NCBI GenBank assembly: GCA_041690215.1 | Contig: JAWLHQ010000002.1 | Span: 154,189-218,188 of the forward strand | Direction of reading: 5' to 3' | From: Rhodothermales bacterium | Lineage (GTDB): Bacteria > Bacteroidota > Rhodothermia > Rhodothermales > DASSAV01 | DNA: 64,000 nucleotides | Shown: positions 1-64,000 of the stretch, one piece after another | Layout of the letters: the number at the start of each line of letters is the position of its first letter | How positions within the stretch are numbered: the stretch's first letter is position 1 | Made by a program: the position numbers and the translations under genes | The notes under the pieces: generated by a model | Database searches by the model: none | Told to the model about the DNA's origin: nothing | What the model saw: only the letters and a program-made list of their open reading frames with translations

Positions 1-90
1 ATCAAACGTATTCCACGAATGGCCGCACGTACACGACCACAGGGAATGCGCATCCGGCTCCCACTCACATTCCGGGCAGTAGATCTTCAT
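1..90 (-). CDS. partial CDS (N-terminus only, continues past the left edge); small Cys-rich zinc-ribbon-like protein
   Basis: ATG at 88-90 on the minus strand with the frame open to position 1. It reads MKIYCPECEWEPDAHSLWSCTCGHSWNTFD (CxxC ... CxC). It is absent from the ORF track because the edge truncates it. Confidence 0.3.
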   Translation of the reverse strand, partial: MKIYCPECEWEPDAHSLWSCTCGHSWNTFD

Positions 91-310
91 GGCATTGAGA
101 ACTAAATATCACATCGATGGAGTTTCGCAAGATGCGCCTCCCAGTGCATCTTGAAAGTTCGTGCATACGAAACACAACGACAACGTTAAAATGGATGTGC
201 AGCCGAATCGTTGCCACAACGTTATTCAGAGAATGAGAGTCCCCCGTTGCATGATGAGCGGGATTTCCGTTACATAGGGCCGCACTGTACACAAACTGAT
301 AGATGCCCCA

Positions 311-520
311 ATGGACCAGGTATCACGCTCCGCCTTGCAGGACTCGGCCGTTAAGCTATTCCTCGGCTTCTTCGGAACGCTGCTCGCGTTCTTTCTGCTT
401 CCTAAAACGATCAAGTTCTTCATCCGCAAGTTCCTGTTGGGCATTATCAGCGAGGTCGTGACGGTCGTCATCTTGGGGCTGCTCACAGAGAAAGCCGCCG
501 AGAAGCTGGGGCGCGACTGA
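311..520 (+). CDS. small hypothetical membrane protein (69 aa)
   Basis: ATG start. Two hydrophobic stretches (AVKLFLGFFGTLLAFFLLP and LLGIISEVVTVVILGLL). Lies directly upstream of, and co-directional with, the HerA-like ATPase. Confidence 0.4.
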   Translation: MDQVSRSALQDSAVKLFLGFFGTLLAFFLLPKTIKFFIRKFLLGIISEVVTVVILGLLTEKAAEKLGRD

Positions 521-600
521 CGGTATCCTCCTCATTGCCTTGCACATAGGACGGCACTATCTTGCTGGTTCACGCGTACCGGCCCATTGTACTTCGTCCT

Positions 601-2274
601 ATGTTTTCTGATAGTCCAAACGATCGCCCCGATAAGATCGGCGTCATTACACACGGCTCTCTCAACGGCGGCGTTGAGATGAAGCTGGACCCCTCAGAAT
701 CCATCGAGGATGTCGTCGCCGGCACATTCGTCGTCATTCAGGGCGACAAGTACGACTTCTTCTCGATGATCACCGACGTGACCATCGACGCCGCCAACGA
801 AAACATCCTCCTCAATCCACCGGGAAAAGACGAGCACCTGCTCCGCAAAGTCATGCAGGGATCCGGGACGTATGCCACCGTCTCGCTGAAGCCCATGCTG
901 ATGATGCAGAATCGGAAAAACCAGGACCTCGCAGACGAGGCGCCCCGGTCCGTCAAGACCATCCCGACGCACTTCTCGCTCGTCGCTAAGGCGACGGAAG
1001 ACGACGTTTCCCGTGTGTTCGGTGCAGAACCGAACGAGGGTGGTGACCGGTACTTCAATGTCGGGGAACCGCTCGGGATGGACAATATCCCCGTATGCAT
1101 CGATCTCCAGCGCCTCGTCGAACGCTCCAATGCCGTGTTCGGCAAAACCGGCACAGGCAAGACGTTCCTCACCCGTCTTCTTCTCTGCGGTACGATCAAG
1201 ACGGGCCGCGCCGTTAATCTCATTTTCGACATGCACTCGGAGTACGGGTGGAATGCCCGTCAGGAATCGAGTGATAAGCCCGTCCTCGGCCTGAAAAAAC
1301 TCTTCCCGAGCAAAGTGGTGATCTTCTCGCTCGACCCCCGGGGCACGCGCAACCGCGGCGTCTCAGCAGATAGAGAAGTTTACCTGTATGCGGACCAGAT
1401 CGAGCCGGGCGACATTCTCCCACTTCGCGACACCCTCAACCTTACTTCCACGGCAGCGGAAAGTACCTACTCGCTCCACAGCCGGTATAAAGACAAGTGG
1501 CTCACCACGCTCCTGAACGCCGACGCGGAACGGCTCTATGACATAGCGGAAGAATGCGGCGCCCACGAGGGCGCCATCAGCGCGCTCCAGCGCAAACTCA
1601 AATTGTTCGAGGGCTACGACTTCTTCAAGACAGAGTCCTCCCACGGCAAGCCCGACGTCATAGAGGACCTCATGGAGGCGCTGGAGCGAGGCAAGTCGGT
1701 TGTGTTCGAGTTTGGCAAATACGACGATATCCGCGTATACCTCCTCGTAGCCAACGTCATTACACGGCGGCTGCGCGACAAGTACGAGGACCGGACGACC
1801 CGCTACCTCCAGGATCCCGAGCATAACGAAAAGCCGATTCCGCTCATCATCACCATCGAGGAGGCACACAAATTCCTGAGCCCGGGCATCGCTCACGAGA
1901 CGCCGTTCGGAAAGATCGCTCGTGAGATGCGGAAGTTTTTCGTCTCTCTGCTCGTGGTGGACCAGCGCCCCAGTGCCATCGACGAGGAAGTCCTGAGCCA
2001 GATCGGCACGAAAATCGTCGCCCAACTCAACGACGAGAAGGATATCGCTGCCGCACTCGTAGGCACCCGCGATGCGTCCTCTCTCCGTCAGGTGCTCGCC
2101 TCACTCGATTCGAAGCAACAGGCGCTCATTCTCGGGCATGCCGTTCCCATGCCCATCGTCGTACGCACCCGGTCGTACGACGAGGCGTTCTATGATGCGA
2201 TGCGGGGAGAAACCGGAGATGGTGCCCCCAAAGACTTCAACCTGTACAAGGCCAAAATCCAGGACCTGTTCTAA
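601..2274 (+). CDS. HerA-like / DUF87-type P-loop ATPase
   Basis: Walker A GKTGTGKT. Downstream acidic box [11 protein letters not shown] (Walker B-like). VVDQRPS motif typical of the HerA/FtsK-like clade. N-terminal barrel-like region. The ORF track starts at TTG 562; I prefer the in-frame ATG at 601 (MFSDSP...). Confidence 0.75.
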
Positions 2275-2606
2275 GCCAGCCTGCTACCATTCGGCACCGG
2301 GCGTTCCGGCTGGACCAGCACGACGGTCCCATCCTCCTGAACGAGTCCGGTCACGAGCACTTCGGACAGAAAGGGCCCGATCTGCTTCTTTGGGAAATTC
2401 ACCACGGCAATGACTTGCCGCCCCAGCAGATCCTCCCTGGTATACAGTCTGGTGATCTGCGCGCTCGACCGTTTGATCCCTAGCTCCCCGAAATCCAGCG
2501 TCAGCTTGTACGCCGGCTTCCGCGCTTCGGGGAAATCCTCGACGGCAATGATGGTCCCGACCCTAAGGTCTACCCGGGTGAAGTCTTCCCAGCTAATCTC
2601 TGGCAT
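2271..2606 (-). CDS. csaA: tRNA-binding domain protein, CsaA-type chaperone
   Basis: 111 aa. Motifs [31 protein letters not shown]...VIAVVNFP...G..SEVLV...VLVQP..PVPNG closely match the CsaA/EMAP tRNA-binding fold. Confidence 0.85.
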
Positions 2607-2621
2607 GCAGGAATGATGAGC

Positions 2622-3164
2622 TTACCGTTGCTCTCCGACGTACTCGAATTCCATTTCCACCCCGCCGAGATCACCTTCGACACGTAGATCCGGACCGCCA
2701 CTGTACTCCAGTTCGTCCATGTGAACGATGACCCGGGATGAATCCCGAGCAATGGGTTCCATTCCGATCGCTCCGGCTGCCCGGCGGATCGAGAGAGGGA
2801 TGTCCTCAGTCCCTTCTTCTTCGAGCACCGTATCGTAGGGACTGAGTTGAAAAACGATCTGAAGCTGGTCCGCCCCGATCGTATGCAACCCCAGACGCTC
2901 GTATTTCTCGAAGTCTACGGCGTTCGAAGCGGCTGCGGCCTGAGTGAATCGGATGAGCGCCGTCGAGTCTGCGGGCCACGCTCCGTTCACCTGATAATAA
3001 TCGTGCGCGGCATCCACCACGTCGATGACCTCGTTCACGACCTTGAAGGAGACACCGTATCCCAGCACCGTTTCCAGACCGAGATTGGCTCCCGCCTCCT
3101 GTGCCTGCGCAGGGCTGGCCATGACCAGCAAGCTCAGCAGGAGAACCGCCAGAAATCTTTGCAT
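2622..3164 (-). CDS. hypothetical secreted protein
   Basis: N-terminal signal peptide MQRFLAVLLLSLLVMASPAQAQE. No recognisable domain. Confidence 0.5.
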   Translation of the reverse strand: MQRFLAVLLLSLLVMASPAQAQEAGANLGLETVLGYGVSFKVVNEVIDVVDAAHDYYQVNGAWPADSTALIRFTQAAAASNAVDFEKYERLGLHTIGADQLQIVFQLSPYDTVLEEEGTEDIPLSIRRAAGAIGMEPIARDSSRVIVHMDELEYSGGPDLRVEGDLGGVEMEFEYVGEQR

Positions 3165-3220
3165 GACGATACCGGGATGATGAATAGCCTCTCGCAGACG
3201 CGAATGGCCGGTGAGATGTT

Positions 3221-4375
3221 TCAGTTACCCGAGGGACGGTACTCCTTGGGCACCTCGTCCGCTACCCGCTCGAAGGCCAGGTAGCCATAGAAGGTGATGC
3301 CGTACGGATCGAGGGGATCCCCCTTGTAATCCACCATCGTGGGGCCTTTCTCTACCTGGATCCACGACGTCTGAAACTTCGGCTGGGCACCGACGGCCCG
3401 ATTGCCCCAGCTCAGGTACCGGGGATCTTCTGTCTCCCCGGTGAACACGATCTCTACGTAACCGGCAAATCCCACCTCTTTCTCCAGCGCCGTCGGACCG
3501 TCCTTGATGAACTCCTGGGGCTTGATGGGAAAGCGCGGCCCGCCCTGCATGCCCCGCTGCGCACCCGGCAGATTCCCGAACACACCCTGCGACATTCCGG
3601 TTTGCGCCGAAGGCCGGTGGTACAACACGAACCCTTGCTCCTCCCATGTGCCGTCGAATGCGGACAGGATAAAGTGGCGGAAGGAGCCGTAGTAGGCCTC
3701 CCTACGGTTGCCTTCCCAGATGACGGCCTGCTCATGGCTCTCGGGCTCGAGCTCCTCGAAGAGTGGCTCTCCGTCGTACTGCGTGCGTCCCCCTTCCGCA
3801 ACGAACTCCTTCAGGAAATAGGTGATGCGGTAACCAAGCGCCTGGTTTTCGATGACGAGCGGCTCACTGGCGCGTGCGGTAAATCGCCCGAGCCGTTCCT
3901 CGAAGTCGAGCACCTCCGGGTTGGTGATCTTCGTCTGGTCGGCATTCGGTGTTTCCCCGATGAAAAGGGCGGTGAACTTCTCGAGCCGCTTCTGCCACCT
4001 CCGGTCGCGCTCCCCTTCCAGAACGACCCCCTCACCCTGTATCACGGTGGGTTTCAGGCTAAAATCGTAGGTATGTGAGCCGCCCTGCCTCAGTACGATA
4101 TCCTGCGCCTGTGCCTCGTACCCGAGCATGGAGACGTAGAGCCGGTGTGCGCCAAGCGGCACCCCTTCCAGGCGGTAACGCCCGTCTGCCCCTGCTACGG
4201 TTCCATTCGTGGAGACGGCGATGAACACGTGAGCGCCCTCCAGAGACTCGCCCGTTTCGCTGCTCACGACCCGGCCTTCCAGTACGGCTGTCTGCCCGGT
4301 TTGCGCGAAAAGCACCTGCGGAGAGAGGGCACACAGAGCTAACATCCCGAACAGGCGGCACAAAACGTGCTTCAT
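3221..4375 (-). CDS. carboxypeptidase-regulatory-like (CarboxypepD_reg) domain protein, secreted
   Basis: Signal peptide. The N-terminal segment LEGRVVSSETGESLEGAHVFI....GTVAGADGRYRLEGVPLGAHRLYVSMLGYE is the typical CarboxypepD_reg pattern. Confidence 0.6.
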   Translation of the reverse strand: MKHVLCRLFGMLALCALSPQVLFAQTGQTAVLEGRVVSSETGESLEGAHVFIAVSTNGTVAGADGRYRLEGVPLGAHRLYVSMLGYEAQAQDIVLRQGGSHTYDFSLKPTVIQGEGVVLEGERDRRWQKRLEKFTALFIGETPNADQTKITNPEVLDFEERLGRFTARASEPLVIENQALGYRITYFLKEFVAEGGRTQYDGEPLFEELEPESHEQAVIWEGNRREAYYGSFRHFILSAFDGTWEEQGFVLYHRPSAQTGMSQGVFGNLPGAQRGMQGGPRFPIKPQEFIKDGPTALEKEVGFAGYVEIVFTGETEDPRYLSWGNRAVGAQPKFQTSWIQVEKGPTMVDYKGDPLDPYGITFYGYLAFERVADEVPKEYRPSGN

Positions 4376-4677
4376 GGCAATAGGGTGTTCATTGGCCGTT
4401 AATCGGCCTTGTGTGGCGGGGTCGATCTAGAAAGGGCTCCTGCACATGGTATACAATGATCACGCCGCAGATGTGCCCCTATCTGATTTCAACCTGAGCG
4501 TACGGAAATAATCCGTCGCGTCACACACCTGTACACGGAAGCACACATGCCTGCCTTGAATGCTCGGCATAACCGCAGCAGGATCCGACATCGTCCGTGC
4601 CACGCTATCGAGCCGTGACTTTTAAAGCCGGTACCGCGGCTTTTATCGTATAGATCACCAGGCTTTCAGTACGTCCG

Positions 4678-6066
4678 ATGCCCTCCGTCGGTATACTTCT
4701 CGTCCTCTTCGCTACTCTCTTCACGCTTGTCCAGACGAGCCAGGCCCAGGAGCGTCCCGGCTCGGAAGGGGTGCTGCATCTCACGAATTGGCCCACCAGT
4801 TCGCTGGAGCGTACCGGCCTGAGCGAGCGCCGCATCAATCAGACTCTCGGCCGGTTCGACCTCCTGCCGTACATCGATACGCTCACCGTTGGCTACCGCT
4901 ATGAAACGGCAGGCGACGAACCGGTCCTGTCACTCGCCATCGAGTGGAAACCGGGCCAGTACGGTATCCTCGATGGCCGCCGAGTCGCCTTCGAGCGCAT
5001 GCCTGATTCCCTGCTGCTTACCGCACTAACCCTCGAGGCTTCCGTGTATGCGGATGGTAAGCACATCACAGAAACCGTCATCCGAATCGATAGCATGGCG
5101 CTGGTGCCCTCACCCGATGTGACACGGTTTACACTGACGGATCTCCGCTGGGACGACCTCTTCGTCCACACCCCGCATCAGGCCGCCCGCCGCATCTTCG
5201 ATGAAGGCTTCGAGCTTCGCATCCTGAACATCGTTTCGGCCTCCTTCGAGTCGTATGATGCAGATCGTGACAGATCCGTTGCCGGAACCTATCGATCCGA
5301 GCGACGGACGCCGTCCCGCCGGACAGCCTATGACGATCACACCGTCACCGGTATCCTCATTGATCTCGGCTGGCTCTTCCCGCCTCGCGTGTGGCATCCT
5401 GATCGCAACGAAGATCGGGAACAGCGTCCGCGAGGAAACAGCATGGGACGAGGCAGCGACTCAGACGAAGACGATGCTCGCGGAAGCGCACGCCGTGGTG
5501 GTAGTGACGAAACGGTGGGCGGTCGCGGGTCCGAAGAGTCTGGCGATGCCTCTGGCAGATCATCTCGCAGCCGTGATTCAGGATCGTCAAAGAAAGGGTC
5601 CGACGACAGATCGGATGATTCTGACGATGAGGACAGGCAGAAACTGCTTCCCGCCGCCCTGACAGCCGCCGCTGCCGTTGGCATCCTGGCATATAAAGGA
5701 GGCACGGTTGGCTATTTCGGCAATGCGAAGTTCGCCCCCTACGGCCTCTCCGCCGGGATGGTGCGCCCGAAAGGTGGCTTCCTGCTCCAGGCCGGTGTGA
5801 ACGACGCCGTCTTCGGGAGTTCGGATGGGCCCGAACACCTCGTCGGCAAGATCCTCATCTTTCGGCAGATACTGCCCGTTCCCATCCAGCCTGCTATGGG
5901 CGCGGGTGTGCTTGTCACGCATGACGACACCTATACCTACGAACCTAGTCTCTCCGTGGGTGCGATCGGCACTTTCGGTCCGATCATCCTCCAAAGTGTG
6001 TACGATGTAGTGCAGGGTGGCATGGAGTTCGGCATCGCATTCAACTTCCGTAGCAGGCCACGCTGA
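4678..6066 (+). CDS. hypothetical exported protein with an acidic Ser/Asp/Arg/Gly-rich disordered linker
   Basis: Signal peptide MPSVGILLVLFATLFTLVQTSQAQE. Low-complexity stretch at about nt 5398-5643. Gly/aromatic-rich C-terminal part ending in ...FNFRSRPR. Confidence 0.55.
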   Translation: MPSVGILLVLFATLFTLVQTSQAQERPGSEGVLHLTNWPTSSLERTGLSERRINQTLGRFDLLPYIDTLTVGYRYETAGDEPVLSLAIEWKPGQYGILDGRRVAFERMPDSLLLTALTLEASVYADGKHITETVIRIDSMALVPSPDVTRFTLTDLRWDDLFVHTPHQAARRIFDEGFELRILNIVSASFESYDADRDRSVAGTYRSERRTPSRRTAYDDHTVTGILIDLGWLFPPRVWHPDRNEDREQRPRGNSMGRGSDSDEDDARGSARRGGSDETVGGRGSEESGDASGRSSRSRDSGSSKKGSDDRSDDSDDEDRQKLLPAALTAAAAVGILAYKGGTVGYFGNAKFAPYGLSAGMVRPKGGFLLQAGVNDAVFGSSDGPEHLVGKILIFRQILPVPIQPAMGAGVLVTHDDTYTYEPSLSVGAIGTFGPIILQSVYDVVQGGMEFGIAFNFRSRPR

Positions 6067-6209
6067 CTCCTTCCACACGGCCCCCCTCCTCCTTTCCCGG
6101 GGTGTGTAAACCTTGAAAAAAACGGGCAAGAACTGGAAGCTGTTATTTAGATCAAGTATAAATTGTACATTACACCTGCACCGGACGTCTCCGCTCGCAG
6201 GTTTTGTCG

Positions 6210-8228
6210 ATGTACATGCAAGTCTCCGCTCTCTGTCCTCTCGCCAAAACGAGCAGAAAAACTGCTTTCACAGCTTCATTCCTGGTCGCGTGCGGCCTCA
6301 TTGCACAGCTTAGCTTTGCGCAAACCCCTACAGCCCCACCCGCTTCAGAAGAGCCGCCTTCCGCCCGCGCGCTCGTCCATATTCTGGATTATATGGGCCA
6401 GGATTACGGTGTGGCAGTAGCAGACGGACAGGTCATCAACGAGCTCGAATATGCCGAGATGACCGAGTTCAGCACCTCAGCAGCGGCATTGCTTGGCGAC
6501 CTGGTGCAAGCCGGAGTCATTCCACAGGACACGACGCTGACCGCGCAGATAGCGAATCTACAGGCTCTTGTTCAGGCAAAAGCCGACCCTGAAGAGGTCG
6601 CTCGCCTTGCCGCTGCGATCCGTGATCAGGTCATTGTCCGTTCCGGCTTACAGATAGCCCCCCGGCACTGGCCCGATCTCGAAAATGGACGGCAGCTCTA
6701 CGCCCAGCTATGCGTGGCCTGCCACGGAGCACAGGGGGCTGGAGATGGCCCACTGGCTGCCGGACTAGATCCAGCCCCGACGAACTTCGTCGAGGGGGAC
6801 CGCATTGCATCCATCTCCCCCTTCCAGGCATACAATACCATCCACATGGGCGTGGAAGGTACGTCGATGCAGGCCTACTCCCAGCTTTCGGATCAGGAAG
6901 TCTGGGAACTCGCGTTCTTCGTCAAGTCGCTCCAGGCTGCCAGCCAGCAGGACGATGCCACGAGCAACGTTGACCTCGGGAAACTGAAACAAATCGTTTC
7001 GCTGGAGCAGGTAGCGGCGCTGAACGATACCGAGCTCGCCGCCGAACTGGAGAAAGCCGGCGTGGCGCAGCCCGACCTGGCGGTCGCCGCGCTCCGCCTG
7101 GCCAAGCCCGATGATCTGGCAGGCGGCACACTCGACCGGGCCATCGAGTTGCTCAATGAGGCACTGATCGCCTATGAAAACGGCCGGTTCGATGAGGCCC
7201 GCCAGAACGCACTGCTCGCCTACCTCGACGGCGTAGAACCTGCCGAACCCTCACTGACTGCGACGGATGCCACACTCACTACCGTCCTGGAACAACGCAT
7301 GCTCGCTGTCCGCAGCGCTATTGAGAATCGAGCCAGCGTGGCTGATGTATCGCGTGCTGTCGACGTGGCGACGGTCTCTATAAATCAAGCCAGGGATGCG
7401 CTCCAGAACCAGGATCGTTCCGCCTGGTTCGCGTTCTTTATCGCCGCATCCATTCTCCTTCGTGAGGGCCTGGAAGCCTTCCTGATCATCCTGGCCGTCC
7501 TGGGCGTCATTCGCGCGGTCGGTAACAAGCAGGCCGCGCTATGGGTGCACGGCGGCTGGATTGCCGCGCTGCTCGTGGGCGTGGTTGCGTGGATCTTCTC
7601 CGATATGCTCATCCATCTCGGTGCTGCGCAACGGGAAGTCATGGAAGGTGGTATCGCCCTCGTCGCAGTTGTAGTGCTGCTCTACGTCGGTTTCTGGTTG
7701 CATAGCAAGACGGAAATCAAGAAGTGGCAGGAATTCATCGATGTCCGTGTCAAGACGGTCCTCAAGGGCGGCAACCTGATGGGCCTGGCAGCGATCTCGT
7801 TCTTCGCTGTCTTCAGGGAGGCATTCGAATCCGTCCTCTTCCTCTCGGCACTGACGCTGGAACAGGGCACAGAGAGTAGGACGGCCATCTCCCTCGGCGC
7901 GCTCGTGTCCATCCTGGCCGTGTTTATCCTGGCCGCCGTCGTCCTGCGCGCCTCGGCCCGCCTGCCAGTCCGAAGTCTGTTCAAATACTCATCGTTCATC
8001 ATGGGGGTGCTCTCCGTGATTCTGGCTGGCAAGGGTCTCCACTCGCTGCAAGAGGCCGGCCTGCTCTCCGTCACGGTTGTCCCGTACTCCATCCGTGCAA
8101 CCCTGCTCGGCGTCTACCCAACCGTGGAAACCCTCCTGGCCCAAGCCGCAATCATCCTCGCCGTCGTCCTCCTCTGGACCGTTCCGGCCCGGCTAGCTGC
8201 CCGGCCAGCAGAACGAACGATTGGGTAA
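6210..8228 (+). CDS. cytochrome c / FTR1-family iron permease fusion
   Basis: Signal peptide. Heme-binding CVACHG motif in the N-terminal half. Multi-TM C-terminal half with two REXXE motifs (REGLEAF, REAFESV) typical of FTR1/EfeU permeases. Start is uncertain (TTG 6204, ATG 6210 or ATG 6216). Confidence 0.8.
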   Translation: MYMQVSALCPLAKTSRKTAFTASFLVACGLIAQLSFAQTPTAPPASEEPPSARALVHILDYMGQDYGVAVADGQVINELEYAEMTEFSTSAAALLGDLVQAGVIPQDTTLTAQIANLQALVQAKADPEEVARLAAAIRDQVIVRSGLQIAPRHWPDLENGRQLYAQLCVACHGAQGAGDGPLAAGLDPAPTNFVEGDRIASISPFQAYNTIHMGVEGTSMQAYSQLSDQEVWELAFFVKSLQAASQQDDATSNVDLGKLKQIVSLEQVAALNDTELAAELEKAGVAQPDLAVAALRLAKPDDLAGGTLDRAIELLNEALIAYENGRFDEARQNALLAYLDGVEPAEPSLTATDATLTTVLEQRMLAVRSAIENRASVADVSRAVDVATVSINQARDALQNQDRSAWFAFFIAASILLREGLEAFLIILAVLGVIRAVGNKQAALWVHGGWIAALLVGVVAWIFSDMLIHLGAAQREVMEGGIALVAVVVLLYVGFWLHSKTEIKKWQEFIDVRVKTVLKGGNLMGLAAISFFAVFREAFESVLFLSALTLEQGTESRTAISLGALVSILAVFILAAVVLRASARLPVRSLFKYSSFIMGVLSVILAGKGLHSLQEAGLLSVTVVPYSIRATLLGVYPTVETLLAQAAIILAVVLLWTVPARLAARPAERTIG

Positions 8229-8362
8229 TTCCAGAGCGCAAGACTCAGGCTGATCTCTCCACAGGGAGGCAATCTCCATCTCCCAACGTTATTATCACGA
8301 GATGCTTCGCTGCACACGTGATGACAGCCGAACCGATTGCAAAGGCAGCCTGAAGTGAGGCG

Positions 8363-10342
8363 CTACACCGCCTCCCGGATCGCCTCCACCGTACCTGGAT
8401 CCTCCAGGCTGCTCACGTCACCGGGATCTTCGCCGAGGTAAGCGGCGCGAATGATCCGGCGCATCACTTTCGCGTTGCGCGTCTTAGGCAGAGCACGGGT
8501 GAACCGGATTTCACGCGGCCGCATGGGTTTGCCCAACTCCGCCGTGATCCGGTTCATGAGTTCGCTCCGCAACTCGTTGTCCGGGCTCACACCGGGCGCC
8601 GGTACACAGAACACGACCACGTCCTGCCCTTTCACCTCGTCCGGCACCCCGATCGCCGCGCTTTCAGCCACACGATCGTCGGCATTGATGATCGCCTCCA
8701 CCTCCGCTGGCCCCAACCGCTTTCCAGCCACCTTGATCGTATCGTCGCTACGACCCAGGATGTACCAGAGCCCGTCTGCATCGACGGCGGCAAAGTCGCC
8801 GTGCACCCACACTTCCGGCCAGCGACTCCAGTACGTGTCCAGATACCGCTGCCGATCCTCCCAGAACCCCCGCGTCATGCCGATCCACGGCTTGCGAATG
8901 ATCAGTTCGCCGACTTCTTCCCGGACAGGTTTTCCGTTCTCGTCCACCACATCGGCATCCATACCGGGGACGGGGCCCGAGAACGCGCACGGCTTCAGCG
9001 GTTGCAGGAAGTTGCCGCAGAGAATGCCTCCGCTGATCTCCGTGCCTCCGGAATAGTTCAGGATGGGCTTCTTACGCTCCAGCACCTGCTCAAACAACCA
9101 CATCCAGGTCTCCGGATCCCACGGGCTGCCTGTCGATCCGATGGCACGTAGCGACGACAGATCATGCCGCCGCACCGGCTCGGTGCCGTGCGTGCGGAGT
9201 GCCCGGATCAGGGTCGGTGATACTCCGAGATGTGTAACTCCGTGCTCTTCTACGATCTTCCAGATCCGCCCCGTATCCGGGTAATCAGGTGCTCCGTCGT
9301 AAAAAACCATTGTGGCTCCGATGAGCAACGTACCGAATACGAGCCAGGGCCCCATCATCCAGCCCATGTCGGTCATCCAGTACATCACCTCGCCCGCTTT
9401 CAGGTCCATGCACTGGTGCATGTCCTGCGCCGCCTTGATGGGAAAGCCGCAGTGTGTATGAACCGCCCCCTTCGGCCGGCCCGTCGTACCGCTGGTGTAG
9501 ATGAGCATCAACACGTCTTCAGCGTCTGTCCGCTCTGTCTCCGCTTCGGCGGGCTGCCTCGCGAGCAGTTCAGCCCACCACCGGTCACGCCCCTCCGTCC
9601 AGGGTATGTCGCCGGTGCCGATCCGCCGGTGAACGATCACATGCTTCACGGTCGGGCACGACTGGAGTGCTTCGTCAGCGGTCTCTTTCAAGCGTACCAC
9701 CTTGCCACGCCGGTAGAAACCGTCCGCTGTAAACAACGCCTTCGCCCTGGCGTCGGCCAGCCGACTGGCTATGGCACTCGGACCGTACCCGCTGAACAGG
9801 GGCAAGATGATGCCCCCGATCTTGATCGTCGCCAGAAAGGCGATGCAGAGTTCGGGCGTCATTGGCATGAGAAGCCCGACGGCATCTCCTTTCCGCAGGC
9901 CTAGGCTTCGCATCGCGTTCGCACAGCGGCAGACTTCTTCGTGGAGTTCGCGATACGTCAGGATGTGGCTGCTTTTCTCCTCGCCCTCCCAGCGTAGTGC
10001 AGGCTGCTCCTTCTGCGGGCCGGACTGCCACTTATCCAACAGGTTGTGGACGATGTTCATCTGGCCGCCTACACACCACTTCGGAAATGCAGGTCCTTCC
10101 GATAAATCAAGAATGCGTTCGTACGGCCGGTAGAACTGGATATCCAGATCCTTCAACACAGCATCCCAGAACCAGGCTACGTCCTCCACCGAACGCCGCA
10201 TGAGTTCGTCGTAGCCTTTTATACCGTTCCGGTCCATGAACCGGCTCAGATTCGTCTGCGCGACGGTGCCGGGATCCGGCTCCCAGACGATGCGCTGGCC
10301 GAAAGGAAAGGTTTCGACGTGCGGTGTATCAGGTGCGTTCAT
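8363..10342 (-). CDS. AMP-forming acyl-CoA synthetase (acetyl-CoA synthetase family)
   Basis: AMP-binding signature IYTSGTTGRPKG. Acs-like N-terminus (FWD..L...). C-terminal ...LPKTRNAKVMRR. The ORF track starts at TTG 10366; I prefer ATG at 10342. Confidence 0.8.
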   Translation of the reverse strand: MNAPDTPHVETFPFGQRIVWEPDPGTVAQTNLSRFMDRNGIKGYDELMRRSVEDVAWFWDAVLKDLDIQFYRPYERILDLSEGPAFPKWCVGGQMNIVHNLLDKWQSGPQKEQPALRWEGEEKSSHILTYRELHEEVCRCANAMRSLGLRKGDAVGLLMPMTPELCIAFLATIKIGGIILPLFSGYGPSAIASRLADARAKALFTADGFYRRGKVVRLKETADEALQSCPTVKHVIVHRRIGTGDIPWTEGRDRWWAELLARQPAEAETERTDAEDVLMLIYTSGTTGRPKGAVHTHCGFPIKAAQDMHQCMDLKAGEVMYWMTDMGWMMGPWLVFGTLLIGATMVFYDGAPDYPDTGRIWKIVEEHGVTHLGVSPTLIRALRTHGTEPVRRHDLSSLRAIGSTGSPWDPETWMWLFEQVLERKKPILNYSGGTEISGGILCGNFLQPLKPCAFSGPVPGMDADVVDENGKPVREEVGELIIRKPWIGMTRGFWEDRQRYLDTYWSRWPEVWVHGDFAAVDADGLWYILGRSDDTIKVAGKRLGPAEVEAIINADDRVAESAAIGVPDEVKGQDVVVFCVPAPGVSPDNELRSELMNRITAELGKPMRPREIRFTRALPKTRNAKVMRRIIRAAYLGEDPGDVSSLEDPGTVEAIREAV

Positions 10343-10589
10343 GTCTGTATGCGATGGCCTCTGCAAGGAGGATCGTGGTCTTCGTCAGAATAGGAAGGAA
10401 GCATGTATCACTACCAATGTCTAGCCGCCCTCGCCCAAATGTTACAGCATCGCGCGATTCGATCGGTGATGTGCATTGACGTCAGGGATCGCGAACGCGT
10501 CTGGATGGGCACCCCTAGAGGAAATACGATCAGGCAAGTAGCTCGACGTGAAAGCCCAGTCGGCGAGGATACGCCTCTTAGGGTTGATG

Positions 10590-12651
10590 CTTCCAATACC
10601 AATAGGTGCGATTAAGGCGTGCGCGAGCTGGAACACGTCGAAACCGATGCTGCGGAAATTTCAATACCAATAGGTGCGATTAAGGCCCAAACTCAATCAC
10701 CTGCGGTGCATAACCGGTGTAGGTATTTCAATACCAATAGGTGCGATTAAGGCCTGTGCGTGCCGCCGGCGGTGTCTGGCTATCGTTCCCATTTCAATAC
10801 CAATAGGTGCGATTAAGGCTTCGAAGGTGACGTCGTGCGGATCGGAGAATCTCAATTTCAATACCAATAGGTGCGATTAAGGCTGTGTCATGAATGTCGC
10901 AACAAGTATCGGCATCTTTCATTTCAATACCAATAGGTGCGATTAAGGCATTTGACCGGCCCGAGTTCCAGCGTCTCCTCGCTCATTTCAATACCAATAG
11001 GTGCGATTAAGGCAGGTAGCCGTTGCCGACGTCCGTATGATTGAACTCATTTCAATACCAATAGGTGCGATTAAGGCGAGCTGATCGCGCAGGAGGCCGA
11101 GCACGACCGTCTCAATTTCAATACCAATAGGTGCGATTAAGGCTAGCCCATAAGCGTGCTGCTGATACGGGGCACGACTAATTTCAATACCAATAGGTGC
11201 GATTAAGGCCGGAGAGAACCACGCGACGGGATAGCTGTCCATCGCATTTCAATACCAATAGGTGCGATTAAGGCTTCGTGGCGACCTGATCCTCAATGTG
11301 GGTGTAGACTATTTCAATACCAATAGGTGCGATTAAGGCTAGAACTGACCGAGGAGCAGTTAGCCGAGCTGGAGTATTTCAATACCAATAGGTGCGATTA
11401 AGGCGCGCCTGCGTGCGGCCGCCGATGGCTCTCCGGGCAAGTTATTTCAATACCAATAGGTGCGATTAAGGCGGCTTACGGGCCTAGAGGGTGAGCGTTA
11501 GCGGCGAAATTTCAATACCAATAGGTGCGATTAAGGCAATGGGATCGCGATAGTGGGGGCCAAAGGACCTTCTCATTTCAATACCAATAGGTGCGATTAA
11601 GGCTACCGCCGGTTACGCATACGCGTATGAGGAGGCCAAGATTTCAATACCAATAGGTGCGATTAAGGCGAACGGATTCGTTAATCTGCGAACCAGTACG
11701 TTCGAATTTCAATACCAATAGGTGCGATTAAGGCGAACGCATCATTATCAAACCAAAATCCGTAATCCGCATTTCAATACCAATAGGTGCGATTAAGGCT
11801 CCAGCGCAGCGTATGACGCTCGTAGCATACGGAGAATTTCAATACCAATAGGTGCGATTAAGGCACCCGGCCTGCTCCGCTAACTTTAGATGCTTTACCA
11901 ATTTCAATACCAATAGGTGCGATTAAGGCGTACGAATCGAGCGCTTGAGATCGCCGCTTTGCTCATTTCAATACCAATAGGTGCGATTAAGGCGGTTTCT
12001 CTGGACGTGTGCACGTCCACCCGGCCTCAATTTCAATACCAATAGGTGCGATTAAGGCGGTAGGATCTAACGACTCCTGTGCAGCATGCCCTGAAAATTT
12101 CAATACCAATAGGTGCGATTAAGGCAGAGTTCGAGCTTGCGCCCCTCAAGGAGAGGGTAGGATTTCAATACCAATAGGTGCGATTAAGGCCCGGAGGTGC
12201 CGATGGTCGCGCTCTGGAGCTGCGGAGATTTCAATACCAATAGGTGCGATTAAGGCGGGGCATTAGTCTACGCTATAAGCCTTCGCTTTCCTTATTTCAA
12301 TACCAATAGGTGCGATTAAGGCTCAAACAGACGGGACACATGATCGAGGTTCACCCCAATTTCAATACCAATAGGTGCGATTAAGGCTCGGAGGGCACCG
12401 CCCCGATCCGTCACGCTTCTGGCTCCATTTCAATACCAATAGGTGCGATTAAGGCTATAGGCTGTATTCTGGATGAGGCGGACGGCGGATAGATTTCAAT
12501 ACCAATAGGTGCGATTAAGGCCCGTTAATAATCCGCGCAATCTCTGCAATCTGTTCGTATTTCAATACCAATAGGTGCGATTAAGGCCTCATTCGCCGCT
12601 TTGATCGTCTTTTGAAGGTCGTATTTCAATACCAATAGGTGCGATTAAGGC
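10590..12651 (-). CRISPR. CRISPR array: 32 repeats (31 identical plus 1 degenerate distal repeat) and 31 unique spacers
   Basis: The 29-nt repeat is ATTTCAATACCAATAGGTGCGATTAAGGC on plus, which is GCCTTAATCGCACCTATTGGTATTGAAAT on minus. Repeat starts: 10590, 10658, 10725, 10791, 10855, 10921, 10985, 11049, 11115, 11181, 11246, 11311, 11376, 11444, 11509, 11575, 11641, 11706, 11771, 11836, 11901, 11965, 12030, 12097, 12162, 12228, 12294, 12359, 12427, 12493, 12559, 12623. Spacers are 35-39 nt. The repeat at 10590 has 2 mismatches (CTTC instead of ATTT). Minus orientation is inferred from the ATTGAAAT 3-prime end, the degenerate repeat at the far end, and the cas genes adjoining the 12651 end. 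Confidence 0.97.
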
Positions 12652-12889
12652 CCCTCCCAGATCTTGTGCGGGAATGGCTCTGGTGGGGGTAAAAATGGGG
12701 GTGGGTGTTCATGGGGCAGGTCGGGCGTGTCGTCGGGTGGCGGTAGTGTCAGAATGCCGGGGGGACGACGATGCGTGCTAAGATACGCAGAAACAGGTGT
12801 CTGTGCGAGCGGCTGTTGCTTTTCGGGCGGTCTGGACGTTCGTACAAGGGGATGCAGGCGTGAGGACGACGACGAAACGGCCTGAATGG
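12652..12889 (-). promoter_or_regulatory. putative CRISPR leader
   Basis: 238-bp non-coding stretch between the cas2 stop (12890) and the first repeat (12651). It contains a degenerate copy of the CCATTYCGTTACA-like motif, read on minus as AGCCATTCCCGCACAAG at 12663-12679, 11-27 nt upstream of the first repeat. It is G-rich on plus rather than AT-rich. Confidence 0.5.
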
Positions 12890-13153
12890 CTATAAAAAGC
12901 GGCTTCGTTCGCCGTGTTCTTCGCCCAGGACGACGCGCTCTACGTACCGCTCGTCACGTAGTTCGTAGAAGATCACGCCGTCTCCTTCCTTCATCAGCTT
13001 GCCGGCGTGTAGCTGTAGTTCCTGAAACTGTGCCCGGGTCATTTCTCCTTCGAAAACGGAGTTCTGTACCCAGGTCAGGTAGCGACGGAAGAGCTTGAGC
13101 ATTCTGGCTACTCGTTTCACGTTGACGTCGTAGACGGCGATGTAGTAGGGCAC
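12890..13153 (-). CDS. cas2: CRISPR-associated endoribonuclease Cas2
   Basis: 87 aa. MPYYIAVYDV...RV.K.....L.WVQNSVFEG is the classic Cas2 beta1 Asp plus ferredoxin-fold pattern. Adjacent to cas1 and the array. Confidence 0.9.
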   Translation of the reverse strand: MPYYIAVYDVNVKRVARMLKLFRRYLTWVQNSVFEGEMTRAQFQELQLHAGKLMKEGDGVIFYELRDERYVERVVLGEEHGERSRFL

Positions 13154-13205
13154 GGCTGGATCGGGGTCGGATGGTGGAGCGGGGTCAGGTGGGCGGGCTG
13201 CTTCG

Positions 13206-14282
13206 TTACCACCACATGTGGAAGCCGGTGTAGGGATCGGCTTCGGGGTCGAAGAGGTGGCGGATGAGGCGGTAGCACTCCAGGCGGATGAGCCGTTCGT
13301 AGCTTACGTTGCGCCCGAGCTCGCGGTGCCGGACGGTCTTCCGGAGGCGCTCGTCCCAGTGTTCGACGAAGACGCGGCGCCCCCGGTCGTTGAGGTAGAT
13401 GCCGCCGAGCCGCTCTTCGAAGTGCCGGGGTGTGATGGCGCCGGTCTTGATCAGGCGGAAGATGGCGCGGTCTACCAGGAGCGGCTTGAAGACTTCGCTC
13501 ACGTCGAGGGCGAGGCTGAAGCGGCGGTCACCCGGCTCATGGAGGTAGGAGATCGTGGGATCGAGGGCGGTCCGGTAGATCTGGCGGAGCACGGTGCTGT
13601 AGGCGAGCGCGTTGCCGAAGGAGATGAGGGCGTTGATCTCGTTCGAGGGTGGGCGGCGTTCCCGGCGTGTAAAGGGAAAGTCGCGGCCGGCCGGACCGAG
13701 GATGGCGGGCCAGGCGGTGTAGTAGGCTTCGCGGACCCGCCCTTCCACGCCCATCAGTTCGGGTACATCCCCGCAATGGTAGAGGCCTTCGCTTTCGACG
13801 GAGGCACAAATGGCCCGGACTTCTGCGGCAGGCGGCCCTTCCAGGCGGTTCGCGTAGTATTTGAGGACGCGGAGGATGTTGTAGACGGCGGCTTCTACGA
13901 AGGCGCGGGCCAGCCGGAGCCGGGCGTCGGGATCGAGGTAGTGCCGGACCTGCTGCACTTTGAGGCGGCCGGAGTGGAGATAGTCGCGCGGGTAGAGGGT
14001 AGCGGTGAAGTTGCCGTAGTAGTCAAAGCAGTGGACCGGGATGGCGTGTTGTGCGAGGAAGGTGATGAGCTTGGTGTTGACGTCCACCTCACCGAAGAGG
14101 TAGAGGGCTTCGACCTGCTCGACGGGGAAGGCGGTCTTTTCGCCCGTCGGGGGGCTCGACGGTGCTCCGGTATCCTCGGGGGTGTCGTCTGGCACGCGAT
14201 TCTCCCCTGCCCGCTCCAGGTAGAGGGTGTTGTGCCGCCGCCGCAGTCGTCCATTGCTGAAGAGGTAGAAAGGGCGTTTCAT
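13206..14282 (-). CDS. cas1: CRISPR-associated integrase Cas1
   Basis: 358 aa. N-terminal YLFSNGRLRRRHNTLYLE pattern. C-terminal alpha-helical domain with LHEPGDRRFSLALDVSEVFKPLLVDR (catalytic H/D/E region). Confidence 0.9.
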   Translation of the reverse strand: MKRPFYLFSNGRLRRRHNTLYLERAGENRVPDDTPEDTGAPSSPPTGEKTAFPVEQVEALYLFGEVDVNTKLITFLAQHAIPVHCFDYYGNFTATLYPRDYLHSGRLKVQQVRHYLDPDARLRLARAFVEAAVYNILRVLKYYANRLEGPPAAEVRAICASVESEGLYHCGDVPELMGVEGRVREAYYTAWPAILGPAGRDFPFTRRERRPPSNEINALISFGNALAYSTVLRQIYRTALDPTISYLHEPGDRRFSLALDVSEVFKPLLVDRAIFRLIKTGAITPRHFEERLGGIYLNDRGRRVFVEHWDERLRKTVRHRELGRNVSYERLIRLECYRLIRHLFDPEADPYTGFHMWW

Positions 14283-14382
14283 ATCTGGCGATCGGCTTTC
14301 AGCGGTCAGCTATCGGAAGGGAGAGTTAAACGTTGAAGGTCAGAAACAAAAGGCTCGCGGACGAAAGCCGGCGGCTGACCGC

Positions 14383-14937
14383 TCATCCGTAGCAGAGTTC
14401 TTCGAAGGCACAGCTAGCGCAGAAGCGGCGGCGGGTGAGGCGTGGGGGCGGGTGCTCCCGGACGGCAAGGTGCCGGAGTGCAGCGACGATCTCGGCCAGG
14501 CGTGCTTCGTCGGGCCCGGTGAGGGTGACGGTTTCGGTGCGGCGGAGCCTGGGGTAGTCGATGCAGCCGGTGAAGGGGGTTCCGTCGGAGCGGGTGACGC
14601 CGCACCGCTTGAGGAGCCAGAGGTAGAAGCGGAGTTGCCAGCGGTGGGCGTCTTCGACGGCGCGGCTTTTCTTGGTTTCGTGGAGGACGCCGTCGCGGAG
14701 GTCCGCCCAGTCGATCCGCCCGACCAACAGGGTGCCGTCGGGGGCTTCGGCTTCGAGGTCGAGCTGTTTGCGGCTGCGGGTGTAGCTCGCTTCGTCGATG
14801 AGGCGGCCCAGGGTGACGGCCTCGCTCTCCTGCTCCATCCACAAGCCCCGCATGGAGAGCCAGGCTTTCCTCGGGCAGACGGCGTAGTACCCGACGAGCA
14901 TCCCGCCGACGCGGATGGCCGTGCCTGTGTCGGACAT
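14383..14937 (-). CDS. cas4: CRISPR-associated exonuclease Cas4 (RecB-like, Fe-S)
   Basis: 184 aa. N-terminal CPRKAWL Cys plus C-terminal CASCAFEELC (four-Cys cluster). IDWADL ... LHETKKS matches the D..E.K nuclease motif. Confidence 0.85.
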   Translation of the reverse strand: MSDTGTAIRVGGMLVGYYAVCPRKAWLSMRGLWMEQESEAVTLGRLIDEASYTRSRKQLDLEAEAPDGTLLVGRIDWADLRDGVLHETKKSRAVEDAHRWQLRFYLWLLKRCGVTRSDGTPFTGCIDYPRLRRTETVTLTGPDEARLAEIVAALRHLAVREHPPPRLTRRRFCASCAFEELCYG

Positions 14938-14951
14938 GAGAAAGAACGAAT

Positions 14952-14972
14952 TGTAACGCGGGTGTAACGAAA
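14952..14972 (-). promoter_or_regulatory. tandem (C/T)GTTACA motif upstream of cas4 (candidate promoter or operator)
   Basis: Read on minus as TTTCGTTACACCCGCGTTACA: two CGTTACA half-sites 11 bp apart, 15-35 nt upstream of the cas4 ATG (14937). Identical over 21 nt to 40184-40204 on plus. Flanked by an 8-bp AT-rich inverted repeat (AATTGTAA at 14949-14956, TTACAATT at 14974-14981). Confidence 0.4.
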
Positions 14973-15118
14973 CTTACAATTTTGACCACGTGCCTCCGGA
15001 CCCGGTCACGAGGAGGTCAGGCCAGCCGCTCCGATGGCACACTTTGCACAGAAAACGTATGTGCAGGGCGCACAGGGCAGCGCGTATCGTGCGGAGGACC
15101 GAGTCCAGGAGGCGGAAG

Positions 15119-15135
15119 ATTGTAACGAAATGGAC
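15119..15135 (-). promoter_or_regulatory. single copy of the GTCCATTTCGTTACAAT motif in the cas7-cas4 gap
   Basis: Plus strand reads ATTGTAACGAAATGGAC. It shares the 15-nt TGTAACGAAATGGAC with the reverse complement of 40179-40193. It sits at the GC-composition break. Confidence 0.35.
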
Positions 15136-15214
15136 GATCTCCGACTATCGTGTATGGGGCTTGATGCGCGATTCGCTGTGTAATGGTCATTGTGCTGGGT
15201 CTATGGTGCGGTGA

Positions 15215-15231
15215 ATTGTAACGGAATGGAC
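15215..15231 (-). promoter_or_regulatory. single copy of the GTCCATTCCGTTACAAT motif, 18 nt downstream of the cas7 stop
   Basis: Plus strand reads ATTGTAACGGAATGGAC, one mismatch relative to the copy at 15119-15135. Confidence 0.35.
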
Positions 15232-15248
15232 AGGTTGCATAGGCTCTG

Positions 15249-16322
15249 CTATGCAGCAATCAACGTCTCCAACCCTTCTCCGTGAGCAAGTTCAGTGAGT
15301 AATTCTACTGCGGCTGCTATCCCCTGCACCTTGTGACATACTATAGCATTTCGATTGCCGTTCATGCGATTGGCTGTTCTCACCAGTTGCTCCAACGTGT
15401 CCAGGTAATTGTCCTTCATTGCACTGACGGTCGGAGCGGGGCAATTCGTGCTGGATGTCACAATCGCGCCTTCAAAATCCATGATATGTGGAAACTGCTG
15501 GCTACTGTTAGCGCCGGGCTGGTTCATCAGCGTGTAACTAAGCGCGTCGATGACTGCTTGCTTGCGCTTCCGACGTTCCCCTTCGTCGGTGACCGCGTAT
15601 TCATTCTTTGCGTCATCAAAGCCGAGCCCAGCCAAATCGATGGCAGCGACCATTGCAAAGGCAGCACTGGTAGCTGGACGAGTGAAGATGTTCTGCCCCT
15701 CTCCCGAAGCCGTCTCACGCGCCTGAATGCCGGTACGCGAGGAAACGTATTTTGCATGGAAAAAATGCTCGGTCATACTCTGGCGCGGCACACCTGTCAT
15801 GAATCCAACCTGCACCCTACTCGTGCGCGCCACAGCCACAGCAGCGCTGAATACACTCTTCTCCCCTTCTGCCTTCTGTGGACTTACCTCTGTAATGAGA
15901 AGTCCATGTGCATCCGTAACAACGCACTCGGAAGCCACCAGACTGTATAGGGCTTGTTCTAACTTATCCCGTTGAGCCCCTTTCACAGTACCACTCCAAC
16001 TCGCCACTTCCTGAACACGCTCCGTGACCCACTGGTAATCAGCTAATTCGCTCTTGATACGGTTTGGGTTTGGGTTGCGGCGGTCAGCATTCCGGCTGAG
16101 CGGAAGCCCGCGCTCCTGTGCGATAGCGCTTAGGTGTTTCGCGTGCCAATGTTTGAGCATGTCACCAGAAATGACGGGCACGCTGTAGAGCTTGCCATCA
16201 AGAACAATCGTTGCCGTGCGAGGCTGAAGTGCATTGCCTTCAGACCCCTCATTATTGAGTGAAGCAAGATTGAGCGTGAGCCGCCCTACAAGGGTAAGAT
16301 GATTGATCTGGTCCAGGTTCAT
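15249..16322 (-). CDS. cas7: Cas7 backbone subunit (DevR/Cst2-like)
   Basis: Starts at MNLDQINHLTLVGRLTLNLASLNNEGSEGN, followed by VISGDMLKHWHAKHL, both typical of the DevR/Csa2/Cst2 Cas7 families. The ORF track extends to 16451 and would overlap cas8. ATG at 16322 lies 25 nt after the cas8 stop. Confidence 0.85.
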   Translation of the reverse strand: MNLDQINHLTLVGRLTLNLASLNNEGSEGNALQPRTATIVLDGKLYSVPVISGDMLKHWHAKHLSAIAQERGLPLSRNADRRNPNPNRIKSELADYQWVTERVQEVASWSGTVKGAQRDKLEQALYSLVASECVVTDAHGLLITEVSPQKAEGEKSVFSAAVAVARTSRVQVGFMTGVPRQSMTEHFFHAKYVSSRTGIQARETASGEGQNIFTRPATSAAFAMVAAIDLAGLGFDDAKNEYAVTDEGERRKRKQAVIDALSYTLMNQPGANSSQQFPHIMDFEGAIVTSSTNCPAPTVSAMKDNYLDTLEQLVRTANRMNGNRNAIVCHKVQGIAAAVELLTELAHGEGLETLIAA

Positions 16323-16347
16323 GGCTTTTATATTTTGGAGTGAATAG

Positions 16348-17991
16348 TTAAGCAGCATCGGCAATGCTGTCCTCGAACCCACTTTCTTTGTCTTGCGGGA
16401 CACTCTCATTCTCCCGGCGACAAAGCGCAAATGCGAGAACCAGCTGTGCAATCAGACGAGGGTTCTGCGTTTGCTCCGCCAATTCAACAAGCCGCGTTAT
16501 TGACGGCTCAAAAGGCATGGCCAAGTATTTCAATGTGTCGCGATTCCCTTTAGCTGATGCCAGTTTACTGGTACCGCGCTCAATAGCAATTTCCACCAGC
16601 GCCTGAACGAGATCTTCCGTACTCTGTACTTCTCGTAACCGTCGCATCATCTGGTAGTTCGGCTGACTGTCTGCTTGTTCGGGTGGATGATAAACGGCAC
16701 TGTATGTCTCTTGCCGGACGAGATTGACAAATGCACGCACATCCTCCTGCCGAAATGCGGCAAGCAGGTCGGAATATCTGTATTCCATGATCTCCTCAAA
16801 GAAGGTTTGATAGAGTGGGTAAAAAGGTCTTTCACTAGAAAACCCTACATCAGCGATGTACCCTAAGTAGCCTTGGGCAGCGGAAGCAGGGTCGCTGTGC
16901 TCAAACCCACGAACCAGCAAACGCACAGCCTCCCGGTTTATAGAGGGTGGACTACCTACTTTGGGCGTCGTTGCTTTCTTCCAACGATAGAGTAGCATAT
17001 GTAACCGTTCCGCGGACATCTCACTATAACGATGCTGCGGCACGGCAAACTGCCATGAACCTGCAGGAGAAGGAGCGGCACCGAGTTCAATAAAGCTCGC
17101 GCCGGCAACGCACTCCAAAGCCTTAGGCCTGAGATGATGGCGGAGTAATAATTTCAGGTAATTCAGGTAATTGTCGTAAGGAAAGAAGAACCCATTACTT
17201 ATGATCCGCCTCCGGTTATCATCAACTAAGCGTTCGAGATAGGACAACCGCATATCTCGAGGCACTGGCAGTGCAAACCCATCTGGAATTTGCCCCGTTG
17301 ATGCTTTCAACAACCCTGCTACTGCAAGGCAAGTTAGGCGGCTCATTGAACGAGACAGGGATTTGGGTAGGCTGCTATTGCCTATACTAAAAGAATTGCT
17401 GGCATTTCCACCCTTGGATCCCTGAGGCAATACAATGGAATTGAATGTTATACTCTGCTCCTGAAAAGTCCCGTCAATTAATTCCAGTCCTCGGTGACGG
17501 CAGGCATACACACAAAGGTTTACCCAATCAGGCTTGCCCAGCTTATTAATGGTACCGTAGAGTTTGCGATCAGGCCTGGGAATTTCGATTGTCTTATTGC
17601 CGATAGATACTGTTACGGTAGTGTCTTCCGACGTATCCACCGCTGCCCCTTCCGTACTTATGAGATTCTTATCATCCCATCCAGGTGCTTTTCTCGTTGT
17701 ACCTTCTTTTAGCCCGCTTTTCCACGATGCAGGGATGGTGTATTTCAGCCAGTGCCTCTGGGGGCGGTCCCGCAGTTGTTTTCGATAGGTGATAGCGAAG
17801 CCCGCCGGAGTGCGCCTAATAAGCGGCGTTTGTGGCGTATCGAAGTAGGTATCGGCGAGCGCAGCAAAGCCGATGGCAGCTAGCGCATCGAAGTAGCCGT
17901 GATCAAACGGCGGCAACGTTTCTACTATTTCCTCTCCTCCCTCTGAGGCAGGTGTGGAAAAGCCGAGCGGAAGTTGTGCGGATTCCGACAT
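16348..17991 (-). CDS. cas8: Cas8-like large subunit (family not assignable by eye); possible internal Cas11 start at 16788
   Basis: 547 aa. Occupies the position between cas5 and cas7 that holds the large subunit in type I operons. Only a 3-nt gap separates it from cas5. The C-terminal roughly 146 aa look helix-rich. No motif was recognised. Confidence 0.55.
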   Translation of the reverse strand: MSESAQLPLGFSTPASEGGEEIVETLPPFDHGYFDALAAIGFAALADTYFDTPQTPLIRRTPAGFAITYRKQLRDRPQRHWLKYTIPASWKSGLKEGTTRKAPGWDDKNLISTEGAAVDTSEDTTVTVSIGNKTIEIPRPDRKLYGTINKLGKPDWVNLCVYACRHRGLELIDGTFQEQSITFNSIVLPQGSKGGNASNSFSIGNSSLPKSLSRSMSRLTCLAVAGLLKASTGQIPDGFALPVPRDMRLSYLERLVDDNRRRIISNGFFFPYDNYLNYLKLLLRHHLRPKALECVAGASFIELGAAPSPAGSWQFAVPQHRYSEMSAERLHMLLYRWKKATTPKVGSPPSINREAVRLLVRGFEHSDPASAAQGYLGYIADVGFSSERPFYPLYQTFFEEIMEYRYSDLLAAFRQEDVRAFVNLVRQETYSAVYHPPEQADSQPNYQMMRRLREVQSTEDLVQALVEIAIERGTSKLASAKGNRDTLKYLAMPFEPSITRLVELAEQTQNPRLIAQLVLAFALCRRENESVPQDKESGFEDSIADAA

Positions 17992-17994
17992 AAT

Positions 17995-18621
17995 TCAACT
18001 GTTAAATATCAGGTGCAGGTGATTGGCTCCGCCACCCGCCATATGCATTGCCACCCGAAATGCCTTGTCCTCGCGAGGCTTTGCCGCATTACCAGTGAAG
18101 TTGGAAACCTTATCCCAAGTCGCATTGCCTTTCATATCGCTACCCTGGAGCAGTACTCCATTTTCGGGAGGATCTGCCTGAGCCACTTCCAACAGAGCGA
18201 AAAAGCTTCCCTGCTTTCCAAAGCAGTTCACGCAGGGAAGAGCAGGCTGCAACACGTCGAGTGCAGCATCTGGGAAGTACAAATCCACACCCCCGTCGAA
18301 GTAAACGAACTCACGGAAAACAACGGTTGAGGAGAGATAACCAGGCGTCAACTCACCGACGGTATCCGCTCGTGGCGGCTCCCAGTGCTTAACGAGATGA
18401 GTATTCACCACGCCTTCGCCCCACGGGTGTGGCCGGAGATCCAGCGTACGTACATACTTGGTGAACTCTGCCGGATCCAGTCCGGCCCGGATTGCCCCCA
18501 CGATCAGGGCCACCTTTGCCGCGTATGGGGTAGGACACGGATACGTAGCAGCTAGTTTGGTTGTAGCCTGCTCGCGTCTATGGCTGAAGGGCGTAGTGCT
18601 GATGTAGCGGGCTCGGATCAT
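17995..18621 (-). CDS. cas5: Cas5-family subunit
   Basis: 208 aa. The N-terminal ..TTPFSHRREQATTKLAATYPCPTPYAAKVALIVGAIRAG matches the Cas5 pattern (F..p....t.t.P.PtPsa..G.l.a..G). FGKQGSFFAL is the Gly-rich loop region. Its start overlaps the cas3 stop by 4 nt. Confidence 0.6.
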   Translation of the reverse strand: MIRARYISTTPFSHRREQATTKLAATYPCPTPYAAKVALIVGAIRAGLDPAEFTKYVRTLDLRPHPWGEGVVNTHLVKHWEPPRADTVGELTPGYLSSTVVFREFVYFDGGVDLYFPDAALDVLQPALPCVNCFGKQGSFFALLEVAQADPPENGVLLQGSDMKGNATWDKVSNFTGNAAKPREDKAFRVAMHMAGGGANHLHLIFNS

Positions 18622-20948
18622 ACGAAATGATGGTTTGAAGCAGGTGTGCTTTCATGTTGCTCTACTTGCGAGATTTCGGCGGTCGCCAATTGATCGCATC
18701 GGCGGAGGATGTAGGAGAGCATGAAGTAGGTGGTGAGATCATCGGTCGCCTCGAGCCGGTCTTGTGTAGTACGAATTTGATATACCTGTCCCCGCTCGGT
18801 GTGGTCGATAGCGGGAGTGAGCGCGGCAGCACCCCAGCGATACTGCACCCACGGCTCCTTCTGACTTATTGCATCCAGATAAGCGAGGTGACCGAGGTCG
18901 TAAGCATGGTGGCGATCAAGCGAAAGTTGCTGGCTGTACCCGTGATGATCGGAGATGGCCCAATAAATGGCCTTGAACAGAGCAACCCGCTTGCACTCAT
19001 CCTGTATGGACCCGCAGAATCTTTGCAAATACTCCCGCACGGCCCATGCACTGACCCATGCGTGGGAAGGAGGTGGCTTCTGCCGGCAATAGGGGCTTTG
19101 CTCGTCACTTTCCGAGTGCGCGATGGGAGCAGGACCAGATGGCCGAGCCTCCGGGGGGAATGCTTCTGGTGGCACCCCTTCAGGTGGAACTCCATGTGCG
19201 GCCTGCCACTGGCGGTCGAGCTTACCCAGGTCATGTGCCCAGATCACAAAATCCACCAGCATCTCCGCTGCTGCCATCCCATCTCCGCCGTACTCGCGGC
19301 TCAGGTGCTGACCCAACTTGTCAATCATCCAGCGCACCACCGACTTCTTCTTCCAGAGCAGGCGAATATGTTGCTCGTAAGATTCGAGTGTGTATTTATA
19401 GGCTGTTCGGGTTCTCTCCTGCTCATCCAGAAAAGCCTCCTCTCCACCCGTGCCGTCGAAGTTCAATCCATAATCGCCACTGTAGCCTATGTGCTCCGGG
19501 TCGAGTAATGCGAAATCTGCCTGACGGACGTTCTCAGTCGATACGTACTCTTTTCGTTCAGAATCATACCGGAAAAACGTGGCGGGGAGTTGGCTGTACA
19601 CCCCATTACCCATGAACTTCCCGCGTGAGATGCTGATGTACTTACGCCGCCTCTTCGGATCATCTCCAACAGCAACGTTGATGCTATTGATGTCACGGAT
19701 GAACGTATCATAGAGACTATAATCTTGTGACACACGCGCATCGTCCACTACTCGCTGGCTGTAGTTCTCGCGAAAGCGCTGCCCAATTAACCTGTCGCGT
19801 TCAGCCGTGAGATTTACGATCTCCTCCTCCTTTTTCGGCGTCAGTAAGCATCCGTTACCAAGGAAGGCATCTAGCGCAGTGATTTCTGCCTCACGATTTC
19901 GATAGGGCATTGTGCTTTTCGCCGGGTGCCAATAGATAACACCTTTCTCGCCTACGTAACGAGCACACCGCCCGGCCCGCTGAATGAAGGCATCCGGTGG
20001 ACATGCATCCGTATGCAGTACATCGCAGCTAATGTCGATTCCGGCCTCTACAACTTGCGTGGCTACAAGAATCGCTGAAGTCTTACTGTTCTCACCAAAC
20101 ACATTGCGAACGGCTTTTTCGATGCGCTGCCGGTCGTCAGATAGCAATTCGGAATGGAGCAGGTAAACTTCTTTTGTCGGGTATTTTTTGCGGAGTTCTC
20201 GGGCAGTCTGTTTTGCCCAGTCGATTTGATTGCGGATTATCAGTGTGCGTTGTCCTATCTCCAAAGCATCCGGGGAGTCGAGCCCATCTCCGCGACCTAT
20301 CTCTTTGAGGTTCTCGAACGGGCGATTGCCCCGGATTACTGCCACCCCGTTCTGCTGGCCTATCGGGCTTCGCTTTAATTCCTCCTCAAGAAATGTGATC
20401 ATTTCATCACTGAGCGTCGCGGTGAGGATGATACCATTCTGGGTGCTTCGCTGAAGTGCAAGTAGCGCGATGGCAAGGCTCCGCTCAGGATCAAACAGAT
20501 GGAACTCATCAAAGATGAGGTGACTGGCATCAATCACCGCTGGAAGCACGTTTCCCTGCCGCAGGCTTACGCCAATAGGAATACCGAGGAATGCGCTGAG
20601 CGTCTGGTCGAGTGTAGTAAATACAAGATCAATGGGGCGCTGTATATCTTCCCCTTTATCCAATAACTCATGCTCACGTCTATTACCATGGTGAGCAGCA
20701 CAGTGAATCGGCAGCCAATCCTCGACACTTTCCACGAGCGAATCCACCAGCACGCGAAGCGGAAGAGAATAAATCGCGTGTCCCCCAGCTAGCGCGGCAG
20801 TTACAGCAAATGTTTTACCCCACCCCGTAGGCGCATGTAGGATAATGTGCTTTCCTGCGCGAAAAGCATCGAAGACAGCCCGTTGCTGGTCCCGCTCCCT
20901 GAATCCAGCGTTCCGGAGGGCTTCATCGAATGTCTGGAAATAAGCCAT
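18618..20948 (-). CDS. cas3: Cas3 helicase-nuclease with an N-terminal SF2 helicase and a C-terminal HD domain
   Basis: Helicase motifs: APTGWGKT (Walker A), FDEFH (DEAH-type box), TATL, QRAGRCAR (motif VI). HD motifs in the last roughly 250 aa: EQH, WAHDLGKLD, ISDHHG, RRCDQLAT. Confidence 0.9.
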   Translation of the reverse strand: MAYFQTFDEALRNAGFRERDQQRAVFDAFRAGKHIILHAPTGWGKTFAVTAALAGGHAIYSLPLRVLVDSLVESVEDWLPIHCAAHHGNRREHELLDKGEDIQRPIDLVFTTLDQTLSAFLGIPIGVSLRQGNVLPAVIDASHLIFDEFHLFDPERSLAIALLALQRSTQNGIILTATLSDEMITFLEEELKRSPIGQQNGVAVIRGNRPFENLKEIGRGDGLDSPDALEIGQRTLIIRNQIDWAKQTARELRKKYPTKEVYLLHSELLSDDRQRIEKAVRNVFGENSKTSAILVATQVVEAGIDISCDVLHTDACPPDAFIQRAGRCARYVGEKGVIYWHPAKSTMPYRNREAEITALDAFLGNGCLLTPKKEEEIVNLTAERDRLIGQRFRENYSQRVVDDARVSQDYSLYDTFIRDINSINVAVGDDPKRRRKYISISRGKFMGNGVYSQLPATFFRYDSERKEYVSTENVRQADFALLDPEHIGYSGDYGLNFDGTGGEEAFLDEQERTRTAYKYTLESYEQHIRLLWKKKSVVRWMIDKLGQHLSREYGGDGMAAAEMLVDFVIWAHDLGKLDRQWQAAHGVPPEGVPPEAFPPEARPSGPAPIAHSESDEQSPYCRQKPPPSHAWVSAWAVREYLQRFCGSIQDECKRVALFKAIYWAISDHHGYSQQLSLDRHHAYDLGHLAYLDAISQKEPWVQYRWGAAALTPAIDHTERGQVYQIRTTQDRLEATDDLTTYFMLSYILRRCDQLATAEISQVEQHESTPASNHHFV

Positions 20949-20960
20949 CGTATTGGAATC

Positions 20961-21671
20961 CTAGTGCAAGAATCCAAAACCACTTCCAGTGAGGTGACCG
21001 GCCCCTACTTCCCATGCAAATTGCACGGCCTCGGGCGTGCCAGCTACTATAACCGGACAAAGGTTGCCCTTAAATCGAATGCCCTTGATTTCCACAACCT
21101 TTGTCTTGGCTCTGCTATAGCTCCGATCAAAACCCATCAGGGTGTGAAGGTGAGCGCCGGAATAACCCGCTACCTGGAGCTTATTGCGTAGTGTTTCAGT
21201 GAGGTACCCATCCGCCTCCGGATCTCTAAAGGTTAGGTGTTTGCGGGTACTATCCTCTTCCACACTTGACCTGACCAGCACCGGACTACCGACCTCAAAG
21301 CGATAGATGCTTCCAAAAGCAGGCGTGGGCTGTTCCTCCACACGATAGATTCGCATCCCAAACGCAATGTGTGGGAGTTGCTCGGCATTCTGGCGCACAC
21401 GCTCTGCCAAGTTCCGATCGTGGATGCTGATGCTCCATTCCGCACCATTCGGAAAATGCAAACCATCACTCGCGCTTTTACTTCCTCGACCACGAAGCCA
21501 GCCAATTGAATAGCAGCTGATTTTGTCATGTACGCCATTCCACCCTGCGAGGCGATGAAAAGCGCCCGTGAGGTGGTGTGGATACGTATATGGGACTAGT
21601 TGCTTATTCGGCGTGAGGTAAAACTTCAGGCGCATATCAATGCGGGGTGAGTCCTGAGATGTAACAGCCAT
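20961..21671 (-). CDS. cas6: Cas6 pre-crRNA endoribonuclease
   Basis: 236 aa. C-terminal glycine-rich loop GAGHLTGSGFGFLH typical of Cas6. RAMP-like duplicated fold is suggested. First gene of the effector operon. An alternative start is M13 at 21635 (MRLKFYL...), because the 21660-21680 motif overlaps the first ATG. Confidence 0.75.
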   Translation of the reverse strand: MAVTSQDSPRIDMRLKFYLTPNKQLVPYTYPHHLTGAFHRLAGWNGVHDKISCYSIGWLRGRGSKSASDGLHFPNGAEWSISIHDRNLAERVRQNAEQLPHIAFGMRIYRVEEQPTPAFGSIYRFEVGSPVLVRSSVEEDSTRKHLTFRDPEADGYLTETLRNKLQVAGYSGAHLHTLMGFDRSYSRAKTKVVEIKGIRFKGNLCPVIVAGTPEAVQFAWEVGAGHLTGSGFGFLH

Positions 21672-21680
21672 GTAACGGAC
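21660..21680 (-). promoter_or_regulatory. tandem (C/T)GTTACA motif at the 5-prime end of cas6 (candidate promoter or operator)
   Basis: Read on minus as GTCCGTTACATGGCTGTTACA: half-sites CGTTACA and TGTTACA 11 bp apart, the same architecture as 14952-14972 and 40184-40204. Lies 25-45 nt upstream of the alternative cas6 ATG at 21635. Confidence 0.4.
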
Positions 21681-21752
21681 TTTCTATTAAAAAGTACAAG
21701 CGGCGGATTTCAATCGCAAGCGGGCACCCGGGATGATCGAAACCGGGGTATG

Positions 21753-22790
21753 TCATTCTCGCGTCATATCCCTCCGCCCTCTTTTCTCCGCATACAACGC
21801 GGCCATCCGCCGCGCCTCGGAGGCGACGCGGTGGCGGAGGACGGGCGGGGAGATCACTTCGGCTTCCGCCCCGTAGGAAAGGACCCATCGGGCCAGATCC
21901 TGCAGGCCTGCGGCCTGGAGCCGCACGTCGAGCGAGCCGTCGGGACGCTCGACCATCACCTGCGAGGGGTGCCAGCGCTCCTCCTTGATCCACCGGGCCT
22001 GGTAAGGGCTGAACCGGACGTGGACGGCGTAGGTGCGCTCGCCCCGATGCATCCCGAAGGCGGGGCCGAGGTAGGCCTCCAGGTCGAAGTCGGGCGGGAT
22101 GGAGAAGTATGCGCCGGTGGGCGTCAGGGCGCGGATGCGGTCTATGCGGAAGTCGCGCATGGCTTTCCGCAGGCGGCAGAATGCGATGGCATACCAGCGC
22201 CCCTGGTACGAGAGGAGCGTGTAGGGCTCGATCTCGCGCTCGGTCTCCTTGCCGGTGCTGTTCGAGGTGTAGCGGATGCGGACGACCTGCTGGTTGCGTA
22301 CGGCGGCTTCGAGGGCTTCCAGCCGGGCCAGGGGTACGGGAGGACGGGGGCCGGTTTCGAAGCGGATCGACCGGGAGAGCACCTCGGGTTCGACGCGCAC
22401 GGTTTCGGGGAGGTGTTCTGCGATCCGCTGGACGACCCGCGCCAGGTGCGGCCCGTGCACGCCGTCGCCCAGCGTTTCGAGCGCGTGGTGCGCCACCAGG
22501 AAGGCGGCGAACTCGGTTCGGGAGAGGGCCAGAAGGGGGAGGTTTTCGAACGGCCCTTCCAGCACGTAGGTCCGCTTCTTCCGATCGAACTCGATCGGCA
22601 CGCCGATCTGCCGGAGGTATTCCAGATCGTTGAAGACCGTGCGCCGCGATACCTCGAAGGCCCGCGCTACGTCGCGCGTCGTCAACGGGCGCTCGGAGCG
22701 CAGCCACTCGAGCAGCCGCTGAAAGCGCCGCACCTGCGGCCCGGTCGGCATCACGCGCCCGGCGCGTTTCGGCACTCCTTCCATATGCAA
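21753..22790 (-). CDS. WYL-domain transcriptional regulator (HTH-WYL-WCX)
   Basis: N-terminal HTH (LTTRDVARAFEVSRRTVFNDLEYLRQIG). Central WYL region (YQGRWYAIAFCRLRKAMRDFRIDRI). C-terminal extension. Directly upstream of cas6 on the same strand. The start may be M14 at 22751. Confidence 0.85.
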   Translation of the reverse strand: MHMEGVPKRAGRVMPTGPQVRRFQRLLEWLRSERPLTTRDVARAFEVSRRTVFNDLEYLRQIGVPIEFDRKKRTYVLEGPFENLPLLALSRTEFAAFLVAHHALETLGDGVHGPHLARVVQRIAEHLPETVRVEPEVLSRSIRFETGPRPPVPLARLEALEAAVRNQQVVRIRYTSNSTGKETEREIEPYTLLSYQGRWYAIAFCRLRKAMRDFRIDRIRALTPTGAYFSIPPDFDLEAYLGPAFGMHRGERTYAVHVRFSPYQARWIKEERWHPSQVMVERPDGSLDVRLQAAGLQDLARWVLSYGAEAEVISPPVLRHRVASEARRMAALYAEKRGRRDMTRE

Positions 22791-22985
22791 TCGTGTCTAG
22801 ATGGTATACAACGGACGCTCGTTAGCATACATCAGACACACTGCAGTACGATTTCATACCCTCGCGCGGGTTGATTTTTTTGTGCAGACGGAGGTGTGGG
22901 TGTCAGGTTGTGCGGCCTGAATGGCCGGGGTGAATGGGTGATGGCACAGAATGCACGGGTTTGTACGTGAATGGGGTTGGTTGTG

Positions 22986-23018
22986 AGACCTGACAGGTTT
23001 TGGAAACCTGTCAGGTCT
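22986..23018. repeat. perfect 15-bp inverted repeat (hairpin) in a long non-coding region
   Basis: AGACCTGACAGGTTT tgg AAACCTGTCAGGTCT. No flanking T-run on either strand. Three TGAATGGG copies lie nearby, at 22931, 22968 and 23062. Confidence 0.8.
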
Positions 23019-23540
23019 GGTGCCGTGTCCTTCGCCTCGTCTCGATGGCCCATACGTAGTATGAATGGGTGGGAGGTGGCTGACATCCTCCTGCCTTGCT
23101 CCGCTGGACGCGTTCGCAAGGTTGTCCTCTTTACCTTTGGTCAGTCGCCTGCGGCTCGTGTCCAAGGAGGATTTTTCAGGCGGGGTCAGATAGGTGGGTA
23201 TGACCTGCCTGTACAAGAGGGATGGGCACACCGGCGGTATGTCTTTAGACGGGCAGATTGGGATGTGGGGCATCGGTGCTCGTAGTAAGCTTCGTAGTTA
23301 GCCTAGAGGTTGTGCTACCTGGATTTACTTCGGCGGTCGCTCCGCTCGCGTCCGCCTTCGCGGGAATGACGGTGATGGGGAGGGGTGAGGTAAAAAAGGA
23401 GCCGGATTGCTGCTCTGGAGGATCCTAACATCGTTCCTTGACGCCCATGCGGTTGGGGCGGGCAGGACGGGTTGGAGTGGGGTGAAGCTGGCATCGAGCC
23501 GAATCACCCCGGAAGAGAGATCGCCCGAGCAGATGCCTGA

Positions 23541-23568
23541 GGGGCCGCACGGGCTGGCGTGCGGCCCC
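23541..23568 (-). terminator. GC-rich hairpin 11 nt after the mscS-family stop (terminator-like, no U-tract)
   Basis: GGGGCCGCACG ggctgg CGTGCGGCCCC, an 11-bp stem. The stop codon is at 23579-23581. Confidence 0.4.
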
Positions 23569-23578
23569 GGGTGGCGCA

Positions 23579-24835
23579 TCAGTTGAGTGCTTCGGAGAGC
23601 AGTGTTTCGACGTCGTGTCCGGCCGGGCGCTGGTAGATGCGGATGCCGAATTCGGGTGCTATGGCGAGGATGTGATCGAAGATATCGGCCTGGATACCTT
23701 CGTAGACGGCCCAGCGGGTGTCGTTGGTGAACACATAGATTTCGATGGGGAGGCCTTCTGGCGTGGGCTGAAGCTGGCGGACGAGAAACGTCAGATCCTG
23801 GTGGATGCCCGGGTGGCTCCTCAGGTAGTTGACGATGTAGGCCCGAAACGTGCCGACGTTGGTCAGCCGGCGGGCGTTGACCTGCATCTCAGGGTCGCGC
23901 CGGTAGGCGGCATTAAAGATCTCCAGTTCCCGCTTCTTTTCCTGGATATAGTCTGCGAGGAGCGCAAACTTGGCGAAGCGGTCGATTTCTTCTTCGGTAA
24001 GGAACCGAATCGACGCCATATTGACGTAGATGGCCCGTTTGATCCGCCTGCCGCCACTCTCCTGCATCCCTCGCCAGTTCTTGAAGCTGTTCTCGAGGAA
24101 TTTGTGGGTGGGGATCACGGTGAAGGTCTTGTCCCAGTTCTGCACCCGGACCGTGTTGAGCGCGATATCGATGACGCTCCCATCGGCGCCGAACTGCGGC
24201 ACTTCGATCCAGTCGCCGACGCGAATCAGATCATTGTTCGTAAGCTGCACACCGGCTACGAGCGACAGCAGCGTATCACGGAAGACCAGGGTGACGACGG
24301 CCATCATGGCGCCGAGCCCGCTCACGAAGAACCACGGCGACTCATTGGCCAGACGCGCGACGATGAAGATGCCGGCCACGACGTACACGAATACGGTTGC
24401 CAGCTGCACATAGCTTTTGATGGGCCGCGTGGCCGCACGGGGCATCCGCAGGTAGATTTCGTGGAGCGTGCCGAGGATGGCCGTGACGACGCGCGCGACG
24501 ACGAGGATCATGCACGCTTCGACGAAGCGCTGCAAGAAGCCCAGTACGTCGGGCGATACGCCAGGTACGAGCACCAACCCGACCTGGACGATCAGCAGGG
24601 GAACGATCACCCACGCCCGGTCTACTGCCTTCTGTTCCGCGATGATGTCGTCCCACCGAATCCGGCTCCGTTTCACCAAGCCGTGAATGAAGCGCAGGAG
24701 GACATACCGGCCAATGGCGTGGACGAGTAAGGCTGCCGCGACGACGAGGGCGAGAGCGATCAGGGTTTCGGTCAAGCCCCCGCGCAAGGTCTCAGGGAGC
24801 CAGGTCAACAACGTGTCGATGAACGATTCTTGCAT
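23579..24835 (-). CDS. mechanosensitive ion channel family protein (MscS-like)
   Basis: Multiple N-terminal TM helices followed by VTLVFRDTLLSLVAGVQLTNNDLIRVGDWIEV....GSVIDIALNTVRVQNWDKT..VIP, the MscS pore-helix and beta-domain signature. Confidence 0.85.
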   Translation of the reverse strand: MQESFIDTLLTWLPETLRGGLTETLIALALVVAAALLVHAIGRYVLLRFIHGLVKRSRIRWDDIIAEQKAVDRAWVIVPLLIVQVGLVLVPGVSPDVLGFLQRFVEACMILVVARVVTAILGTLHEIYLRMPRAATRPIKSYVQLATVFVYVVAGIFIVARLANESPWFFVSGLGAMMAVVTLVFRDTLLSLVAGVQLTNNDLIRVGDWIEVPQFGADGSVIDIALNTVRVQNWDKTFTVIPTHKFLENSFKNWRGMQESGGRRIKRAIYVNMASIRFLTEEEIDRFAKFALLADYIQEKKRELEIFNAAYRRDPEMQVNARRLTNVGTFRAYIVNYLRSHPGIHQDLTFLVRQLQPTPEGLPIEIYVFTNDTRWAVYEGIQADIFDHILAIAPEFGIRIYQRPAGHDVETLLSEALN

Positions 24836-25085
24836 CGTACTCAGTAAGCATGAACGTGAGGGTCTCCGTTCAACTTACACAAATCAACTTCAGGTCCAAG
24901 GCGAAAAATGCCCGCATTCCCCTGAACCGCGAATTGCCGGAGATTTTTGCGCGGACACCCCTGCCATGACGAGCCCGGTTCGCTGCGCCGGAAGGCAAGA
25001 AGATCGGGGCCTTTATCTCTCGATGTGGCCTGGCGACCGGCGTGGTAAACCATGTCGCTGGACGTGCCCTGCCCGGTAGATCGGA

Positions 25086-25367
25086 TCAGCGGTTGGCGTA
25101 GCGGAGGAGGATATCGGCGTGGCAGAGTACGTCGGGGTCACAGTAGCACGCAAGATTCTTTCCGCGGAGCGGCTCCAGGAAGTCCGGCTCCGCTTCGAGC
25201 CGTTTCTGCAGGTAGTCTTCGAAGCGCCGCATGGATTCTTCGCGCCCGTATTCTTCCACGCGGAACGGATTGCCGTAGCGCCCGGGCCGTGTGACGCTGA
25301 CGGTGTTCTCCGGCATCCGCCAGCCTCTGGTGCGCTTTCGCTGAATCCGTACGGGCATCTCGTTCAT
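25086..25367 (-). CDS. DUF4326 domain protein
   Basis: 93 aa. R.R.RGWRMP...V.V.RPGRYGNPF ... L.GKNLACYC.P...CHADILL matches the DUF4326 pattern. Confidence 0.7.
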   Translation of the reverse strand: MNEMPVRIQRKRTRGWRMPENTVSVTRPGRYGNPFRVEEYGREESMRRFEDYLQKRLEAEPDFLEPLRGKNLACYCDPDVLCHADILLRYANR

Positions 25368-25454
25368 CGACGGTGTAGTATCCCCGGGCCTGTACTCGGG
25401 CTGCCGGAAAATTCAGCCCGCGGTCCGCCGGGGTCGGACATATCTGGAGGGGCT

Positions 25455-25934
25455 TCACCCATGTCCCGGGCTTAGCGAGGCGGCCTCCCGGCTAATATAT
25501 TCCCTTTCTTCCCGAACTTGTTCCTCCGTGAACGGTGTGGCGCGGCGATCATAGCCCCTGAAGCCACGGCTGCGCCAGTTTGCATGGCGGGCACGGATAT
25601 CCACGGGCCTGTGCAGGTTGATGATGTCGACAGCGCGTTCCTCGTGCGCCTCATCGGCGCGGACGACGACGAGTGTAGCCCCGCGCCGGACCCCTTCGCA
25701 GTACAATTCGGCATCCTGCCGTGAAAAGCTGAGGGCTACCAGACGATCGACGATGTCGTGCCCGAAGCACCCGTTGTCCCAGTAGCTGGATTCGGCCTTC
25801 CAGTTGGACAGATCCGTGTTCCGGTGCGAGACCATGTGCAGGTCCTCCTGGTCGATCCCGCTTTCCTCGAGTTCACGGTAGACCTGTTCGGCAACGTCGT
25901 GATCGTCGTAGAGTCCCACGATTACGGAGTACAT
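25455..25934 (-). CDS. hypothetical protein, possibly YflT/general-stress-like
   Basis: 159 aa. N-terminal VIVGLYDDHDVAEQVYRELEESGID and a second RRGATLVVVRADEAHEERAVDII segment resemble duplicated stress-protein modules. The assignment is weak. Confidence 0.5.
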   Translation of the reverse strand: MYSVIVGLYDDHDVAEQVYRELEESGIDQEDLHMVSHRNTDLSNWKAESSYWDNGCFGHDIVDRLVALSFSRQDAELYCEGVRRGATLVVVRADEAHEERAVDIINLHRPVDIRARHANWRSRGFRGYDRRATPFTEEQVREEREYISREAASLSPGHG

Positions 25935-26127
25935 GGTAGCACCTTCTTGTTCCGTTTATCCATCCAGGTCCAGGCTGGGGTCGGATGGTGTGGCAAGCAT
26001 AACTACCGCGTTCCGCAATCGTTCTATCTAGCGAGAGACGGTAACGGAATAGTTGCGGCATCCGGGAACCGCATCAGGGCCTGGCGGTCGTCCCGTTCCT
26101 TGCTCCGGTGCCTCTGGAGGCGCTGTA

Positions 26128-26164
26128 TACGAAAAGCGGCGTCCCCGCTTCCGGGGACGCCGCT
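26128..26164 (-). terminator. intrinsic-terminator-like hairpin inside a divergent intergenic region
   Basis: 12-bp GC-rich stem (AGCGGCGTCCCC, 6-nt loop gcttcc, GGGGACGCCGCT) at 26135-26164. On the minus strand it is followed by TTTTCGTAT. Confidence 0.45.
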
Positions 26165-26456
26165 CGACGCGCGCTACTCCACTCTGCCTCCTTGACGATT
26201 CCCATCCCTTCTCCGGCACGCTAGTCCAATAAATGCACGTTTCCGGCAGATGATCTGCCCACAGGAGGCCAATTACAAGGATTTCATGTCCGTTACGGCG
26301 CCATCGACATTCCTGCCGTTCAGGCAGAACGGAAGCGGGGATCGGCACATGCCGGCCGGAGGACATCCGTTGCGGCAGGATCATTCATTTTTCCACTATC
26401 GGCCAGGTGGGTAGTCCGTACATTCGGGCCACCGATCTTTCAGTCTACGTCGTTCC

Positions 26457-28499
26457 ATGCCCGCCCGGATCATCGTTCTCCTTCTTTTGCTGGTGATGGG
26501 ATCTCGTGCGGCGGCAGCTCAGAGCATTCAGGTTCTGACGGACCGCACGCTCGAGACCGCCGGTGGCGTAGCCGAACTGTATGCGGGATGGCGCTTCCAC
26601 CCCGGCGACGATCCCGCCTTCGCGGAGCCCGACTTTGACGATTCCACGTGGCCGACCACGTCCTCCACACTGCAGGCGGGCTCTCCCTACGTGGAGCAGT
26701 GGCCAGGCGTGGGGTGGTTCCGGAAGCGGCTGGTCGTGGACTCTACTCTCAGTGGACAGCGTTGGGGGGTACAGCTGATGCCATTCGGAGCGGCCGAACT
26801 GTATGTGGACGGGGAACTCGTCCACCGTACCGGTCAGGTGAGTGCGGACCCTGCGCAGGAGGTCCGCGTGCATTCAGACGGCGGTGGTCCCATTCCGCTG
26901 CCTGGCGCCGGGGAACACGTGCTGGCGGTCCGCTACTCGAACACCCGGGCCGAGGACTACCTCCGCCTGTGGTATTTCATCGGGTTCGAACTGCGGCTGG
27001 GGCCGGAGGCTCTGGTTTTAGAGAACGCCGAAAAAGCGAAGCGGCACGGGCTCCTGGCCATGTTCTTCTTCGGCTTATACGCGGCATTTGCACTCGTTCA
27101 TGCGATGCTGTACCTGGCCTACCGGGCCTCGCGGGAAAACCTCTACTTCAGCCTGATGGTCACCGGGTTCGCCGGGATCGTCTTTCTGGATCTTGCGCTA
27201 CCGCAGTTTTTCGATTCGGCGGATGCGCTGCTCCTCTTCCCGGCACTGCTCCCGACATGCATCGTGCTGGCCAGTCTGGCCGGAATGGCTTTCGAGTACA
27301 CGGTGTTCTACGGCCGCATGCTCCGGGTTTTCTACGTAGCGCTGGCGACCGGCATCGTGCTTACCGCCTGGACCTGGATTGCGGGCATGCAGGCCTATTC
27401 TCCCTACACGGCAATCTTCGCGCTCCTCATCCTGGCAGAGAACGTACGCGTCGTTCTGGTAGCGCTCCACCAGAAAAAGCGAGGAGCGCGGCTCATCGGG
27501 CTGGGGCTGGCGGCCATCACGGTTGGCTTCGCCGAACCCCTGCTGGATTCGCTGGGTGCCCTCCCCTTCAACCGCCTCGAACTCTTTCCATACCTGACGA
27601 GCACGATACTTCTGGTCAGTTTCTCCATCTATCTCTCGAAGAGCGTGGCGAAAACGACGCGTGATCTGCGCCGGAAGCTCATCCAGGTCGAAGACCTCTC
27701 CCGGGAGAAGCTTGAACAGGAGCAACGCACACGAGAAGAGATCCTCCAGCGCAAGCTGCTGGAAAGCGAGTACCGGCGGAAGTTGCGGGAACTCGAGGAA
27801 GCGCGGCAGCTCCAGCTCGCCATGCTGCCCAGCGCCGTCCCGGACCACCCCGAACTCGACATCGCCGCGTACATGGAAACGGCGGCCGAGGTGGGCGGCG
27901 ATTACTACGACTTCGACCTCCGTGACGATGGTGTTCTGACTCTGGCCGTAGGAGACGCTACGGGCCACGGGATGCGCGCGGGCGTGATGGTAACCGCCAT
28001 GAAGAGCCTCTTCAAGGCGCTCAGCCGGGAGCAGGACCTGCTTCGCATCATCCGCACGTCCACACGTGCCATCAAGGCAATGAACCTACGGGGGCTCTAC
28101 ATGGCGCTCATCATGGCGCGCTATGATTCTGGCGTCCTCCAACTCGCCGCGGCCGGAATGCCCCCCGTGCTCGTATACCGGAAGGCGACGGGTTGCGTCG
28201 AAACGATCCGGCTGACCGGCATGCCACTGGGGAGCTTCGTGTGCTTCCCCTACCGGGAAGCACGGGTAGCGCTTCACCCGCAGGACACCGTGCTGTTCAT
28301 GAGCGACGGCCTCCCCGAGTTGTTCAACCGGGAGCGTGAGATGCTGGGGTACGAACGCGCGGCAAGTGCGTTCGCGGAAGTGGCGGATGCCGCCCCGGAA
28401 GCAATCGTGGAGCACCTGACCACTACAGCGCACCGGTGGGCCGGAGGAGAAGGAATCGGCGACGATATGACGTTCGTCGTCATCAGAAGGGTGGCCTGA
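26457..28499 (+). CDS. 7TM-DISM sensor fused to a PP2C/SpoIIE-type serine phosphatase
   Basis: Signal peptide. Extracellular 7TMR-DISMED2-like domain (W.F..GDD..FA....DDS.W ... ELYVDGELV). About 7 TM helices. Coiled coil. C-terminal GGDYYDF ... GDATGHGMRAGVMV ... SDGLPE ... DDMTFVVIRR. Confidence 0.85.
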   Translation: MPARIIVLLLLLVMGSRAAAAQSIQVLTDRTLETAGGVAELYAGWRFHPGDDPAFAEPDFDDSTWPTTSSTLQAGSPYVEQWPGVGWFRKRLVVDSTLSGQRWGVQLMPFGAAELYVDGELVHRTGQVSADPAQEVRVHSDGGGPIPLPGAGEHVLAVRYSNTRAEDYLRLWYFIGFELRLGPEALVLENAEKAKRHGLLAMFFFGLYAAFALVHAMLYLAYRASRENLYFSLMVTGFAGIVFLDLALPQFFDSADALLLFPALLPTCIVLASLAGMAFEYTVFYGRMLRVFYVALATGIVLTAWTWIAGMQAYSPYTAIFALLILAENVRVVLVALHQKKRGARLIGLGLAAITVGFAEPLLDSLGALPFNRLELFPYLTSTILLVSFSIYLSKSVAKTTRDLRRKLIQVEDLSREKLEQEQRTREEILQRKLLESEYRRKLRELEEARQLQLAMLPSAVPDHPELDIAAYMETAAEVGGDYYDFDLRDDGVLTLAVGDATGHGMRAGVMVTAMKSLFKALSREQDLLRIIRTSTRAIKAMNLRGLYMALIMARYDSGVLQLAAAGMPPVLVYRKATGCVETIRLTGMPLGSFVCFPYREARVALHPQDTVLFMSDGLPELFNREREMLGYERAASAFAEVADAAPEAIVEHLTTTAHRWAGGEGIGDDMTFVVIRRVA

Positions 28500-28699
28500 C
28501 GTGCAGGTCTACCCGCCGTACATCGCGTTGCCTTTCCGACCTTCACACTGAATCGCTCTCCTGAAGAAAACGCAGGGGGTAGTTTTTTGAACGCCCCTCT
28601 CATCCTTCCCTGTCGGAGCCAAGCACGACGCCTGTGGAGAGGGTCGGAATAAAAAGAAGCCTTGCTGCCTGAAGTGATGCAGAACAGGAGGCAGCCAGA

Positions 28700-29590
28700 T
28701 TACTTCGGGATGAGCGGGCGAACGACCTGAGCGGGGACGTGTAGCCAGTTCAGGGCTTCGGAGAGTGAACGAAAGATGCGGACCCGATCGCGGTCCAGCC
28801 TGCCCATTGCAATGAGCATCTCTCCGGCAATCTGGTGCATCCACATGTCTACGATGATGGCGGTCCTCCCCCCTTCGAGGTGGGGACGGTAGCCATCGAG
28901 CACCGCTGCGATCTCCTGCGCCTCTGCCGTCGTAATATCCACTCGGACTACGGAGCGATAGTCGTCCAGCGTACTGAATCCGGGGCTCCAATCCGGATCA
29001 CCAAAATAGGCCTTGATATAGTCCAGGAGTTGCTTCCCGTGCAGCACGCCTGATTTGACGGCTACGCCGAGCCGGTGCTGCGGGAAAATCCTGTACGTGA
29101 AGCCGGCCTGCTCGGAAACGGAAGCAATCGGAGTCCTCGAGGCAGGGCGAAACGGCTCTGGCGCGAGTTTGGCCGTTTCGAGCCAGAAATCGAGCGCATT
29201 GAGGATGAGCGTGGGAAAATCGACGTCAGAACGGCGCTCGATCAAAGCATTTACGCCGGATTCGTACGCCGCAGTGACCGCATCGTCGTCCGGATCGTCC
29301 GCATACACAAGTACAGGCAACCGGCGCAGAAGCGGATCACGCTTCATCTCGCGTACGAGGTTGAGCGCGCCGGGGCCTTCGCCATCGAGATCGATGAACA
29401 CGATGATGGGCCGGGTGCGCTGGTGAAAACCCAAGGCCACCCTTGCATTCCGGAGACACTCGAGGGCATGATCCGGCTCAGAGACTCTATTTACTTGGAC
29501 GTCTGATCCATGCTTCGCTAATACCTCCTCCACAGCGCGGACTTCGCGCTCATCGTCCGTCCAGAACATGACGGATGGTTTAGACTTCAT
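28700..29590 (-). CDS. receiver-like (atypical REC) protein with a C-terminal SpoIIAA/STAS-like-looking domain
   Basis: N-terminal ...TDDE...IVFIDLDG...LPVLVYADD... resembles a response-regulator receiver but lacks a clear conserved Thr/Lys. The C-terminal roughly 130 aa end in R.AIIVD....IAGEML......VRIF.SLSEALNWL, reminiscent of SpoIIAA-like proteins (inference). Confidence 0.6.
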   Translation of the reverse strand: MKSKPSVMFWTDDEREVRAVEEVLAKHGSDVQVNRVSEPDHALECLRNARVALGFHQRTRPIIVFIDLDGEGPGALNLVREMKRDPLLRRLPVLVYADDPDDDAVTAAYESGVNALIERRSDVDFPTLILNALDFWLETAKLAPEPFRPASRTPIASVSEQAGFTYRIFPQHRLGVAVKSGVLHGKQLLDYIKAYFGDPDWSPGFSTLDDYRSVVRVDITTAEAQEIAAVLDGYRPHLEGGRTAIIVDMWMHQIAGEMLIAMGRLDRDRVRIFRSLSEALNWLHVPAQVVRPLIPK

Positions 29591-30033
29591 ATGCTGACAG
29601 GGGGTGCTGATCCTCTTACCGACGACTTACTCTCTGATCCAGCCACGTAGCCGGACTGAAACATCAGCCCGAGTACATAACCAGTGCCGCCTTCCGGCGT
29701 GAGGACTGTGCAAATGTAATCGGCCCGCAGGAATATTCCGCGTCAGCACGTGGATGTTTTTTCAGCACCCTCTCTTATGGCCTCGAAAAAGGGGGAATTG
29801 TGCTTCTACGTTTCGAAATTACCCAGCCACACAGGCATCATCGTTCGAATCGTAACGCGCCGCACACTATAGACGCTTCGGCTTACGCGAGTGGCTCCCC
29901 ACCCTGGATCGAAATTCCCTTCTGTTGACCACAATCACAGGGTTTGCACCGGTAGAAATTCCATCGCCGCCAAAGTGGACCTGTCGCCTCTCATTTCGAC
30001 TGGCGCGATCCTCTCAGCACAGATGCAGTCCTC

Positions 30034-32556
30034 TCACGTGCGCCGCTTAGCGCGGCTGGTGGGTTCGGCTTCGAGCGGGTTCTCGGGCCAGTAATGCTTC
30101 GGATAGCGGCCACGCAGATCCTTCCGCACGTCGAAATAGGTGTTCCGCCAGAAGCTCTCGAGGTCCTGCGTCACCTGAACGGGCCTGTGCGCCGGTGAAA
30201 GCAAGTGCATAAGGAGCGGCACCTGTCCGTCCGCAATGCGCGGCGTTTCGGTCATCCCGAACACCTCCTGCAAGCGTACGGCCAGCACCGGAGCTTCGGG
30301 ATTGCCGTAGTCGATCGAAATGCGAGACCCGCTTGGCACTTCCAGATGCGTGGGCGCAAGCCGGTCTATCGCCTGCCGCTGCTCCCAGGTCAGCCTGCCG
30401 GCGAGTATACCTTCCAGATCCAGCCGCTGTAACTCGTCCAGCCGGCGTATGCCGGTCACATAGGGACCGAGCCATTCCGGCAGCGTAGCCACCAGCGCCT
30501 CATCCGACGCATCCGGCCAGGCTGCAGGGTCGAGCCGGTGCAGGAACTCCATGCGTTCCCGCAAGCGGCGCGCGTCCTTCGTCCATGGCAACACACCCGG
30601 CCCTTCCTGCGCGATCCCGTCCAGCAGCGCGGCGACTACGGCGTCAGGATCAGGGTCCGGTATGGACGACTCCTTCAGGATGAGCGCGCCGAGGCGCTGC
30701 CGGCGGTGCGCCCGGACCAGCTTTGCATCGGCATCCCACTCGACAGACTCCTCTTCCACGATCTGGTCTGCAAACTGCTGCTCCAGGTCCTCACGCGAGA
30801 CCGGCGCTGCGAGGAAGATGCGGCTGTCCTGACGATCTCCGTCGAGATGTGCAATCGCGAGGTAGGTGGCGCCGGAGAGTAACTGCGGCTCCGCAATATG
30901 TGCCGAGCGCCCGTTCCGCAACCGAAATCGGCCAGCCTGACCAGTACGTTGCTGGCCGATCCGGTCCGGGTAGGCCAGGGCAAGCAGCATTCCCGCTGCC
31001 TCCATATCCTCCTGGCCGGATCGGACGCGAAGCTGCCTGCGCAGTGCATCCGAAAACTGAAGGACACGCCAGACCGTCCCGCTATCGATGCGATAGCCTA
31101 GCCCATAGCCATCTCCGCGCCGTCCTCCTTGCCGGGTATCGTGTAAAGCCTGAAGACGGAGCCGGACATCCACGTCGACGGGCCCCCCTTCCGATCTGAA
31201 GATGTCGCGCTCGCTGAGGAGCGCCGCGAGGTCGCAGGCGAGACCGCCAAGGTCCTGTTCTCTGGCCCGGAGCACCATGTGAGCGAGACGCGGATGAAGT
31301 GCCAGATCCGCCATCCTGCGGCCATGTTCCGTAATGGTGCCGTCCGGCCCCAGTGCGCCCAGTTCTCGCAGCAGTTCGCGCGCCTGCTCGAACGCAGCAG
31401 ACGGCGGCGTATCCAGCCAGGCCAGCGCGCCCGGATCAGCCACACCCCATTGCGCCAGTTCCAGGGCTACGGGTGCCAGGTCGGTATGCAGCATCTCAGG
31501 GTCCGTGTGCGGCGTCAGGTGTTCGTGCGTGTTGCGCGTCCACAGCCGGTAGCACACACCCGGCCCGAGCCGGCCCGCCCGTCCGCGGCGCTGGTCCGCC
31601 GACGCGCGTGAGACGGGCACGGTCGCGAGGCGCGTCATGCCGCTCTGTGGCGAGAACCGTGGCACGCGCATCAGTCCGCTATCCACGACTACCCGGACAC
31701 CTTCGATGGTCAGGCTGGTCTCCGCGATCGACGTGGCCAGGACGATCTTGCGGCGGCCCGGCGCGCTCGGCTCGATCGCGCGCTCCTGTTCCGCCTGCGA
31801 AAGATTGCCGTACAGCGGCATCACACGGACGTTTTCGCCGAGATTCGCCCGGTTCAGCCCCTCCGCTACCCGGTGGATCTCGGCCGCACCGGGTAGAAAC
31901 ACCAGGATGTCTCCTTCCTCCTCGGCTACGGCGCGCAAAACGGCAGACGTCACGACAGGCTCGATCTGATCCCGCGGCATCCGGTCCAGATACCGCGTCT
32001 CGACCGGGTACGAGCGCCCTTCGCTCGTCACGATGGGGACATTGCCCAGTAGCTTCGCTATCGGTGCGCCGTCCAGGGTGGCCGACATGACCAGCACGCG
32101 CAGATCCTCGCGAAAGACCGACTTCGACTCCAGCGTGAGCGCCAGCCCCAGGTCGGATTGCACGCTGCGTTCGTGAAACTCGTCGAAGAGGATGGCACCG
32201 ATGCCCTCCAGGGTGGGATCCTCTTGCAGAAACCGGGTCAGAACCCCCTCCGTGACGACCTCGATGCGGGTGCCCGGGCCAACACGCGTATCCATGCGCA
32301 TCCGGTATCCCACCGTCGCGCCGACCGGTTCGCCGAGCATCTGCGCCATCCGCTGCGCGGCGGTGCGGGCGGCCAGCCTGCGGGGTTCCAGCATGACGAT
32401 CCGCTGCCCGGCCAGCCACGGCTCTTCCAGCAGCGCGATCGGAACGCGCGTCGTCTTACCCGCTCCGGGAGGAGCCTGCAATACAGCGCCGGTATGCGCG
32501 CGCAGCACGCACCGGAGCCGGGGCAATACGTCTTCAATGGGCAGGTCGGTCATCAA
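30034..32556 (-). CDS. hrpB: ATP-dependent RNA helicase HrpB (DEAH-box)
   Basis: 840 aa. APPGAGKTTRVP Walker A, DEFHER box, SATL, QRRGRAGR motif VI, and the HrpB-specific C-terminal domain. Confidence 0.9.
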   Translation of the reverse strand: MMTDLPIEDVLPRLRCVLRAHTGAVLQAPPGAGKTTRVPIALLEEPWLAGQRIVMLEPRRLAARTAAQRMAQMLGEPVGATVGYRMRMDTRVGPGTRIEVVTEGVLTRFLQEDPTLEGIGAILFDEFHERSVQSDLGLALTLESKSVFREDLRVLVMSATLDGAPIAKLLGNVPIVTSEGRSYPVETRYLDRMPRDQIEPVVTSAVLRAVAEEEGDILVFLPGAAEIHRVAEGLNRANLGENVRVMPLYGNLSQAEQERAIEPSAPGRRKIVLATSIAETSLTIEGVRVVVDSGLMRVPRFSPQSGMTRLATVPVSRASADQRRGRAGRLGPGVCYRLWTRNTHEHLTPHTDPEMLHTDLAPVALELAQWGVADPGALAWLDTPPSAAFEQARELLRELGALGPDGTITEHGRRMADLALHPRLAHMVLRAREQDLGGLACDLAALLSERDIFRSEGGPVDVDVRLRLQALHDTRQGGRRGDGYGLGYRIDSGTVWRVLQFSDALRRQLRVRSGQEDMEAAGMLLALAYPDRIGQQRTGQAGRFRLRNGRSAHIAEPQLLSGATYLAIAHLDGDRQDSRIFLAAPVSREDLEQQFADQIVEEESVEWDADAKLVRAHRRQRLGALILKESSIPDPDPDAVVAALLDGIAQEGPGVLPWTKDARRLRERMEFLHRLDPAAWPDASDEALVATLPEWLGPYVTGIRRLDELQRLDLEGILAGRLTWEQRQAIDRLAPTHLEVPSGSRISIDYGNPEAPVLAVRLQEVFGMTETPRIADGQVPLLMHLLSPAHRPVQVTQDLESFWRNTYFDVRKDLRGRYPKHYWPENPLEAEPTSRAKRRT

Positions 32557-32871
32557 CGTCCTGAAATACCGGTCTGGGTCGAGTGCGCCGAGGCTGACTG
32601 CCGGCAGCCGCTGCTGTTCCTTGAAGAAATGCGCAAATCACGGCACCGGCTCTGCGCATTCCGTGCCCGTGCGTATTCTCCGTGCGCGAGCAGGAATGCA
32701 TACGAACGACCCCGAACCCGGTCCGACACACCGGCAACGAGGAAGATTTGCCAAAAACCGGCGGATTCCGGCGTGAGAAACGGGTGGGTGGATCGAAAGG
32801 CCAGAACATCGTATCTTTCCGAAGTACAACGCCTTACGTTCCGATTTTTCTAACGAGTAGCTACACCGACC

Positions 32872-34014
32872 GTGATCGTCATCCTTAACCCTGACATCGG
32901 CCCGTCCAATCCCGAGTACCACCAGCTCATGAGCTACCTCAATGACCTGGACGGGATCGAGTACCGGGTGCATCAGGTGCAGGGCACAGAGAAGCTCCTG
33001 ACCGAGATCTACCTTATCGGCAACACGGCTGCGCTCACCGTCGACCAGGTCAAGAGCATGCCGGGCGTCGAACGCGTCGTTCGCGTTTCCGAAGCCTACC
33101 GCGTCCTGGGCCGGCACAAGCAAGACGACCGCCCCTCACACTTCGACTACAACGGCGTCCGATTTAGCCAGGACACGCTCAACGTCTTTGCCGGTCTCTG
33201 CGCCGTGGATACCCCGGAGCACGTCGAGATCATGATGCGGGCGCTTCAGGAAAACGGGCAGGTCTGCACGCGGATGGGTGCCTACAAGCCGCGCACGAAC
33301 CCGTACGCGTTCCAGGGCCACGGGAAGAACTGCCTCCCCTGGGTGTTCGAACTCGCCGGGAAGTACGGCATCAAGGTCATCGCCATGGAGGTGACGCACG
33401 AAGCGCACGTGGACGATATCCGGGCTGCCCTCCAGCAAACGGGCAACCCGACCGGTGTCATGCTCCAGATCGGTACGCGCAATACGCAGAACTTTGAACT
33501 CCTGAAGGCGGTGGGACGCCAGCGGGAGTTTCCCGTGCTCCTCAAGCGCGGCTTCGGCATTACGCTGGACGAGTCCCTGAATGCCGCCGAGTACCTCGCG
33601 AGCGAAGGCAATACGCGCGTCGTGTTCGGCCTCCGGGGCATGAAGACGAACATGGGCGACCCGCACCGTAATTTCGTCGACTTCTCGCACGTGCCCGTCG
33701 TGAAGCGGCTTACCCGTATGCCTGTATGTATCGACCCGTCGCACTCCGTCGGATCGCGGGAACGCGGCCCCGAGGGCATCCTGGATACGATGCACGTGAC
33801 GGCGCAGGGCGTCATCGCCGGTGCGAACATGATTCTGGTGGACTTCCACCCGAACCCCCAGAAGGCGCTAGTGGACGGTCCCCAGGCCATGCTGATCAGC
33901 GAACTCCCGCACTTCCTGGAGGATGTGCAGATCGCTCGGGAGGCGTACGAGAAGCGCCTCGCCACCGCACGCCGCTACCGCGAAGCGCGGGCTACACAGC
34001 AGGTGGCTGCGTGA
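32872..34014 (+). CDS. aroF: 3-deoxy-7-phosphoheptulonate (DAHP) synthase, class I-beta, with an N-terminal regulatory domain
   Basis: GTG start. Ferredoxin-like N-terminal domain, then AGPCAVD-like (AGLCAVDT), KPRTNPY.FQG, LLKRG, and DPSH motifs of the KDO8P/DAHP I-beta family. Confidence 0.85.
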   Translation: MIVILNPDIGPSNPEYHQLMSYLNDLDGIEYRVHQVQGTEKLLTEIYLIGNTAALTVDQVKSMPGVERVVRVSEAYRVLGRHKQDDRPSHFDYNGVRFSQDTLNVFAGLCAVDTPEHVEIMMRALQENGQVCTRMGAYKPRTNPYAFQGHGKNCLPWVFELAGKYGIKVIAMEVTHEAHVDDIRAALQQTGNPTGVMLQIGTRNTQNFELLKAVGRQREFPVLLKRGFGITLDESLNAAEYLASEGNTRVVFGLRGMKTNMGDPHRNFVDFSHVPVVKRLTRMPVCIDPSHSVGSRERGPEGILDTMHVTAQGVIAGANMILVDFHPNPQKALVDGPQAMLISELPHFLEDVQIAREAYEKRLATARRYREARATQQVAA

Positions 34015-34129
34015 GCACGTCCCCACTTCTGACGTGATTGGATCCCGCAGGGGCATGGCGTGCCATGCCCCTGCTCCATTTTGGCCGCAGTCTCTAAGTC
34101 CCTCCCTTTTTCGACGTGCACGGAGCGCC

Positions 34130-35353
34130 ATGACGGCACAGCAGGTCGTCGCAGGATGCGTGGTAGCCTTAACGATCATCGGGGTCGCTGCCGGGCGCTA
34201 TCCCCTGCTCCGGATGAACCGGGCCACCATCGCCCTGGTCGGTGCGACGGCGCTCGTGGCACTGGGCGCCATGTCGCTGGAAGAGGCTTACGCCAGCCTC
34301 GACCTCGATACGCTGGTCCTGCTGCTGGCCATGATGATCCTGAACGCCAACCTGCGCATCTCGGGATTCTTCGGCATTGTCGGCCGCTGGATCTCCAACC
34401 GGGCGCGTTCTGCCCGCATGCTGCTGGGCCTGCTCATGCTCGCCCCGGGCCTTCTCTCCGCCCTGTTTCTCAACGATACCATCGTGGTGATGTTTACGCC
34501 GCTCGTGCTGGAGATCACGGCGTCGCTACGACTGAACCCGATCCCCTACCTCATCGGGCTCGCCACAGCGGCAAACATCGGATCGGTGGCCGCCATCACG
34601 GGCAACCCGCAGAACATGCTCATCGGCGTGGCATCCGGCATCCCGTTCGTCACGTTCTCCGCCTACCTCCTGCCCGTCGCGCTCGTCGGACTCTGCCTGG
34701 CCTGGCTTGTCATCACCGGCATGTACCGGTCTGACCTCCGGGTATACCCCTCCGCACAGACGGAAGTGCACGTTCGGGTCTACCGGCCTCTGCTCTGGAA
34801 AAGCCTGGCCGCCGTCAGCGGCCTCGTCGTTGCGCTTCTCGCTGGCGTTCACATCCCACTCGCCGCCCTCGGGGCGGCGGCCTTCCTGCTGATAACGCGA
34901 CGCCTGAAACCCGAACGGGTGTTCCGGGAGATCGACTGGGGCCTGCTCGTATTCTTTGCGGGCCTGTTCGTCGTGACCGGTGCACTCGAAACGACCGGCC
35001 TCAGCAACCGGGTGTTCGCGGCGATGTTGCCCGTCGCCGAGGGCGGCATCCCGGCCCTTACCGGCGTGGCCACGGTTCTGAGCAACCTCATTTCGAACGT
35101 GCCCGCCGTCCTGCTCTTCCGCCCCTTCGTCCCCCACTTCACTGACCCTGAGCAGACGTGGCTCACGCTGGCCATGGCGACCACGCTCGCGGGCAACCTC
35201 ACCCTGCTGGGCTCGGTCGCCAACCTCATCGTGGCCGAAACGGCGAGCCGCAGGGGCGTACACCTCTCCTTCAAGGAATACCTGAAAGCCGGCCTGCCGA
35301 TCACCCTCCTCACCCTCGCCGCCGGAGTGGCCTGGCTGCTGCTCGTAACCTGA
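34130..35353 (+). CDS. ArsB/NhaD-superfamily anion permease
   Basis: Polytopic membrane protein. MTAQQVVAGCVVALTIIGVAAGRYPLLRMNRATIALVGA....SLDLDTLVLLLAMMIL... is typical of the family. The ORF-track start at 33923 overlaps aroF; I chose the in-frame ATG at 34130. Confidence 0.75.
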   Translation: MTAQQVVAGCVVALTIIGVAAGRYPLLRMNRATIALVGATALVALGAMSLEEAYASLDLDTLVLLLAMMILNANLRISGFFGIVGRWISNRARSARMLLGLLMLAPGLLSALFLNDTIVVMFTPLVLEITASLRLNPIPYLIGLATAANIGSVAAITGNPQNMLIGVASGIPFVTFSAYLLPVALVGLCLAWLVITGMYRSDLRVYPSAQTEVHVRVYRPLLWKSLAAVSGLVVALLAGVHIPLAALGAAAFLLITRRLKPERVFREIDWGLLVFFAGLFVVTGALETTGLSNRVFAAMLPVAEGGIPALTGVATVLSNLISNVPAVLLFRPFVPHFTDPEQTWLTLAMATTLAGNLTLLGSVANLIVAETASRRGVHLSFKEYLKAGLPITLLTLAAGVAWLLLVT

Positions 35354-35386
35354 GCACCGGCGCATCCATTCCAGTGCCCGGCGCTA

Positions 35387-35800
35387 TTACGGCCCCTCTG
35401 CGAGCATTTCGGTCCGATACCGCGCCCCGAGGAGCCACTCACGCACACGCTGCCGCAACAGCCAGGTGTAGAAAACGAAGGTCACCAGAGGAAAGGTGAA
35501 CTGCAGGAAACCTATGACCATGTTCGCCGGATCGACCAGCCGGCTGCATAGAAACGGCAACCCGACGGTCAGAACGAATCCGACGATCCAGCCGTGGCGC
35601 CTGGCTTTGTAGAGCCGCCAGAACATGACCGGCGTACCTACGATGGCGGCCAGCACCAGTAACAAAAGGATATGCCGGTATGCCACGAACAGCACGAGCA
35701 CAGCGAAGCCGGCACCCGATAGCGCGTACGTGAGCAAGCGGTGCAACTTGCGGAGGTTCTCCTGCTCTTCGCTAACAGCACCTAGATTGAAATCCAGCAT
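35387..35800 (-). CDS. hypothetical membrane protein
   Basis: 137 aa with 3-4 hydrophobic helices. No recognised domain. Confidence 0.5.
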   Translation of the reverse strand: MLDFNLGAVSEEQENLRKLHRLLTYALSGAGFAVLVLFVAYRHILLLLVLAAIVGTPVMFWRLYKARRHGWIVGFVLTVGLPFLCSRLVDPANMVIGFLQFTFPLVTFVFYTWLLRQRVREWLLGARYRTEMLAEGP

Positions 35801-35811
35801 GATCCGTTACG

Positions 35812-35849
35812 GGAGCAGGCTGGAGCACATTCACGCTCCAGCCTGCTCC
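35812..35849. repeat. perfect 15-bp inverted repeat (hairpin)
   Basis: GGAGCAGGCTGGAGC acattcac GCTCCAGCCTGCTCC, ending 11 nt upstream of the ATG at 35800 (minus strand). No U-tract. Confidence 0.8.
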
Positions 35850-35878
35850 TAGCACATAGCTATGTCATGCTGGACTCG

Positions 35879-35944
35879 TTTACTGGCCTGAATCTGCGAT
35901 TTACTGGCGTGAATCTGCGATTTACTGGCGTGAATCTGCGATTT
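35879..35944. repeat. 21-bp tandem repeat, 3 copies plus a 3-nt partial
   Basis: TTTACTGGC(C/G)TGAATCTGCGA at 35879-35899, 35900-35920 and 35921-35941. Copy 1 differs from the others at one base. Confidence 0.9.
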
Positions 35945-36187
35945 CAGCATCTCTCAGTAGATCGTGCGATCTGCATGAGATCCCGAAACGACCCTTCGGC
36001 AAGCTCAGGGTGACATGGTTCGGGATGACAGATGAATAGAGATCGCGTACCTTCCGGTTCACGCAGTAAACAGGTTCGGGATGACCGGTGGAGGGTAATT
36101 CCTCATTCCTGAGTGTACGGGCCAACCCTTGCCCTCGAGGATACCCGCCGGCACAGCCCCTGGAACGCGCTGATCTCGCGGCAGGGA

Positions 36188-37090
36188 TCAACCTGCCTGC
36201 GTGAGCTGGTCCCGGACCTGGATGAGCTGGTTCTTCAGTTCCCGGATACCCTCCAGTTCCCGGCCTTTCGGACCGTACTCGATGCCCGCGTAGCCCCGCC
36301 AACCGGAGTCTACGACAAGCTTCATCATGCGGTAGAGGTCGATGTCGCTCTGGTTGCCCCGGTCGTCCCAGACCTGCGGTTTTACGCTGACCCCTTTCGC
36401 GTAAGGCATCATCTCCGCGACCCCACGGTACGAGTCGTAGCTCTCGTTTTCACTGATCCGGAAGTTCCCGAAATCCGGCAGCGTCCCGACACGCGGATGG
36501 TCTACCAGCTTCATGACGCCGACCACCCATTTTCCGTTGCTGGAGTACCCGCCGTGGTTTTCCACGATCACGCTGATGTCGTGTTGCGCACCGTACTCGA
36601 CGACGCGGCGCAGGCCGTCGGCGACGAGCTTCATCTGCTCGTCGAAGCTACCCTCGCTATAGGCGTTCACCCGGATGGCGTGGCATCCCAGGTACTTCGC
36701 GGCATCGACCCACTTGTAGTGGTTCTCCACGGCCTGCGTGCGGGCCGCTGCATCCGGATCGCCAAGGCGGCCCTCCCGGTCGCACATGATGAGCACGCTC
36801 GTCACGCCCTCTCCTTCGGCGCGGTTCTTCATTTCCCGGAGGTAGGCCATGTCCTTCGCCTTATCGAAGAAGAACTGGTTGACGTACTCGATGGCCTCGA
36901 TACCCAGGCTACGAGCCGTCTTGGCGAAGTCCAGATTGTCCAGTTGGCCGCCGAAGAGCAGCGGGTTGAGCGACCACTGGGCCAGGGAGATAGTGTACAG
37001 CGGTTCGGCAGCAGAATAGGCCATGCGGCTGCCGAGGACAGCCGTTCCGGCGGCAGCGGCCGTCAGCTTGAGGAATTCGCGGCGATGCAT
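36188..37090 (-). CDS. sugar phosphate isomerase/epimerase (xylose isomerase-like TIM barrel) with a Tat signal
   Basis: MHRREFLKLTAAAAGTAVLG twin-arginine signal. The body matches the AP endonuclease 2 / xylose isomerase-like TIM barrel pattern. Confidence 0.8.
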   Translation of the reverse strand: MHRREFLKLTAAAAGTAVLGSRMAYSAAEPLYTISLAQWSLNPLLFGGQLDNLDFAKTARSLGIEAIEYVNQFFFDKAKDMAYLREMKNRAEGEGVTSVLIMCDREGRLGDPDAAARTQAVENHYKWVDAAKYLGCHAIRVNAYSEGSFDEQMKLVADGLRRVVEYGAQHDISVIVENHGGYSSNGKWVVGVMKLVDHPRVGTLPDFGNFRISENESYDSYRGVAEMMPYAKGVSVKPQVWDDRGNQSDIDLYRMMKLVVDSGWRGYAGIEYGPKGRELEGIRELKNQLIQVRDQLTQAG

Positions 37091-37303
37091 ACGTAGGCTC
37101 TCGATTGATGTGAAGGATCGATCTATCCCCCCAAGTCACGGGGATGTCATGGACTTCTCCCCGGACGAAACATCAGCAAATGTGACGTGAACGTGAGGTC
37201 CCGGCGGGGGAAGCCGGTTACGATTCAGGTACCGGTTGAAGAAGTTATCAAAATTCCTCACTTTCTCCATGCATGGCCGCGGCATTTTTCGCTCCTCTGG
37301 AAA

Positions 37304-40162
37304 ATGGACAAGCTTCCAGTTCACCCATCTGCCCTGTACCGTTTGCTCCGCAGGAAACCTGCCGCGGGAGCCGGCTTTCTCTGTCTGGCCGGGCTCGCCG
37401 CACTGCTGCTCTGGCCGGAACCCCGGGTCGACTTCAACAGAGACATCCGCCCCATCCTGAACAACCGCTGTATCGCCTGTCACGGCGGTGTCAAACAGGC
37501 GGGCGGGTTCAGTCTGCTCTTCCGCTCCGATGCGCTGGACACGACGGAATCGGGGAAGTACGCGATCGTTCCGGGCGATCCGGGCAAGAGCGAGTTGATC
37601 CGCCGTATCGTTCACAACGATCCCGATGAGCGGATGCCTCCCAATGCGCACCGGCTGCCGGACCGGGAGATCCAACTGCTCAAGCGATGGATTAAGCAAG
37701 GGGCCGAATGGGAGGATCACTGGGCCTACATCAAGCCACAACCGAAAGCGCTTCCTGAAGTATCGGATCGGGACTGGCCCGCGAATGGGATCGATCACTT
37801 CATCCTGGCCCGGTTGGATCGGGAAGGTCTGAAGCCCGCCCCGGAAGCGGACTGCGCAACACTTGCCCGCCGGGCCAGTCTGGATCTCATCGGCCTCCCT
37901 CCCACGCCGGATGAAGTCGATGCATTCTGCACCGACACCTCACCCGGCGCCTATGAGAAACTGATCGACCGCCTGCTCGCGTCGAACCACTTCGGCGAAC
38001 ACTGGGCCGCCATGTGGCTGGACCTCGCGCGCTATGCCGATACGAAAGGCTACGAGAAAGACGCCCACCGTACGATCTGGAAATACCGCGACTGGGTCAT
38101 CGATGCCTTCAATCGCGACCTGCCCTTCGACCAGTTTACCATCGAACAACTGGCGGGCGACCTCATCCCCGGTGCTACCGACGAGCAGATCCTGGCGACG
38201 GCGTTCCACCGGAACACGACCACCAACGACGAAGGCGGTACGGACAACGAAGAATTCCGTACCGCTGCCGTCCTCGACCGAGTCAACACGACGTGGGAGG
38301 TGTGGCAGGGCACGACGATGGCGTGCGTCCAGTGCCACAGCCATCCGTACGACCCCTTCCGCCACGAAGAGTATTTCCGCTTCCTGGCCTTCTTCAACAA
38401 CACCGCCGATGCTGACTGGGCCGACGAAAACCCACGCATCCCCACCTATGGCCCGGCTGAGCAGAAACAGATAGAGAAAATCCTGGCCTGGCTGGACGAA
38501 CACGGTGCGGGTCCGGATTCCGTCGTTACCGGCTCCCTGTGGGAACGGGTCGAAAAGACCCTGTATCCGAACGAACGGATCGCCGCTTCCTCCTATGACG
38601 CGTTCGAGAATGTCTACTCGGAGAACGAGTTCACCAGCCCGGGACGAGACGGCGCGTTTGCGCGCTACAGCGGCATCGACCTCACCGGCGTCGAGGAGAT
38701 CGCCATCAACCACAGGACGTGGGGAAACGGCGGAGGCATTGACGTCCGCATCGGAGCGCTGGATGGCCCGCGCATCGCTTTCGTGCCGCTCTCCAGACAA
38801 GAGGACGGGCGCGCGGAAGGCGTCGCCCGGGTGCCGATCGAGCCGGTAGAGGGTAAACAGGATCTCTATTTCGTTTTCCGCAGACCGGACGGCGCAAGCT
38901 ACCGGCTGCACTGGTTCGCCTTCAGCCATCGCCGCCCCGATGTTGACCCTGCACTCCGGCAGGCCGTGCGGGAAAAGCTGAACGCGCTCGCCGCGATCCC
39001 CCCGGAGGTAGACACCCCCGTGCTCAAGGAGCTTCCCGCGAGCCGTCGGCGCAAGACACACGTCTTCGAGCGGGGGAACTGGATGGTCAAGGGCGCCGAA
39101 GTACAGCCCGGCGTTCCCGCCTCGCTGCCGCCTCTGCCCGAGGATGCTCCCCCAGACCGTCTGGCCATGGCGAAGTGGATCGCCAGCGAGGAAAATCCGC
39201 TTACCGCCCGTGTCGCGGTGAACCGGTTCTGGGCACAGATCTTCGGGACGGGTATCATCGAAACACCGGAAGACTTCGGCTCGCAGGGAGCGCCGCCCTC
39301 CCATCCCGAGTTGCTGGACTGGCTCGCCCTTCAGTTCATGCATGAGCACGGATGGAGCATCAAGTCGCTCCTGAAGCAGATCGTCATGTCCTCCACGTAC
39401 CGGCAATCTTCACGCGTAACCCCTGAAAAGCTGGAGAAAGATCCCGGCAACCGCCTGCTGGCCCGAGCCCCGCGCGTCCGCCTCTCCGCCGAGCAGGTCC
39501 GGGACCAGGCCCTCGCCGTGAGCGGTCTCCTGAGTGAGAAAATGTACGGCCCCAGCGTGATGCCCCCGCAACCGCCCGGACTCTGGTTATCCCCCTATAA
39601 TAGTGCAGACTGGGTAACCGCCGAAGGCGAGGACCGCTACCGCCGGGCCGTATACACGTACTGGAAACGGACCGCCCCCTATCCGTCCATGGTCGCCTTC
39701 GACAGCCCGACGCGTGACTTCTGCGTTTCCCGGCGCATCCGGACCAACACCCCCCTGCAGGCACTCGTCACCTTGAACGACCCGGTCTACGTCGAGGCCT
39801 CCCAGGCGCTGGCTCGCCGGATGGCCGCTGCAGGCCGACGGCCTGAAGATCGAATCGAAGCGGGCTACCGGATGGCCCTGGCCCGCAAGCCGGATGAACA
39901 GGCGCTCGCCCGGCTCAAGCAGCTTTATGAGGAGTCGGCCACCTACTACGCGAACAACCCGGATAAGCTGAAACCGGCTGTCATGCCCTATATGCCGTAC
40001 GACACCACGTCCACCACGGCGCGCGGCGCAAACCGGGCGGTCGAGGCACTCACCGTGGCTCCAGTTTTTCAGGCTGAGCCGGAAGACAGCGTCGATCTGG
40101 CGGCCCTCACCGTCGTAGCCGGCGCCATCATGAACCTCGACGCCTTCCTGACCCGGGAGTAA
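37304..40162 (+). CDS. PSCyt1 / DUF1549 / DUF1553 (PSD1) domain protein
   Basis: CIACHGG heme motif followed by MPP..... (planctomycete cytochrome c type). DUF1549-like HFGEHWAAMWLDLARYADTKGYEKD. Second CVQCHSHPYDPF. C-terminal DUF1553-like region. The ORF track starts at 37187; I prefer ATG at 37304 (MDKLPV..., then a TM anchor). Confidence 0.85.
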   Translation: MDKLPVHPSALYRLLRRKPAAGAGFLCLAGLAALLLWPEPRVDFNRDIRPILNNRCIACHGGVKQAGGFSLLFRSDALDTTESGKYAIVPGDPGKSELIRRIVHNDPDERMPPNAHRLPDREIQLLKRWIKQGAEWEDHWAYIKPQPKALPEVSDRDWPANGIDHFILARLDREGLKPAPEADCATLARRASLDLIGLPPTPDEVDAFCTDTSPGAYEKLIDRLLASNHFGEHWAAMWLDLARYADTKGYEKDAHRTIWKYRDWVIDAFNRDLPFDQFTIEQLAGDLIPGATDEQILATAFHRNTTTNDEGGTDNEEFRTAAVLDRVNTTWEVWQGTTMACVQCHSHPYDPFRHEEYFRFLAFFNNTADADWADENPRIPTYGPAEQKQIEKILAWLDEHGAGPDSVVTGSLWERVEKTLYPNERIAASSYDAFENVYSENEFTSPGRDGAFARYSGIDLTGVEEIAINHRTWGNGGGIDVRIGALDGPRIAFVPLSRQEDGRAEGVARVPIEPVEGKQDLYFVFRRPDGASYRLHWFAFSHRRPDVDPALRQAVREKLNALAAIPPEVDTPVLKELPASRRRKTHVFERGNWMVKGAEVQPGVPASLPPLPEDAPPDRLAMAKWIASEENPLTARVAVNRFWAQIFGTGIIETPEDFGSQGAPPSHPELLDWLALQFMHEHGWSIKSLLKQIVMSSTYRQSSRVTPEKLEKDPGNRLLARAPRVRLSAEQVRDQALAVSGLLSEKMYGPSVMPPQPPGLWLSPYNSADWVTAEGEDRYRRAVYTYWKRTAPYPSMVAFDSPTRDFCVSRRIRTNTPLQALVTLNDPVYVEASQALARRMAAAGRRPEDRIEAGYRMALARKPDEQALARLKQLYEESATYYANNPDKLKPAVMPYMPYDTTSTTARGANRAVEALTVAPVFQAEPEDSVDLAALTVVAGAIMNLDAFLTRE

Positions 40163-40178
40163 TCAGTCAGTCAAAAAT

Positions 40179-40204
40179 GTCCATTTCGTTACACCCGCGT
40201 TACA
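40179..40204 (+). promoter_or_regulatory. GTCCATTTCGTTACACCCGCGTTACA motif upstream of the DUF1501 gene
   Basis: Contains the 21-nt TTTCGTTACACCCGCGTTACA (40184-40204), identical to the reverse complement of 14952-14972. Also contains the GTCCATTTCGTTACA block shared with 15119-15135. Lies 134-159 nt upstream of the ATG at 40338. Confidence 0.4.
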
Positions 40205-40337
40205 TGCTGCATCGGCAAACCTGTATGACCTATGCATGCTCCGCCGTCCCCCGGGACGCCAGCATAGCGCTTGATACGATGGCGCCTCGTACGCACCACT
40301 TGAACCAATCGGCACTATAGACGCCTGTTATAACGCT

Positions 40338-41801
40338 ATGGACCTCCAGCAAGAAGCCCGGCACGAAGTTCTGCAATACATCACGCGCCGCCACTTCCTT
40401 CGTCAGTCTGTAACCGGTATGGGTGCCATGGCGCTCGCCACCCTCCTTGGCTGCGGCAAGACGCTGGGTAATGCTTCGAATGCGTCAGCTTCGTTACAAG
40501 TACCCCATTTCGCCCCCAAGGCGAAACGCGTCATCTTCCTCCACATGGCGGGCGCGCCTTCCCAATTGGAGTTGTTCGACTACAAACCGGAGCTTGAGAA
40601 GCTGCACGACCAGCTCTGTCCGGACTCGTTGCTGGAAGGCAAACGCTTCGCCTTCATCAAGGGCGTACCGAAAATGCTGGGGCCGCAGGCCCGGTTTGCG
40701 CCGCGTGGGGAATCGGGCATCTACGTGTCGGATTTCTTGCCGCACTTCCACGAGGTCGTGGACAAGGTGACGATCCTCAAGGCCATGTACACGGACCAGT
40801 TCAATCATGCTCCGGCCCAGTTGCTCATGCAGACCGGCTCGCCGCGGCTCGGGAGACCCAGCATGGGTTCCTGGGTCACGTATGGACTGGGCTCGGAGAA
40901 TGAGAACCTGCCCGGTTTCATCGTCCTCCTCTCCGGCGGTAACCAGCCCGATGCGGGCCGGAGCGTGTTCGGCAGCGGCTTCCTGCCTACCGTCTACCAG
41001 GGCGTCCAGTGCCGCTCCCACGGCGATCCCGTCCTCTACGTATCGGATCCCCCCGGAACGGACCGCGACTTCCGCCGCCAGGCCATCCGTGCGATCAACG
41101 ACGTCAACCAGCTCGCCTACGAAGAAACCGGTGACCCGGAGATCCTCTCGCGCATCGCTCAGTACGAGATGGCCTTCCGCATGCAGATCTCCGTACCGGA
41201 GGTCATGGACATCAGCCGGGAGCCCGAGTGGGTCCACGCCATGTACGGCACCGAACCGGGCAAGACGTCCTTCGCGAACAACTGCCTGCTCGCCCGGCGC
41301 CTCGTGGAGAACGGTGTCCGTTTCGTCCAGCTGTTCGACTGGGGCTGGGATATGCACGGCACCGGCCCGGCCGAGTCCGTGGATACCGGCCTGATGGAAC
41401 GCTGCAAGCTGGTGGACCGCCCCATTGCGGCCCTGATCAAGGATCTCGAACAACGGGGATTGCTGGAAGAAACCCTCATCGTGTGGGGAGGCGAGTTCGG
41501 CCGCACGCCGATGCAGGAGAATCGTAACGGCGTGACGAACCCCTTCCTCGGGCGCGACCACCATAGCGAGGCCTTTACCATGTGGATGGCGGGCGGCGGC
41601 ATCAAACAGGGCTTCAGCTTCGGAGAAACGGATGAGATCGGCTATTTCGGCATCAAAGATCGCGTCCACGTCCACGACCTCCAGGCCACCATTCTGCATC
41701 AACTCGGCCTCGACCACGAACGGCTGACCTACCGTTTTCAGGGTCGGGACGCTCGCCTGACGGACGTGAGCGGCCGGGTCGTCAAAGAGATTCTTGCTTG
41801 A
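40338..41801 (+). CDS. DUF1501 domain protein (sulfatase-like fold) with a Tat signal
   Basis: [22 protein letters not shown] Tat signal. Typical DUF1501 blocks ([25 protein letters not shown]). Classic partner of DUF1549/DUF1553 proteins. Confidence 0.85.
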
Positions 41802-41871
41802 GTAAGACTGGAAATGAACCGCCAGAACCGGCTTACACCCCTGCACACATGAGCTTCACCTGCAGCAACCC

Positions 41872-43440
41872 ATGAAGTACGCCGATATTCTCAAGCAGCA
41901 CAGGAAACGTTCGTATATGGTTGCGGCTGTTCTCGGGGTTGCCCTGTGCATCCTGGCCGCCCTGGCTGTCGATCCGGAAAACCCGTCCGAGCTGGCCCTG
42001 TTCGTCGGACGGCTGCACCCGCTCGTCGTACACCTGCCCATCGGCTTTCTCATACTTGCAGCCATACTTGAGATGCTGTCCCGTCGCCCCGGCCTGGAGC
42101 GAGTCGCGGCCACCATGCCGTTCGTGCTCGGTCTGGGCGGCGTGAGCGCCATCTTCTCGGTTCTTGCCGGATACCTGCTCGGGGCGAGCGGCGGCTACGG
42201 CGGACCGACTGTGGAATGGCACGAACGACTCGGCATCTGCGTGGCCATCGTGTCGGTCCTGACCTTCGCGTTGTGGTTCGTGCGACAGGCACGCCCCGAA
42301 CCGGCGGTCCAGCGAGCCTATACCGGCCTGCTTTCACTCACCGTAGGCCTGTTACTCGTCGTGGGGCACCTGGGTGGCACACTGACCCACGGGGAGGGCT
42401 ACCTGACGGAATATGCGCCTGCTCCCCTGCGCTATGCGATGGCGCTCCTCCCGGGCGAGAACCGTGAAGAACAGGCATTCTCCCGACCGGGCGACGCGGT
42501 CGTCTACCGGGATCTCATCCATCCCATCCTGGCAACCCACTGCATCTCCTGCCACGGCCCTGACAAACAGAAGGGCGATCTCCGGCTCGATTCCCCCGAG
42601 GCCATCCAGGAGGGTGGTGACTCCGGCCCGGTGCTCGTGGCGGGCAAGGCTTCGAACAGTGAGATCATCAAGCGGATCTGGCTGCCCGCCGACCATGACG
42701 ATGTCATGCCACCGAAAGGCCGCAGGCCCGTGACCGTCGCTGAAGCCGAGTTGCTCCGCTGGTGGATCGACGCGGGCGCCTCATTCGATCAGACCCTGGC
42801 CGACGTCGATGTCCCGGCCAGCGTCCGGCCCACCATAGAGCGCATCACCGGCCCGTTGAACGACGGCATGCCCGCTATCCTGGCCGTCGAAGTCCCTCCC
42901 GCCGATCCGGCCCAGATCGAGAAAGCGCGGAGCGTCGGCCTTACCGTCTCGCCACTCTCGGAGGGCGTCGCCTTCCTGCAGGCCCATGCGACCAACGTCG
43001 CTTCGACGTTCGGCGACGAGCATGTGCAGGCGCTGTTGCCGCTGGCGGACCAGATCACCTGGCTCGACCTGAGCGGCACGCAGATCAGCGACTCCGCTCT
43101 GGCCGTCCTGGCCCGCTTCCCCAACCTGAGCGAACTCGATCTCAGCCGGACGAACATATCCGATGCCGGGCTCAGGCACCTCAGCGACAAGAAGCACCTG
43201 GAATACCTGAATCTCTACGGAACGACCGTAACGGATGCGGGCCTGGCGCATCTGGCAGGCCTGCAGGAGTTGCGCTCCCTGTATCTCTGGCAGACTCGGG
43301 TAACCCCGGACGGGCTGAAACGGCTTCAAGAACAGCTTCCCCGCCTGAAGGCCAGCCTGGGACTGGACCCGGCTGATTTCGACTCTACCATGCAGGCCTA
43401 TGCTGCTCCGGCACAACAGCCGGTCACACAGGCGCCGTAA
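41872..43440 (+). CDS. membrane-anchored c-type cytochrome (DUF2231-like TM domain + PSCyt1 + leucine-rich repeats)
   Basis: HPLVVHLPIGF membrane domain. CISCHGPDKQKGDLRLD heme motif with MPPKG. C-terminal LRRs (LDLSGTQISD...LDLSRTNISDAGLRHL...LNLYGTTVTDAGLAHL). Confidence 0.75.
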   Translation: MKYADILKQHRKRSYMVAAVLGVALCILAALAVDPENPSELALFVGRLHPLVVHLPIGFLILAAILEMLSRRPGLERVAATMPFVLGLGGVSAIFSVLAGYLLGASGGYGGPTVEWHERLGICVAIVSVLTFALWFVRQARPEPAVQRAYTGLLSLTVGLLLVVGHLGGTLTHGEGYLTEYAPAPLRYAMALLPGENREEQAFSRPGDAVVYRDLIHPILATHCISCHGPDKQKGDLRLDSPEAIQEGGDSGPVLVAGKASNSEIIKRIWLPADHDDVMPPKGRRPVTVAEAELLRWWIDAGASFDQTLADVDVPASVRPTIERITGPLNDGMPAILAVEVPPADPAQIEKARSVGLTVSPLSEGVAFLQAHATNVASTFGDEHVQALLPLADQITWLDLSGTQISDSALAVLARFPNLSELDLSRTNISDAGLRHLSDKKHLEYLNLYGTTVTDAGLAHLAGLQELRSLYLWQTRVTPDGLKRLQEQLPRLKASLGLDPADFDSTMQAYAAPAQQPVTQAP

Positions 43441-43468
43441 CCGGCCATTCACCTCATCTCAGAATACC

Positions 43469-44569
43469 ATGTCAACGCCACCCGGCCTTCCTGATGACCC
43501 GTCCCGCAGGGATTTCCTGAAAACCTCGGCTACCCTGCTCGGCGCTGGAGCCGGACTCCTCGCTACGGGCAACTTTGCCTACGCGGGTGGGCATGAGCGC
43601 CCGCCGCTCATCATTGGATCGGGAAAGCACCGCTACGCGGTCGACCACCGGTGGGCCAAGCTCCCGCCGGGGAAACGCTTCGGGTACACACACGGCATCG
43701 TGGAAGACCGCAAGGGCCGCATCTACATCGCTAACCAGAGCCCGGATGCCATCGCAGTATTCGATGCCGACGGCAACTTTCTCACCTCCTGGGGCGCGGC
43801 GTACGAGACCGGAGCGCACGGCCTCACCATCGCCAGAGAGGGGGACGAGGACGTCCTGATTCTCTCCAATACGGGACTTCAGGAGGTCGTCAAAACGACC
43901 CTGGACGGTGAGGTCATCTGGCGCGCAGGAACACCGGACCTCCCCCACATCTACTACGACGACAAGAAATACAGCCCCACCGAGGCAGCGGTCGGTCCGG
44001 ATGGGCGCGTCTACGTAGCCGACGGCTACGGCCAGCACTGGATCCACATGTACGACCGGGATGGGACGTACCTGAGTTCGTTTGGAGGGCCGGGCCGGGA
44101 TGAGAACCACCTGAACCAGCCTCACGGCATCAGCATCGACTACCGCAGCGGTACGCCCGTGGTTCAGATCGCCGACCGCCAGAACGTACGCATCGTCAAT
44201 TTCTCCCTGAACGGCGAATACCTGGAGACGATCATACCCCGCGAGGACCTGCGCTTCCCCTGCACGACCGTGCATTTCGGCGACGATCTCTATGTCCCGG
44301 ATCTTTTCGCCCGCCTCTCTATCTTCGACAAGGACAACAAGAAAATCCTGGACCTGGGCGATTACGTAGACGGCCGGCCGCTGACCTCCTGGGACGACTT
44401 CAAGGACACTTACCCGGATCTGAAGGGGTATCCGAATATCCCGCACGAAAAGCGTATCGACGGGAAGTTCTCCTCACCGCACGGCATGCGTGTGGACCAT
44501 CTCGGCAACATCTACGTCGTCGAGTGGATCAGTGACGGGCGCGTGACCAAGCTTACCCGCCAGTCCTGA
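43469..44569 (+). CDS. NHL-repeat / six-bladed beta-propeller protein with a Tat signal
   Basis: SRRDFLKTSATLLGAGAG Tat signal. Repeated blades (HGIVEDRKGRIYIAN, GPDGRVYVADGYG, PHGISID, PHGMRVDHLGNIYVVEW). The ORF track starts at 43400; I prefer ATG at 43469. Confidence 0.7.
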   Translation: MSTPPGLPDDPSRRDFLKTSATLLGAGAGLLATGNFAYAGGHERPPLIIGSGKHRYAVDHRWAKLPPGKRFGYTHGIVEDRKGRIYIANQSPDAIAVFDADGNFLTSWGAAYETGAHGLTIAREGDEDVLILSNTGLQEVVKTTLDGEVIWRAGTPDLPHIYYDDKKYSPTEAAVGPDGRVYVADGYGQHWIHMYDRDGTYLSSFGGPGRDENHLNQPHGISIDYRSGTPVVQIADRQNVRIVNFSLNGEYLETIIPREDLRFPCTTVHFGDDLYVPDLFARLSIFDKDNKKILDLGDYVDGRPLTSWDDFKDTYPDLKGYPNIPHEKRIDGKFSSPHGMRVDHLGNIYVVEWISDGRVTKLTRQS

Positions 44570-44602
44570 CGTACGCCTCCGACAAAGGGCGCCCTGTACC
44601 GG

Positions 44603-45208
44603 CTATTGAAGTCCGATGATAAACCCGACCGGACCATACCGGGCCGCAAAGCGCCCTACGGCGCGGACCTCACCTTTCTGGACTCCCGCCCCGGGTACCG
44701 GCACGTCTCCGCGCATCAGCGCATCGAACGATCCCTGGATGAGCGAATCGCTAACGACATCGAACGTCAGGGTGCCCTGAACGGAAGCGATATTCAAGAT
44801 GAGCCCTCTACGGTACACGATGTGGTGGGGTGGCTGAGGAGCCGTGGTATCTCCTGCGGCTGGTACCGTCAGGTCGTAGGTGCCCGGCGCCGGCAAAGAC
44901 GTATCACCGAGCGTGATGAACATGCCACCCGTGAAGTCGCTTCCCGCCTCCAGCTCGATGATCCACTTGGTACTGCGGGTAGCGACCTGGAAGACTTCCC
45001 CGAAAACCGCGTCTCCCGTGAGCGTGTCAGACATGGCCCCGGTCAGAATGACCCGGTAATCCTGCGATTCGGCATCTGATTCTCCGACATCGACCTGCAG
45101 GCTGTCAGCATTCTCGGTTCCGGAACCGCCTCCACCACCCGACCACGCTTCACATCCTGCGATGATCAGCAGAACCGTTAGACAGGCGAGACATCGTCGA
45201 ACACTCAT
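44603..45208 (-). CDS. hypothetical lipoprotein
   Basis: Lipobox LLIIAGC after a signal peptide. No recognised domain. Confidence 0.55.
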   Translation of the reverse strand: MSVRRCLACLTVLLIIAGCEAWSGGGGGSGTENADSLQVDVGESDAESQDYRVILTGAMSDTLTGDAVFGEVFQVATRSTKWIIELEAGSDFTGGMFITLGDTSLPAPGTYDLTVPAAGDTTAPQPPHHIVYRRGLILNIASVQGTLTFDVVSDSLIQGSFDALMRGDVPVPGAGVQKGEVRAVGRFAARYGPVGFIIGLQ

Positions 45209-45392
45209 GGTAAGATGGAAGCAGACACCCTTCTAGTATATTCCTGGCCAGTCACTCTGGAATGCATGGAGCACGTCCTGATGCGGCGCACGAATCTATG
45301 AAGAATCGAACGGTGGAGCCGCATCGACGTGCCAAGATCGCACCGATTTTCCCTACATATTCCGGAATTTCCTCATCTCAGACCGCTCATCT

Positions 45393-46268
45393 ATGACGAA
45401 TACGGCTCTCGTCGCCCTGGAATCCACTGTTTTCTGTCACGGCCTCCCCGCCCCCACGAACCTCGAGGTAGCCTTCGCGCTCGAACGAATCGTCCGCAAA
45501 GCGGGCGCCGAGCCGCGTACGATAGGGATCGTGGACGGAGAGCCCATTGCCGGCCTTACGGAAGAACAGATCCGGATGCTGGCCTCCGACGCGCAGGTGC
45601 AGAAAGTAAGCCTGCGAGACCTTCCCGTCGTCGTGGCCCGGCGGCGAAACGGTGCCACGACGGTTGCAACGACGATGTGGATCGCGCATCGTTCCGGGAT
45701 ACGGGTCTTTTCTACAGGAGGAATCGGCGGCGTTCACCGAACCATTAGCCCCTCCACCGCTGGCACCTTCGATATCAGTGCCGATCTCGAGGCACTTGCC
45801 ACCCTGCCGATGGTGGTCGTCTGTTCAGGTGCGAAAAGCATTCTCGATTTGCCCGCCACACGGGAAGTGCTCGAGACGAAAGGCGTAACGGTCGTCGGCT
45901 ATCAGACGGATGAGATGCCGGCCTTCTTCAGTCCCACGAGCGGGCTACCCGTAGATGCCCGGTGCGATACCCCTGCCGATGTTGCGGACGTGGCGCGTGC
46001 CCGGCGCGAACTGGGCCTGCCTGGTGCTGTGCTCGTGACGGTGCCCGTACCGAAGGAAGCCGGTATCCCGAACGCAGAACTGGAGCCGGTCATCGAGACC
46101 GCGCTACGCGACGCCGAGAAAAAGCGCCTGCAGCATGCAGAGGTCACGCCGTTCCTGCTCGCACGTGTGAGCCAGCTTACCGGGCAGCGTTCCCTGCGAG
46201 CCAATGTGGCCCTATTGGAGAACAATGCCCGTATCGCAGCGGAAATAGCGGTAGCCCTCGCCCGTTGA
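45393..46268 (+). CDS. psuG: pseudouridine-5-prime-phosphate glycosidase
   Basis: VALESTVFCHGLP.P.NLE.A...E..VR..GA.P.TIGIVDG....GL and the remaining IndA/PsuG blocks (GGIGGVHR, DISADL.EL). Confidence 0.85.
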   Translation: MTNTALVALESTVFCHGLPAPTNLEVAFALERIVRKAGAEPRTIGIVDGEPIAGLTEEQIRMLASDAQVQKVSLRDLPVVVARRRNGATTVATTMWIAHRSGIRVFSTGGIGGVHRTISPSTAGTFDISADLEALATLPMVVVCSGAKSILDLPATREVLETKGVTVVGYQTDEMPAFFSPTSGLPVDARCDTPADVADVARARRELGLPGAVLVTVPVPKEAGIPNAELEPVIETALRDAEKKRLQHAEVTPFLLARVSQLTGQRSLRANVALLENNARIAAEIAVALAR

Positions 46269-46291
46269 CGCCATCCGAGGTGCCAGCGTGC

Positions 46292-47572
46292 TTACGGCCT
46301 CCCGCCTTTTGCCCCTTTCAACCCCTTCAGGCTCCGCTGGGACAGTAGGTTTACGTCATACGAACGAATGCGACCGTTCTTGGCCTGGTGACGCGCAAGA
46401 CCGATCTGGATCATCCGGTGCGTAAGCTCTTCGAAGGGAATGCCCGTAGGTTCCCAGAGGTAAAACGAGAACGAGCCGGGGATGGTATTGATTTCGTTGA
46501 AGTAGACGGCCCCGGTGGCCTCGTCGATCATGAAGTCGATACGTGCCACACCGGCACACTCGAAGAGTTGGAAGACACGCACACCCAGTTCCTGGATCAT
46601 CTTCGACTGTTCCTCCGAGAGCGGCGCCGGAATGATGCGGTCCAGCGAAGCCATTCCCGCAGCGCCGCCCCTACCCGCCTTACTGCCGCGCCGGGCGGCC
46701 ACGCCTTTCGATCCGCCACGTCCCTTCGCCCCGCCTCCACCACCGCGCATATACTTCTCCTGAAAGGTCAGCATCTTCGCCCCTTTCGTGCGAACAGGTT
46801 CCTCCAGAACGCTCGGTATAGCCTGCTGCGGATCGCCTAGCACGGAGCAGTTGATCTCACGGAGCTGTTGTACGGCATGCTCGATGACGATCTTGTCGTC
46901 GTACCGCAGTGCGTCCTCGATGGCGGCATCCAGTTCGTCCCGGGTGTCCGCCTTGGCAATGCCGATGGATGACCCCAGGCGAGCCGGCTTTACAACGACC
47001 GGGAGGCCCAGTTCGCGCTCGATCCGGTCCAGCCATTCCTCTTCGTGGTAGCCCCAGTCCGACTCACGAAACCAGAGAAAATCCACGATGGGAATTCCCT
47101 GGTCGCGACAGAGCATTTTGGAGAGCACCTTGTCCATGCCAATGGCCGAACCGAAGACTCCGCTCCCCGTATAGGGCACGTTGAACGTCTCACAAAGCCC
47201 CTGGAAACTTCCGTTCTCCCCTTCACCGCCGTGGAATCCGAGGAATACCACGTCGATGCGATACCGCTCCGGCTCGCCGCCGAAGAGCCCTTTCCTCCCG
47301 GCTCCGACGAGATCCATGGTGCCGAACGACCCGGGGTCCAGAATGACCCGTGTGGCTTCCCGGCGCAGTTTGTCAAGGTCCTGATAGGCCTCGATGTCCA
47401 GCAGCCGCTTACCGCTGTACCACGTTCCATCCTTGGCAACGTATATGGGGATGGGATTGTAGCGGCTCCTGTCAAGCGCATGGAGCGCCTGCAGGGACGA
47501 GATTACAGAAACCTCATGCTCCGGCGAGACTCCGCCGAAAGCGACACCGACGTTTAAGCGAGAATCAGGCAC
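46292..47572 (-). CDS. ddl: D-alanine--D-alanine ligase family protein with a Gly/Arg/Lys-rich insertion
   Basis: VGVAFGGVSPEHEVSVISS N-terminus. ATP-grasp blocks (PVVVKPARLGSSIGI, EINTIPG). Roughly 35-aa low-complexity insert MRGGGGGAKGRGGSKGVAARRGSKAGRGGAAG at about nt 46646-46750. Confidence 0.85.
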   Translation of the reverse strand: MPDSRLNVGVAFGGVSPEHEVSVISSLQALHALDRSRYNPIPIYVAKDGTWYSGKRLLDIEAYQDLDKLRREATRVILDPGSFGTMDLVGAGRKGLFGGEPERYRIDVVFLGFHGGEGENGSFQGLCETFNVPYTGSGVFGSAIGMDKVLSKMLCRDQGIPIVDFLWFRESDWGYHEEEWLDRIERELGLPVVVKPARLGSSIGIAKADTRDELDAAIEDALRYDDKIVIEHAVQQLREINCSVLGDPQQAIPSVLEEPVRTKGAKMLTFQEKYMRGGGGGAKGRGGSKGVAARRGSKAGRGGAAGMASLDRIIPAPLSEEQSKMIQELGVRVFQLFECAGVARIDFMIDEATGAVYFNEINTIPGSFSFYLWEPTGIPFEELTHRMIQIGLARHQAKNGRIRSYDVNLLSQRSLKGLKGAKGGRP

Positions 47573-47709
47573 TGTAGAGAGCGAGGCTGGACTGTATAGC
47601 GCGTGGTATGATACGCAGGCACCCGATCAGCATGCCTGCAAAGCTGCCGCAAGTTACGCGGGAGTAAGAAACCTTCTTCCTGCGACACGCGGCATATTTA
47701 CGTAACATG

Positions 47710-49008
47710 TCAGGCGCGTGCGCTGTTTTCTGCCATGACAAACTGGCCTTTGTTGTAGATCGCCCAGGCGCGCCCCACCATGCCCTGGCCAATAAAGGGG
47801 GTGTTGTGGCTCTTGGAGCGGATGTCCCGCTCTTCGAAGGTCCACTGCGTACTGGCATCGAACACGGTGAGATTGGCACGCTGCCCCTCCTCGATCCGCG
47901 GCATCGGAATCCGGAGAATCCGGCGCGGTTCGACGGTGATCTTCCGAACGGCCTCAGTCAGTGTGAGCACGCCGGGCGCAATCAGTTCCCGTCCGATGAG
48001 CCCCCATGCCGTCTCCAACCCGATGATGCCGAACGGCGCCGCAATGAACTCGACCTCCTTTTCGAACGAAGCATGCGGGGCGTGATCCGTACAGATCGCG
48101 TCGATGGTACCATCTCTCAGCCCCTCTTTCATCGCCTCGACGTCCTCTCGTGTGCGAAGCGGCGGATGCATTTTGGTATTGGTGGAGTAGTGCATGTACT
48201 CCACCGCCTCATCAGTCAGCGTAAAGTGGTGTGTACAGACCTCCGTCGTCACATGTACGCCGCGTGCCTTCGCCTGACGAACGAGTTCGACGGCACGCGC
48301 CGTCGAGATATGCGCGACGTGAATATGCCCGCCAACGACTTCAGCCAGAAGCAGATCCCGGGCGATCATCACTTCTTCAGCCAGTGGAGGAATGCCCGGC
48401 ACTCCTAGCCTCGTAGCGACGGCTCCTTCGTTCATGTGGCCGTGGCGATTCAGCGTAAGATCTTCCTCGTGGTTGATAATGGGACGGTCGAGCATCGAAC
48501 TGTATTCGAGCGCCGTCCGCATGAGCCCCGCATCCTGCACCGGGGCGCCATCGTCGCTGAACGCGACCGCCCCGCCTTCGGCGAGGTCTGCCATCTCCGA
48601 GAGTTCTTTCCCCGCGCGATCCTTTGATACGGTCGCAATCGGATATACGTCTACAGCCGTCCGATCCGCCCGTTCGATGATGAATTCTACCACATCCCGG
48701 GTATGGATGGGTGGATTCGTATTCGGCATGCAGGCTACGGCGGTAAACCCTCCGAATGCCGCCGCGCGGCAACCCGTCTCAATGGTTTCCTTGTACTCGT
48801 AACCCGGCTCGCGCAGATGGACGTGCATGTCCATCCACCCCGGAGAAATGTACTTGTCCGTACAGTCTAATACCGGAACGCTTTCCGCCGTCAACCCCTC
48901 CCCGATCTGAACGATGGTTCCATCCCGTATGAGCACATCCGCCTTGTAGGTATTGCCAGTCTCCGGGTTCAATACGGTCCCGCCTCGCAGAAGAATATCG
49001 TCAGCCAT
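47710..49008 (-). CDS. pyrC: dihydroorotase
   Basis: PGWMDMHVHLREPG metal-binding motif, plus the FGGFT, DHAPH and related blocks of amidohydrolase-type PyrC. Confidence 0.85.
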   Translation of the reverse strand: MADDILLRGGTVLNPETGNTYKADVLIRDGTIVQIGEGLTAESVPVLDCTDKYISPGWMDMHVHLREPGYEYKETIETGCRAAAFGGFTAVACMPNTNPPIHTRDVVEFIIERADRTAVDVYPIATVSKDRAGKELSEMADLAEGGAVAFSDDGAPVQDAGLMRTALEYSSMLDRPIINHEEDLTLNRHGHMNEGAVATRLGVPGIPPLAEEVMIARDLLLAEVVGGHIHVAHISTARAVELVRQAKARGVHVTTEVCTHHFTLTDEAVEYMHYSTNTKMHPPLRTREDVEAMKEGLRDGTIDAICTDHAPHASFEKEVEFIAAPFGIIGLETAWGLIGRELIAPGVLTLTEAVRKITVEPRRILRIPMPRIEEGQRANLTVFDASTQWTFEERDIRSKSHNTPFIGQGMVGRAWAIYNKGQFVMAENSARA

Positions 49009-49104
49009 CGAGCAATATGGGGTGGGGTTGATGCGAACGTAAAAGAAGAGCGGCTACGCTCCTTTGACGCAGCCGCTCTGAATATATCACTGGAGAGCGA
49101 GTCT

Positions 49105-51414
49105 CTACTCCTCCTTCAAATTCTCCACGAGGTATTCAGTGAGCATCGTGTAGAGGTGAAGGCGTGTCGTCCCTCCGTAGATCCCGTGGTTGCGGCCCGG
49201 ATACACCATGAAATCAAACTGCTTGTTTGCAGCTTGCAAGGCATCCGCCATCTGAATGGCGTTCTGGAAGTGCACGTTGTCGTCCAGATCGCCGTGAACG
49301 ATGAGCAAGTCCTGATCCTCACGAAGCCGGTCCGCATAGGTAACAGGCGATCCAATGCGATACCCCTCCGGGTTTTTCTGCGGAGTAGACATGTATCGTT
49401 CGGTATAGATGGTGTCGTACTGGCGCCAGTCCGTTACGGGTGCCACGGCGATGCCCGTATCGAAAACCTCGGGGCCATCGCCATAGAGCAGCGACAGGAG
49501 CGTCATGAAGCCGCCGTAGCTCCATCCCCATATGCCGATACGGTCGGCATCGATGTAGGGTTGGTCGCCAAAATAGCGGGCCGATGCAATGAAGTCCTCC
49601 GCTTCCGGTACGCCGAGTCGCTTGTAGGGTACCGTGCGGAAGTCGCGCCCCCGGGCGCCCGTTCCACGATTATCCACCCCGGCGACGAGAATATCGTGCT
49701 CTTCGGCGAGCATGTAATGCCACAACCGCTCGATGCCCGCCCATTGTTTGGTTACCTCCTGAGAGCCCGGACCGCCGTATACGTGTATGAGTAGTGGGTA
49801 TTCCTTGCTTGGGTCGAAGTCGGACGGTTTGATCAGGTAGGCATTGAGCGGTGTGCCATCGGCTCCGGGCACTGTCAGGTATTCGGGCTCGGGCAACTGA
49901 TAGGATGCCAGCAACGTGCGAAGTTGCTGGTTGTCCTCCAGCACTTTGACCTGATCACCGTCTGCCTTATGGAGCGTGACGACCGACGGCGTAATCGCGT
50001 TCGAATACGTGTCGATGTAATAGCTCAAATCCTTACTGAAGTCGATGGAGTGCCAGCCGGGACGTTCCGTGATCTTCACCGGGGCAGATGCCACGCTACG
50101 CCCGGCCCGTTTGCCTAGATCGACCGGCACCCGATACAGGTGACGTTCCAGTGGGCTCTCAATCGTAGCGGTGATGTACACGATCCCGGCATCCTCATCG
50201 ATACCGTGAAAATCGGTAATATCCCACGGGCCGGACGTAATCTGGCGCACATAGGTACCATCGTTCTCATACAGATGGAGATGCCGGTACCCATCCCGCT
50301 CGCTTAGCCACACGAAATGCTCGCCGTCTTCCAGGAAGGTCAGCAACGGTGTTTCGAGATCACCGAAGGGATCATCCAGTTCTATGCCTGCCATAGCACG
50401 TTCGGTGAGCACGTTGCGGACTTCCCCGGAGGCCGGATCGGCATAGAGCAGATCCAGCACGTTCTGATCGCGGTTCTCTCGGAACATCCACACGTAGTTC
50501 CGTCCATCGATCTGTGGGGTCCACCCGAAGCGTGGAATGTACTCGAGGCTGTCCCCGCCGGCATTCCACGTGCCGGTATCGAAGAATCGCGTCTCCTTCG
50601 TGGCCATATCGATTACCCCGATATGGATTTCGCTATTGGCCTCTCCAGCCTTCGGGTAACGAAACTCGCTGATTACCGGGTACTGCCCACGAAGGTCGGC
50701 CATGGCAAAGTTGCGGGTGTTGGACTCATCGAGCTGGGCGAAGGCGATGTAGCGTCCGTCCGGGCTCCAGTTCCACGCGTCGAAAAGGGAGAATTCCTCT
50801 TCGTATACCCAGTCTGTGGTGCCATTGATGATGCCTCCCTCCGATCCGTTCGTAGTGAGCGGAGTTTCCTGCATCGTGTTCAGATCCACGAGGAAAATGT
50901 TGCGGTCCCGCACGAAGGCGGCGTGTTCGCCGTCCGGGCTGAGCTTGGCGAACATCTGAAAGCCCTTGGAACGGTCGCTGAGCGGTGTTACCGTACCGCT
51001 GGCAACGTCATAGACGTAGTAAAACCCCTTTGTATTACGCCGCCATACGCGCTCGGAATCCGTGTAGAGAAGCACTTTCTTCCCGTCCTGGCTGTAGGCA
51101 TAATCCTCAATCCGGATAGGCCGGTTCACATCCGGAGCAACCAGGCGTTCACCCTCTATGAGCGGTTCAACCTCGTCCGTCCGAAGATCGTAGCGGACGA
51201 GATCCGTAATTCCCCCCTCCTCGATGATGTATGTAACCGTGGCCCCCTCGTCCGTCCACCGCCCGCCTTCGAAACCACGTTCATAGAATTGAGGCGAAGC
51301 AAACAAGTCCTGGAGCGTGAGCTGACGGCGTGCTGATTGCTGAGCGTAAACGTTCAGTCCCGTGCCAATGAAGAGTAGCGCCCATATCAGCACTACATAG
51401 CTCGATTTCCGCAT
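49105..51414 (-). CDS. dipeptidyl-peptidase IV family (S9B) serine peptidase
   Basis: Signal peptide. DPP-IV N-terminal beta-propeller region. C-terminal catalytic GWSYGG nucleophile elbow and HGDLDDNVH. Confidence 0.85.
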   Translation of the reverse strand: MRKSSYVVLIWALLFIGTGLNVYAQQSARRQLTLQDLFASPQFYERGFEGGRWTDEGATVTYIIEEGGITDLVRYDLRTDEVEPLIEGERLVAPDVNRPIRIEDYAYSQDGKKVLLYTDSERVWRRNTKGFYYVYDVASGTVTPLSDRSKGFQMFAKLSPDGEHAAFVRDRNIFLVDLNTMQETPLTTNGSEGGIINGTTDWVYEEEFSLFDAWNWSPDGRYIAFAQLDESNTRNFAMADLRGQYPVISEFRYPKAGEANSEIHIGVIDMATKETRFFDTGTWNAGGDSLEYIPRFGWTPQIDGRNYVWMFRENRDQNVLDLLYADPASGEVRNVLTERAMAGIELDDPFGDLETPLLTFLEDGEHFVWLSERDGYRHLHLYENDGTYVRQITSGPWDITDFHGIDEDAGIVYITATIESPLERHLYRVPVDLGKRAGRSVASAPVKITERPGWHSIDFSKDLSYYIDTYSNAITPSVVTLHKADGDQVKVLEDNQQLRTLLASYQLPEPEYLTVPGADGTPLNAYLIKPSDFDPSKEYPLLIHVYGGPGSQEVTKQWAGIERLWHYMLAEEHDILVAGVDNRGTGARGRDFRTVPYKRLGVPEAEDFIASARYFGDQPYIDADRIGIWGWSYGGFMTLLSLLYGDGPEVFDTGIAVAPVTDWRQYDTIYTERYMSTPQKNPEGYRIGSPVTYADRLREDQDLLIVHGDLDDNVHFQNAIQMADALQAANKQFDFMVYPGRNHGIYGGTTRLHLYTMLTEYLVENLKEE

Positions 51415-51616
51415 ACTTTACCGATTCCGGGCTTAACTATTCGAACGAAAAGGGGCGCAGGTACTACCAAAAGTAAGAAGTGAAAGATCCTGTTACCCAT
51501 ATCAGATCGTTACAAGATCCGTGCAACTACGCTGCTACATGCTCTAGAGAGCCGAACATCGCGCCGCTGCAGCGAGTTGGAGGGGCGGCTGCCTTCTTCA
51601 TTTTCCTGGACTCGCT

Positions 51617-52813
51617 ATGGCCGATCAAGAACCTGCATTGGATGACATTCCCGTCAGGGAATCGGAAGAAGTGGACATCGACGCTCTTGCCCCGACAGTA
51701 GCCGAAATCAACCTCGGCAACCTCCGGCATAATACACGTGTGCTCAAGCGCTACGCCGGGCGAGCAGACCTGATGGGTGTCGTCAAGGCCAATGCTTATG
51801 GACATGGAGCCGTGCAAGTCGTGCACGTCCTCCAGGAGGAGGGTATCCGGGACTTTGCCGTTGCGACGCTGCCCGAAGCGATCCGGCTTCGGCAAGCCGG
51901 CATCACGGATTCGATTCTCGTTTTCGCGGCGCCTCTCCCCCAGCACCTACCCTACTATGCCAGCTTTGATGTTGGAATCACGATCTCGTCATTGCAGGTA
52001 GCCGAAACGGCCGTTGAAGTAGCAAAGAAGTGGGGTCCGCTCCGCGTGCATATCAAAGTCGATACAGGCATGGGCCGAATCGGCCTGCTGCCGAACGAAA
52101 TCGAGACCGCCCTCCGGCTCCTGGAGCAAACGAACAATATCGAAATAGCGGGGTTATGGACTCACTTCGCGATGGCAGACGAGGAGCACGACACGGCCAC
52201 GAGTGAACAACTGAAACAATTTCAGGCCGTGTTCGAGCAGTTTGGAGATCGCGCCGCGCGGATCCATATCGCCAACAGTCCTGCCGTACTCCGCTATACG
52301 GAGGAGCTTCAGGATTTCGACCGGGCACTCGTACGTGCGGGTATCGCGTTATACGGCTATACGAACTTGCCCGAACTAACGAACACTGCTGGTCTGCGTC
52401 CCGTCATGACGGTCCGCTCACACGTAATCCATACCAAAGTCGTAGCGCCCGGCACGCCGATTTCATACGGCCATACCTGGCGTTCTCCCGGCTGGCGCCG
52501 GATCGCGACGGTGAGCGCCGGTTATGCGGACGGGTACCCGCGTATTGCTTCCAATAAGGCAGAAGTAACCATTGGCGGCAATCGCTACCCACAGGTCGGC
52601 AAGGTCTGCATGGATATGTTCATGGTCGATCTAGGAGAGCCTTCAGGCCCTGGAGAAGGTGTGCAGGTAGGAGACGAAGTCATCTTGTTTGGAGATGCCG
52701 GACCAAGCGCCTACGAACTGGCCCTGTGGGCTGAGAGCATTCCGTACGAGATTACGTGCAGGGTTTCGGCCCGTGTGCCACGCATGTACGTCGATAACCA
52801 GCTAGAAACCTGA
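51617..52813 (+). CDS. alr: alanine racemase
   Basis: VVKANAYGHGA PLP-lysine motif. C-terminal ..GY.DGYPR.. and VCMD blocks. Confidence 0.85.
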   Translation: MADQEPALDDIPVRESEEVDIDALAPTVAEINLGNLRHNTRVLKRYAGRADLMGVVKANAYGHGAVQVVHVLQEEGIRDFAVATLPEAIRLRQAGITDSILVFAAPLPQHLPYYASFDVGITISSLQVAETAVEVAKKWGPLRVHIKVDTGMGRIGLLPNEIETALRLLEQTNNIEIAGLWTHFAMADEEHDTATSEQLKQFQAVFEQFGDRAARIHIANSPAVLRYTEELQDFDRALVRAGIALYGYTNLPELTNTAGLRPVMTVRSHVIHTKVVAPGTPISYGHTWRSPGWRRIATVSAGYADGYPRIASNKAEVTIGGNRYPQVGKVCMDMFMVDLGEPSGPGEGVQVGDEVILFGDAGPSAYELALWAESIPYEITCRVSARVPRMYVDNQLET

Positions 52814-52947
52814 TACAGGCATCTATGTAGGAACGGGATTATGTGATAATACGCACCATTCCTTACCAGGAAACCTTATCTTTATCTTATTCCGTTCAAG
52901 CGCGGAAAAATCTAAGCATTGCATCAACACAGCCGTCTATCTATAGC

Positions 52948-53655
52948 ATGAGCAAATCTCATCCCTCCGAAATCAATATTCTCGTCGTTGATGACGAAGA
53001 AGATATCGTCGACATCATCAGTCACTTCCTCAGAAATGAAGGATACAATGTCGAGACCGCTTTCGATGGAGAGGAAGCCCTCGCAAAGGCAACGCCGGAT
53101 ACCGATCTCATCCTCCTCGATATCATGCTGCCCGGACTCGACGGATTTGAAGTGTGCCGGCGGCTCCGGTCTCGCGTCGAGACAGAGACGATCCCGATCA
53201 TCTTTCTGAGTGCGAAGATCGAGGAGGAGGACCAAGTCAAGGGCCTCATGCTGGGTGCCGACGACTACCTGACGAAACCCGTTTCCCCGGGCGTCGTGCT
53301 TGCGCACGTCAAAGCCGTCCTCCGGCGAGTAGGTATCGAAGAAAGTCGCACGATCCAGGTCAACAACCTGACGATCTACGAAGACGAATACCGGGCCACT
53401 CTCGACGGACAAGACCTTGGCCTCACACTGACGGAGTTCGAACTCCTCCGCTATCTCGTACGGCACCCGCGCAAAGCATTCACGCGCCAGCAGCTCCTAG
53501 AGACGATCTGGAAAGACGCCATGATGGTCACCGAGCGGACCGTGGATGCCCACATCAAAAACCTCCGTGAGAAGCTGGGCTCCTTCGCACAGCACATCCA
53601 GACCGTTCGCGGTGTAGGTTACCGCTTCGTAGAGGATAGCTCTGTTGAGGCCTAG
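52948..53655 (+). CDS. OmpR/PhoB-family response regulator
   Basis: ILVVDDEEDI, LILLDIMLPGLDG, and a winged-helix C-terminus (RTVDAHIKNLREKL...VRGVGYRF). The ORF track starts at 52843; I prefer ATG at 52948. Confidence 0.85.
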   Translation: MSKSHPSEINILVVDDEEDIVDIISHFLRNEGYNVETAFDGEEALAKATPDTDLILLDIMLPGLDGFEVCRRLRSRVETETIPIIFLSAKIEEEDQVKGLMLGADDYLTKPVSPGVVLAHVKAVLRRVGIEESRTIQVNNLTIYEDEYRATLDGQDLGLTLTEFELLRYLVRHPRKAFTRQQLLETIWKDAMMVTERTVDAHIKNLREKLGSFAQHIQTVRGVGYRFVEDSSVEA

Positions 53656-53698
53656 TTTCTTCGATAATGGCGCCGAGCCGCGGCGTCGCTCTGGCTCT

Positions 53699-55159
53699 AT
53701 GCGCTGGCTCAAACGAGTCGGAGACTGGTTTTTCCCGCCCCGCGCGTCAGTGCAAACGTGGATGATTCTCACGTTTGCACTGTTCGTCGGGACAGCGGTG
53801 GCCGGCGTGGCGTTGTACGTCTTGTTCGTGCTGAACGACGAGATCCAAGACGCCACGAAGCGATTGCTGCACCAGCAGGCAGAGCAAATCGCGGCTCAGG
53901 TCGAGCAAGCTCCGTCGGATGCGGAACGGATCAATATCATCCGTACGCTGAACAACGTTACGGACCTGGAGATCGCCGTAGCTTCGGCCGACACGGTTTA
54001 CGGAAGCGGCGACCTCGGTGCGCTCGTCGCAGCACGTGATTCGTTTCTGTATCAAGTCCAGGTACCCGCGGAGGAACGGTGGACCTTACAGCGTGAAGAG
54101 CAAGCAGGCTACCGAGACATGCTCTACGTAACACTGGACCGGCCTCAGTCCGGCCTCGTGTTTCGTATCGGGCAGCCGGAGCCTGCGTTGCTCGACCTTG
54201 TGCGCCGGATGCAGGCCGGCCTCATCGTTGGTATGGCGATGGCGCTTCTGCTGGCCATTCTGGGAAGCTGGGTCGCAGCACATCAGGTCACCAAGCCCCT
54301 GCAAACCATCGGAAATAGCGCCCGGCGGATCAGTGAGGGTAAGTTCGACGAGAAGATCACCGTTGATTCGCGCGCTATAGAGTTCCAAGAACTTGCGAGG
54401 AGCCTGAACCGGATGTCCGGAGGCTTTCGGAAGCAGATCGAGGAACTCCAACGGTTGGCTCGCATCCAGAACGAGTTCATAGGCAACGTCTCGCACGAGG
54501 TTCGCAATCCGATCTTCGCCGTCGGCGGATACCTCGAAGCACTCGGAACCTCCAGCCTCAACGACGAGCAACGCAAGCGCTATTCGGAGAAGGGCCTCGC
54601 CAATCTCCAGCGGCTCAATAACCTCTTCAACGACCTCATCGAGATTGCGCGGCTGGAATACCGGGAGGACCTCATCCAGCCCAAAGTCTTCGACCTAAGC
54701 GATATGGTGGATGAGGTAGCCGAAACCCTGCGTCCCAAAGCGGAAGAGAAAGGGCTTGCACTCGAAGCGGCAAACCCGCAAATCTTCGTATTTGCGGACC
54801 GGAACCGTATCCGTCAGGTCCTCACGAACCTGATCGAAAATGCTATTGCATACACCGACGAGGGCACGGTCCGTTGCCGCTTCCGGCGTCGGCTGGACAA
54901 GGTCCGCATCGAGGTCGTGGATACCGGCCGCGGCATTCCGGAAGAGCACCTCGAACGTATTTTCGAGCGGTTTTACCGCGTCGACCCGGACCGGTCCCGT
55001 AAGAGCGGCGGTACCGGACTAGGGCTGAGCATCGTCAAGCAGATCCTTCACGCTCACGGCGAACAAATTCACGTAGAAAGTACGGTGGGACGCGGGACGC
55101 GTTTCTGGTTCGAACTGCCGTATGCAAACAAGCCTGAGGAAATCCCTGCCTCGGCCTGA
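53699..55159 (+). CDS. sensor histidine kinase (HAMP-HisKA-HATPase)
   Basis: Two TM segments. HAMP region. H-box FIGNVSHEVRNP. N, G1 and G2 boxes (NLIENAI, DTGRGI, GGTGLGLSI). Start is uncertain (TTG 53645 or ATG 53699). Confidence 0.85.
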   Translation: MRWLKRVGDWFFPPRASVQTWMILTFALFVGTAVAGVALYVLFVLNDEIQDATKRLLHQQAEQIAAQVEQAPSDAERINIIRTLNNVTDLEIAVASADTVYGSGDLGALVAARDSFLYQVQVPAEERWTLQREEQAGYRDMLYVTLDRPQSGLVFRIGQPEPALLDLVRRMQAGLIVGMAMALLLAILGSWVAAHQVTKPLQTIGNSARRISEGKFDEKITVDSRAIEFQELARSLNRMSGGFRKQIEELQRLARIQNEFIGNVSHEVRNPIFAVGGYLEALGTSSLNDEQRKRYSEKGLANLQRLNNLFNDLIEIARLEYREDLIQPKVFDLSDMVDEVAETLRPKAEEKGLALEAANPQIFVFADRNRIRQVLTNLIENAIAYTDEGTVRCRFRRRLDKVRIEVVDTGRGIPEEHLERIFERFYRVDPDRSRKSGGTGLGLSIVKQILHAHGEQIHVESTVGRGTRFWFELPYANKPEEIPASA

Positions 55160-55489
55160 CTTCTGCGCCTCCGCAGCGCTATAATCCGCTACATATTCAG
55201 GCCTTAATGACACTTGCACATACCGGTGACAACCGTATGTCCCGCTCCCATGGGGGCACCTTTCAGACAGACCTGTCGTTTGTCTTCCCGCCTGAATATG
55301 TTACCTTCTAAGGGGGACCATCCCCCCTGTTCTGGTTCCAAGAAACCAGTGATAGCCATTTGCGGTCCCTATGTTAGGATGTGGTGGCTTTCGCTTCCCT
55401 CTTCATCTCTGGAAGCTCCGCTGTCCCATCCACCAAGGCGAGCACTCTACAATTTCTCAGCATCCGTGCTGGTTAGTGTCTAAGTATAT

Positions 55490-57658
55490 ATGGGCGGTAA
55501 GAGAAAAGAATCGAAGGCGAATCACGGAGATGGTACCGAGAAGGCGCTAGCCGCTGTAGAGCCGGTCTACGAGGTATCATCGATCAGCCCGGACTCGCTC
55601 CCGTTTCACATTCCCGAGATCGGTTACGAAGGCGACCTCGCCTTCGAGCCGGTAGACCCCTCCGACTTCGACCCGGAAGAACTGATCGGCTATTATCGCA
55701 CGATGCTGCTTTCCCGGCGCCTCGATGAGAAGATGCTTACCCTGCTCAAACAGGGAAAGGGCTTCTTCCATATTGGTGCGGCCGGCCATGAGGCCACGCA
55801 GGTAGCCATCGGGGCTCTCTCACGCCCTGGACACGATTGGTTCAGCATGTACTACCGTGACCTGTGCACGTACCTCACTCTGGGAGGAACGGCCGAGGAC
55901 GTCATGTTGCACCACCTGGCCAAGGCGGATGACCCCAACTCAGGCGGACGTCAGATGTCGGAGCACTTCAGCAGCCGGAAGCTCAATATTCTGCCCCTTT
56001 CGTCCTCCGTCGGTGCACAGTACCTCCCTTCCGTCGGCGTAGCGCTCGCCCTTCAACGCAAAGAGAGTGACGCATACGTTTATTGTTCCGGAGGTGAAGG
56101 TTCTACATCTCAGGGGTCGTTCCACGAAGCGCTGAACTGGTCGGCACGCGTTGGCGCGCCGGTGCTGTTTGTGATTCAGGATAACAAGTACGCCATCTCC
56201 GTTCCCGTCCAGGACCAGACTGCCGGTGGATCACCCTACAAACTCGCACGCGGCTACGAAGGGCTCAAGCGGGCGCGTGTGGATGGCACGGACTTCTTCA
56301 AGGTCTACACGGTTGCCAAGGCTGCTATCGACCACATACGAGCCGGAAAGGGCCCGGTGTGCATCACCGCGGAAGTCGTCCGGCTCCTCCCCCACTCGTC
56401 CTCGGACAACCACGCCAAGTATCGTACACCGGAAGAGCTCGAAAAGGATCGCCAGGTCGATCCCATTGCTCGGATGGAGCTTCAGCTTGTCGAGGCGGGC
56501 ATTCTGAACGATGCGAAGATCGAGGCCCTGCGAAAGGAGGTCAGCCAGCAAGTCGACGAGGCGGCGCGATGGGCGGAGAAACAGGCCGATCCCGACCCGG
56601 CAACTGCTACGAAACACGTCTATTTCGAGGGCGATTTGGACCTCGAATATGAGACGTCCACTCCGTCGGGCAGTCCTATCGTCGTCGTCGATGCGATCAA
56701 CCACGCGCTGCACGAAGAAATGGAGCGTGACGAACGCATCATCGTCTACGGAGAAGACGTCGCGGAGCGAAAAGGCGGTGTGTTCTCGGCTACCAGAGAC
56801 CTTACGGACCGGTTCGGCCGTACCCGCTGCTTCAACTCACCGCTCGCGGAAGATTCCATCGTTGGCACCGCCGTCGGCATGAGCGCTGCCGGTTTCAAAC
56901 CGATCATCGAGATCCAGTTCGGCGACTATATCTGGCCCGCTCTACAGCAACTTCGTAACCAGGTAGCCTCCTTCCGATACCGTTCCAATGGCGAGTGGGG
57001 GTGCCCGATGGTCATCCGGGTACCCGTGGGGGGATATATCCACGGCGGGCTGTGCCATTCCCAGAATATCGAGGCGTTCTTCGCCCACATGCCGGGCTTC
57101 AAGATCGCGCTACCTTCCAACGCCGCAGATGCAAAGGGGCTGCTGAAAACCGCCATCCGGATGCAGGATCCCGTGCTCTTCCTCGAGCACAAAGCCCTCT
57201 ACCGCATGGCCGCCGCACGGTCACCCGAACCCGATGCCGATTACCTCCTCCCCTTCGGCAAAGCGAAGACCGTTCGGGAAGGAACCGATCTGACCATCGT
57301 CACCTATGGAATGATGGTGCACAAATCGGTCAACGTTGCCAAGATCCTCGAAAAGGAAGGGGTTTCGGTCGAGATCATCGATCTGCGCTCGATCGTGCCG
57401 CTGGACAGCGAAGCCATCATCGAATCGGTCAAGAAGACGAACCGGGTGCTCGTCGTATACGAGGATCACGAGTTCGTCGGTTTCGGCGCTGAAATCGCGG
57501 CACAGATTGCAGATCGGGCCTTCCACTATCTCGATGCGCCGGTCCGGCGCTATGCCGGCGCCTTCTCCCCTATTCCTTATGCAGACGGTCTGGAACGCGT
57601 CGTACTGCCACAGGACGAGGGTATACTGGAAGCAGTCCGAGATGTACTTGCCTTCTGA
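55490..57658 (+). CDS. 2-oxoacid (branched-chain-type) dehydrogenase E1 component, fused alpha and beta subunits
   Basis: 722 aa. The N-terminal half carries the TPP-binding region (SGGEGSTSQGSFHEALNWSA). The C-terminal half is the transketolase-like pyrimidine-binding and C-terminal domains (FNSPLAEDSIVGTAVGMS...). Confidence 0.85.
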   Translation: MGGKRKESKANHGDGTEKALAAVEPVYEVSSISPDSLPFHIPEIGYEGDLAFEPVDPSDFDPEELIGYYRTMLLSRRLDEKMLTLLKQGKGFFHIGAAGHEATQVAIGALSRPGHDWFSMYYRDLCTYLTLGGTAEDVMLHHLAKADDPNSGGRQMSEHFSSRKLNILPLSSSVGAQYLPSVGVALALQRKESDAYVYCSGGEGSTSQGSFHEALNWSARVGAPVLFVIQDNKYAISVPVQDQTAGGSPYKLARGYEGLKRARVDGTDFFKVYTVAKAAIDHIRAGKGPVCITAEVVRLLPHSSSDNHAKYRTPEELEKDRQVDPIARMELQLVEAGILNDAKIEALRKEVSQQVDEAARWAEKQADPDPATATKHVYFEGDLDLEYETSTPSGSPIVVVDAINHALHEEMERDERIIVYGEDVAERKGGVFSATRDLTDRFGRTRCFNSPLAEDSIVGTAVGMSAAGFKPIIEIQFGDYIWPALQQLRNQVASFRYRSNGEWGCPMVIRVPVGGYIHGGLCHSQNIEAFFAHMPGFKIALPSNAADAKGLLKTAIRMQDPVLFLEHKALYRMAAARSPEPDADYLLPFGKAKTVREGTDLTIVTYGMMVHKSVNVAKILEKEGVSVEIIDLRSIVPLDSEAIIESVKKTNRVLVVYEDHEFVGFGAEIAAQIADRAFHYLDAPVRRYAGAFSPIPYADGLERVVLPQDEGILEAVRDVLAF

Positions 57659-57756
57659 GACCCGACGCCAGGACCAGGTCGACCGGCTACTACTCCCCCT
57701 TATCTCGCCGCTAACACATACGCAGTATACTGGGATACAAAACCGAGAAAACTGCC

Positions 57757-58503
57757 ATGACCCGTAGCGTATCACGATTCACGCTCATCGTCCTGCCACT
57801 CATGCTCGTTCTGGCCTGCCCGGCGGCCGCGCAGAAGGGGAAGCTGGTCTTCACCGAGACGACGCACGCGTTCGGTACGGTGTACGAAGGCGACGAGGCC
57901 ACCTATACGTTCACCTTCCGCAATGAAGGTGATGCGCCGCTCAAGCTCATCAGCGTAAATCCGTCCTGCGGTTGCACCACGCCGGAATGGACGCGAGATC
58001 CCATCGCGCCGGGTGGAACCGGCAGTGTAACGGTTTCCTTCGATTCGAAGGGTCTACCGGGCCCGTTCCATAAGCGAATCGCGGTAAATTCCGATGGCGA
58101 TCCAATGCAGGTCATACTCGACATCGAAGGCGAAGTGCATCCGCGTCCACTGCAAGAGCCAACCGCACAGGGGAATCTCCTGATCGAACGCTATTCGGCG
58201 GACCTCGGTGAACTGGAAGCGGGCCAGGTGCCCTACGTCAGGGTGCGGATTCAGAACGGCGGCACCCGGCCACTCCTGATCAAGAGCATTCGGACGCCCG
58301 GAGAACACGTGTTTGCCTCCTACCCCGGCAATCCGATTGGTGCGGGTGAACTGGCCGAGATAGCCTTTTCGGTCAATACCACCGGAATGAAGTCCGGAAG
58401 CCGCTTCGATTATGAGTTGCTCCTGGAAACCGATGACCCGCAGCAACCGCTAAAAAAACTGCACGTGAAAGGCGCCGTCAAAGAGAGCACCGGAGCAAAG
58501 TAA
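57757..58503 (+). CDS. DUF1573 domain protein (two copies), secreted
   Basis: Signal peptide. FTFRNEGDAPLKLISVNPSCGCTTPEW is the DUF1573 signature. A second, more degenerate copy follows. Confidence 0.8.
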   Translation: MTRSVSRFTLIVLPLMLVLACPAAAQKGKLVFTETTHAFGTVYEGDEATYTFTFRNEGDAPLKLISVNPSCGCTTPEWTRDPIAPGGTGSVTVSFDSKGLPGPFHKRIAVNSDGDPMQVILDIEGEVHPRPLQEPTAQGNLLIERYSADLGELEAGQVPYVRVRIQNGGTRPLLIKSIRTPGEHVFASYPGNPIGAGELAEIAFSVNTTGMKSGSRFDYELLLETDDPQQPLKKLHVKGAVKESTGAK

Positions 58504-58518
58504 TCTTTGTTCGACAGT

Positions 58519-58568
58519 GCATAGCATGCATCCCGGAGAACTGGTGCTCTCCGGGATGCATGCTATGC
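58519..58568. terminator. bidirectional terminator-like hairpin between convergent genes
   Basis: Perfect 21-bp stem (58519-58539 with 58548-58568) and an 8-nt loop, between the stops at 58503 (+) and 58585 (-). Confidence 0.6.
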
Positions 58569-58584
58569 TCTATCCTGCCCGGCG

Positions 58585-59745
58585 TCAGGACAGCGCCAGG
58601 GCTTGATCTAGATCTTGAATCAGATCATCCAGATCTTCTATTCCGACCGACAGCCGGATAAGCGAATCGTCGAGGCCAGAAGCGATACGCACCTCGCGGG
58701 GAACGGAAGCATGGGTCATGGACGCCGGATGTTCGATCAGACTCTCCACGCCGCCGAGGCTCTCGGCAAGCGCGAACACCTTCGTCCCTGAAAGGACACG
58801 CACAGCAGCCTCCTGGCTGTCGTTCGTGAGCGAGAACGAGATCATGCCGCCGAAATCACGCATCTGCTTGCTCGCAAGCTCGTGCCCCGGATCGGAAGGC
58901 AATCCCGGATAGCGAACGTGCTTGACCTTCGGGTGCTGGTCCAGAAAGGCGGCGATTGCTCTGGCATTCTCGCAGTGACGTTGCATGCGGACGTGCAGCG
59001 TCTTCGTTCCGCGTAGCATCAGGAAGCAATCCATCGGCCCGGGCACAGCGCCCGTGCTTTTGGCCTGGAAATGGAGCTTCTCGTTCCAGTCCTCCCGATT
59101 CGTACACACCACCCCGCCGATCACGTCGGAATGTCCGCCCAGGTACTTTGTAGCCGAATGCATCACGAGGTCGGCTCCGAGCAGCAGCGGTTGCTGCAGG
59201 TACGGCGAGGCGAAGGTGTTGTCAACGGCCACGTCGATATTGCGAGACCGGGCAAGCCCGCTGAGGCGTTCGATGTCAATGATTCGTAGTAGAGGGTTCG
59301 TGGGTGTTTCCAGCCACATGAGCTTCGTGTTCGGCTGAAGTGCCTGCTCAACGGCTGTAATGTCCGTCATGTCCACGAACGAGAATGTAAGCCCGAACCG
59401 CTCGAATACCTGCCTGAAGAGCCGGTACGTCCCACCGTACAGGTCATTCATAGCGACGACGTGATCGCCAGCGCTGAGGCCTTTCAGAATGGCATCAGTA
59501 GCTGCTACACCAGATGAAAAACAGGTAGCGAAGCGGGCGCTTTCGAGCGCCGCCAGGTTCCCTTCCAGCGCCGTGCGCGTCGGGTTACCTGCACGCGAGT
59601 AGTCGTACCCTTTGTGCTGGTTTGGAGCTTCCTGGATATAGGTGGAGGTCTGGTATATCGGCGTCATGATGGCGCCTGTGGCCGGGTCCGGCTCCTGGCC
59701 TGCGTGGATGGCAAGCGTTCCGAATCCGTATGAGCGATCGTTCAT
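58585..59745 (-). CDS. trans-sulfuration PLP enzyme (cystathionine gamma-synthase/gamma-lyase/beta-lyase family)
   Basis: 386 aa. SATKYLGGHSD PLP-lysine motif. N-terminal T..IH.G pattern. Specificity cannot be assigned by eye. Confidence 0.85.
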   Translation of the reverse strand: MNDRSYGFGTLAIHAGQEPDPATGAIMTPIYQTSTYIQEAPNQHKGYDYSRAGNPTRTALEGNLAALESARFATCFSSGVAATDAILKGLSAGDHVVAMNDLYGGTYRLFRQVFERFGLTFSFVDMTDITAVEQALQPNTKLMWLETPTNPLLRIIDIERLSGLARSRNIDVAVDNTFASPYLQQPLLLGADLVMHSATKYLGGHSDVIGGVVCTNREDWNEKLHFQAKSTGAVPGPMDCFLMLRGTKTLHVRMQRHCENARAIAAFLDQHPKVKHVRYPGLPSDPGHELASKQMRDFGGMISFSLTNDSQEAAVRVLSGTKVFALAESLGGVESLIEHPASMTHASVPREVRIASGLDDSLIRLSVGIEDLDDLIQDLDQALALS

Positions 59746-59761
59746 GTGTTCGTAGGGAGTG

Positions 59762-59799
59762 TTTGAAAAAGAAAAGCCCGGGCCTAAGGCCCGGGCTTT
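59762..59799 (-). terminator. intrinsic terminator downstream of the TPR gene
   Basis: Stem AAAGCCCGGGCC, loop taa, stem GGCCCGGGCTTT (59773-59799). On the minus strand it is followed by TCTTTTTC. Lies 35 nt after the stop at 59834. Confidence 0.7.
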
Positions 59800-59833
59800 A
59801 ATCTACGACAGAATAGCAATGCGCTGCGGGCGG

Positions 59834-61045
59834 TTACTGGTTGTTCATAGCACCGTAACCGGCACACGCCGATACCGTCTCCGCCTTAGCTTGCTGCCCC
59901 GTTTGCACATAGGCCTGGAAAAGTGCCTGACATACCGGCATCACTTCACCTCCCTCAGCCTCCATCAAGTCACGTGCACGTTCCAGCGGCGCGACGGCCG
60001 CTTCGAAATACTGGCGGCGCTGCGCGACCAACGCATCCATTTCGGACTCGCGCTGCTGAACCTGAGCAGCAGTCAGGGTCGCCCGCTGCTGGCGCAGCTC
60101 GTCGTCGAGTTCTCCGATGCGGTCGTTGGCATCGACGGCTTTGTTGACGTATGCGGCACCCAGGTTGTAATGCGCGCTGGCATAGTTCGGATCGATAGCG
60201 ATGGCCGCCTCCAGCTGCTCGATGGCTTCGTCGTAACGCTCCGACTGAAGCAACAGCGAACCATAGTTGTAGCGGAACAGCTTGCTGTTCGGATCGCTTT
60301 CTACGGCCTGACGGTACTGATCCAGAGCGCGATCCTCCTGCCCCGATGCAACGTAGGCGTTGAGCAGCTGCGACCGGATCTCATCGTTCTCCGGATATTC
60401 CGCCTGTGCCTTCTCCAAGAGCGTAACGGCTTCGGCGCTCCGGTTTGCGCGTATGTACAGATCCGAAAGCAGGATGTACACGTCTTCATTGACGCTCCCC
60501 TTCTCCGTAGCGGTATGAAGCGGCTGAATCGCCTCTTCGCTACGGCCTGCGTTGATCAGTGAATAGCCGTAGTTGATGTAGGCGTCAGCGGAGTCGGGCT
60601 GAAGCAGCGTGGCATTCCGGAAGTACGATGCAGCCTCTGCGTAGCCGGCGCTATCTTCCTGCCCCCGGTTGAATGCCTGACCGCCGCGCTGGAATTCATT
60701 GAAGTAGGCCAGACGCAGACGGTTGTTTACATCCTCGGTCAGTGCGGGATCCAGCTCGATCGCGCGCTGATAGGCTTCGGCCATGTCCTGAACCATTTTG
60801 GTGTGCTGCTCCGCATCCTGGGTTTCCGACGCCTGCTCCTGCAGGACCTGCCCCTTCACATAGTAGGCTTCGGCATTCTGGGGATTAGTCTGCAGCGCGG
60901 CTTCAACATTCTCCAGAGCCCGGGCGTAGTCCTTATTGCGAAGGTCAAGCTTGGCACCCTCCAGGTTAGGGTCGCCGCCACATGCTGCGGCCATCAGAAG
61001 CACGCCGCAAAGCACGAGGGCCAGTTTCATGGAAAGCTGTCTCAT
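59834..61045 (-). CDS. tetratricopeptide-repeat lipoprotein
   Basis: Lipobox LLMAAACGG. Multiple TPR units (A..Y..A...DP....AY...G). Start is ATG at 61045 or 61030; the ORF track gives 61111. Confidence 0.75.
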   Translation of the reverse strand: MRQLSMKLALVLCGVLLMAAACGGDPNLEGAKLDLRNKDYARALENVEAALQTNPQNAEAYYVKGQVLQEQASETQDAEQHTKMVQDMAEAYQRAIELDPALTEDVNNRLRLAYFNEFQRGGQAFNRGQEDSAGYAEAASYFRNATLLQPDSADAYINYGYSLINAGRSEEAIQPLHTATEKGSVNEDVYILLSDLYIRANRSAEAVTLLEKAQAEYPENDEIRSQLLNAYVASGQEDRALDQYRQAVESDPNSKLFRYNYGSLLLQSERYDEAIEQLEAAIAIDPNYASAHYNLGAAYVNKAVDANDRIGELDDELRQQRATLTAAQVQQRESEMDALVAQRRQYFEAAVAPLERARDLMEAEGGEVMPVCQALFQAYVQTGQQAKAETVSACAGYGAMNNQ

Positions 61046-61445
61046 ATGAGGTAAGTACGTGGGGATTATTAGTGGGAGGGTATGTGCTGTGTGAATAAAA
61101 AAACGCCTCACTTAGTACCGGCAGAACAAGACGAGGACATACCGACCGCACTCCATCTCTTTGGACGAGAGCGCCTCCGGTAGGTCTTTTCAACCAACTT
61201 ACTGAGGCCCGATCAACATGCCTCGGACGGTACGTTTGTTCCAACAAAACTACGACTTATGATACGCACATACAACTTTCGCATGTTTCCGGCCTGCGAA
61301 AATTGAAACTTCGGAACAGCCTCAATGAAAGCACATTGCTAATTTCACAGCACCTCCGCATGAGGTGCCGAAGTGCCCATACGAGCACTCGCCCCGATGC
61401 CCGTATCTCTGGTGGAGGCGTACTCAACGATCCTGGTGGAAGACT

Positions 61446-62438
61446 ATGATGCAGGCCGTACGAACGACCCCACTGGCTTTGCAGGCACTCCTGGGCCACG
61501 CTCTCGACTATGCAGGCCTCTTCCCCCCGGCTTCACTCAGCCTCGAAGAGACTGTAATTAATTATGCGAAATACCGCAAGATGCCCGAGGCCTGGATGCT
61601 CGGCAGATTCATCTGCCCGGTTGCCCGGATATCTGAGTTGATCAAACTCGTAAGCAAGTTGCCACCCTCACCGCCATGGCAGATTTCGGCCCTTGGAACG
61701 GGCGGAAATGATGGAGAGACCTTTCTGGAGTCCCTGACTCATGATCTCACCACGCTCGATGCTGTAGCCGGGGCAATCGATAGTTCCATCTTCGTTACAT
61801 CACTGGAAGTACGCTGGCCTGCATCCGCTTCGAACGTGCAGCAAACGAGCTATAAAGACTTACTGAGTCGCACTGCAGATACATTCAAGACCAAACCGAG
61901 TGACGTAGCAGAGGTCTTCTTCGAATTACCGGATTACTCGTCCGATTCTATGTACAGGGTTTTGCTCCCCCTTATCCGGCAGCACAACGACGAGCACACA
62001 AAAGCCGGGATACCGGTGTTCGGCGCCAAGATCCGGTGCGGGGGCGTCGAACCAGCCGCCTTCCCTTCTCCCGAAGCCCTGGCAAACTTCATCTCGGCCT
62101 GCACCCGGGCCGGGGTGCCGTTCAAGGCCACAGCCGGACTCCACCACCCGCTCTATCATTTCAATACCGGGCAGGGCGTTTACATGCACGGCTTCCTGAA
62201 TGTCTTCTTCGCCTCCGTCTTGATGGGCGAAGGCCTACTGGACGAGGAAGCCGCCTTTGAACTCTTGACCGATGGCATTGCCTCACATTTTGAGATCAAC
62301 ACGGAGGGTCTTGCATGGAAGGGCCATGCGGCTCCTTACGACGCAATCGTGCGTGAACGTGGTAGGTCTATCACGTCATTCGGAAGCTGTAGCTTTGAGG
62401 AACCGCTCGAAGACCTGCAGGGCATGGGACTACTGTAA
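61446..62438 (+). CDS. hypothetical protein (no recognised domain)
   Basis: Long ORF with non-biased composition, lying 50 nt upstream of fahA on the same strand. I chose ATG at 61446 (MMQAVRTT...); the ORF track gives 61365. Confidence 0.55.
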
Positions 62439-62488
62439 TTCCACGGCTCGAACTCATTCGAGAAACTTGCCTACCTGCCATCGATCAG

Positions 62489-63778
62489 ATGCCTGACGAA
62501 ACCACCGATCCATCCCTACGGACCTTCGTACCCGTCGCACCTGAGTCCCATTTTCCCATTCAGAACCTGCCGTACGGAATTTTTAGTCCTCCCGGCGGGG
62601 GTGTGCCAAGAGCTGGCGTTGCCATCGGCGACCGTGTATTGGACCTCTCGGTGCTCGAAGAACGGGATCTCTTCGACCACGATCTCCTTCGCGCACGGCG
62701 GCCTTTTTCTCAGGCCACCCTGAACGGGTTCATGGCCCTCGGGCCTGATGCATGGCGGAGTGCACGCCGTAGCATCAGCCGGCTCCTTCGGGCCGATACC
62801 CCCACCCTACGAGATGCCCCCGAACTTCAGGAACGCGCTTTCTTCGATCAACACGCCGTCAAGCTCCACCTGCCCGTCGATATCGGGGATTATACGGACT
62901 TCTACTCGTCCCGCGAGCACGCCACGAATGTGGGCATCATGTTTCGGGGCAAAGAGAACGCGCTCATGCCGAACTGGCTCCACCTGCCCGTAGCGTACCA
63001 CGGGCGGGCAAGTAGCATTGTCGTGAGCGGAACGGACATCCGGCGGCCATGGGGGCAGATCAAGCAGGGCGATGCTCCCCCGCAGCTTGCTCCGACGCGG
63101 CAACTTGACTTCGAACTTGAAATGGGGATCTTCATCGGACCGGGCAGCCGGCTGGGTAAACCGATACTTATGGAGCGTGCGGGAGAGCACTGTTTCGGCA
63201 TGGTGCTCGTCAATGACTGGAGCGCTCGAGACATTCAGCGCTGGGAGTACGTACCGCTCGGCCCCTTTCTGGGAAAGAACTTCGCGACGACCGTTTCTCC
63301 CTGGATCGTGCCCATGGAGGCACTCGAACCGTTTCGCTGTCCCGCACCAGAGCAGGATCCCGAGCCGCTGGCCTACCTGCAAATGCCAGTACGACACACG
63401 TTCGACATCCACCTGGAGGCAGCCATCCAGAGTGAGGGTATGGACCGCCCCTATACTCTCTGCCACACGAATTTTCGGTATCTGTACTGGACTCCGGAGC
63501 AGCAGCTTGCCCACCATACCGTCAACGGCTGCAGCGTCCGTCCGGGCGACCTGCTCGCATCGGGGACGATCAGTGGAAGTTCGCCGGACAGCTACGGGAG
63601 CCTGCTGGAGCTTGCCTGGCGCGGCGAACGTCCTGTCAGGCTGCCCGATGGTTCCGAGCGGACCTTCTTGCAGGACGGAGATCGCCTGATCTTAACCGGC
63701 TGGACTCAGGGATCGGGTTACCGGATTGGCTTCGGCACTGCCGAAGGCCGGATCCTCCCGGCCCTACCCCACTTGTGA
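62489..63778 (+). CDS. fahA: fumarylacetoacetase
   Basis: 429 aa. N-terminal [13 protein letters not shown]....PR.GVAIGD.VLDLS and the C-terminal FAH-fold blocks ([28 protein letters not shown]). Confidence 0.85.
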
Positions 63779-64000
63779 ATCCGGTACGTCCGACTACCAC
63801 GATCTGTGACTATGGCATTTACGCCGTCTGACACACCTGCATCGCCCTCTATGACACGCTGCCAGTACGGGCATGCCACGAGGACAGCTACTGCAACGCG
63901 GTGTTGCCATTGCGTCTGCATGGCCTGCCTTGGGGGCGTGAAATAGCTGCTCTTTCTGCCGTTCTGACGTTTACCGGGAGCCCGGCATCGGCCTTGTTCT

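What the first reader, a model, noticed from the sequence alone, without database searches (positions are those of the whole stretch)
14938..15248. 311-bp gap splitting the cas operon carries three copies of a motif that recurs at cas6, in the leader, and as a 21-nt identical copy 25 kb away
Type I operons usually run from cas7 straight into cas4. Here 311 bp of non-coding DNA intervene.

Copies within and near the gap:
- 14952-14972 (TGTAACGCGGGTGTAACGAAA on plus)
- 15119-15135 (ATTGTAACGAAATGGAC)
- 15215-15231 (ATTGTAACGGAATGGAC)
- 40184-40204: the first copy is identical over 21 nt to this site on the opposite strand, upstream of the DUF1501 gene, and that site continues into the same ...AAATGGAC block
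- 21660-21680 (TGTAACAGCCATGTAACGGAC): a fourth locus copy overlapping the first ATG of cas6
- 12663-12679: a degenerate copy 11-27 nt from the first repeat

Read in the gene direction, the three long copies each contain two (C/T)GTTACA half-sites exactly 11 bp apart, which is one helical turn. That arrangement suggests either a tandem-binding transcription factor or a promoter element.

Shorter look-alikes of the form ATTTCCGTTACA or TTACACCC lie 20-160 nt upstream of other start codons: 263-274, 26040-26050 (minus), 26288-26298, 41832-41849 and 45346-45359.

The motif therefore marks every transcription-unit boundary of the CRISPR-Cas locus. It may define separate promoters for the effector, adaptation and array units, or operators for the adjacent WYL regulator.
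Basis: seen in the sequence. Interest (0 to 1): 0.6.

Follow-up and report, generated by a model that had tools for sequence, protein, structure and literature searches.

The report
Repeated GTTACA control motif splitting cas operon
A 311-base non-coding insert between the interference and spacer-acquisition genes of a CRISPR locus carries several copies of a short GTTACA repeat that also sits before cas6 and before an unrelated gene. It most likely serves as a docking site for a host regulator, which would be an ordinary kind of gene control with a lineage-specific wiring.

Summary
The core observation holds. The 311-nt cas7|cas4 gap is non-coding and carries three motif copies. Related sites lie 25-47 nt before the real cas6 start and, as a 35-nt module (31/35 identical), before a DUF1501 gene 25 kb away. 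CGTTACA is the most over-represented intergenic 7-mer in the window. The leader "copy" and several look-alikes are weak.

- **Host:** a Rhodothermales bacterium, not a planctomycete.
- **The gap is lineage-specific.** In relatives cas7 overlaps cas4, or lies 79 nt from it. The PSD1|DUF1501 spacer is 11-13 nt in orthologous loci, against 175 nt here.
- **The gap belongs to the adaptation side.** Across strains it travels with cas4, while the effector alleles differ.
- **Motif architecture.** The strong sites are two TGTAAC hexamers separated by 5 nt (3 hits vs 0.06 expected). This is the pattern bound by OmpR/PhoB-family response regulators (WalR/VicR consensus; the RpaB HLR1 half-site GTTACA).

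Best reading (about 0.45): an operator for a host winged-helix regulator, sitting on or next to candidate promoter boxes, so that cas6-cas7 and cas4-cas1-cas2 are controlled separately.

The WYL-operator idea is not supported: WYL orthologues with a conserved recognition helix lack the motif. Nothing was shown to bind, and no transcription start was mapped.

The parts
14938..15248 (-). 311-nt non-coding gap between the cas7 stop and the cas4 start. It is a lineage-specific insertion that travels with the cas4-cas1-cas2 side.
   Evidence: no coding signal. It is absent in L193 (cas7/cas4 overlap) and 79 nt in L004. It is conserved in strains with different cas7 alleles (L155, L003).
14952..14986 (-). 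Site A, a 35-nt module: GTCAAAATTGTAAGTTTCGTTACACCCGCGTTACA. It holds two GTTACA hexamers 11 bp apart and ends 15 nt before the cas4 ATG. It is overlapped by a -7-box-like TAAGTTTC (14969-14976) and by a sigma70-like TTGTAA-N18-TACAAT.
15119..15135 (-). Site B: GTCCATTTCGTTACAAT, a single strong half-site plus the GTCCATT left part. It lies 158 bp upstream of site A.
15215..15232 (-). Site C: TGTCCATTCCGTTACAAT. It reads as an imperfect 8+2+8 direct repeat (HLR1-like score 14/16) and starts 17 nt after the cas7 stop. It is also the left edge of the DNA shared between strains with different cas7 alleles.
15052..15059 (-). TACGTTTT, a 7/8 match to the Bacteroidota -7 box, inside the gap and 122 nt before cas4. 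It is a candidate internal promoter.
   Evidence: Inference only.
21660..21682 (-). cas6 site: AAGTCCGTTACATGGCTGTTACA, with two GTTACA hexamers 11 bp apart, 25-47 nt upstream of the real cas6 ATG (21635).
21689..21719 (-). Candidate cas6 promoter TTG-N20-TACTTTTT (-33/-7 type), directly upstream of the cas6 site. With this promoter the motif would start at about +5.
   Evidence: The rule for -7 box position is taken from PMC9723704. Inference.
40170..40204 (+). DUF1501 site, a 35-nt module: GTCAAAAATGTCCATTTCGTTACACCCGCGTTACA. It starts 8 nt after the PSD1 stop and ends 134 nt before the DUF1501 ATG, inside a lineage-specific 175-nt spacer.
   Evidence: Orthologous spacers are 11-13 nt.
41832..41849 (+). 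Weak relative (CTTACACCCCTGCACA) in a second lineage-specific spacer (70 nt vs 12 nt) after DUF1501.
264..274 (+). Single copy TTTCCGTTACA in the intergenic DNA upstream of the HerA-like gene.
26041..26296 (.). Two core copies in a divergent intergenic region: ATTCCGTTAC (26041-26049, minus strand, toward 25455-25934) and GTCCGTTAC (26289-26296, plus strand, toward 26457-28499).
51489..51514 (+). TGTTAC ... TCGTTACA in the DPPIV|alr divergent spacer. The sister species L194 has TGTAAC at the position aligned to TGTTAC.
52948..55159 (+). OmpR/PhoB-family response regulator (52948-53655) and HAMP histidine kinase (53645-55159). This is only a candidate binder of the motif.
   Evidence: A conserved ATTCCGTTCAAG block lies next to its own -7-like box. 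Speculative.
21753..22790 (-). HTH-WYL-WCX regulator gene upstream of cas6.

Best explanation
**What it is.** The motif is a DNA operator. Its core is (T/C)CGTTACA, and in its full form it is two GTTACA hexamers in direct orientation with an 11-bp period, often preceded by GTCCATT. It is most likely bound head-to-tail by a dimer of a host winged-helix regulator of the OmpR/PhoB response-regulator type.

**How it got there.** In this Rhodothermales lineage, DNA carrying the motif has been inserted between genes that are contiguous in relatives (cas7|cas4 and PSD1|DUF1501).

**What it does in the CRISPR locus.**
- One double site sits just downstream of the candidate cas6 promoter.
- One double site overlaps a candidate promoter 15-39 nt before cas4.
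- Two further single sites lie 158 and 254 bp upstream in the gap, roughly in helical phase.
- The effector genes (cas6-cas7) and the adaptation genes (cas4-cas1-cas2) thus become two separately regulated units of a host regulon. Where the sites overlap the start region, the likely effect is repression.

**Shown vs inferred.** Shown: motif reality, architecture, positions, lineage-specific insertion, and linkage to the cas4 side. Inferred: protein binding, the regulator family, the promoter positions, and the sign of regulation.
For: - **Non-random and intergenic.** See (TGTWAH-N5-TGTWAH, 3 hits vs 0.06 expected).
- **Same architecture at three unrelated junctions.** The cas4 and DUF1501 modules are 31/35 identical, and the pair is the top non-CRISPR repeat in the window.
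- **Matches a known regulator consensus.** The architecture equals the WalR/VicR consensus of two hexamers separated by 5 nt (PMC4168254). The half-site equals the RpaB HLR1 half-site (G/T)TTACA(T/A)(T/A), and HLR1 controls a cas promoter (bioRxiv 10.1101/2023.12.07.570523).
- **Candidate promoter boxes adjoin the sites.** TTG-N20-TACTTTTT lies before the cas6 site, and TAAGTTTC and TACGTTTT lie before cas4. TAnnTTTG is 6/8 intergenic in the window.
- **The gap is an insertion.** L193 has a cas7/cas4 overlap and L004 a 79-nt gap. The gap is kept, with all copies, in strains whose cas7 alleles differ.
- **Host-specific, not cas-specific.** The motif is absent from homologous cas loci L004, L005 and L193 but present at DUF1501, alr and other genes here.
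- **Not an RNA or a gene.** There is no RNA structure or Rfam family and no coding signal.
- **A candidate binder is nearby.** An OmpR-family regulator and kinase pair is encoded in the window next to a motif-bearing spacer.
Against: - No binding or transcription data exist.
- The position relative to the candidate -7 boxes is not constant. The motif overlaps the box at cas4, starts about 8 nt downstream of it at cas6, and has no box nearby at sites B, C or DUF1501.
- There are no TGTWAH-N5-TGTWAH hits in about 135 kb of related Rhodothermales DNA. This includes a relative whose regulator is 89% identical (L192) and which comes from the same sample as a motif-less cas locus (L004). No conserved regulon is visible.
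- Sites B and C have only one strong half-site.
- The identical 21-mer at two loci could reflect recent duplication rather than selection.
- Strain-level conservation (96-99% identity) is too shallow to prove constraint.
- The orientation bias rests on about three independent loci.
Confidence: 0.45

Rival explanations
1. The motif is itself a core promoter element: the -10-like TACAAT of GTTACAAT, or the recognition element of an alternative sigma factor. On this reading the gap holds three tandem promoters for cas4-cas1-cas2, and the copies at cas6 and DUF1501 are promoters too, a kind of 'mobile promoter' module.
For: - Site A scores as TTGTAA-N18-TACAAT (9/12) in the sigma70 scan.
- TACAAT is 7/13 intergenic, and four of those are in the gap.
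- Site A also overlaps TAAGTTTC, a 7/8 match to the -7 box.
- All strong copies point toward the downstream gene.
- The module sits in inserts that split operons.
Against: - The conserved part is TTYCGTTACA, not the hexamer's final T. At cas6 and DUF1501 the hexamers are TACATC, TACATG and TACACC.
- Sites B and C have no -35 or -33 partner.
- The host appears to use Bacteroidota-type TAnnTTTG boxes. In sites B, C and DUF1501 the equivalent octamer is TCCATT(T/C)C, which lacks the key A at position 2.
- An ECF-type spacing (AAC-N16-17-CGT) is not present.
- Most transcription units in the window lack the motif.
Confidence: 0.2
2. It is a neutral or selfish short dispersed repeat: a scar or cargo of small insertions that expanded several intergenic spacers in this lineage, with no regulatory role.
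For: - All strong copies lie in lineage-specific spacer expansions: 311 vs 0-79 nt, 175 vs 11-13 nt, and 70 vs 12 nt.
- The cas7|cas4 junction is an insertion hotspot. L005 carries a 197-aa ORF there that I read as IS200/RAYT-like; its only Pfam match (Y1_Tnp, E=0.003, 18.1 bits) is below the 23-bit curated cutoff.
- The 21-mer identity suggests recent copying.
- A Logan contig breaks exactly at site B.
Against: - There are no terminal inverted repeats and no stable hairpin (fold z-scores from -0.85 to +2.2).
- The inserts share only the 35-nt module, not a common body.
- In the JGI metagenomes that contain this species, the double version occurs at only two loci.
- There is no similarity to plasmid or phage DNA.
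- The regular 11-bp hexamer phasing, and the placement next to promoter-like boxes at cas6 (which is not an expanded spacer), are not expected of a scar.
Confidence: 0.15
3. It is the operator of the adjacent HTH-WYL-WCX regulator, which would control cas6, cas4 and the array.
For: - A WYL regulator gene lies immediately upstream of cas6, and this synteny is conserved in L004 and L005.
- The cas6 site lies in the WYL-cas6 spacer.
- A GTCCGTT heptamer also occurs 20 nt upstream of the WYL start (22810-22816).
Against: - There is no GTTACA pair upstream of the WYL gene.
- WYL in L004 is 70% identical with the same recognition-helix core, yet the L004 and L005 cas loci lack the motif.
- The feature conserved upstream of WYL in both the window and L004 is TTGTATAC, not GTTACA.
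- The best extra copy is at an unrelated DUF1501 gene.
- From general knowledge, characterised HTH-WYL regulators bind inverted repeats as dimers, not direct repeats. This was not tested here.
Confidence: 0.08
4. It acts at the RNA level, as a 5'-UTR or inter-cistronic element: a protein- or sRNA-binding site, or a processing site.
For: - The motif is co-oriented with the genes.
- It would lie at +5 to +30 of the cas6 transcript if the TTG-N20-TACTTTTT promoter is used.
- Two further core copies lie on the sense strand inside ORFs (40490 and 61791).
Against: - There is no Rfam hit at any threshold.
- There is no significant or shared secondary structure.
- An 11-bp phasing of hexamers is a feature of DNA helices, not of RNA.
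Confidence: 0.05

Closest known systems
WalR/VicR-type (and B. subtilis PhoP-type) OmpR/PhoB-family operator, consensus TGTWAH-N5-TGTWAH
   Same: Three sites (14952-14968, 21660-21676 and 40188-40204) are exact matches: two hexamers in direct orientation, a 5-nt spacer and an 11-bp period (consensus from PMC4168254).
   Different: WalRK is a Firmicutes system, whereas this host is a Rhodothermales bacterium. The only response regulator examined scores below every NCBIfam equivalog cut-off, including YycF (196 vs 340 bits). Its recognition helix (HIKNLR) resembles BaeR more than WalR. No binding has been shown.
RpaB-HLR1 control of a CRISPR-Cas promoter in Synechocystis (bioRxiv 10.1101/2023.12.07.570523)
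   Same: An OmpR-type host regulator binds a pair of direct (G/T)TTACA(T/A)(T/A) repeats at a cas operon promoter. The half-site GTTACA(AT) is identical to the one here, and the CRISPR locus is wired into a global host regulon.
   Different: HLR1 has a 10-bp period (8+2+8), while the strong pairs here have an 11-bp period. Only site C fits 8+2+8, and imperfectly (14/16). HLR1 at the cas10 promoter sits at -70 to -53 and activates. Here the sites are at or just downstream of the candidate start sites, and there are extra copies inside the operon.
BaeR/BaeSR control of type I cas operons (E. coli; A. baumannii, PMC12625773)
   Same: An envelope-stress OmpR-family regulator controls type I cas transcription. 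The window's regulator is most similar to BaeR among solved structures (E 3e-46), and it lies among cell-wall genes (alr, ddl).
   Different: The published BaeR box, recalled from memory and not checked here, does not resemble GTTACA repeats. There is no evidence that this regulator binds the motif.
Separate promoter for the adaptation module (for example Csa3a-activated cas1-cas2-cas4 in Sulfolobus islandicus, PMC5587795)
   Same: The adaptation genes form a transcription unit regulated apart from the effector genes.
   Different: That case involves a different regulator family (CARF-HTH), a different motif and an archaeal host. Here the split is created by a lineage-specific 311-nt insert.
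Phage replisome-organizer or primase gene-internal iterons built from CGTTACA at an 11-bp period
   Same: They use the same heptamer and the same 11-bp period (L130, L124, L165, L121 and L126).
   Different: Those are arrays of 3-6 direct copies plus inverted copies, inside replication genes of unrelated phage-like contigs (GC 0.27-0.67). The window has at most two hexamers per site, lying in intergenic DNA with no replication gene nearby.

Membership tests
OmpR/PhoB-family response-regulator operator (WalR/VicR-type) | Two hexameric half-sites TGTWAH in direct orientation | tested here: met
   Three exact matches vs 0.06 expected; 0 of 100 shuffles reach 3.
OmpR/PhoB-family response-regulator operator (WalR/VicR-type) | 5-nt spacer, giving an 11-bp period (one helical turn) | tested here: met
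   The spacers are GCGGG (twice) and AGCCA.
OmpR/PhoB-family response-regulator operator (WalR/VicR-type) | Specific binding by a cognate phosphorylated regulator | not testable with these tools
   Needs EMSA, footprinting or DAP-seq. A candidate regulator is encoded at 52948-53655.
OmpR/PhoB-family response-regulator operator (WalR/VicR-type) | Regulon motif conserved at orthologous promoters in relatives | tested here: not met
   No double sites in about 135 kb from relatives. Only a single aligned TGTWAC half-site is found in the alr spacer of sister species L194.
RpaB HLR1 motif | Pair of (G/T)TTACA(T/A)(T/A) octamers separated by 2 nt (10-bp period) | tested here: inconclusive
   The half-site is identical. 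The strong pairs have an 11-bp period, and only site C scores 14/16 in the 8+2+8 register.
HTH-WYL-WCX regulator operator | Site upstream of the regulator's own gene that co-occurs with orthologous regulators | tested here: not met
   There is no GTTACA pair upstream of WYL. The loci in L004 and L005, which carry orthologous WYL genes, lack the motif.
Sigma70-type promoter (-35/-10) | TTGACA-like and TATAAT-like hexamers 16-18 nt apart | tested here: inconclusive
   Only site A qualifies (TTGTAA-18-TACAAT, 9/12). Sites B and C have TACAAT without a -35. The cas6 and DUF1501 copies lack the final T.
Bacteroidota sigma-A promoter (-33 TTG / -7 TAnnTTTG) | A TAnnTTTG box about 5 nt upstream of the start site | tested here: not met
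   The motif itself is not the box, because sites B, C and DUF1501 read TCCATT(T/C)C. Boxes do lie beside or over the cas6 and A sites (TACTTTTT and TAAGTTTC).
MITE / REP-type dispersed repeat | Terminal inverted repeats or a stable hairpin, a shared element body, and many copies | tested here: not met
   Fold z-scores are not significant. Only 35 nt are shared. The double version occurs at two loci in metagenomes that hold this species.
Structured cis-regulatory RNA | A conserved secondary structure or a known family | tested here: not met
   Rfam gave no hit at the gathering threshold or at E<=10. RNAfold z-scores range from -0.85 to +2.2.
Replication-origin iterons | An array of at least 3 phased repeats associated with a replication initiator gene | tested here: not met
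   There are at most two hexamers per site and no replication gene nearby. True iteron arrays are seen only in unrelated contigs.

The most novel reading that the evidence does not exclude
A short operator or promoter cassette, the 35-nt GTCAAAAWTGT...CGTTACA-N4-CGTTACA module, has been copied into operon-internal junctions in this Rhodothermales lineage. There it splits operons and recruits them, including a horizontally acquired type I CRISPR-Cas locus, into the regulon of a host envelope-linked OmpR-family two-component system. This could be the alr-adjacent regulator and kinase at 52948-55159. Spacer acquisition (cas4-cas1-cas2) would then be switched independently of interference, while effector modules are swapped by recombination at the left edge of the cassette-bearing gap.
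Probability: 0.2. Interest if true: 0.6.

Novelty: new member of a known kind. Interest (0 to 1): 0.38.

Why it matters
If the motif is a real operator, this locus would be a clean natural example of how a horizontally acquired CRISPR-Cas system becomes wired into a host signal-transduction regulon.

- The effector genes have lower GC than the adaptation genes and their closest relatives are spread among other Bacteroidota, which suggests horizontal acquisition.
- A small insert can uncouple spacer acquisition from interference.
- The case would extend the few known examples of OmpR-family control of cas genes (BaeR, RpaB) to the Rhodothermales.
- It would provide a defined 17-35-nt element for testing.

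If the motif is not a real operator, it is only a lineage-specific short repeat of little consequence.

Tried and rejected
1. **Planctomycete context.** I assumed this at first because of DUF1501 and PSD1. It was rejected when the response regulator and its synteny placed the host in the Rhodothermales.
2. **Genome-collection scan for the exact or near-exact 21-mer.** It returned 0 hits, so the species is not among the representative genomes.
3. **Genome scan for GTCCATTYCGTTACAMY.** The 113 hits are scattered single matches across many phyla. The exception is one recurrent match shared by many Haliea/Halieaceae genomes, which looks like a conserved locus in that clade. No listed contig has more than one match, and no two come from the same genome. 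This was uninformative.
4. **Metagenome scan for TTYCGTTACANNNGCGTTACA.** Only the two known loci of this species were found. The many other hits are phage replication-gene iterons or chance matches. I considered the iteron reading and rejected it for the window.
5. **ECF-sigma reading** (AAC-N16-17-CGT) on either strand. The spacings do not fit.
6. **Sigma-54 and NifA-UAS (TGT-N10-ACA) readings.** These patterns carry too little information and are not consistent across copies.
7. **Coding reading.** I tested ATGTCC... as a small ORF, and the 80-aa ORF at 15017-15259. Both were rejected: GC3 is 0.47, there is no Pfam hit and the frames are not conserved.
8. **Remnant of the IS200/RAYT-like gene seen at this junction in L005.** tblastn found no similarity in the gap.
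9. **RNA structure or Rfam family.** Nothing was found.
10. **Plasmid or phage origin of the gap.** No match.
11. **Literature search for the heptamer.** It returned only primers and an unrelated GcsR site. No papers on Rhodothermales promoters were found.
Full report
**Locus and observation**

The minus strand of the window carries a type I CRISPR-Cas locus with these parts:
- HTH-WYL-WCX regulator, 21753-22790
- cas6, 20961-21635
- cas3 (helicase N-terminal, HD C-terminal), 18618-20948
- two Pfam-less genes at the cas5 and cas8 positions
- Cst2/DevR-type cas7, ending at 15249
- cas4 (14383-14937), cas1 and cas2
- a leader and a 32-repeat array, 10.6-12.65 kb

Between the cas7 stop and the cas4 ATG lie 311 nt (14938-15248). 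They show no coding signal: the only ORF has GC3 0.47, no Pfam hit and no frame conserved between strains.

Three points need correction:
- The ATG at 21671 is an upstream in-frame ATG. Homologues of 223-224 aa place the cas6 start at 21635, so the cas6 copy lies 25-47 nt upstream of the gene.
- The leader "copy" has more than 3 mismatches in 17 and is not distinguishable from chance.
- Most upstream regions in the window have no copy.

**Is it more than chance?**

Yes.
- TGTAACG occurs 12 times vs 3.9 expected.
- The 17-mer with up to 3 mismatches occurs 3 times vs 0.07 expected.
- In an unbiased count, CGTTACA is the most over-represented intergenic 7-mer. Nine of its 12 copies lie in the 8 kb of intergenic DNA.
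- The cas4 and DUF1501 copies align over 35 nt at 31/35 identity (GTCAAAAWTGTnnnTTTCGTTACACCCGCGTTACA). This is the longest non-CRISPR repeat in the window.

The core is T(T/C)CGTTAC(A). It occurs 16 times vs about 4 expected, and 8-9 copies are intergenic and point toward the downstream gene. That orientation bias rests on only about three independent loci, so I do not count it as independent evidence.

**Who is the host?**

The window encodes an OmpR/PhoB-family response regulator (52948-53655) and a HAMP histidine kinase. The closest relatives of the regulator (82-88% identity) are Rhodothermales, including Rhodocaloribacter litoris. The neighbourhood DPPIV | alr - regulator - kinase - E1 dehydrogenase is conserved in those genomes. 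The host is therefore a Rhodothermales bacterium, not a planctomycete.

Consistent with the Bacteroidota-type promoter (-7 box TAnnTTTG at -12 to -5; PMC9723704):
- Six of the 8 TAnnTTTG matches in the window are intergenic, although the total count is at chance level.
- The regulator's own upstream region keeps a TATCTTTA-containing block between this species and a sister species.

This promoter assignment is my inference. I found no paper on Rhodothermales promoters.

**The gap is a lineage-specific insertion tied to the adaptation side**

- In L193 (Cas7 83% identical) the cas7 stop overlaps the cas4 ATG.
- In L004 (about 74% nucleotide identity across the locus) the spacer is 79 nt and has no motif.
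- In L005 a 197-aa ORF that I read as IS200/RAYT-like (weak, sub-threshold Pfam Y1_Tnp match) sits at exactly this junction.
- Within the species (L002, L003, L155, L185; 96-99% identity) the gap and all three copies are kept. This holds even where the upstream effector genes are different alleles. In L155 the homology starts at the left edge of copy C, and L003 has a diverged cas8/cas7 segment.
- The effector genes also have lower GC (0.51-0.55) than cas4-cas1-cas2 (GC3 0.83-0.85).

The same pattern holds at the second strong site. In orthologous PSD1-DUF1501-PSCyt/LRR operons (L186, L187) the spacers are 11-13 nt and 12 nt. Here they are 175 nt, with the module starting 8 nt after the stop, and 70 nt, with a weak TTACACCC relative.

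The inserts share only the 35-nt module. They have no inverted termini or stable fold and no similarity to plasmid or phage DNA.

**Distribution elsewhere**

- The 21-mer is absent from 185,579 representative genomes.
- A degenerate 17-mer gave only scattered hits that look like chance.
- In metagenomes the double version of this species occurs only at the cas4 and DUF1501 loci.

That scan also recovered unrelated contigs in which CGTTACA forms arrays at an 11-bp period inside phage replisome-organizer or primase genes. These are classical gene-internal origin iterons. They show that winged-helix-type proteins commonly read this heptamer at one-turn spacing. They are not homologous to the window's sites.

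In about 135 kb from related Rhodothermales there is no double site. The motif is therefore specific to this lineage, not to the cas system and not to the order.

**What the architecture says**

On the opposite strand the three strong sites read TGTAAC-N5-TGTAAC. These are exact matches to the WalR/VicR consensus TGTWAH-N5-TGTWAH: 3 observed vs 0.06 expected (consensus from PMC4168254).

The half-site GTTACA(AT) is also the half-site of HLR1, the operator of the OmpR-type regulator RpaB. RpaB was shown to control a type III-Dv cas promoter (bioRxiv 10.1101/2023.12.07.570523). Copy C fits the HLR1 8+2+8 register imperfectly (14/16).

OmpR-family control of cas operons is also reported for BaeR (PMC12625773).

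The hexamer starts in the gap are spaced 96, 158 and 11 bp apart, which is 9.1, 15.0 and about 1 helical turns. This is compatible with cooperative binding or looping, but that is inference only.

**Position relative to candidate promoters**

- At cas6, TTG-N20-TACTTTTT (21719-21689) would put +1 near 21684, with the motif from about +5.
- At cas4, TAAGTTTC (14976-14969) overlaps the first hexamer.
- TACGTTTT (15059-15052) lies between sites B and A.
- The sigma70-type scan also calls TTGTAA-N18-TACAAT at site A.

Sites at or just after the start point suggest repression. I cannot exclude that the module is itself a promoter.

**Which protein?**

The WYL regulator is unlikely, for four reasons:
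- There is no hexamer pair upstream of its own gene.
- The L004 orthologue (70% identical, same SRRTV..DL recognition-helix core) and the far more diverged L005 orthologue (29% identical) both sit in motif-less loci.
- What is shared upstream of WYL in the window and L004 is TTGTATAC.
- The best extra copy is at an unrelated gene.

The regulator encoded in the window is only a candidate.
- It belongs to the PhoB/CreB/YycF/BaeR/MtrA-like group but scores below every equivalog cut-off.
- BaeR is its best solved relative.
- Its gene cluster follows a spacer with TGTTAC...TCGTTACA. The first half-site there is TGTAAC at the aligned position in sister species L194.
- An ATTCCGTTCAAG block is conserved next to its own -7-like box.
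- Against it, L192 (regulator 89% identical) comes from the same sample as the motif-less cas locus L004.

**Verdict**

The most likely reading (about 0.45) is a lineage-specific operator for a host winged-helix regulator of the OmpR/PhoB type. It was carried into operon-internal junctions by small insertions. It makes cas6-cas7 and cas4-cas1-cas2 separately controlled units of a host regulon.

Rivals:
- a promoter module in its own right (0.2)
- a neutral dispersed repeat or insertion scar (0.15)
- the WYL operator (0.08)
- an RNA-level element (0.05)

This is a new member of a known kind of cas regulation. It is moderately interesting, mainly as a testable case of regulatory capture of a horizontally acquired CRISPR-Cas locus. 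No binding, transcription start or regulatory effect has been shown.

Noticed in passing
L001:720-1049 and L002:6035-6745, compared with window 12624-14382: In two independent assemblies of the same species, cas4 is joined directly to the last ~70 nt of cas2 plus the leader. cas1 and most of cas2 are therefore deleted, and in L002 the array is much shorter. This appears to be a natural adaptation-deficient variant.
   Followed up: partly
L003:4292-6203 and L155:1-230, compared with window 15250-17743: Strains that share 99% identity elsewhere carry diverged cas8/cas7 segments or a different cas7 3' end. The homology resumes exactly at motif copy C. This suggests effector-module exchange by recombination at the edge of the gap.
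   Followed up: partly
L005:9358-9951: A 197-aa ORF that looks IS200/RAYT-like (my reading of the sequence; the only Pfam match, Y1_Tnp, E=0.003, is below the curated cutoff) is inserted between cas7 and cas4 in a related locus, at the same junction that holds the 311-nt gap here.
   Followed up: partly
window 12879-12889 and 22914-22924 (minus strand); also 35886, 55195 and 55290: GCCATTCAGGCCG occurs right after the cas2 stop (at the leader start) and about 125 nt upstream of the WYL gene, so it flanks the whole WYL-cas gene block as a 13-nt direct repeat. The core ATTCAGGC is 5/6 intergenic. A 13-nt match is within chance for a window of this size, so its significance is unknown.
   Followed up: no
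window 35879-35944: Three tandem 21-bp repeats (TTTACTGGCSTGAATCTGCGATTT) lie in the spacer upstream of the gene at 35387-35806. They look like iterons or operators.
   Followed up: no
window 22803-22811 and 4448-4456; L004 about 3540: TTGTATACC(AT) lies about 15-20 nt upstream of the WYL start and again in the 3221|4678 divergent spacer. TTGTATAC also lies upstream of the WYL orthologue in L004. It is a better candidate than GTTACA for the WYL promoter or operator.
   Followed up: partly
window 21707-21714: ATTGAAAT, identical to the last 8 nt of the CRISPR repeat (the expected crRNA 5' handle), occurs in the WYL-cas6 spacer within the candidate cas6 promoter. It may be chance, since three other non-array copies exist in the window.
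   Followed up: no
L130, L168, L181, L134, L127, L148, L126 (metagenome contigs): Phage replisome-organizer-like and primase-helicase genes contain internal arrays of CGTTACA/TGTAACG at an 11-bp period. In the proteins these read as runs of VT.N/CNA residues. They are presumably gene-internal replication origins.
   Followed up: partly
window 58513-58574: A near-perfect 27-nt-arm hairpin lies between the convergent genes 57757-58503 and 58585-59745. It is probably a bidirectional terminator.
   Followed up: no
window 18618-20948 and 15249-17991: The gene order is cas6-cas3-cas5-cas8-cas7-cas4-cas1-cas2, with the Cas3 HD domain at the C-terminus and a Cst2/DevR-type Cas7. The cas5- and cas8-position genes have no Pfam or NCBIfam hit, and the subtype assignment was not resolved.
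   Followed up: no

What the first reader, a model, noticed from the sequence alone, without database searches (positions are those of the whole stretch)
18618..20948. Cas3 with inverted domain order: SF2 helicase first, HD nuclease at the C-terminus
The helicase motifs lie in the first roughly 330 aa: APTGWGKT at residue 38, FDEFH at residue 146, QRAGRCAR at residue 323. The HD-type metal-binding motifs lie in the last roughly 250 aa, about nt 18621-19391: EQH at about residue 525, WAHDLGKLD at about residue 570, ISDHHG at about residue 665, RRCDQLAT at about residue 750.

Most type I Cas3 proteins (I-B, I-C, I-E) carry the HD domain at the N-terminus. A C-terminal HD is the arrangement described for subtype I-G, whose other genes (a cas5-cas6 fusion, a cas4-cas1 fusion, csx17) are not what is seen here.

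The HD domain also carries a Pro-rich insertion, GVPPEGVPPEAFPPEARPSGP.
Basis: partly seen in the sequence, partly recalled or inferred. Interest (0 to 1): 0.55.

Follow-up and report, generated by a model that had tools for sequence, protein, structure and literature searches.

The report
Cas3 with helicase first, nuclease last
This CRISPR locus encodes a genuine Cas3 whose DNA-cutting HD domain follows the helicase instead of preceding it, but the layout belongs to a large, already catalogued bacterial family, so it is ordinary rather than new.

Summary
ORF 18618-20948 (minus strand, 776 aa) is a Cas3. An SF2 helicase takes up residues ~20-345, a linker/accessory domain ~346-515, and a Cas3-type HD nuclease ~516-776. 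The HD metal-binding residues are invariant in 32 homologues, and a confident model of the C-terminus matches only stand-alone Cas3'' HD nucleases.

The locus is complete, and it is not subtype I-G. It runs cas6, cas3, cas5, cas8, cas7, cas4, cas1, cas2, then a 32-repeat CRISPR array.

Both halves of the protein find their nearest solved relatives in the two separate polypeptides of archaeal type I-A, Cas3' and Cas3''. The neighbouring 547-aa protein is a divergent member of a large-subunit family that PADLOC files as "Cas8a, I-A". The protein therefore looks like an in-frame cas3'-cas3'' fusion.

The same single-ORF layout occurs in all 80 related loci examined, from more than a dozen phyla. 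An exhaustive search found 749 protein clusters (50% identity) with this HD domain.

I file it as a new member of a known, experimentally unstudied kind. Interest is low to moderate.

The parts
18618..20948 (-). cas3, 776 aa: helicase, then linker/accessory domain, then HD nuclease
   Evidence: Open reading frame. Pfam and NCBIfam Cas3 helicase and Cas3_HD hits. Full-length model with pLDDT 89, pTM 0.87.
20334..20891 (-). RecA1 lobe, residues ~20-205: Walker A APTGWGKT 39-46, DExH box DEFH 147-150, motif III TAT 176-178
   Evidence: Pfam DEAD at 20-182. Motif positions. These columns are invariant in alignment A1.
19914..20309 (-). RecA2 lobe, residues ~214-345: motif VI QRAGRCAR 323-330
   Evidence: Pfam Cas3-like_C_2 at 232-330, E 1.6e-28, and Helicase_C. 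Q323, R324, G326 and R327 are invariant.
19404..19913 (-). Linker plus accessory (CTD-like) domain, residues ~346-515. Together with the RecA lobes it corresponds to a whole stand-alone Cas3' helicase.
   Evidence: The Foldseek alignment to the type I-A Cas3 helicase 8wtk spans 561 columns of a 496-residue target, TMt 0.66. The 'mid' HMM is found in almost all related loci.
18621..19403 (-). Cas3-type HD nuclease domain, residues ~516-776. Predicted metal ligands: H527, H572/D573, H611, H629, H668/H669, D752.
   Evidence: Pfam PF18019 above its gathering score. Invariant residues. Profile matches to the I-A Cas3'' chains 7tra_Q, 7r2k_Q, 8wth and 3s4l. Domain model with pLDDT 92.4 whose four best PDB folds are all Cas3'' HD.
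19131..19193 (-). Pro-rich variable loop (residues 586-606) between HD motif II and H611
   Evidence: Position. Length and sequence vary between homologues, from no insert to about 25 extra residues.
20961..21671 (-). cas6 (I-B-like Cas6 endoribonuclease)
   Evidence: PADLOC Cas6b 1.9e-65. TIGR01877 scores 63 bits against a cut-off of 58.65. Pfam Cas_Cas6_C.
17995..18621 (-). cas5 (208 aa). Its start codon overlaps the cas3 stop codon.
   Evidence: PADLOC Cas5a 6.7e-21. It is conserved at this position in L003, L004, L085 and L086.
16348..17991 (-). cas8, large subunit (547 aa): a divergent member of the family PADLOC labels Cas8a (I-A)
   Evidence: No direct hit in Pfam, NCBIfam or PADLOC. 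jackhmmer links it to the ~600-aa proteins between cas3 and cas7 in related loci. hhalign gives 98% probability, E 1.5e-13, over 480 columns. Those relatives hit PDLC01417 Cas8a.
15249..16358 (-). cas7 (DevR/Csa2 type, 369 aa)
   Evidence: Pfam DevR 5.3e-55. TIGR01875 scores 110 bits against a cut-off of 67. The start is taken from the gene called in L001.
14383..14937 (-). cas4 (stand-alone)
   Evidence: Pfam Cas_Cas4 1.2e-38. TIGR00372 above its cut-off.
13206..14282 (-). cas1 (I-B type)
   Evidence: TIGR03641 cas1_HMARI scores 399.5 bits against a cut-off of 304.1.
12890..13153 (-). cas2
   Evidence: Pfam CRISPR_Cas2 2.4e-19. PADLOC Cas2b 5.8e-30.
10590..12651 (-). CRISPR array: 32 repeats of 29 nt (GCCTTAATCGCACCTATTGGTATTGAAAT on the minus strand) with spacers of about 35-39 nt. 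The cas-distal repeat is degenerate.
   Evidence: 32 matches against 0 expected by chance. Repeat family and spacing.
12652..12889 (-). Presumed leader between cas2 and the first repeat (inferred from position only)
   Evidence: Sequence read. The degenerate repeat lies at the far end of the array.

Best explanation
The ORF encodes a functional type I CRISPR effector nuclease-helicase (Cas3). It is equivalent to a stand-alone Cas3' helicase (RecA1, RecA2, linker and accessory domain) fused in frame to a stand-alone Cas3'' HD nuclease. That is the order in which these two genes lie in archaeal type I-A operons.

The protein belongs to a large, mostly bacterial lineage of I-A-like interference modules. 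These combine a Cas8a-family large subunit, a Csa2/DevR-type Cas7, a Cas5a-like Cas5 and a fused Cas3. Here the module is joined to an I-B-type adaptation module (Cas4, Cas1b, Cas2) and a Cas6b.

Inferred mechanism:
1. Cas6 cuts the array transcript into crRNAs.
2. Cas8, Cas7 and Cas5 assemble on the crRNA and form an R-loop on a PAM-flanked target.
3. The C-terminal HD two-metal site nicks the displaced strand.
4. The helicase then translocates 3' to 5' using ATP and feeds DNA to the HD site.

In archaeal I-A both halves of Cas3 are integral parts of Cascade. I therefore think it more likely than not that this Cas3 is also a pre-bound, allosterically activated subunit, rather than one recruited only after R-loop formation.

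Shown here: domain order, conservation of the catalytic residues, the folds, locus composition, and how widespread the layout is. Inferred: the activities, the fusion history and the mode of recruitment.
For: - Domain order and HD identity.
- The helicase profile's best solved relatives are the type I-A Cas3' helicases 8wtk (E 7.7e-51), 7tr8_A (4.4e-46) and 7r2k_A (7.3e-46). The I-E, I-F and I-C Cas3 proteins score only 1e-24 to 1e-11.
- The HD profile's only significant solved relatives are the stand-alone Cas3'' proteins 7tra_Q, 7r2k_Q, 7tr8_Q, 8wth and 3s4l. They are also the four best fold matches, with probability 0.97-1.0 and TMt 0.54-0.62.
- 8wtk and 8wth are the separate helicase and HD proteins of a Thermococcus siculi I-A system (PMC11246428).
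- The T. tenax I-A module runs csa5, cas7, cas5a, cas3', cas3'', cas8a2, and both Cas3 parts are integral to Cascade (PMC4005679). In the distant related loci the fused cas3 is likewise followed directly by the Cas8a-family gene.
- All 80 related loci carry helicase, middle domain and HD in one ORF.
- In every full-length protein among the 150 best listed hits (of 749 clusters), the HD is the last ~230 residues.
- Best PADLOC matches are Cas3a1 (189.7 bits), Cas5a, and Cas7 models that include I-A Csa2.
- The locus looks intact: all ORFs are open and 31 of the 32 repeats are identical.
Against: - No experiment exists for any member of this lineage that I could find.
- The NCBIfam cas3_HD score (36 bits) is below its curated cut-off of 43.45.
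- The Foldseek E-values for the HD domain are modest, 1e-3 to 0.09.
- One PADLOC profile labelled Cas3g aligns colinearly to residues 32-656. A shared origin with the I-G architecture is therefore not excluded, and I built no tree to test it.
- The window's Cas8 is linked to Cas8a only by iterated and profile-profile comparison.
- Constitutive binding to Cascade is an analogy, not a result.
Confidence: 0.82

Rival explanations
1. The gene is an I-G-type Cas3g that recombined into an otherwise I-B-like locus by module shuffling. On this reading the C-terminal HD is inherited from the I-G lineage.
For: I-G is the textbook case of a C-terminal HD, for example the I-U locus described in PMC5944118. 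The PADLOC Cas3g profile PDLC01770 aligns colinearly to residues 32-656, E 4.5e-40. TIGR02621 gives 128.9 bits.
Against: - TIGR02621 is far below its cut-off of 400 and covers only the helicase, residues 22-357.
- Cas3a1, Cas3b and Cas3e profiles all score higher than Cas3g.
- Both halves are closest to I-A proteins.
- This Cas3 travels with the same Cas8a-family and DevR-type Cas7 genes, and with Cas5 wherever it could be detected, across the related loci, not with Csb1, Csb2 or Cas8u.
Confidence: 0.08
2. The long ORF is an artefact. On this reading two adjacent genes, cas3' and cas3'', were joined by a sequencing or assembly frameshift or a lost stop codon in this genome.
For: Split cas3'/cas3'' is the normal I-A state (PMC4005679). 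One short metagenomic contig (L087) carries an HD-only ORF in front of a Cas8a-like gene.
Against: The identical 776-aa protein is recorded on 8 contigs from independent assemblies. All 80 related loci and the full-length database representatives have the same single ORF. The full-length model packs the domains confidently, pTM 0.87.
Confidence: 0.02
3. The C-terminal HD domain is a degenerate, non-catalytic relic. On this reading the system silences or binds targets without degrading them, or relies on another nuclease.
For: The NCBIfam cas3_HD score is below its cut-off. The domain carries lineage-specific insertions such as the Pro-rich loop.
Against: Every canonical HD metal ligand is invariant across homologues down to 18-28% identity: H527, H572, D573, H611, H629, H668, H669, D752. 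The helicase motifs are also intact. The locus keeps a 32-repeat array with a complete adaptation module.
Confidence: 0.06

Closest known systems
Archaeal type I-A Cas3' helicase plus Cas3'' HD nuclease (P. furiosus 7tr8/7tra, T. siculi 8wtk/8wth, M. jannaschii MJ0384 3s4l, T. tenax module)
   Same: These are the nearest solved relatives of both halves, by sequence profile and by fold. The helicase comes before the HD along the DNA. The HD-coding segment is followed by a Cas8a-family gene in related loci. The partners are a Csa2/DevR-type Cas7 and a Cas5a-like Cas5.
   Different: Here the two parts are one polypeptide. The host is a bacterium, probably Rhodothermales-like. No separate csa5/cas11 gene is present. 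The adaptation module and Cas6 are of I-B type. Gene order differs.
Bacterial 'Cas8a / CAS-I-A' loci such as Deinococcus gobiensis plasmid P2 (cas3, cas8a, devR, cas5, cas1, cas2, cas4)
   Same: Same Cas3 layout, helicase-middle-HD, 844 aa annotated in the record (the domain order was shown on the stop-to-stop ORF). Homologous large subunit, Cas7 and Cas5.
   Different: Cas3 shares only ~27% identity. The window's Cas8 is too divergent to hit the Cas8a profile directly. In the window's clade cas5 lies between cas3 and cas8 rather than after cas7.
Subtype I-G (formerly I-U) Cas3g
   Same: The helicase is N-terminal and the HD C-terminal. One Cas3g-labelled profile aligns colinearly.
   Different: The TIGR02621 score is far below its cut-off and covers the helicase only. 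The locus has no Cas8u/GSU0054, Csb1/Csb2, cas5-cas6 fusion or cas4-cas1 fusion.
Canonical I-B, I-C and I-E Cas3 (for example T. fusca 4qqw)
   Same: Same helicase core and same HD chemistry. The T. fusca HD is the fifth fold match to the HD domain model, with probability 0.60.
   Different: Those proteins have the HD at the N-terminus. Sequence similarity is much weaker than to I-A Cas3'.

Membership tests
Cas3 (type I signature helicase-nuclease) | SF2 DExH helicase core with Walker A, DExH, motif III and motif VI | tested here: met
   TIGR01587 scores 137.8 bits against a cut-off of 102.45. Pfam DEAD and Cas3-like_C_2 also hit. The motifs are invariant.
Cas3 (type I signature helicase-nuclease) | Cas3-type HD nuclease domain with conserved metal ligands | tested here: met
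   PF18019 scores 34.3 bits against a gathering score of 23.1. H/HD/H/H/HH/D residues are invariant. The best folds are Cas3'' HD nucleases. TIGR01596 is below its cut-off.
Cas3 (type I signature helicase-nuclease) | Encoded within a cas operon next to a CRISPR array | tested here: met
   cas6, cas3, cas5, cas8, cas7, cas4, cas1, cas2, followed by a 32-repeat array.
Cas3 (type I signature helicase-nuclease) | ATP-dependent 3'-5' unwinding and metal-dependent ssDNA cleavage | not testable with these tools
   Requires biochemistry.
Subtype I-G Cas3g | HD domain C-terminal to the helicase | tested here: met
Subtype I-G Cas3g | Score at or above the curated cut-off of the Cas3g model TIGR02621 | tested here: not met
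   128.9 bits against a cut-off of 400. Only residues 22-357 align.
Subtype I-G Cas3g | I-G partner genes: Cas8u2/GSU0054, Csb1/Cas7u, a cas5-cas6 fusion (Csb2) and a cas4-cas1 fusion | tested here: not met
   cas6, cas5, cas4 and cas1 are separate genes. The Cas4g/Cas1g model is far below its cut-off. No Csb or Cas8u hits were found.
Subtype I-A | Cas8a-family large subunit | tested here: inconclusive
   The window's protein has no direct profile hit. hhalign gives 98% probability to the family whose members hit PADLOC 'Cas8a; CAS-I-A'.
Subtype I-A | Cas3 split into separate cas3' and cas3'' genes | tested here: not met
   It is a single ORF here and in all 80 related loci.
Subtype I-A | Separate small-subunit gene (csa5/cas11a) | tested here: not met
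   No such ORF was found in the locus. The 80-aa ORF at 15017-15259 has no hit. In relatives, the C-terminus of Cas8a hits the Cas11a profile instead.
Subtype I-A | Csa2-type Cas7 and Cas5a | tested here: met
   Cas5a 6.7e-21. Cas7a/Csa2 8.5e-37, although the I-A Cas7 model TIGR02583 is below its cut-off, 125 against 212.6.
Subtype I-B | Cas8b-family large subunit | tested here: not met
   No Cas8b profile in PADLOC, NCBIfam or Pfam matches the 547-aa protein.
Subtype I-B | I-B type adaptation module and Cas6b | tested here: met
   TIGR03641 Cas1b scores 399.5 bits against a cut-off of 304.1. Cas2b, Cas4b and Cas6b are the best PADLOC matches.
Subtype I-B | Cas3 with an N-terminal HD, encoded after cas5 (typical order cas6, cas8b, cas7, cas5, cas3; recalled from memory) | tested here: not met
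   The HD is C-terminal and cas3 is the second gene of the operon.

The most novel reading that the evidence does not exclude
The Rhodothermales, Cytophagales, Saprospiraceae and Balneolales clade has a fixed order: cas6, cas3[helicase-HD], cas5, cas8, cas7, cas4, cas1, cas2. Its large subunit escapes every current profile library. This clade may be an unrecognised, subtype-level bacterial branch of I-A-like systems. In it, the fused Cas3 would be a constitutive, allosterically gated Cascade subunit, giving a mesophilic single-polypeptide counterpart of the archaeal I-A effector.
Probability: 0.3. Interest if true: 0.45.

Novelty: new member of a known kind. Interest (0 to 1): 0.27.

Why it matters
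The result is mostly a correction of expectations. A C-terminal HD on Cas3 is not diagnostic of subtype I-G. It also marks a large bacterial lineage of I-A-like interference modules, and annotation pipelines commonly label those proteins only as "helicase Cas3'", missing the nuclease.

This has practical value for subtype calling. The locus mixes I-A-like effector genes with I-B-type adaptation genes, and its Cas8 hits no model.

No member of this lineage seems to have been studied biochemically. A mesophilic, single-chain version of the I-A Cas3'/Cas3'' pair could be a convenient model. It could show how the position of the HD relative to the helicase, and pre-association with Cascade, affect target degradation. 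No new principle is implied.

Tried and rejected
1. I could not retrieve the 2015 and 2020 CRISPR-Cas classification papers to cite their statements on HD position. Seven full-text searches found no paper describing a C-terminal HD outside I-U/I-G. The I-U case is in PMC5944118. My recollection that the 2015 paper mentions "several subtype I-A systems" is therefore memory only.

2. Single-sequence searches with the HD region found nothing in PDB sequences (phmmer) or in plasmids (tblastn). Only the profile and the fold search worked.

3. The fold search with the full-length model was dominated by the helicase and said nothing about the HD. I therefore modelled the domain separately.

4. I rejected I-G membership and the frameshift-artefact reading.

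5. I looked for stand-alone relatives of this HD to support the fusion scenario. L088 is cut by the contig end. L087 has an HD-only ORF in front of a Cas8a-like gene, but the contig is 1.4 kb, too short to interpret.

7. The promoter and terminator scan upstream of cas6 gave nothing above background.
Full report
**The observation**

The minus-strand ORF 18618-20948 is open for 776 codons.
- APTGWGKT, 39-46
- FDEFH, 146-150
- QRAGRCAR, 323-330
- EQH, 525-527
- WAHDLGKLD, 570-578
- ISDHHG, 665-670
- RRCDQLAT, 749-756
- the Pro-rich stretch, 586-606

Pfam places DEAD at 20-182 and Helicase_C / Cas3-like_C_2 at 230-331. It places Cas3_HD (PF18019) at 539-683, scoring 34.3 bits against a gathering score of 23.1. 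NCBIfam gives cas3_core at 35-336, above its cut-off. It gives cas3_HD at 546-756 with 36 bits, just below its cut-off of 43.45. Nothing HD-like precedes the helicase.

**Is the C-terminus a real HD nuclease?**

I aligned the protein with 31 homologues sharing 26-77% identity. The invariant columns include the helicase motifs and also H527, H572, D573, K576, H611, H629, H668, H669 and D752. A separate alignment of the C-terminal region alone gives the same set. That is the H / HD / H / H / HH / D pattern of Cas3 HD domains.

The full-length AlphaFold2 model is confident (pLDDT 89, pTM 0.87), but its PDB matches are driven by the helicase. I therefore modelled residues 508-776 alone (pLDDT 92.4). 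Its four best PDB matches are all stand-alone Cas3'' HD nucleases: 8wth, 7tr8_Q, 3s4l (MJ0384) and 7tra_Q, with probability 0.97-1.0 and TMt 0.54-0.62. The fifth is the HD of T. fusca Cas3. Everything after that is noise. A sequence profile of the domain also finds only those Cas3'' chains in the PDB.

**The locus**

On the minus strand the genes run as follows:

| Gene | Coordinates | Note |
|---|---|---|
| cas6 | 20961-21671 | I-B-like Cas6 |
| cas3 | 18618-20948 | helicase, then HD |
| cas5 | 17995-18621 | 208 aa, PADLOC Cas5a 6.7e-21; start overlaps the cas3 stop |
| unrecognised | 16348-17991 | 547 aa, no family hit |
| cas7 | 15249-16358 | DevR/Csa2 type |
| cas4 | 14383-14937 | stand-alone |
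| cas1 | 13206-14282 | I-B model TIGR03641, 399.5 bits against a cut-off of 304.1 |
| cas2 | 12890-13153 | |

A CRISPR array of 32 repeats of 29 nt follows at 10590-12651. On the minus strand the repeat ends in ATTGAAAT, and only the cas-distal repeat is degenerate.

The locus is complete and is not I-G. It has no fused cas4-cas1 and no Csb or Cas8u genes. The I-G Cas3g model reaches 128.9 bits against a cut-off of 400, and aligns over the helicase only.

The window is chromosomal. Acetyl-CoA synthetase and HrpB lie nearby. The host is probably Rhodothermales-like, because its acetyl-CoA synthetase is 74% identical to that of Rhodocaloribacter litoris and similar to several Rhodothermales MAGs.

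**What the protein is related to**

The profile of the whole family finds type I-A Cas3' helicases as its best solved relatives: 8wtk (7.7e-51), 7tr8_A (4.4e-46) and 7r2k_A (7.3e-46). The Cas3 proteins of I-E, I-F and I-C come far behind, at 1e-24 to 1e-11. The Foldseek alignment to 8wtk covers essentially the whole 496-residue helicase protein. Residues 1 to about 515 are thus equivalent to a complete Cas3', and residues from about 516 to the end are equivalent to a Cas3''.

8wtk and 8wth are the separate helicase and HD proteins of a Thermococcus siculi I-A system (PMC11246428). In Thermoproteus tenax the I-A module runs csa5, cas7, cas5a, cas3', cas3'', cas8a2 (PMC4005679). An in-frame fusion of two such neighbours gives exactly the helicase-to-HD order seen here.

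**The neighbour confirms the affiliation**

In 60-odd related loci, a protein of about 600 aa lies between cas3 and cas7. jackhmmer links the window's 547-aa protein to those proteins. hhalign between the two groups gives 98% probability, E 1.5e-13, over 480 columns.

All ten of those proteins that I scanned hit one PADLOC model, PDLC01417, labelled "Cas8a; CAS-I-A; effector_LS". The Deinococcus gobiensis protein scores 1332 bits over the full model. In two of the ten, the C-terminus also hits the Cas11a model.

This system family has therefore already been catalogued as an I-A variant. In the distant loci the fused cas3 is followed directly by cas8a, just as cas3'' is in T. tenax.

**How common is it?**

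The first protein search returned 984 relatives. They include annotated proteins from cultured Nibrella, Fibrella, Fodinibius, Schinkia and Desulfothermobacter. Sources usually name them "helicase Cas3'".

A scan of species-representative genomes gave 80 loci. They come from Bacteroidota, Rhodothermales, Chloroflexota, Halanaerobiales, Spirochaetota, Ignavibacteriales, Thermotogaceae, Nitrospira, Armatimonadota, Acidobacteriota, Actinomycetota, Cyanobacteria and Pseudomonadota, plus two archaeal MAGs.

HMMs for the helicase, middle and HD parts hit a single ORF, in that order, in every locus not cut by a contig end. The one exception is L020, where a frameshift splits the ORF.

An exhaustive search of 1.84 billion representative proteins with the HD profile found 749 clusters at E up to 1e-3 and 146 at E up to 1e-30. 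In every full-length protein among the 150 best listed, the HD is the last ~230 residues. The layout is old and widespread.

**What is particular to the window's clade**

Relatives with at least 43% Cas3 identity include two Saprospiraceae MAGs, Nibrella viscosa and Fodinibius saliphilus. They share the order cas6, cas3, cas5, cas8, cas7, cas4, cas1, cas2. The distant majority has cas6, cas3, cas8, cas7, cas5, then the adaptation genes. The clade's Cas8 has diverged beyond the reach of Pfam, NCBIfam and PADLOC.

The Pro-rich stretch is a variable loop between HD motif II and H611. The closest homologue keeps it. Cytophagales relatives have no insert there, and Saprospiraceae carry a longer, unrelated insert.

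**Mechanism**

Shown here:
- an intact SF2 helicase and an intact HD metal site in one chain;
- a complete Cascade gene set, adaptation genes and a long array.

Inferred from established knowledge of type I systems:
- Cas6 makes the crRNAs.
- Cas8, Cas7 and Cas5 form the R-loop.
- The HD nicks the displaced strand.
- The helicase reels DNA 3' to 5' into the nuclease.

In archaeal I-A, both halves of Cas3 are integral to Cascade (PMC4005679). I-G Cas3 is described as a stable component too (PMC11096372). I therefore think pre-association is more likely than recruitment in trans, but nothing here tests it.

**Rival explanations**

- An I-G Cas3 shuffled into the locus. This is unlikely. The scores favour I-A, and this Cas3 co-occurs with the same Cas8a-family and Cas7 genes, and with Cas5 where it could be detected, throughout the related loci. 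One Cas3g-labelled profile does align colinearly, and I built no tree.
- A frameshift artefact. The identical protein on eight contigs and the universal single ORF exclude this.
- A dead HD. The invariant ligands argue against this.

**Novelty and verdict**

From memory only, the 2015 classification already notes a C-terminal HD in I-U and in several I-A systems; I could not retrieve that paper.

I found no experimental work on any member. I rate the finding as a new member of a known kind, with low to moderate interest. It matters mainly for annotation and subtype calling, and as a possible model for a single-chain Cas3'/Cas3''.

Noticed in passing
window 16348-17991 (-): The 547-aa protein between cas5 and cas7 has no hit in Pfam, NCBIfam or PADLOC. 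It is nonetheless a divergent member of the Cas8a-labelled large-subunit family (hhalign 98%, E 1.5e-13). In two of the ten relatives scanned, the C-terminus hits a Cas11a small-subunit profile. A small subunit might therefore be made by internal translation.
   Followed up: partly
window 17995-18621 (-); L003, L004, L085, L086 compared with L005-L083: Gene order differs between clades. In the window's clade cas5 sits between cas3 and cas8. In the distant majority it follows cas7.
   Followed up: partly
window 21637-22707 (-) and 21750-22874 (+): Two long overlapping ORFs (356 and 374 aa) lie directly upstream of cas6. Neither has a family hit, and it is unclear which, if either, is a gene. 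In Nibrella viscosa (L085) and on the D. gobiensis plasmid (L083), a WYL-domain regulator occupies the upstream position.
   Followed up: partly
window 12890-21671 compared with the whole window: The cas locus has 55.6% G+C (cas3 alone 53.6%) against 59.3% for the window. The adaptation genes are 65-67% identical to those of a Rhodothermales MAG (L005), whose Cas3 is only 30% identical. Both observations suggest module exchange.
   Followed up: no
L087 209-967 and 970-1443: A 1.4-kb metagenomic contig carries an HD-only ORF (252 aa) of this family. Stop codons and an opposite-strand gene precede it, and the N-terminus of a Cas8a-like protein follows it. It may be a split or decayed version of the locus.
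   Followed up: partly
L020 9974-12367; L078 and L081 cas3: In L020 the cas3 ORF is broken into 230-aa and 567-aa pieces, probably by a frameshift. In L078 and L081 the helicase match is interrupted by an insert of about 35-40 residues.
   Followed up: no
Plasmid hits H2, H5, H8, H11, H13 (Nostoc, Anabaena, Allocoleopsis, Planktothrix): On cyanobacterial plasmids the related Cas3 is annotated as two adjacent genes, 'DEAD/DEAH box helicase' and 'Cas3''. The tblastn match comes in two pieces for four of the five hits (one piece for H11), suggesting a split or interrupted helicase.
   Followed up: no
window 35879-35944: A tandem repeat of a 21-nt unit (TTTACTGGCGTGAATCTGCGA), 3.1 copies, 97% matches.
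   Followed up: no
L084 (C. perfringens plasmid pJFP838A) 8923-10638: A 571-aa 'Cas3'' gives a helicase match only, with no middle-domain or HD match. A DevR-family gene lies nearby, but no cas1 or cas2 lies within 9 kb. It may be a reduced or orphan interference module.
   Followed up: no
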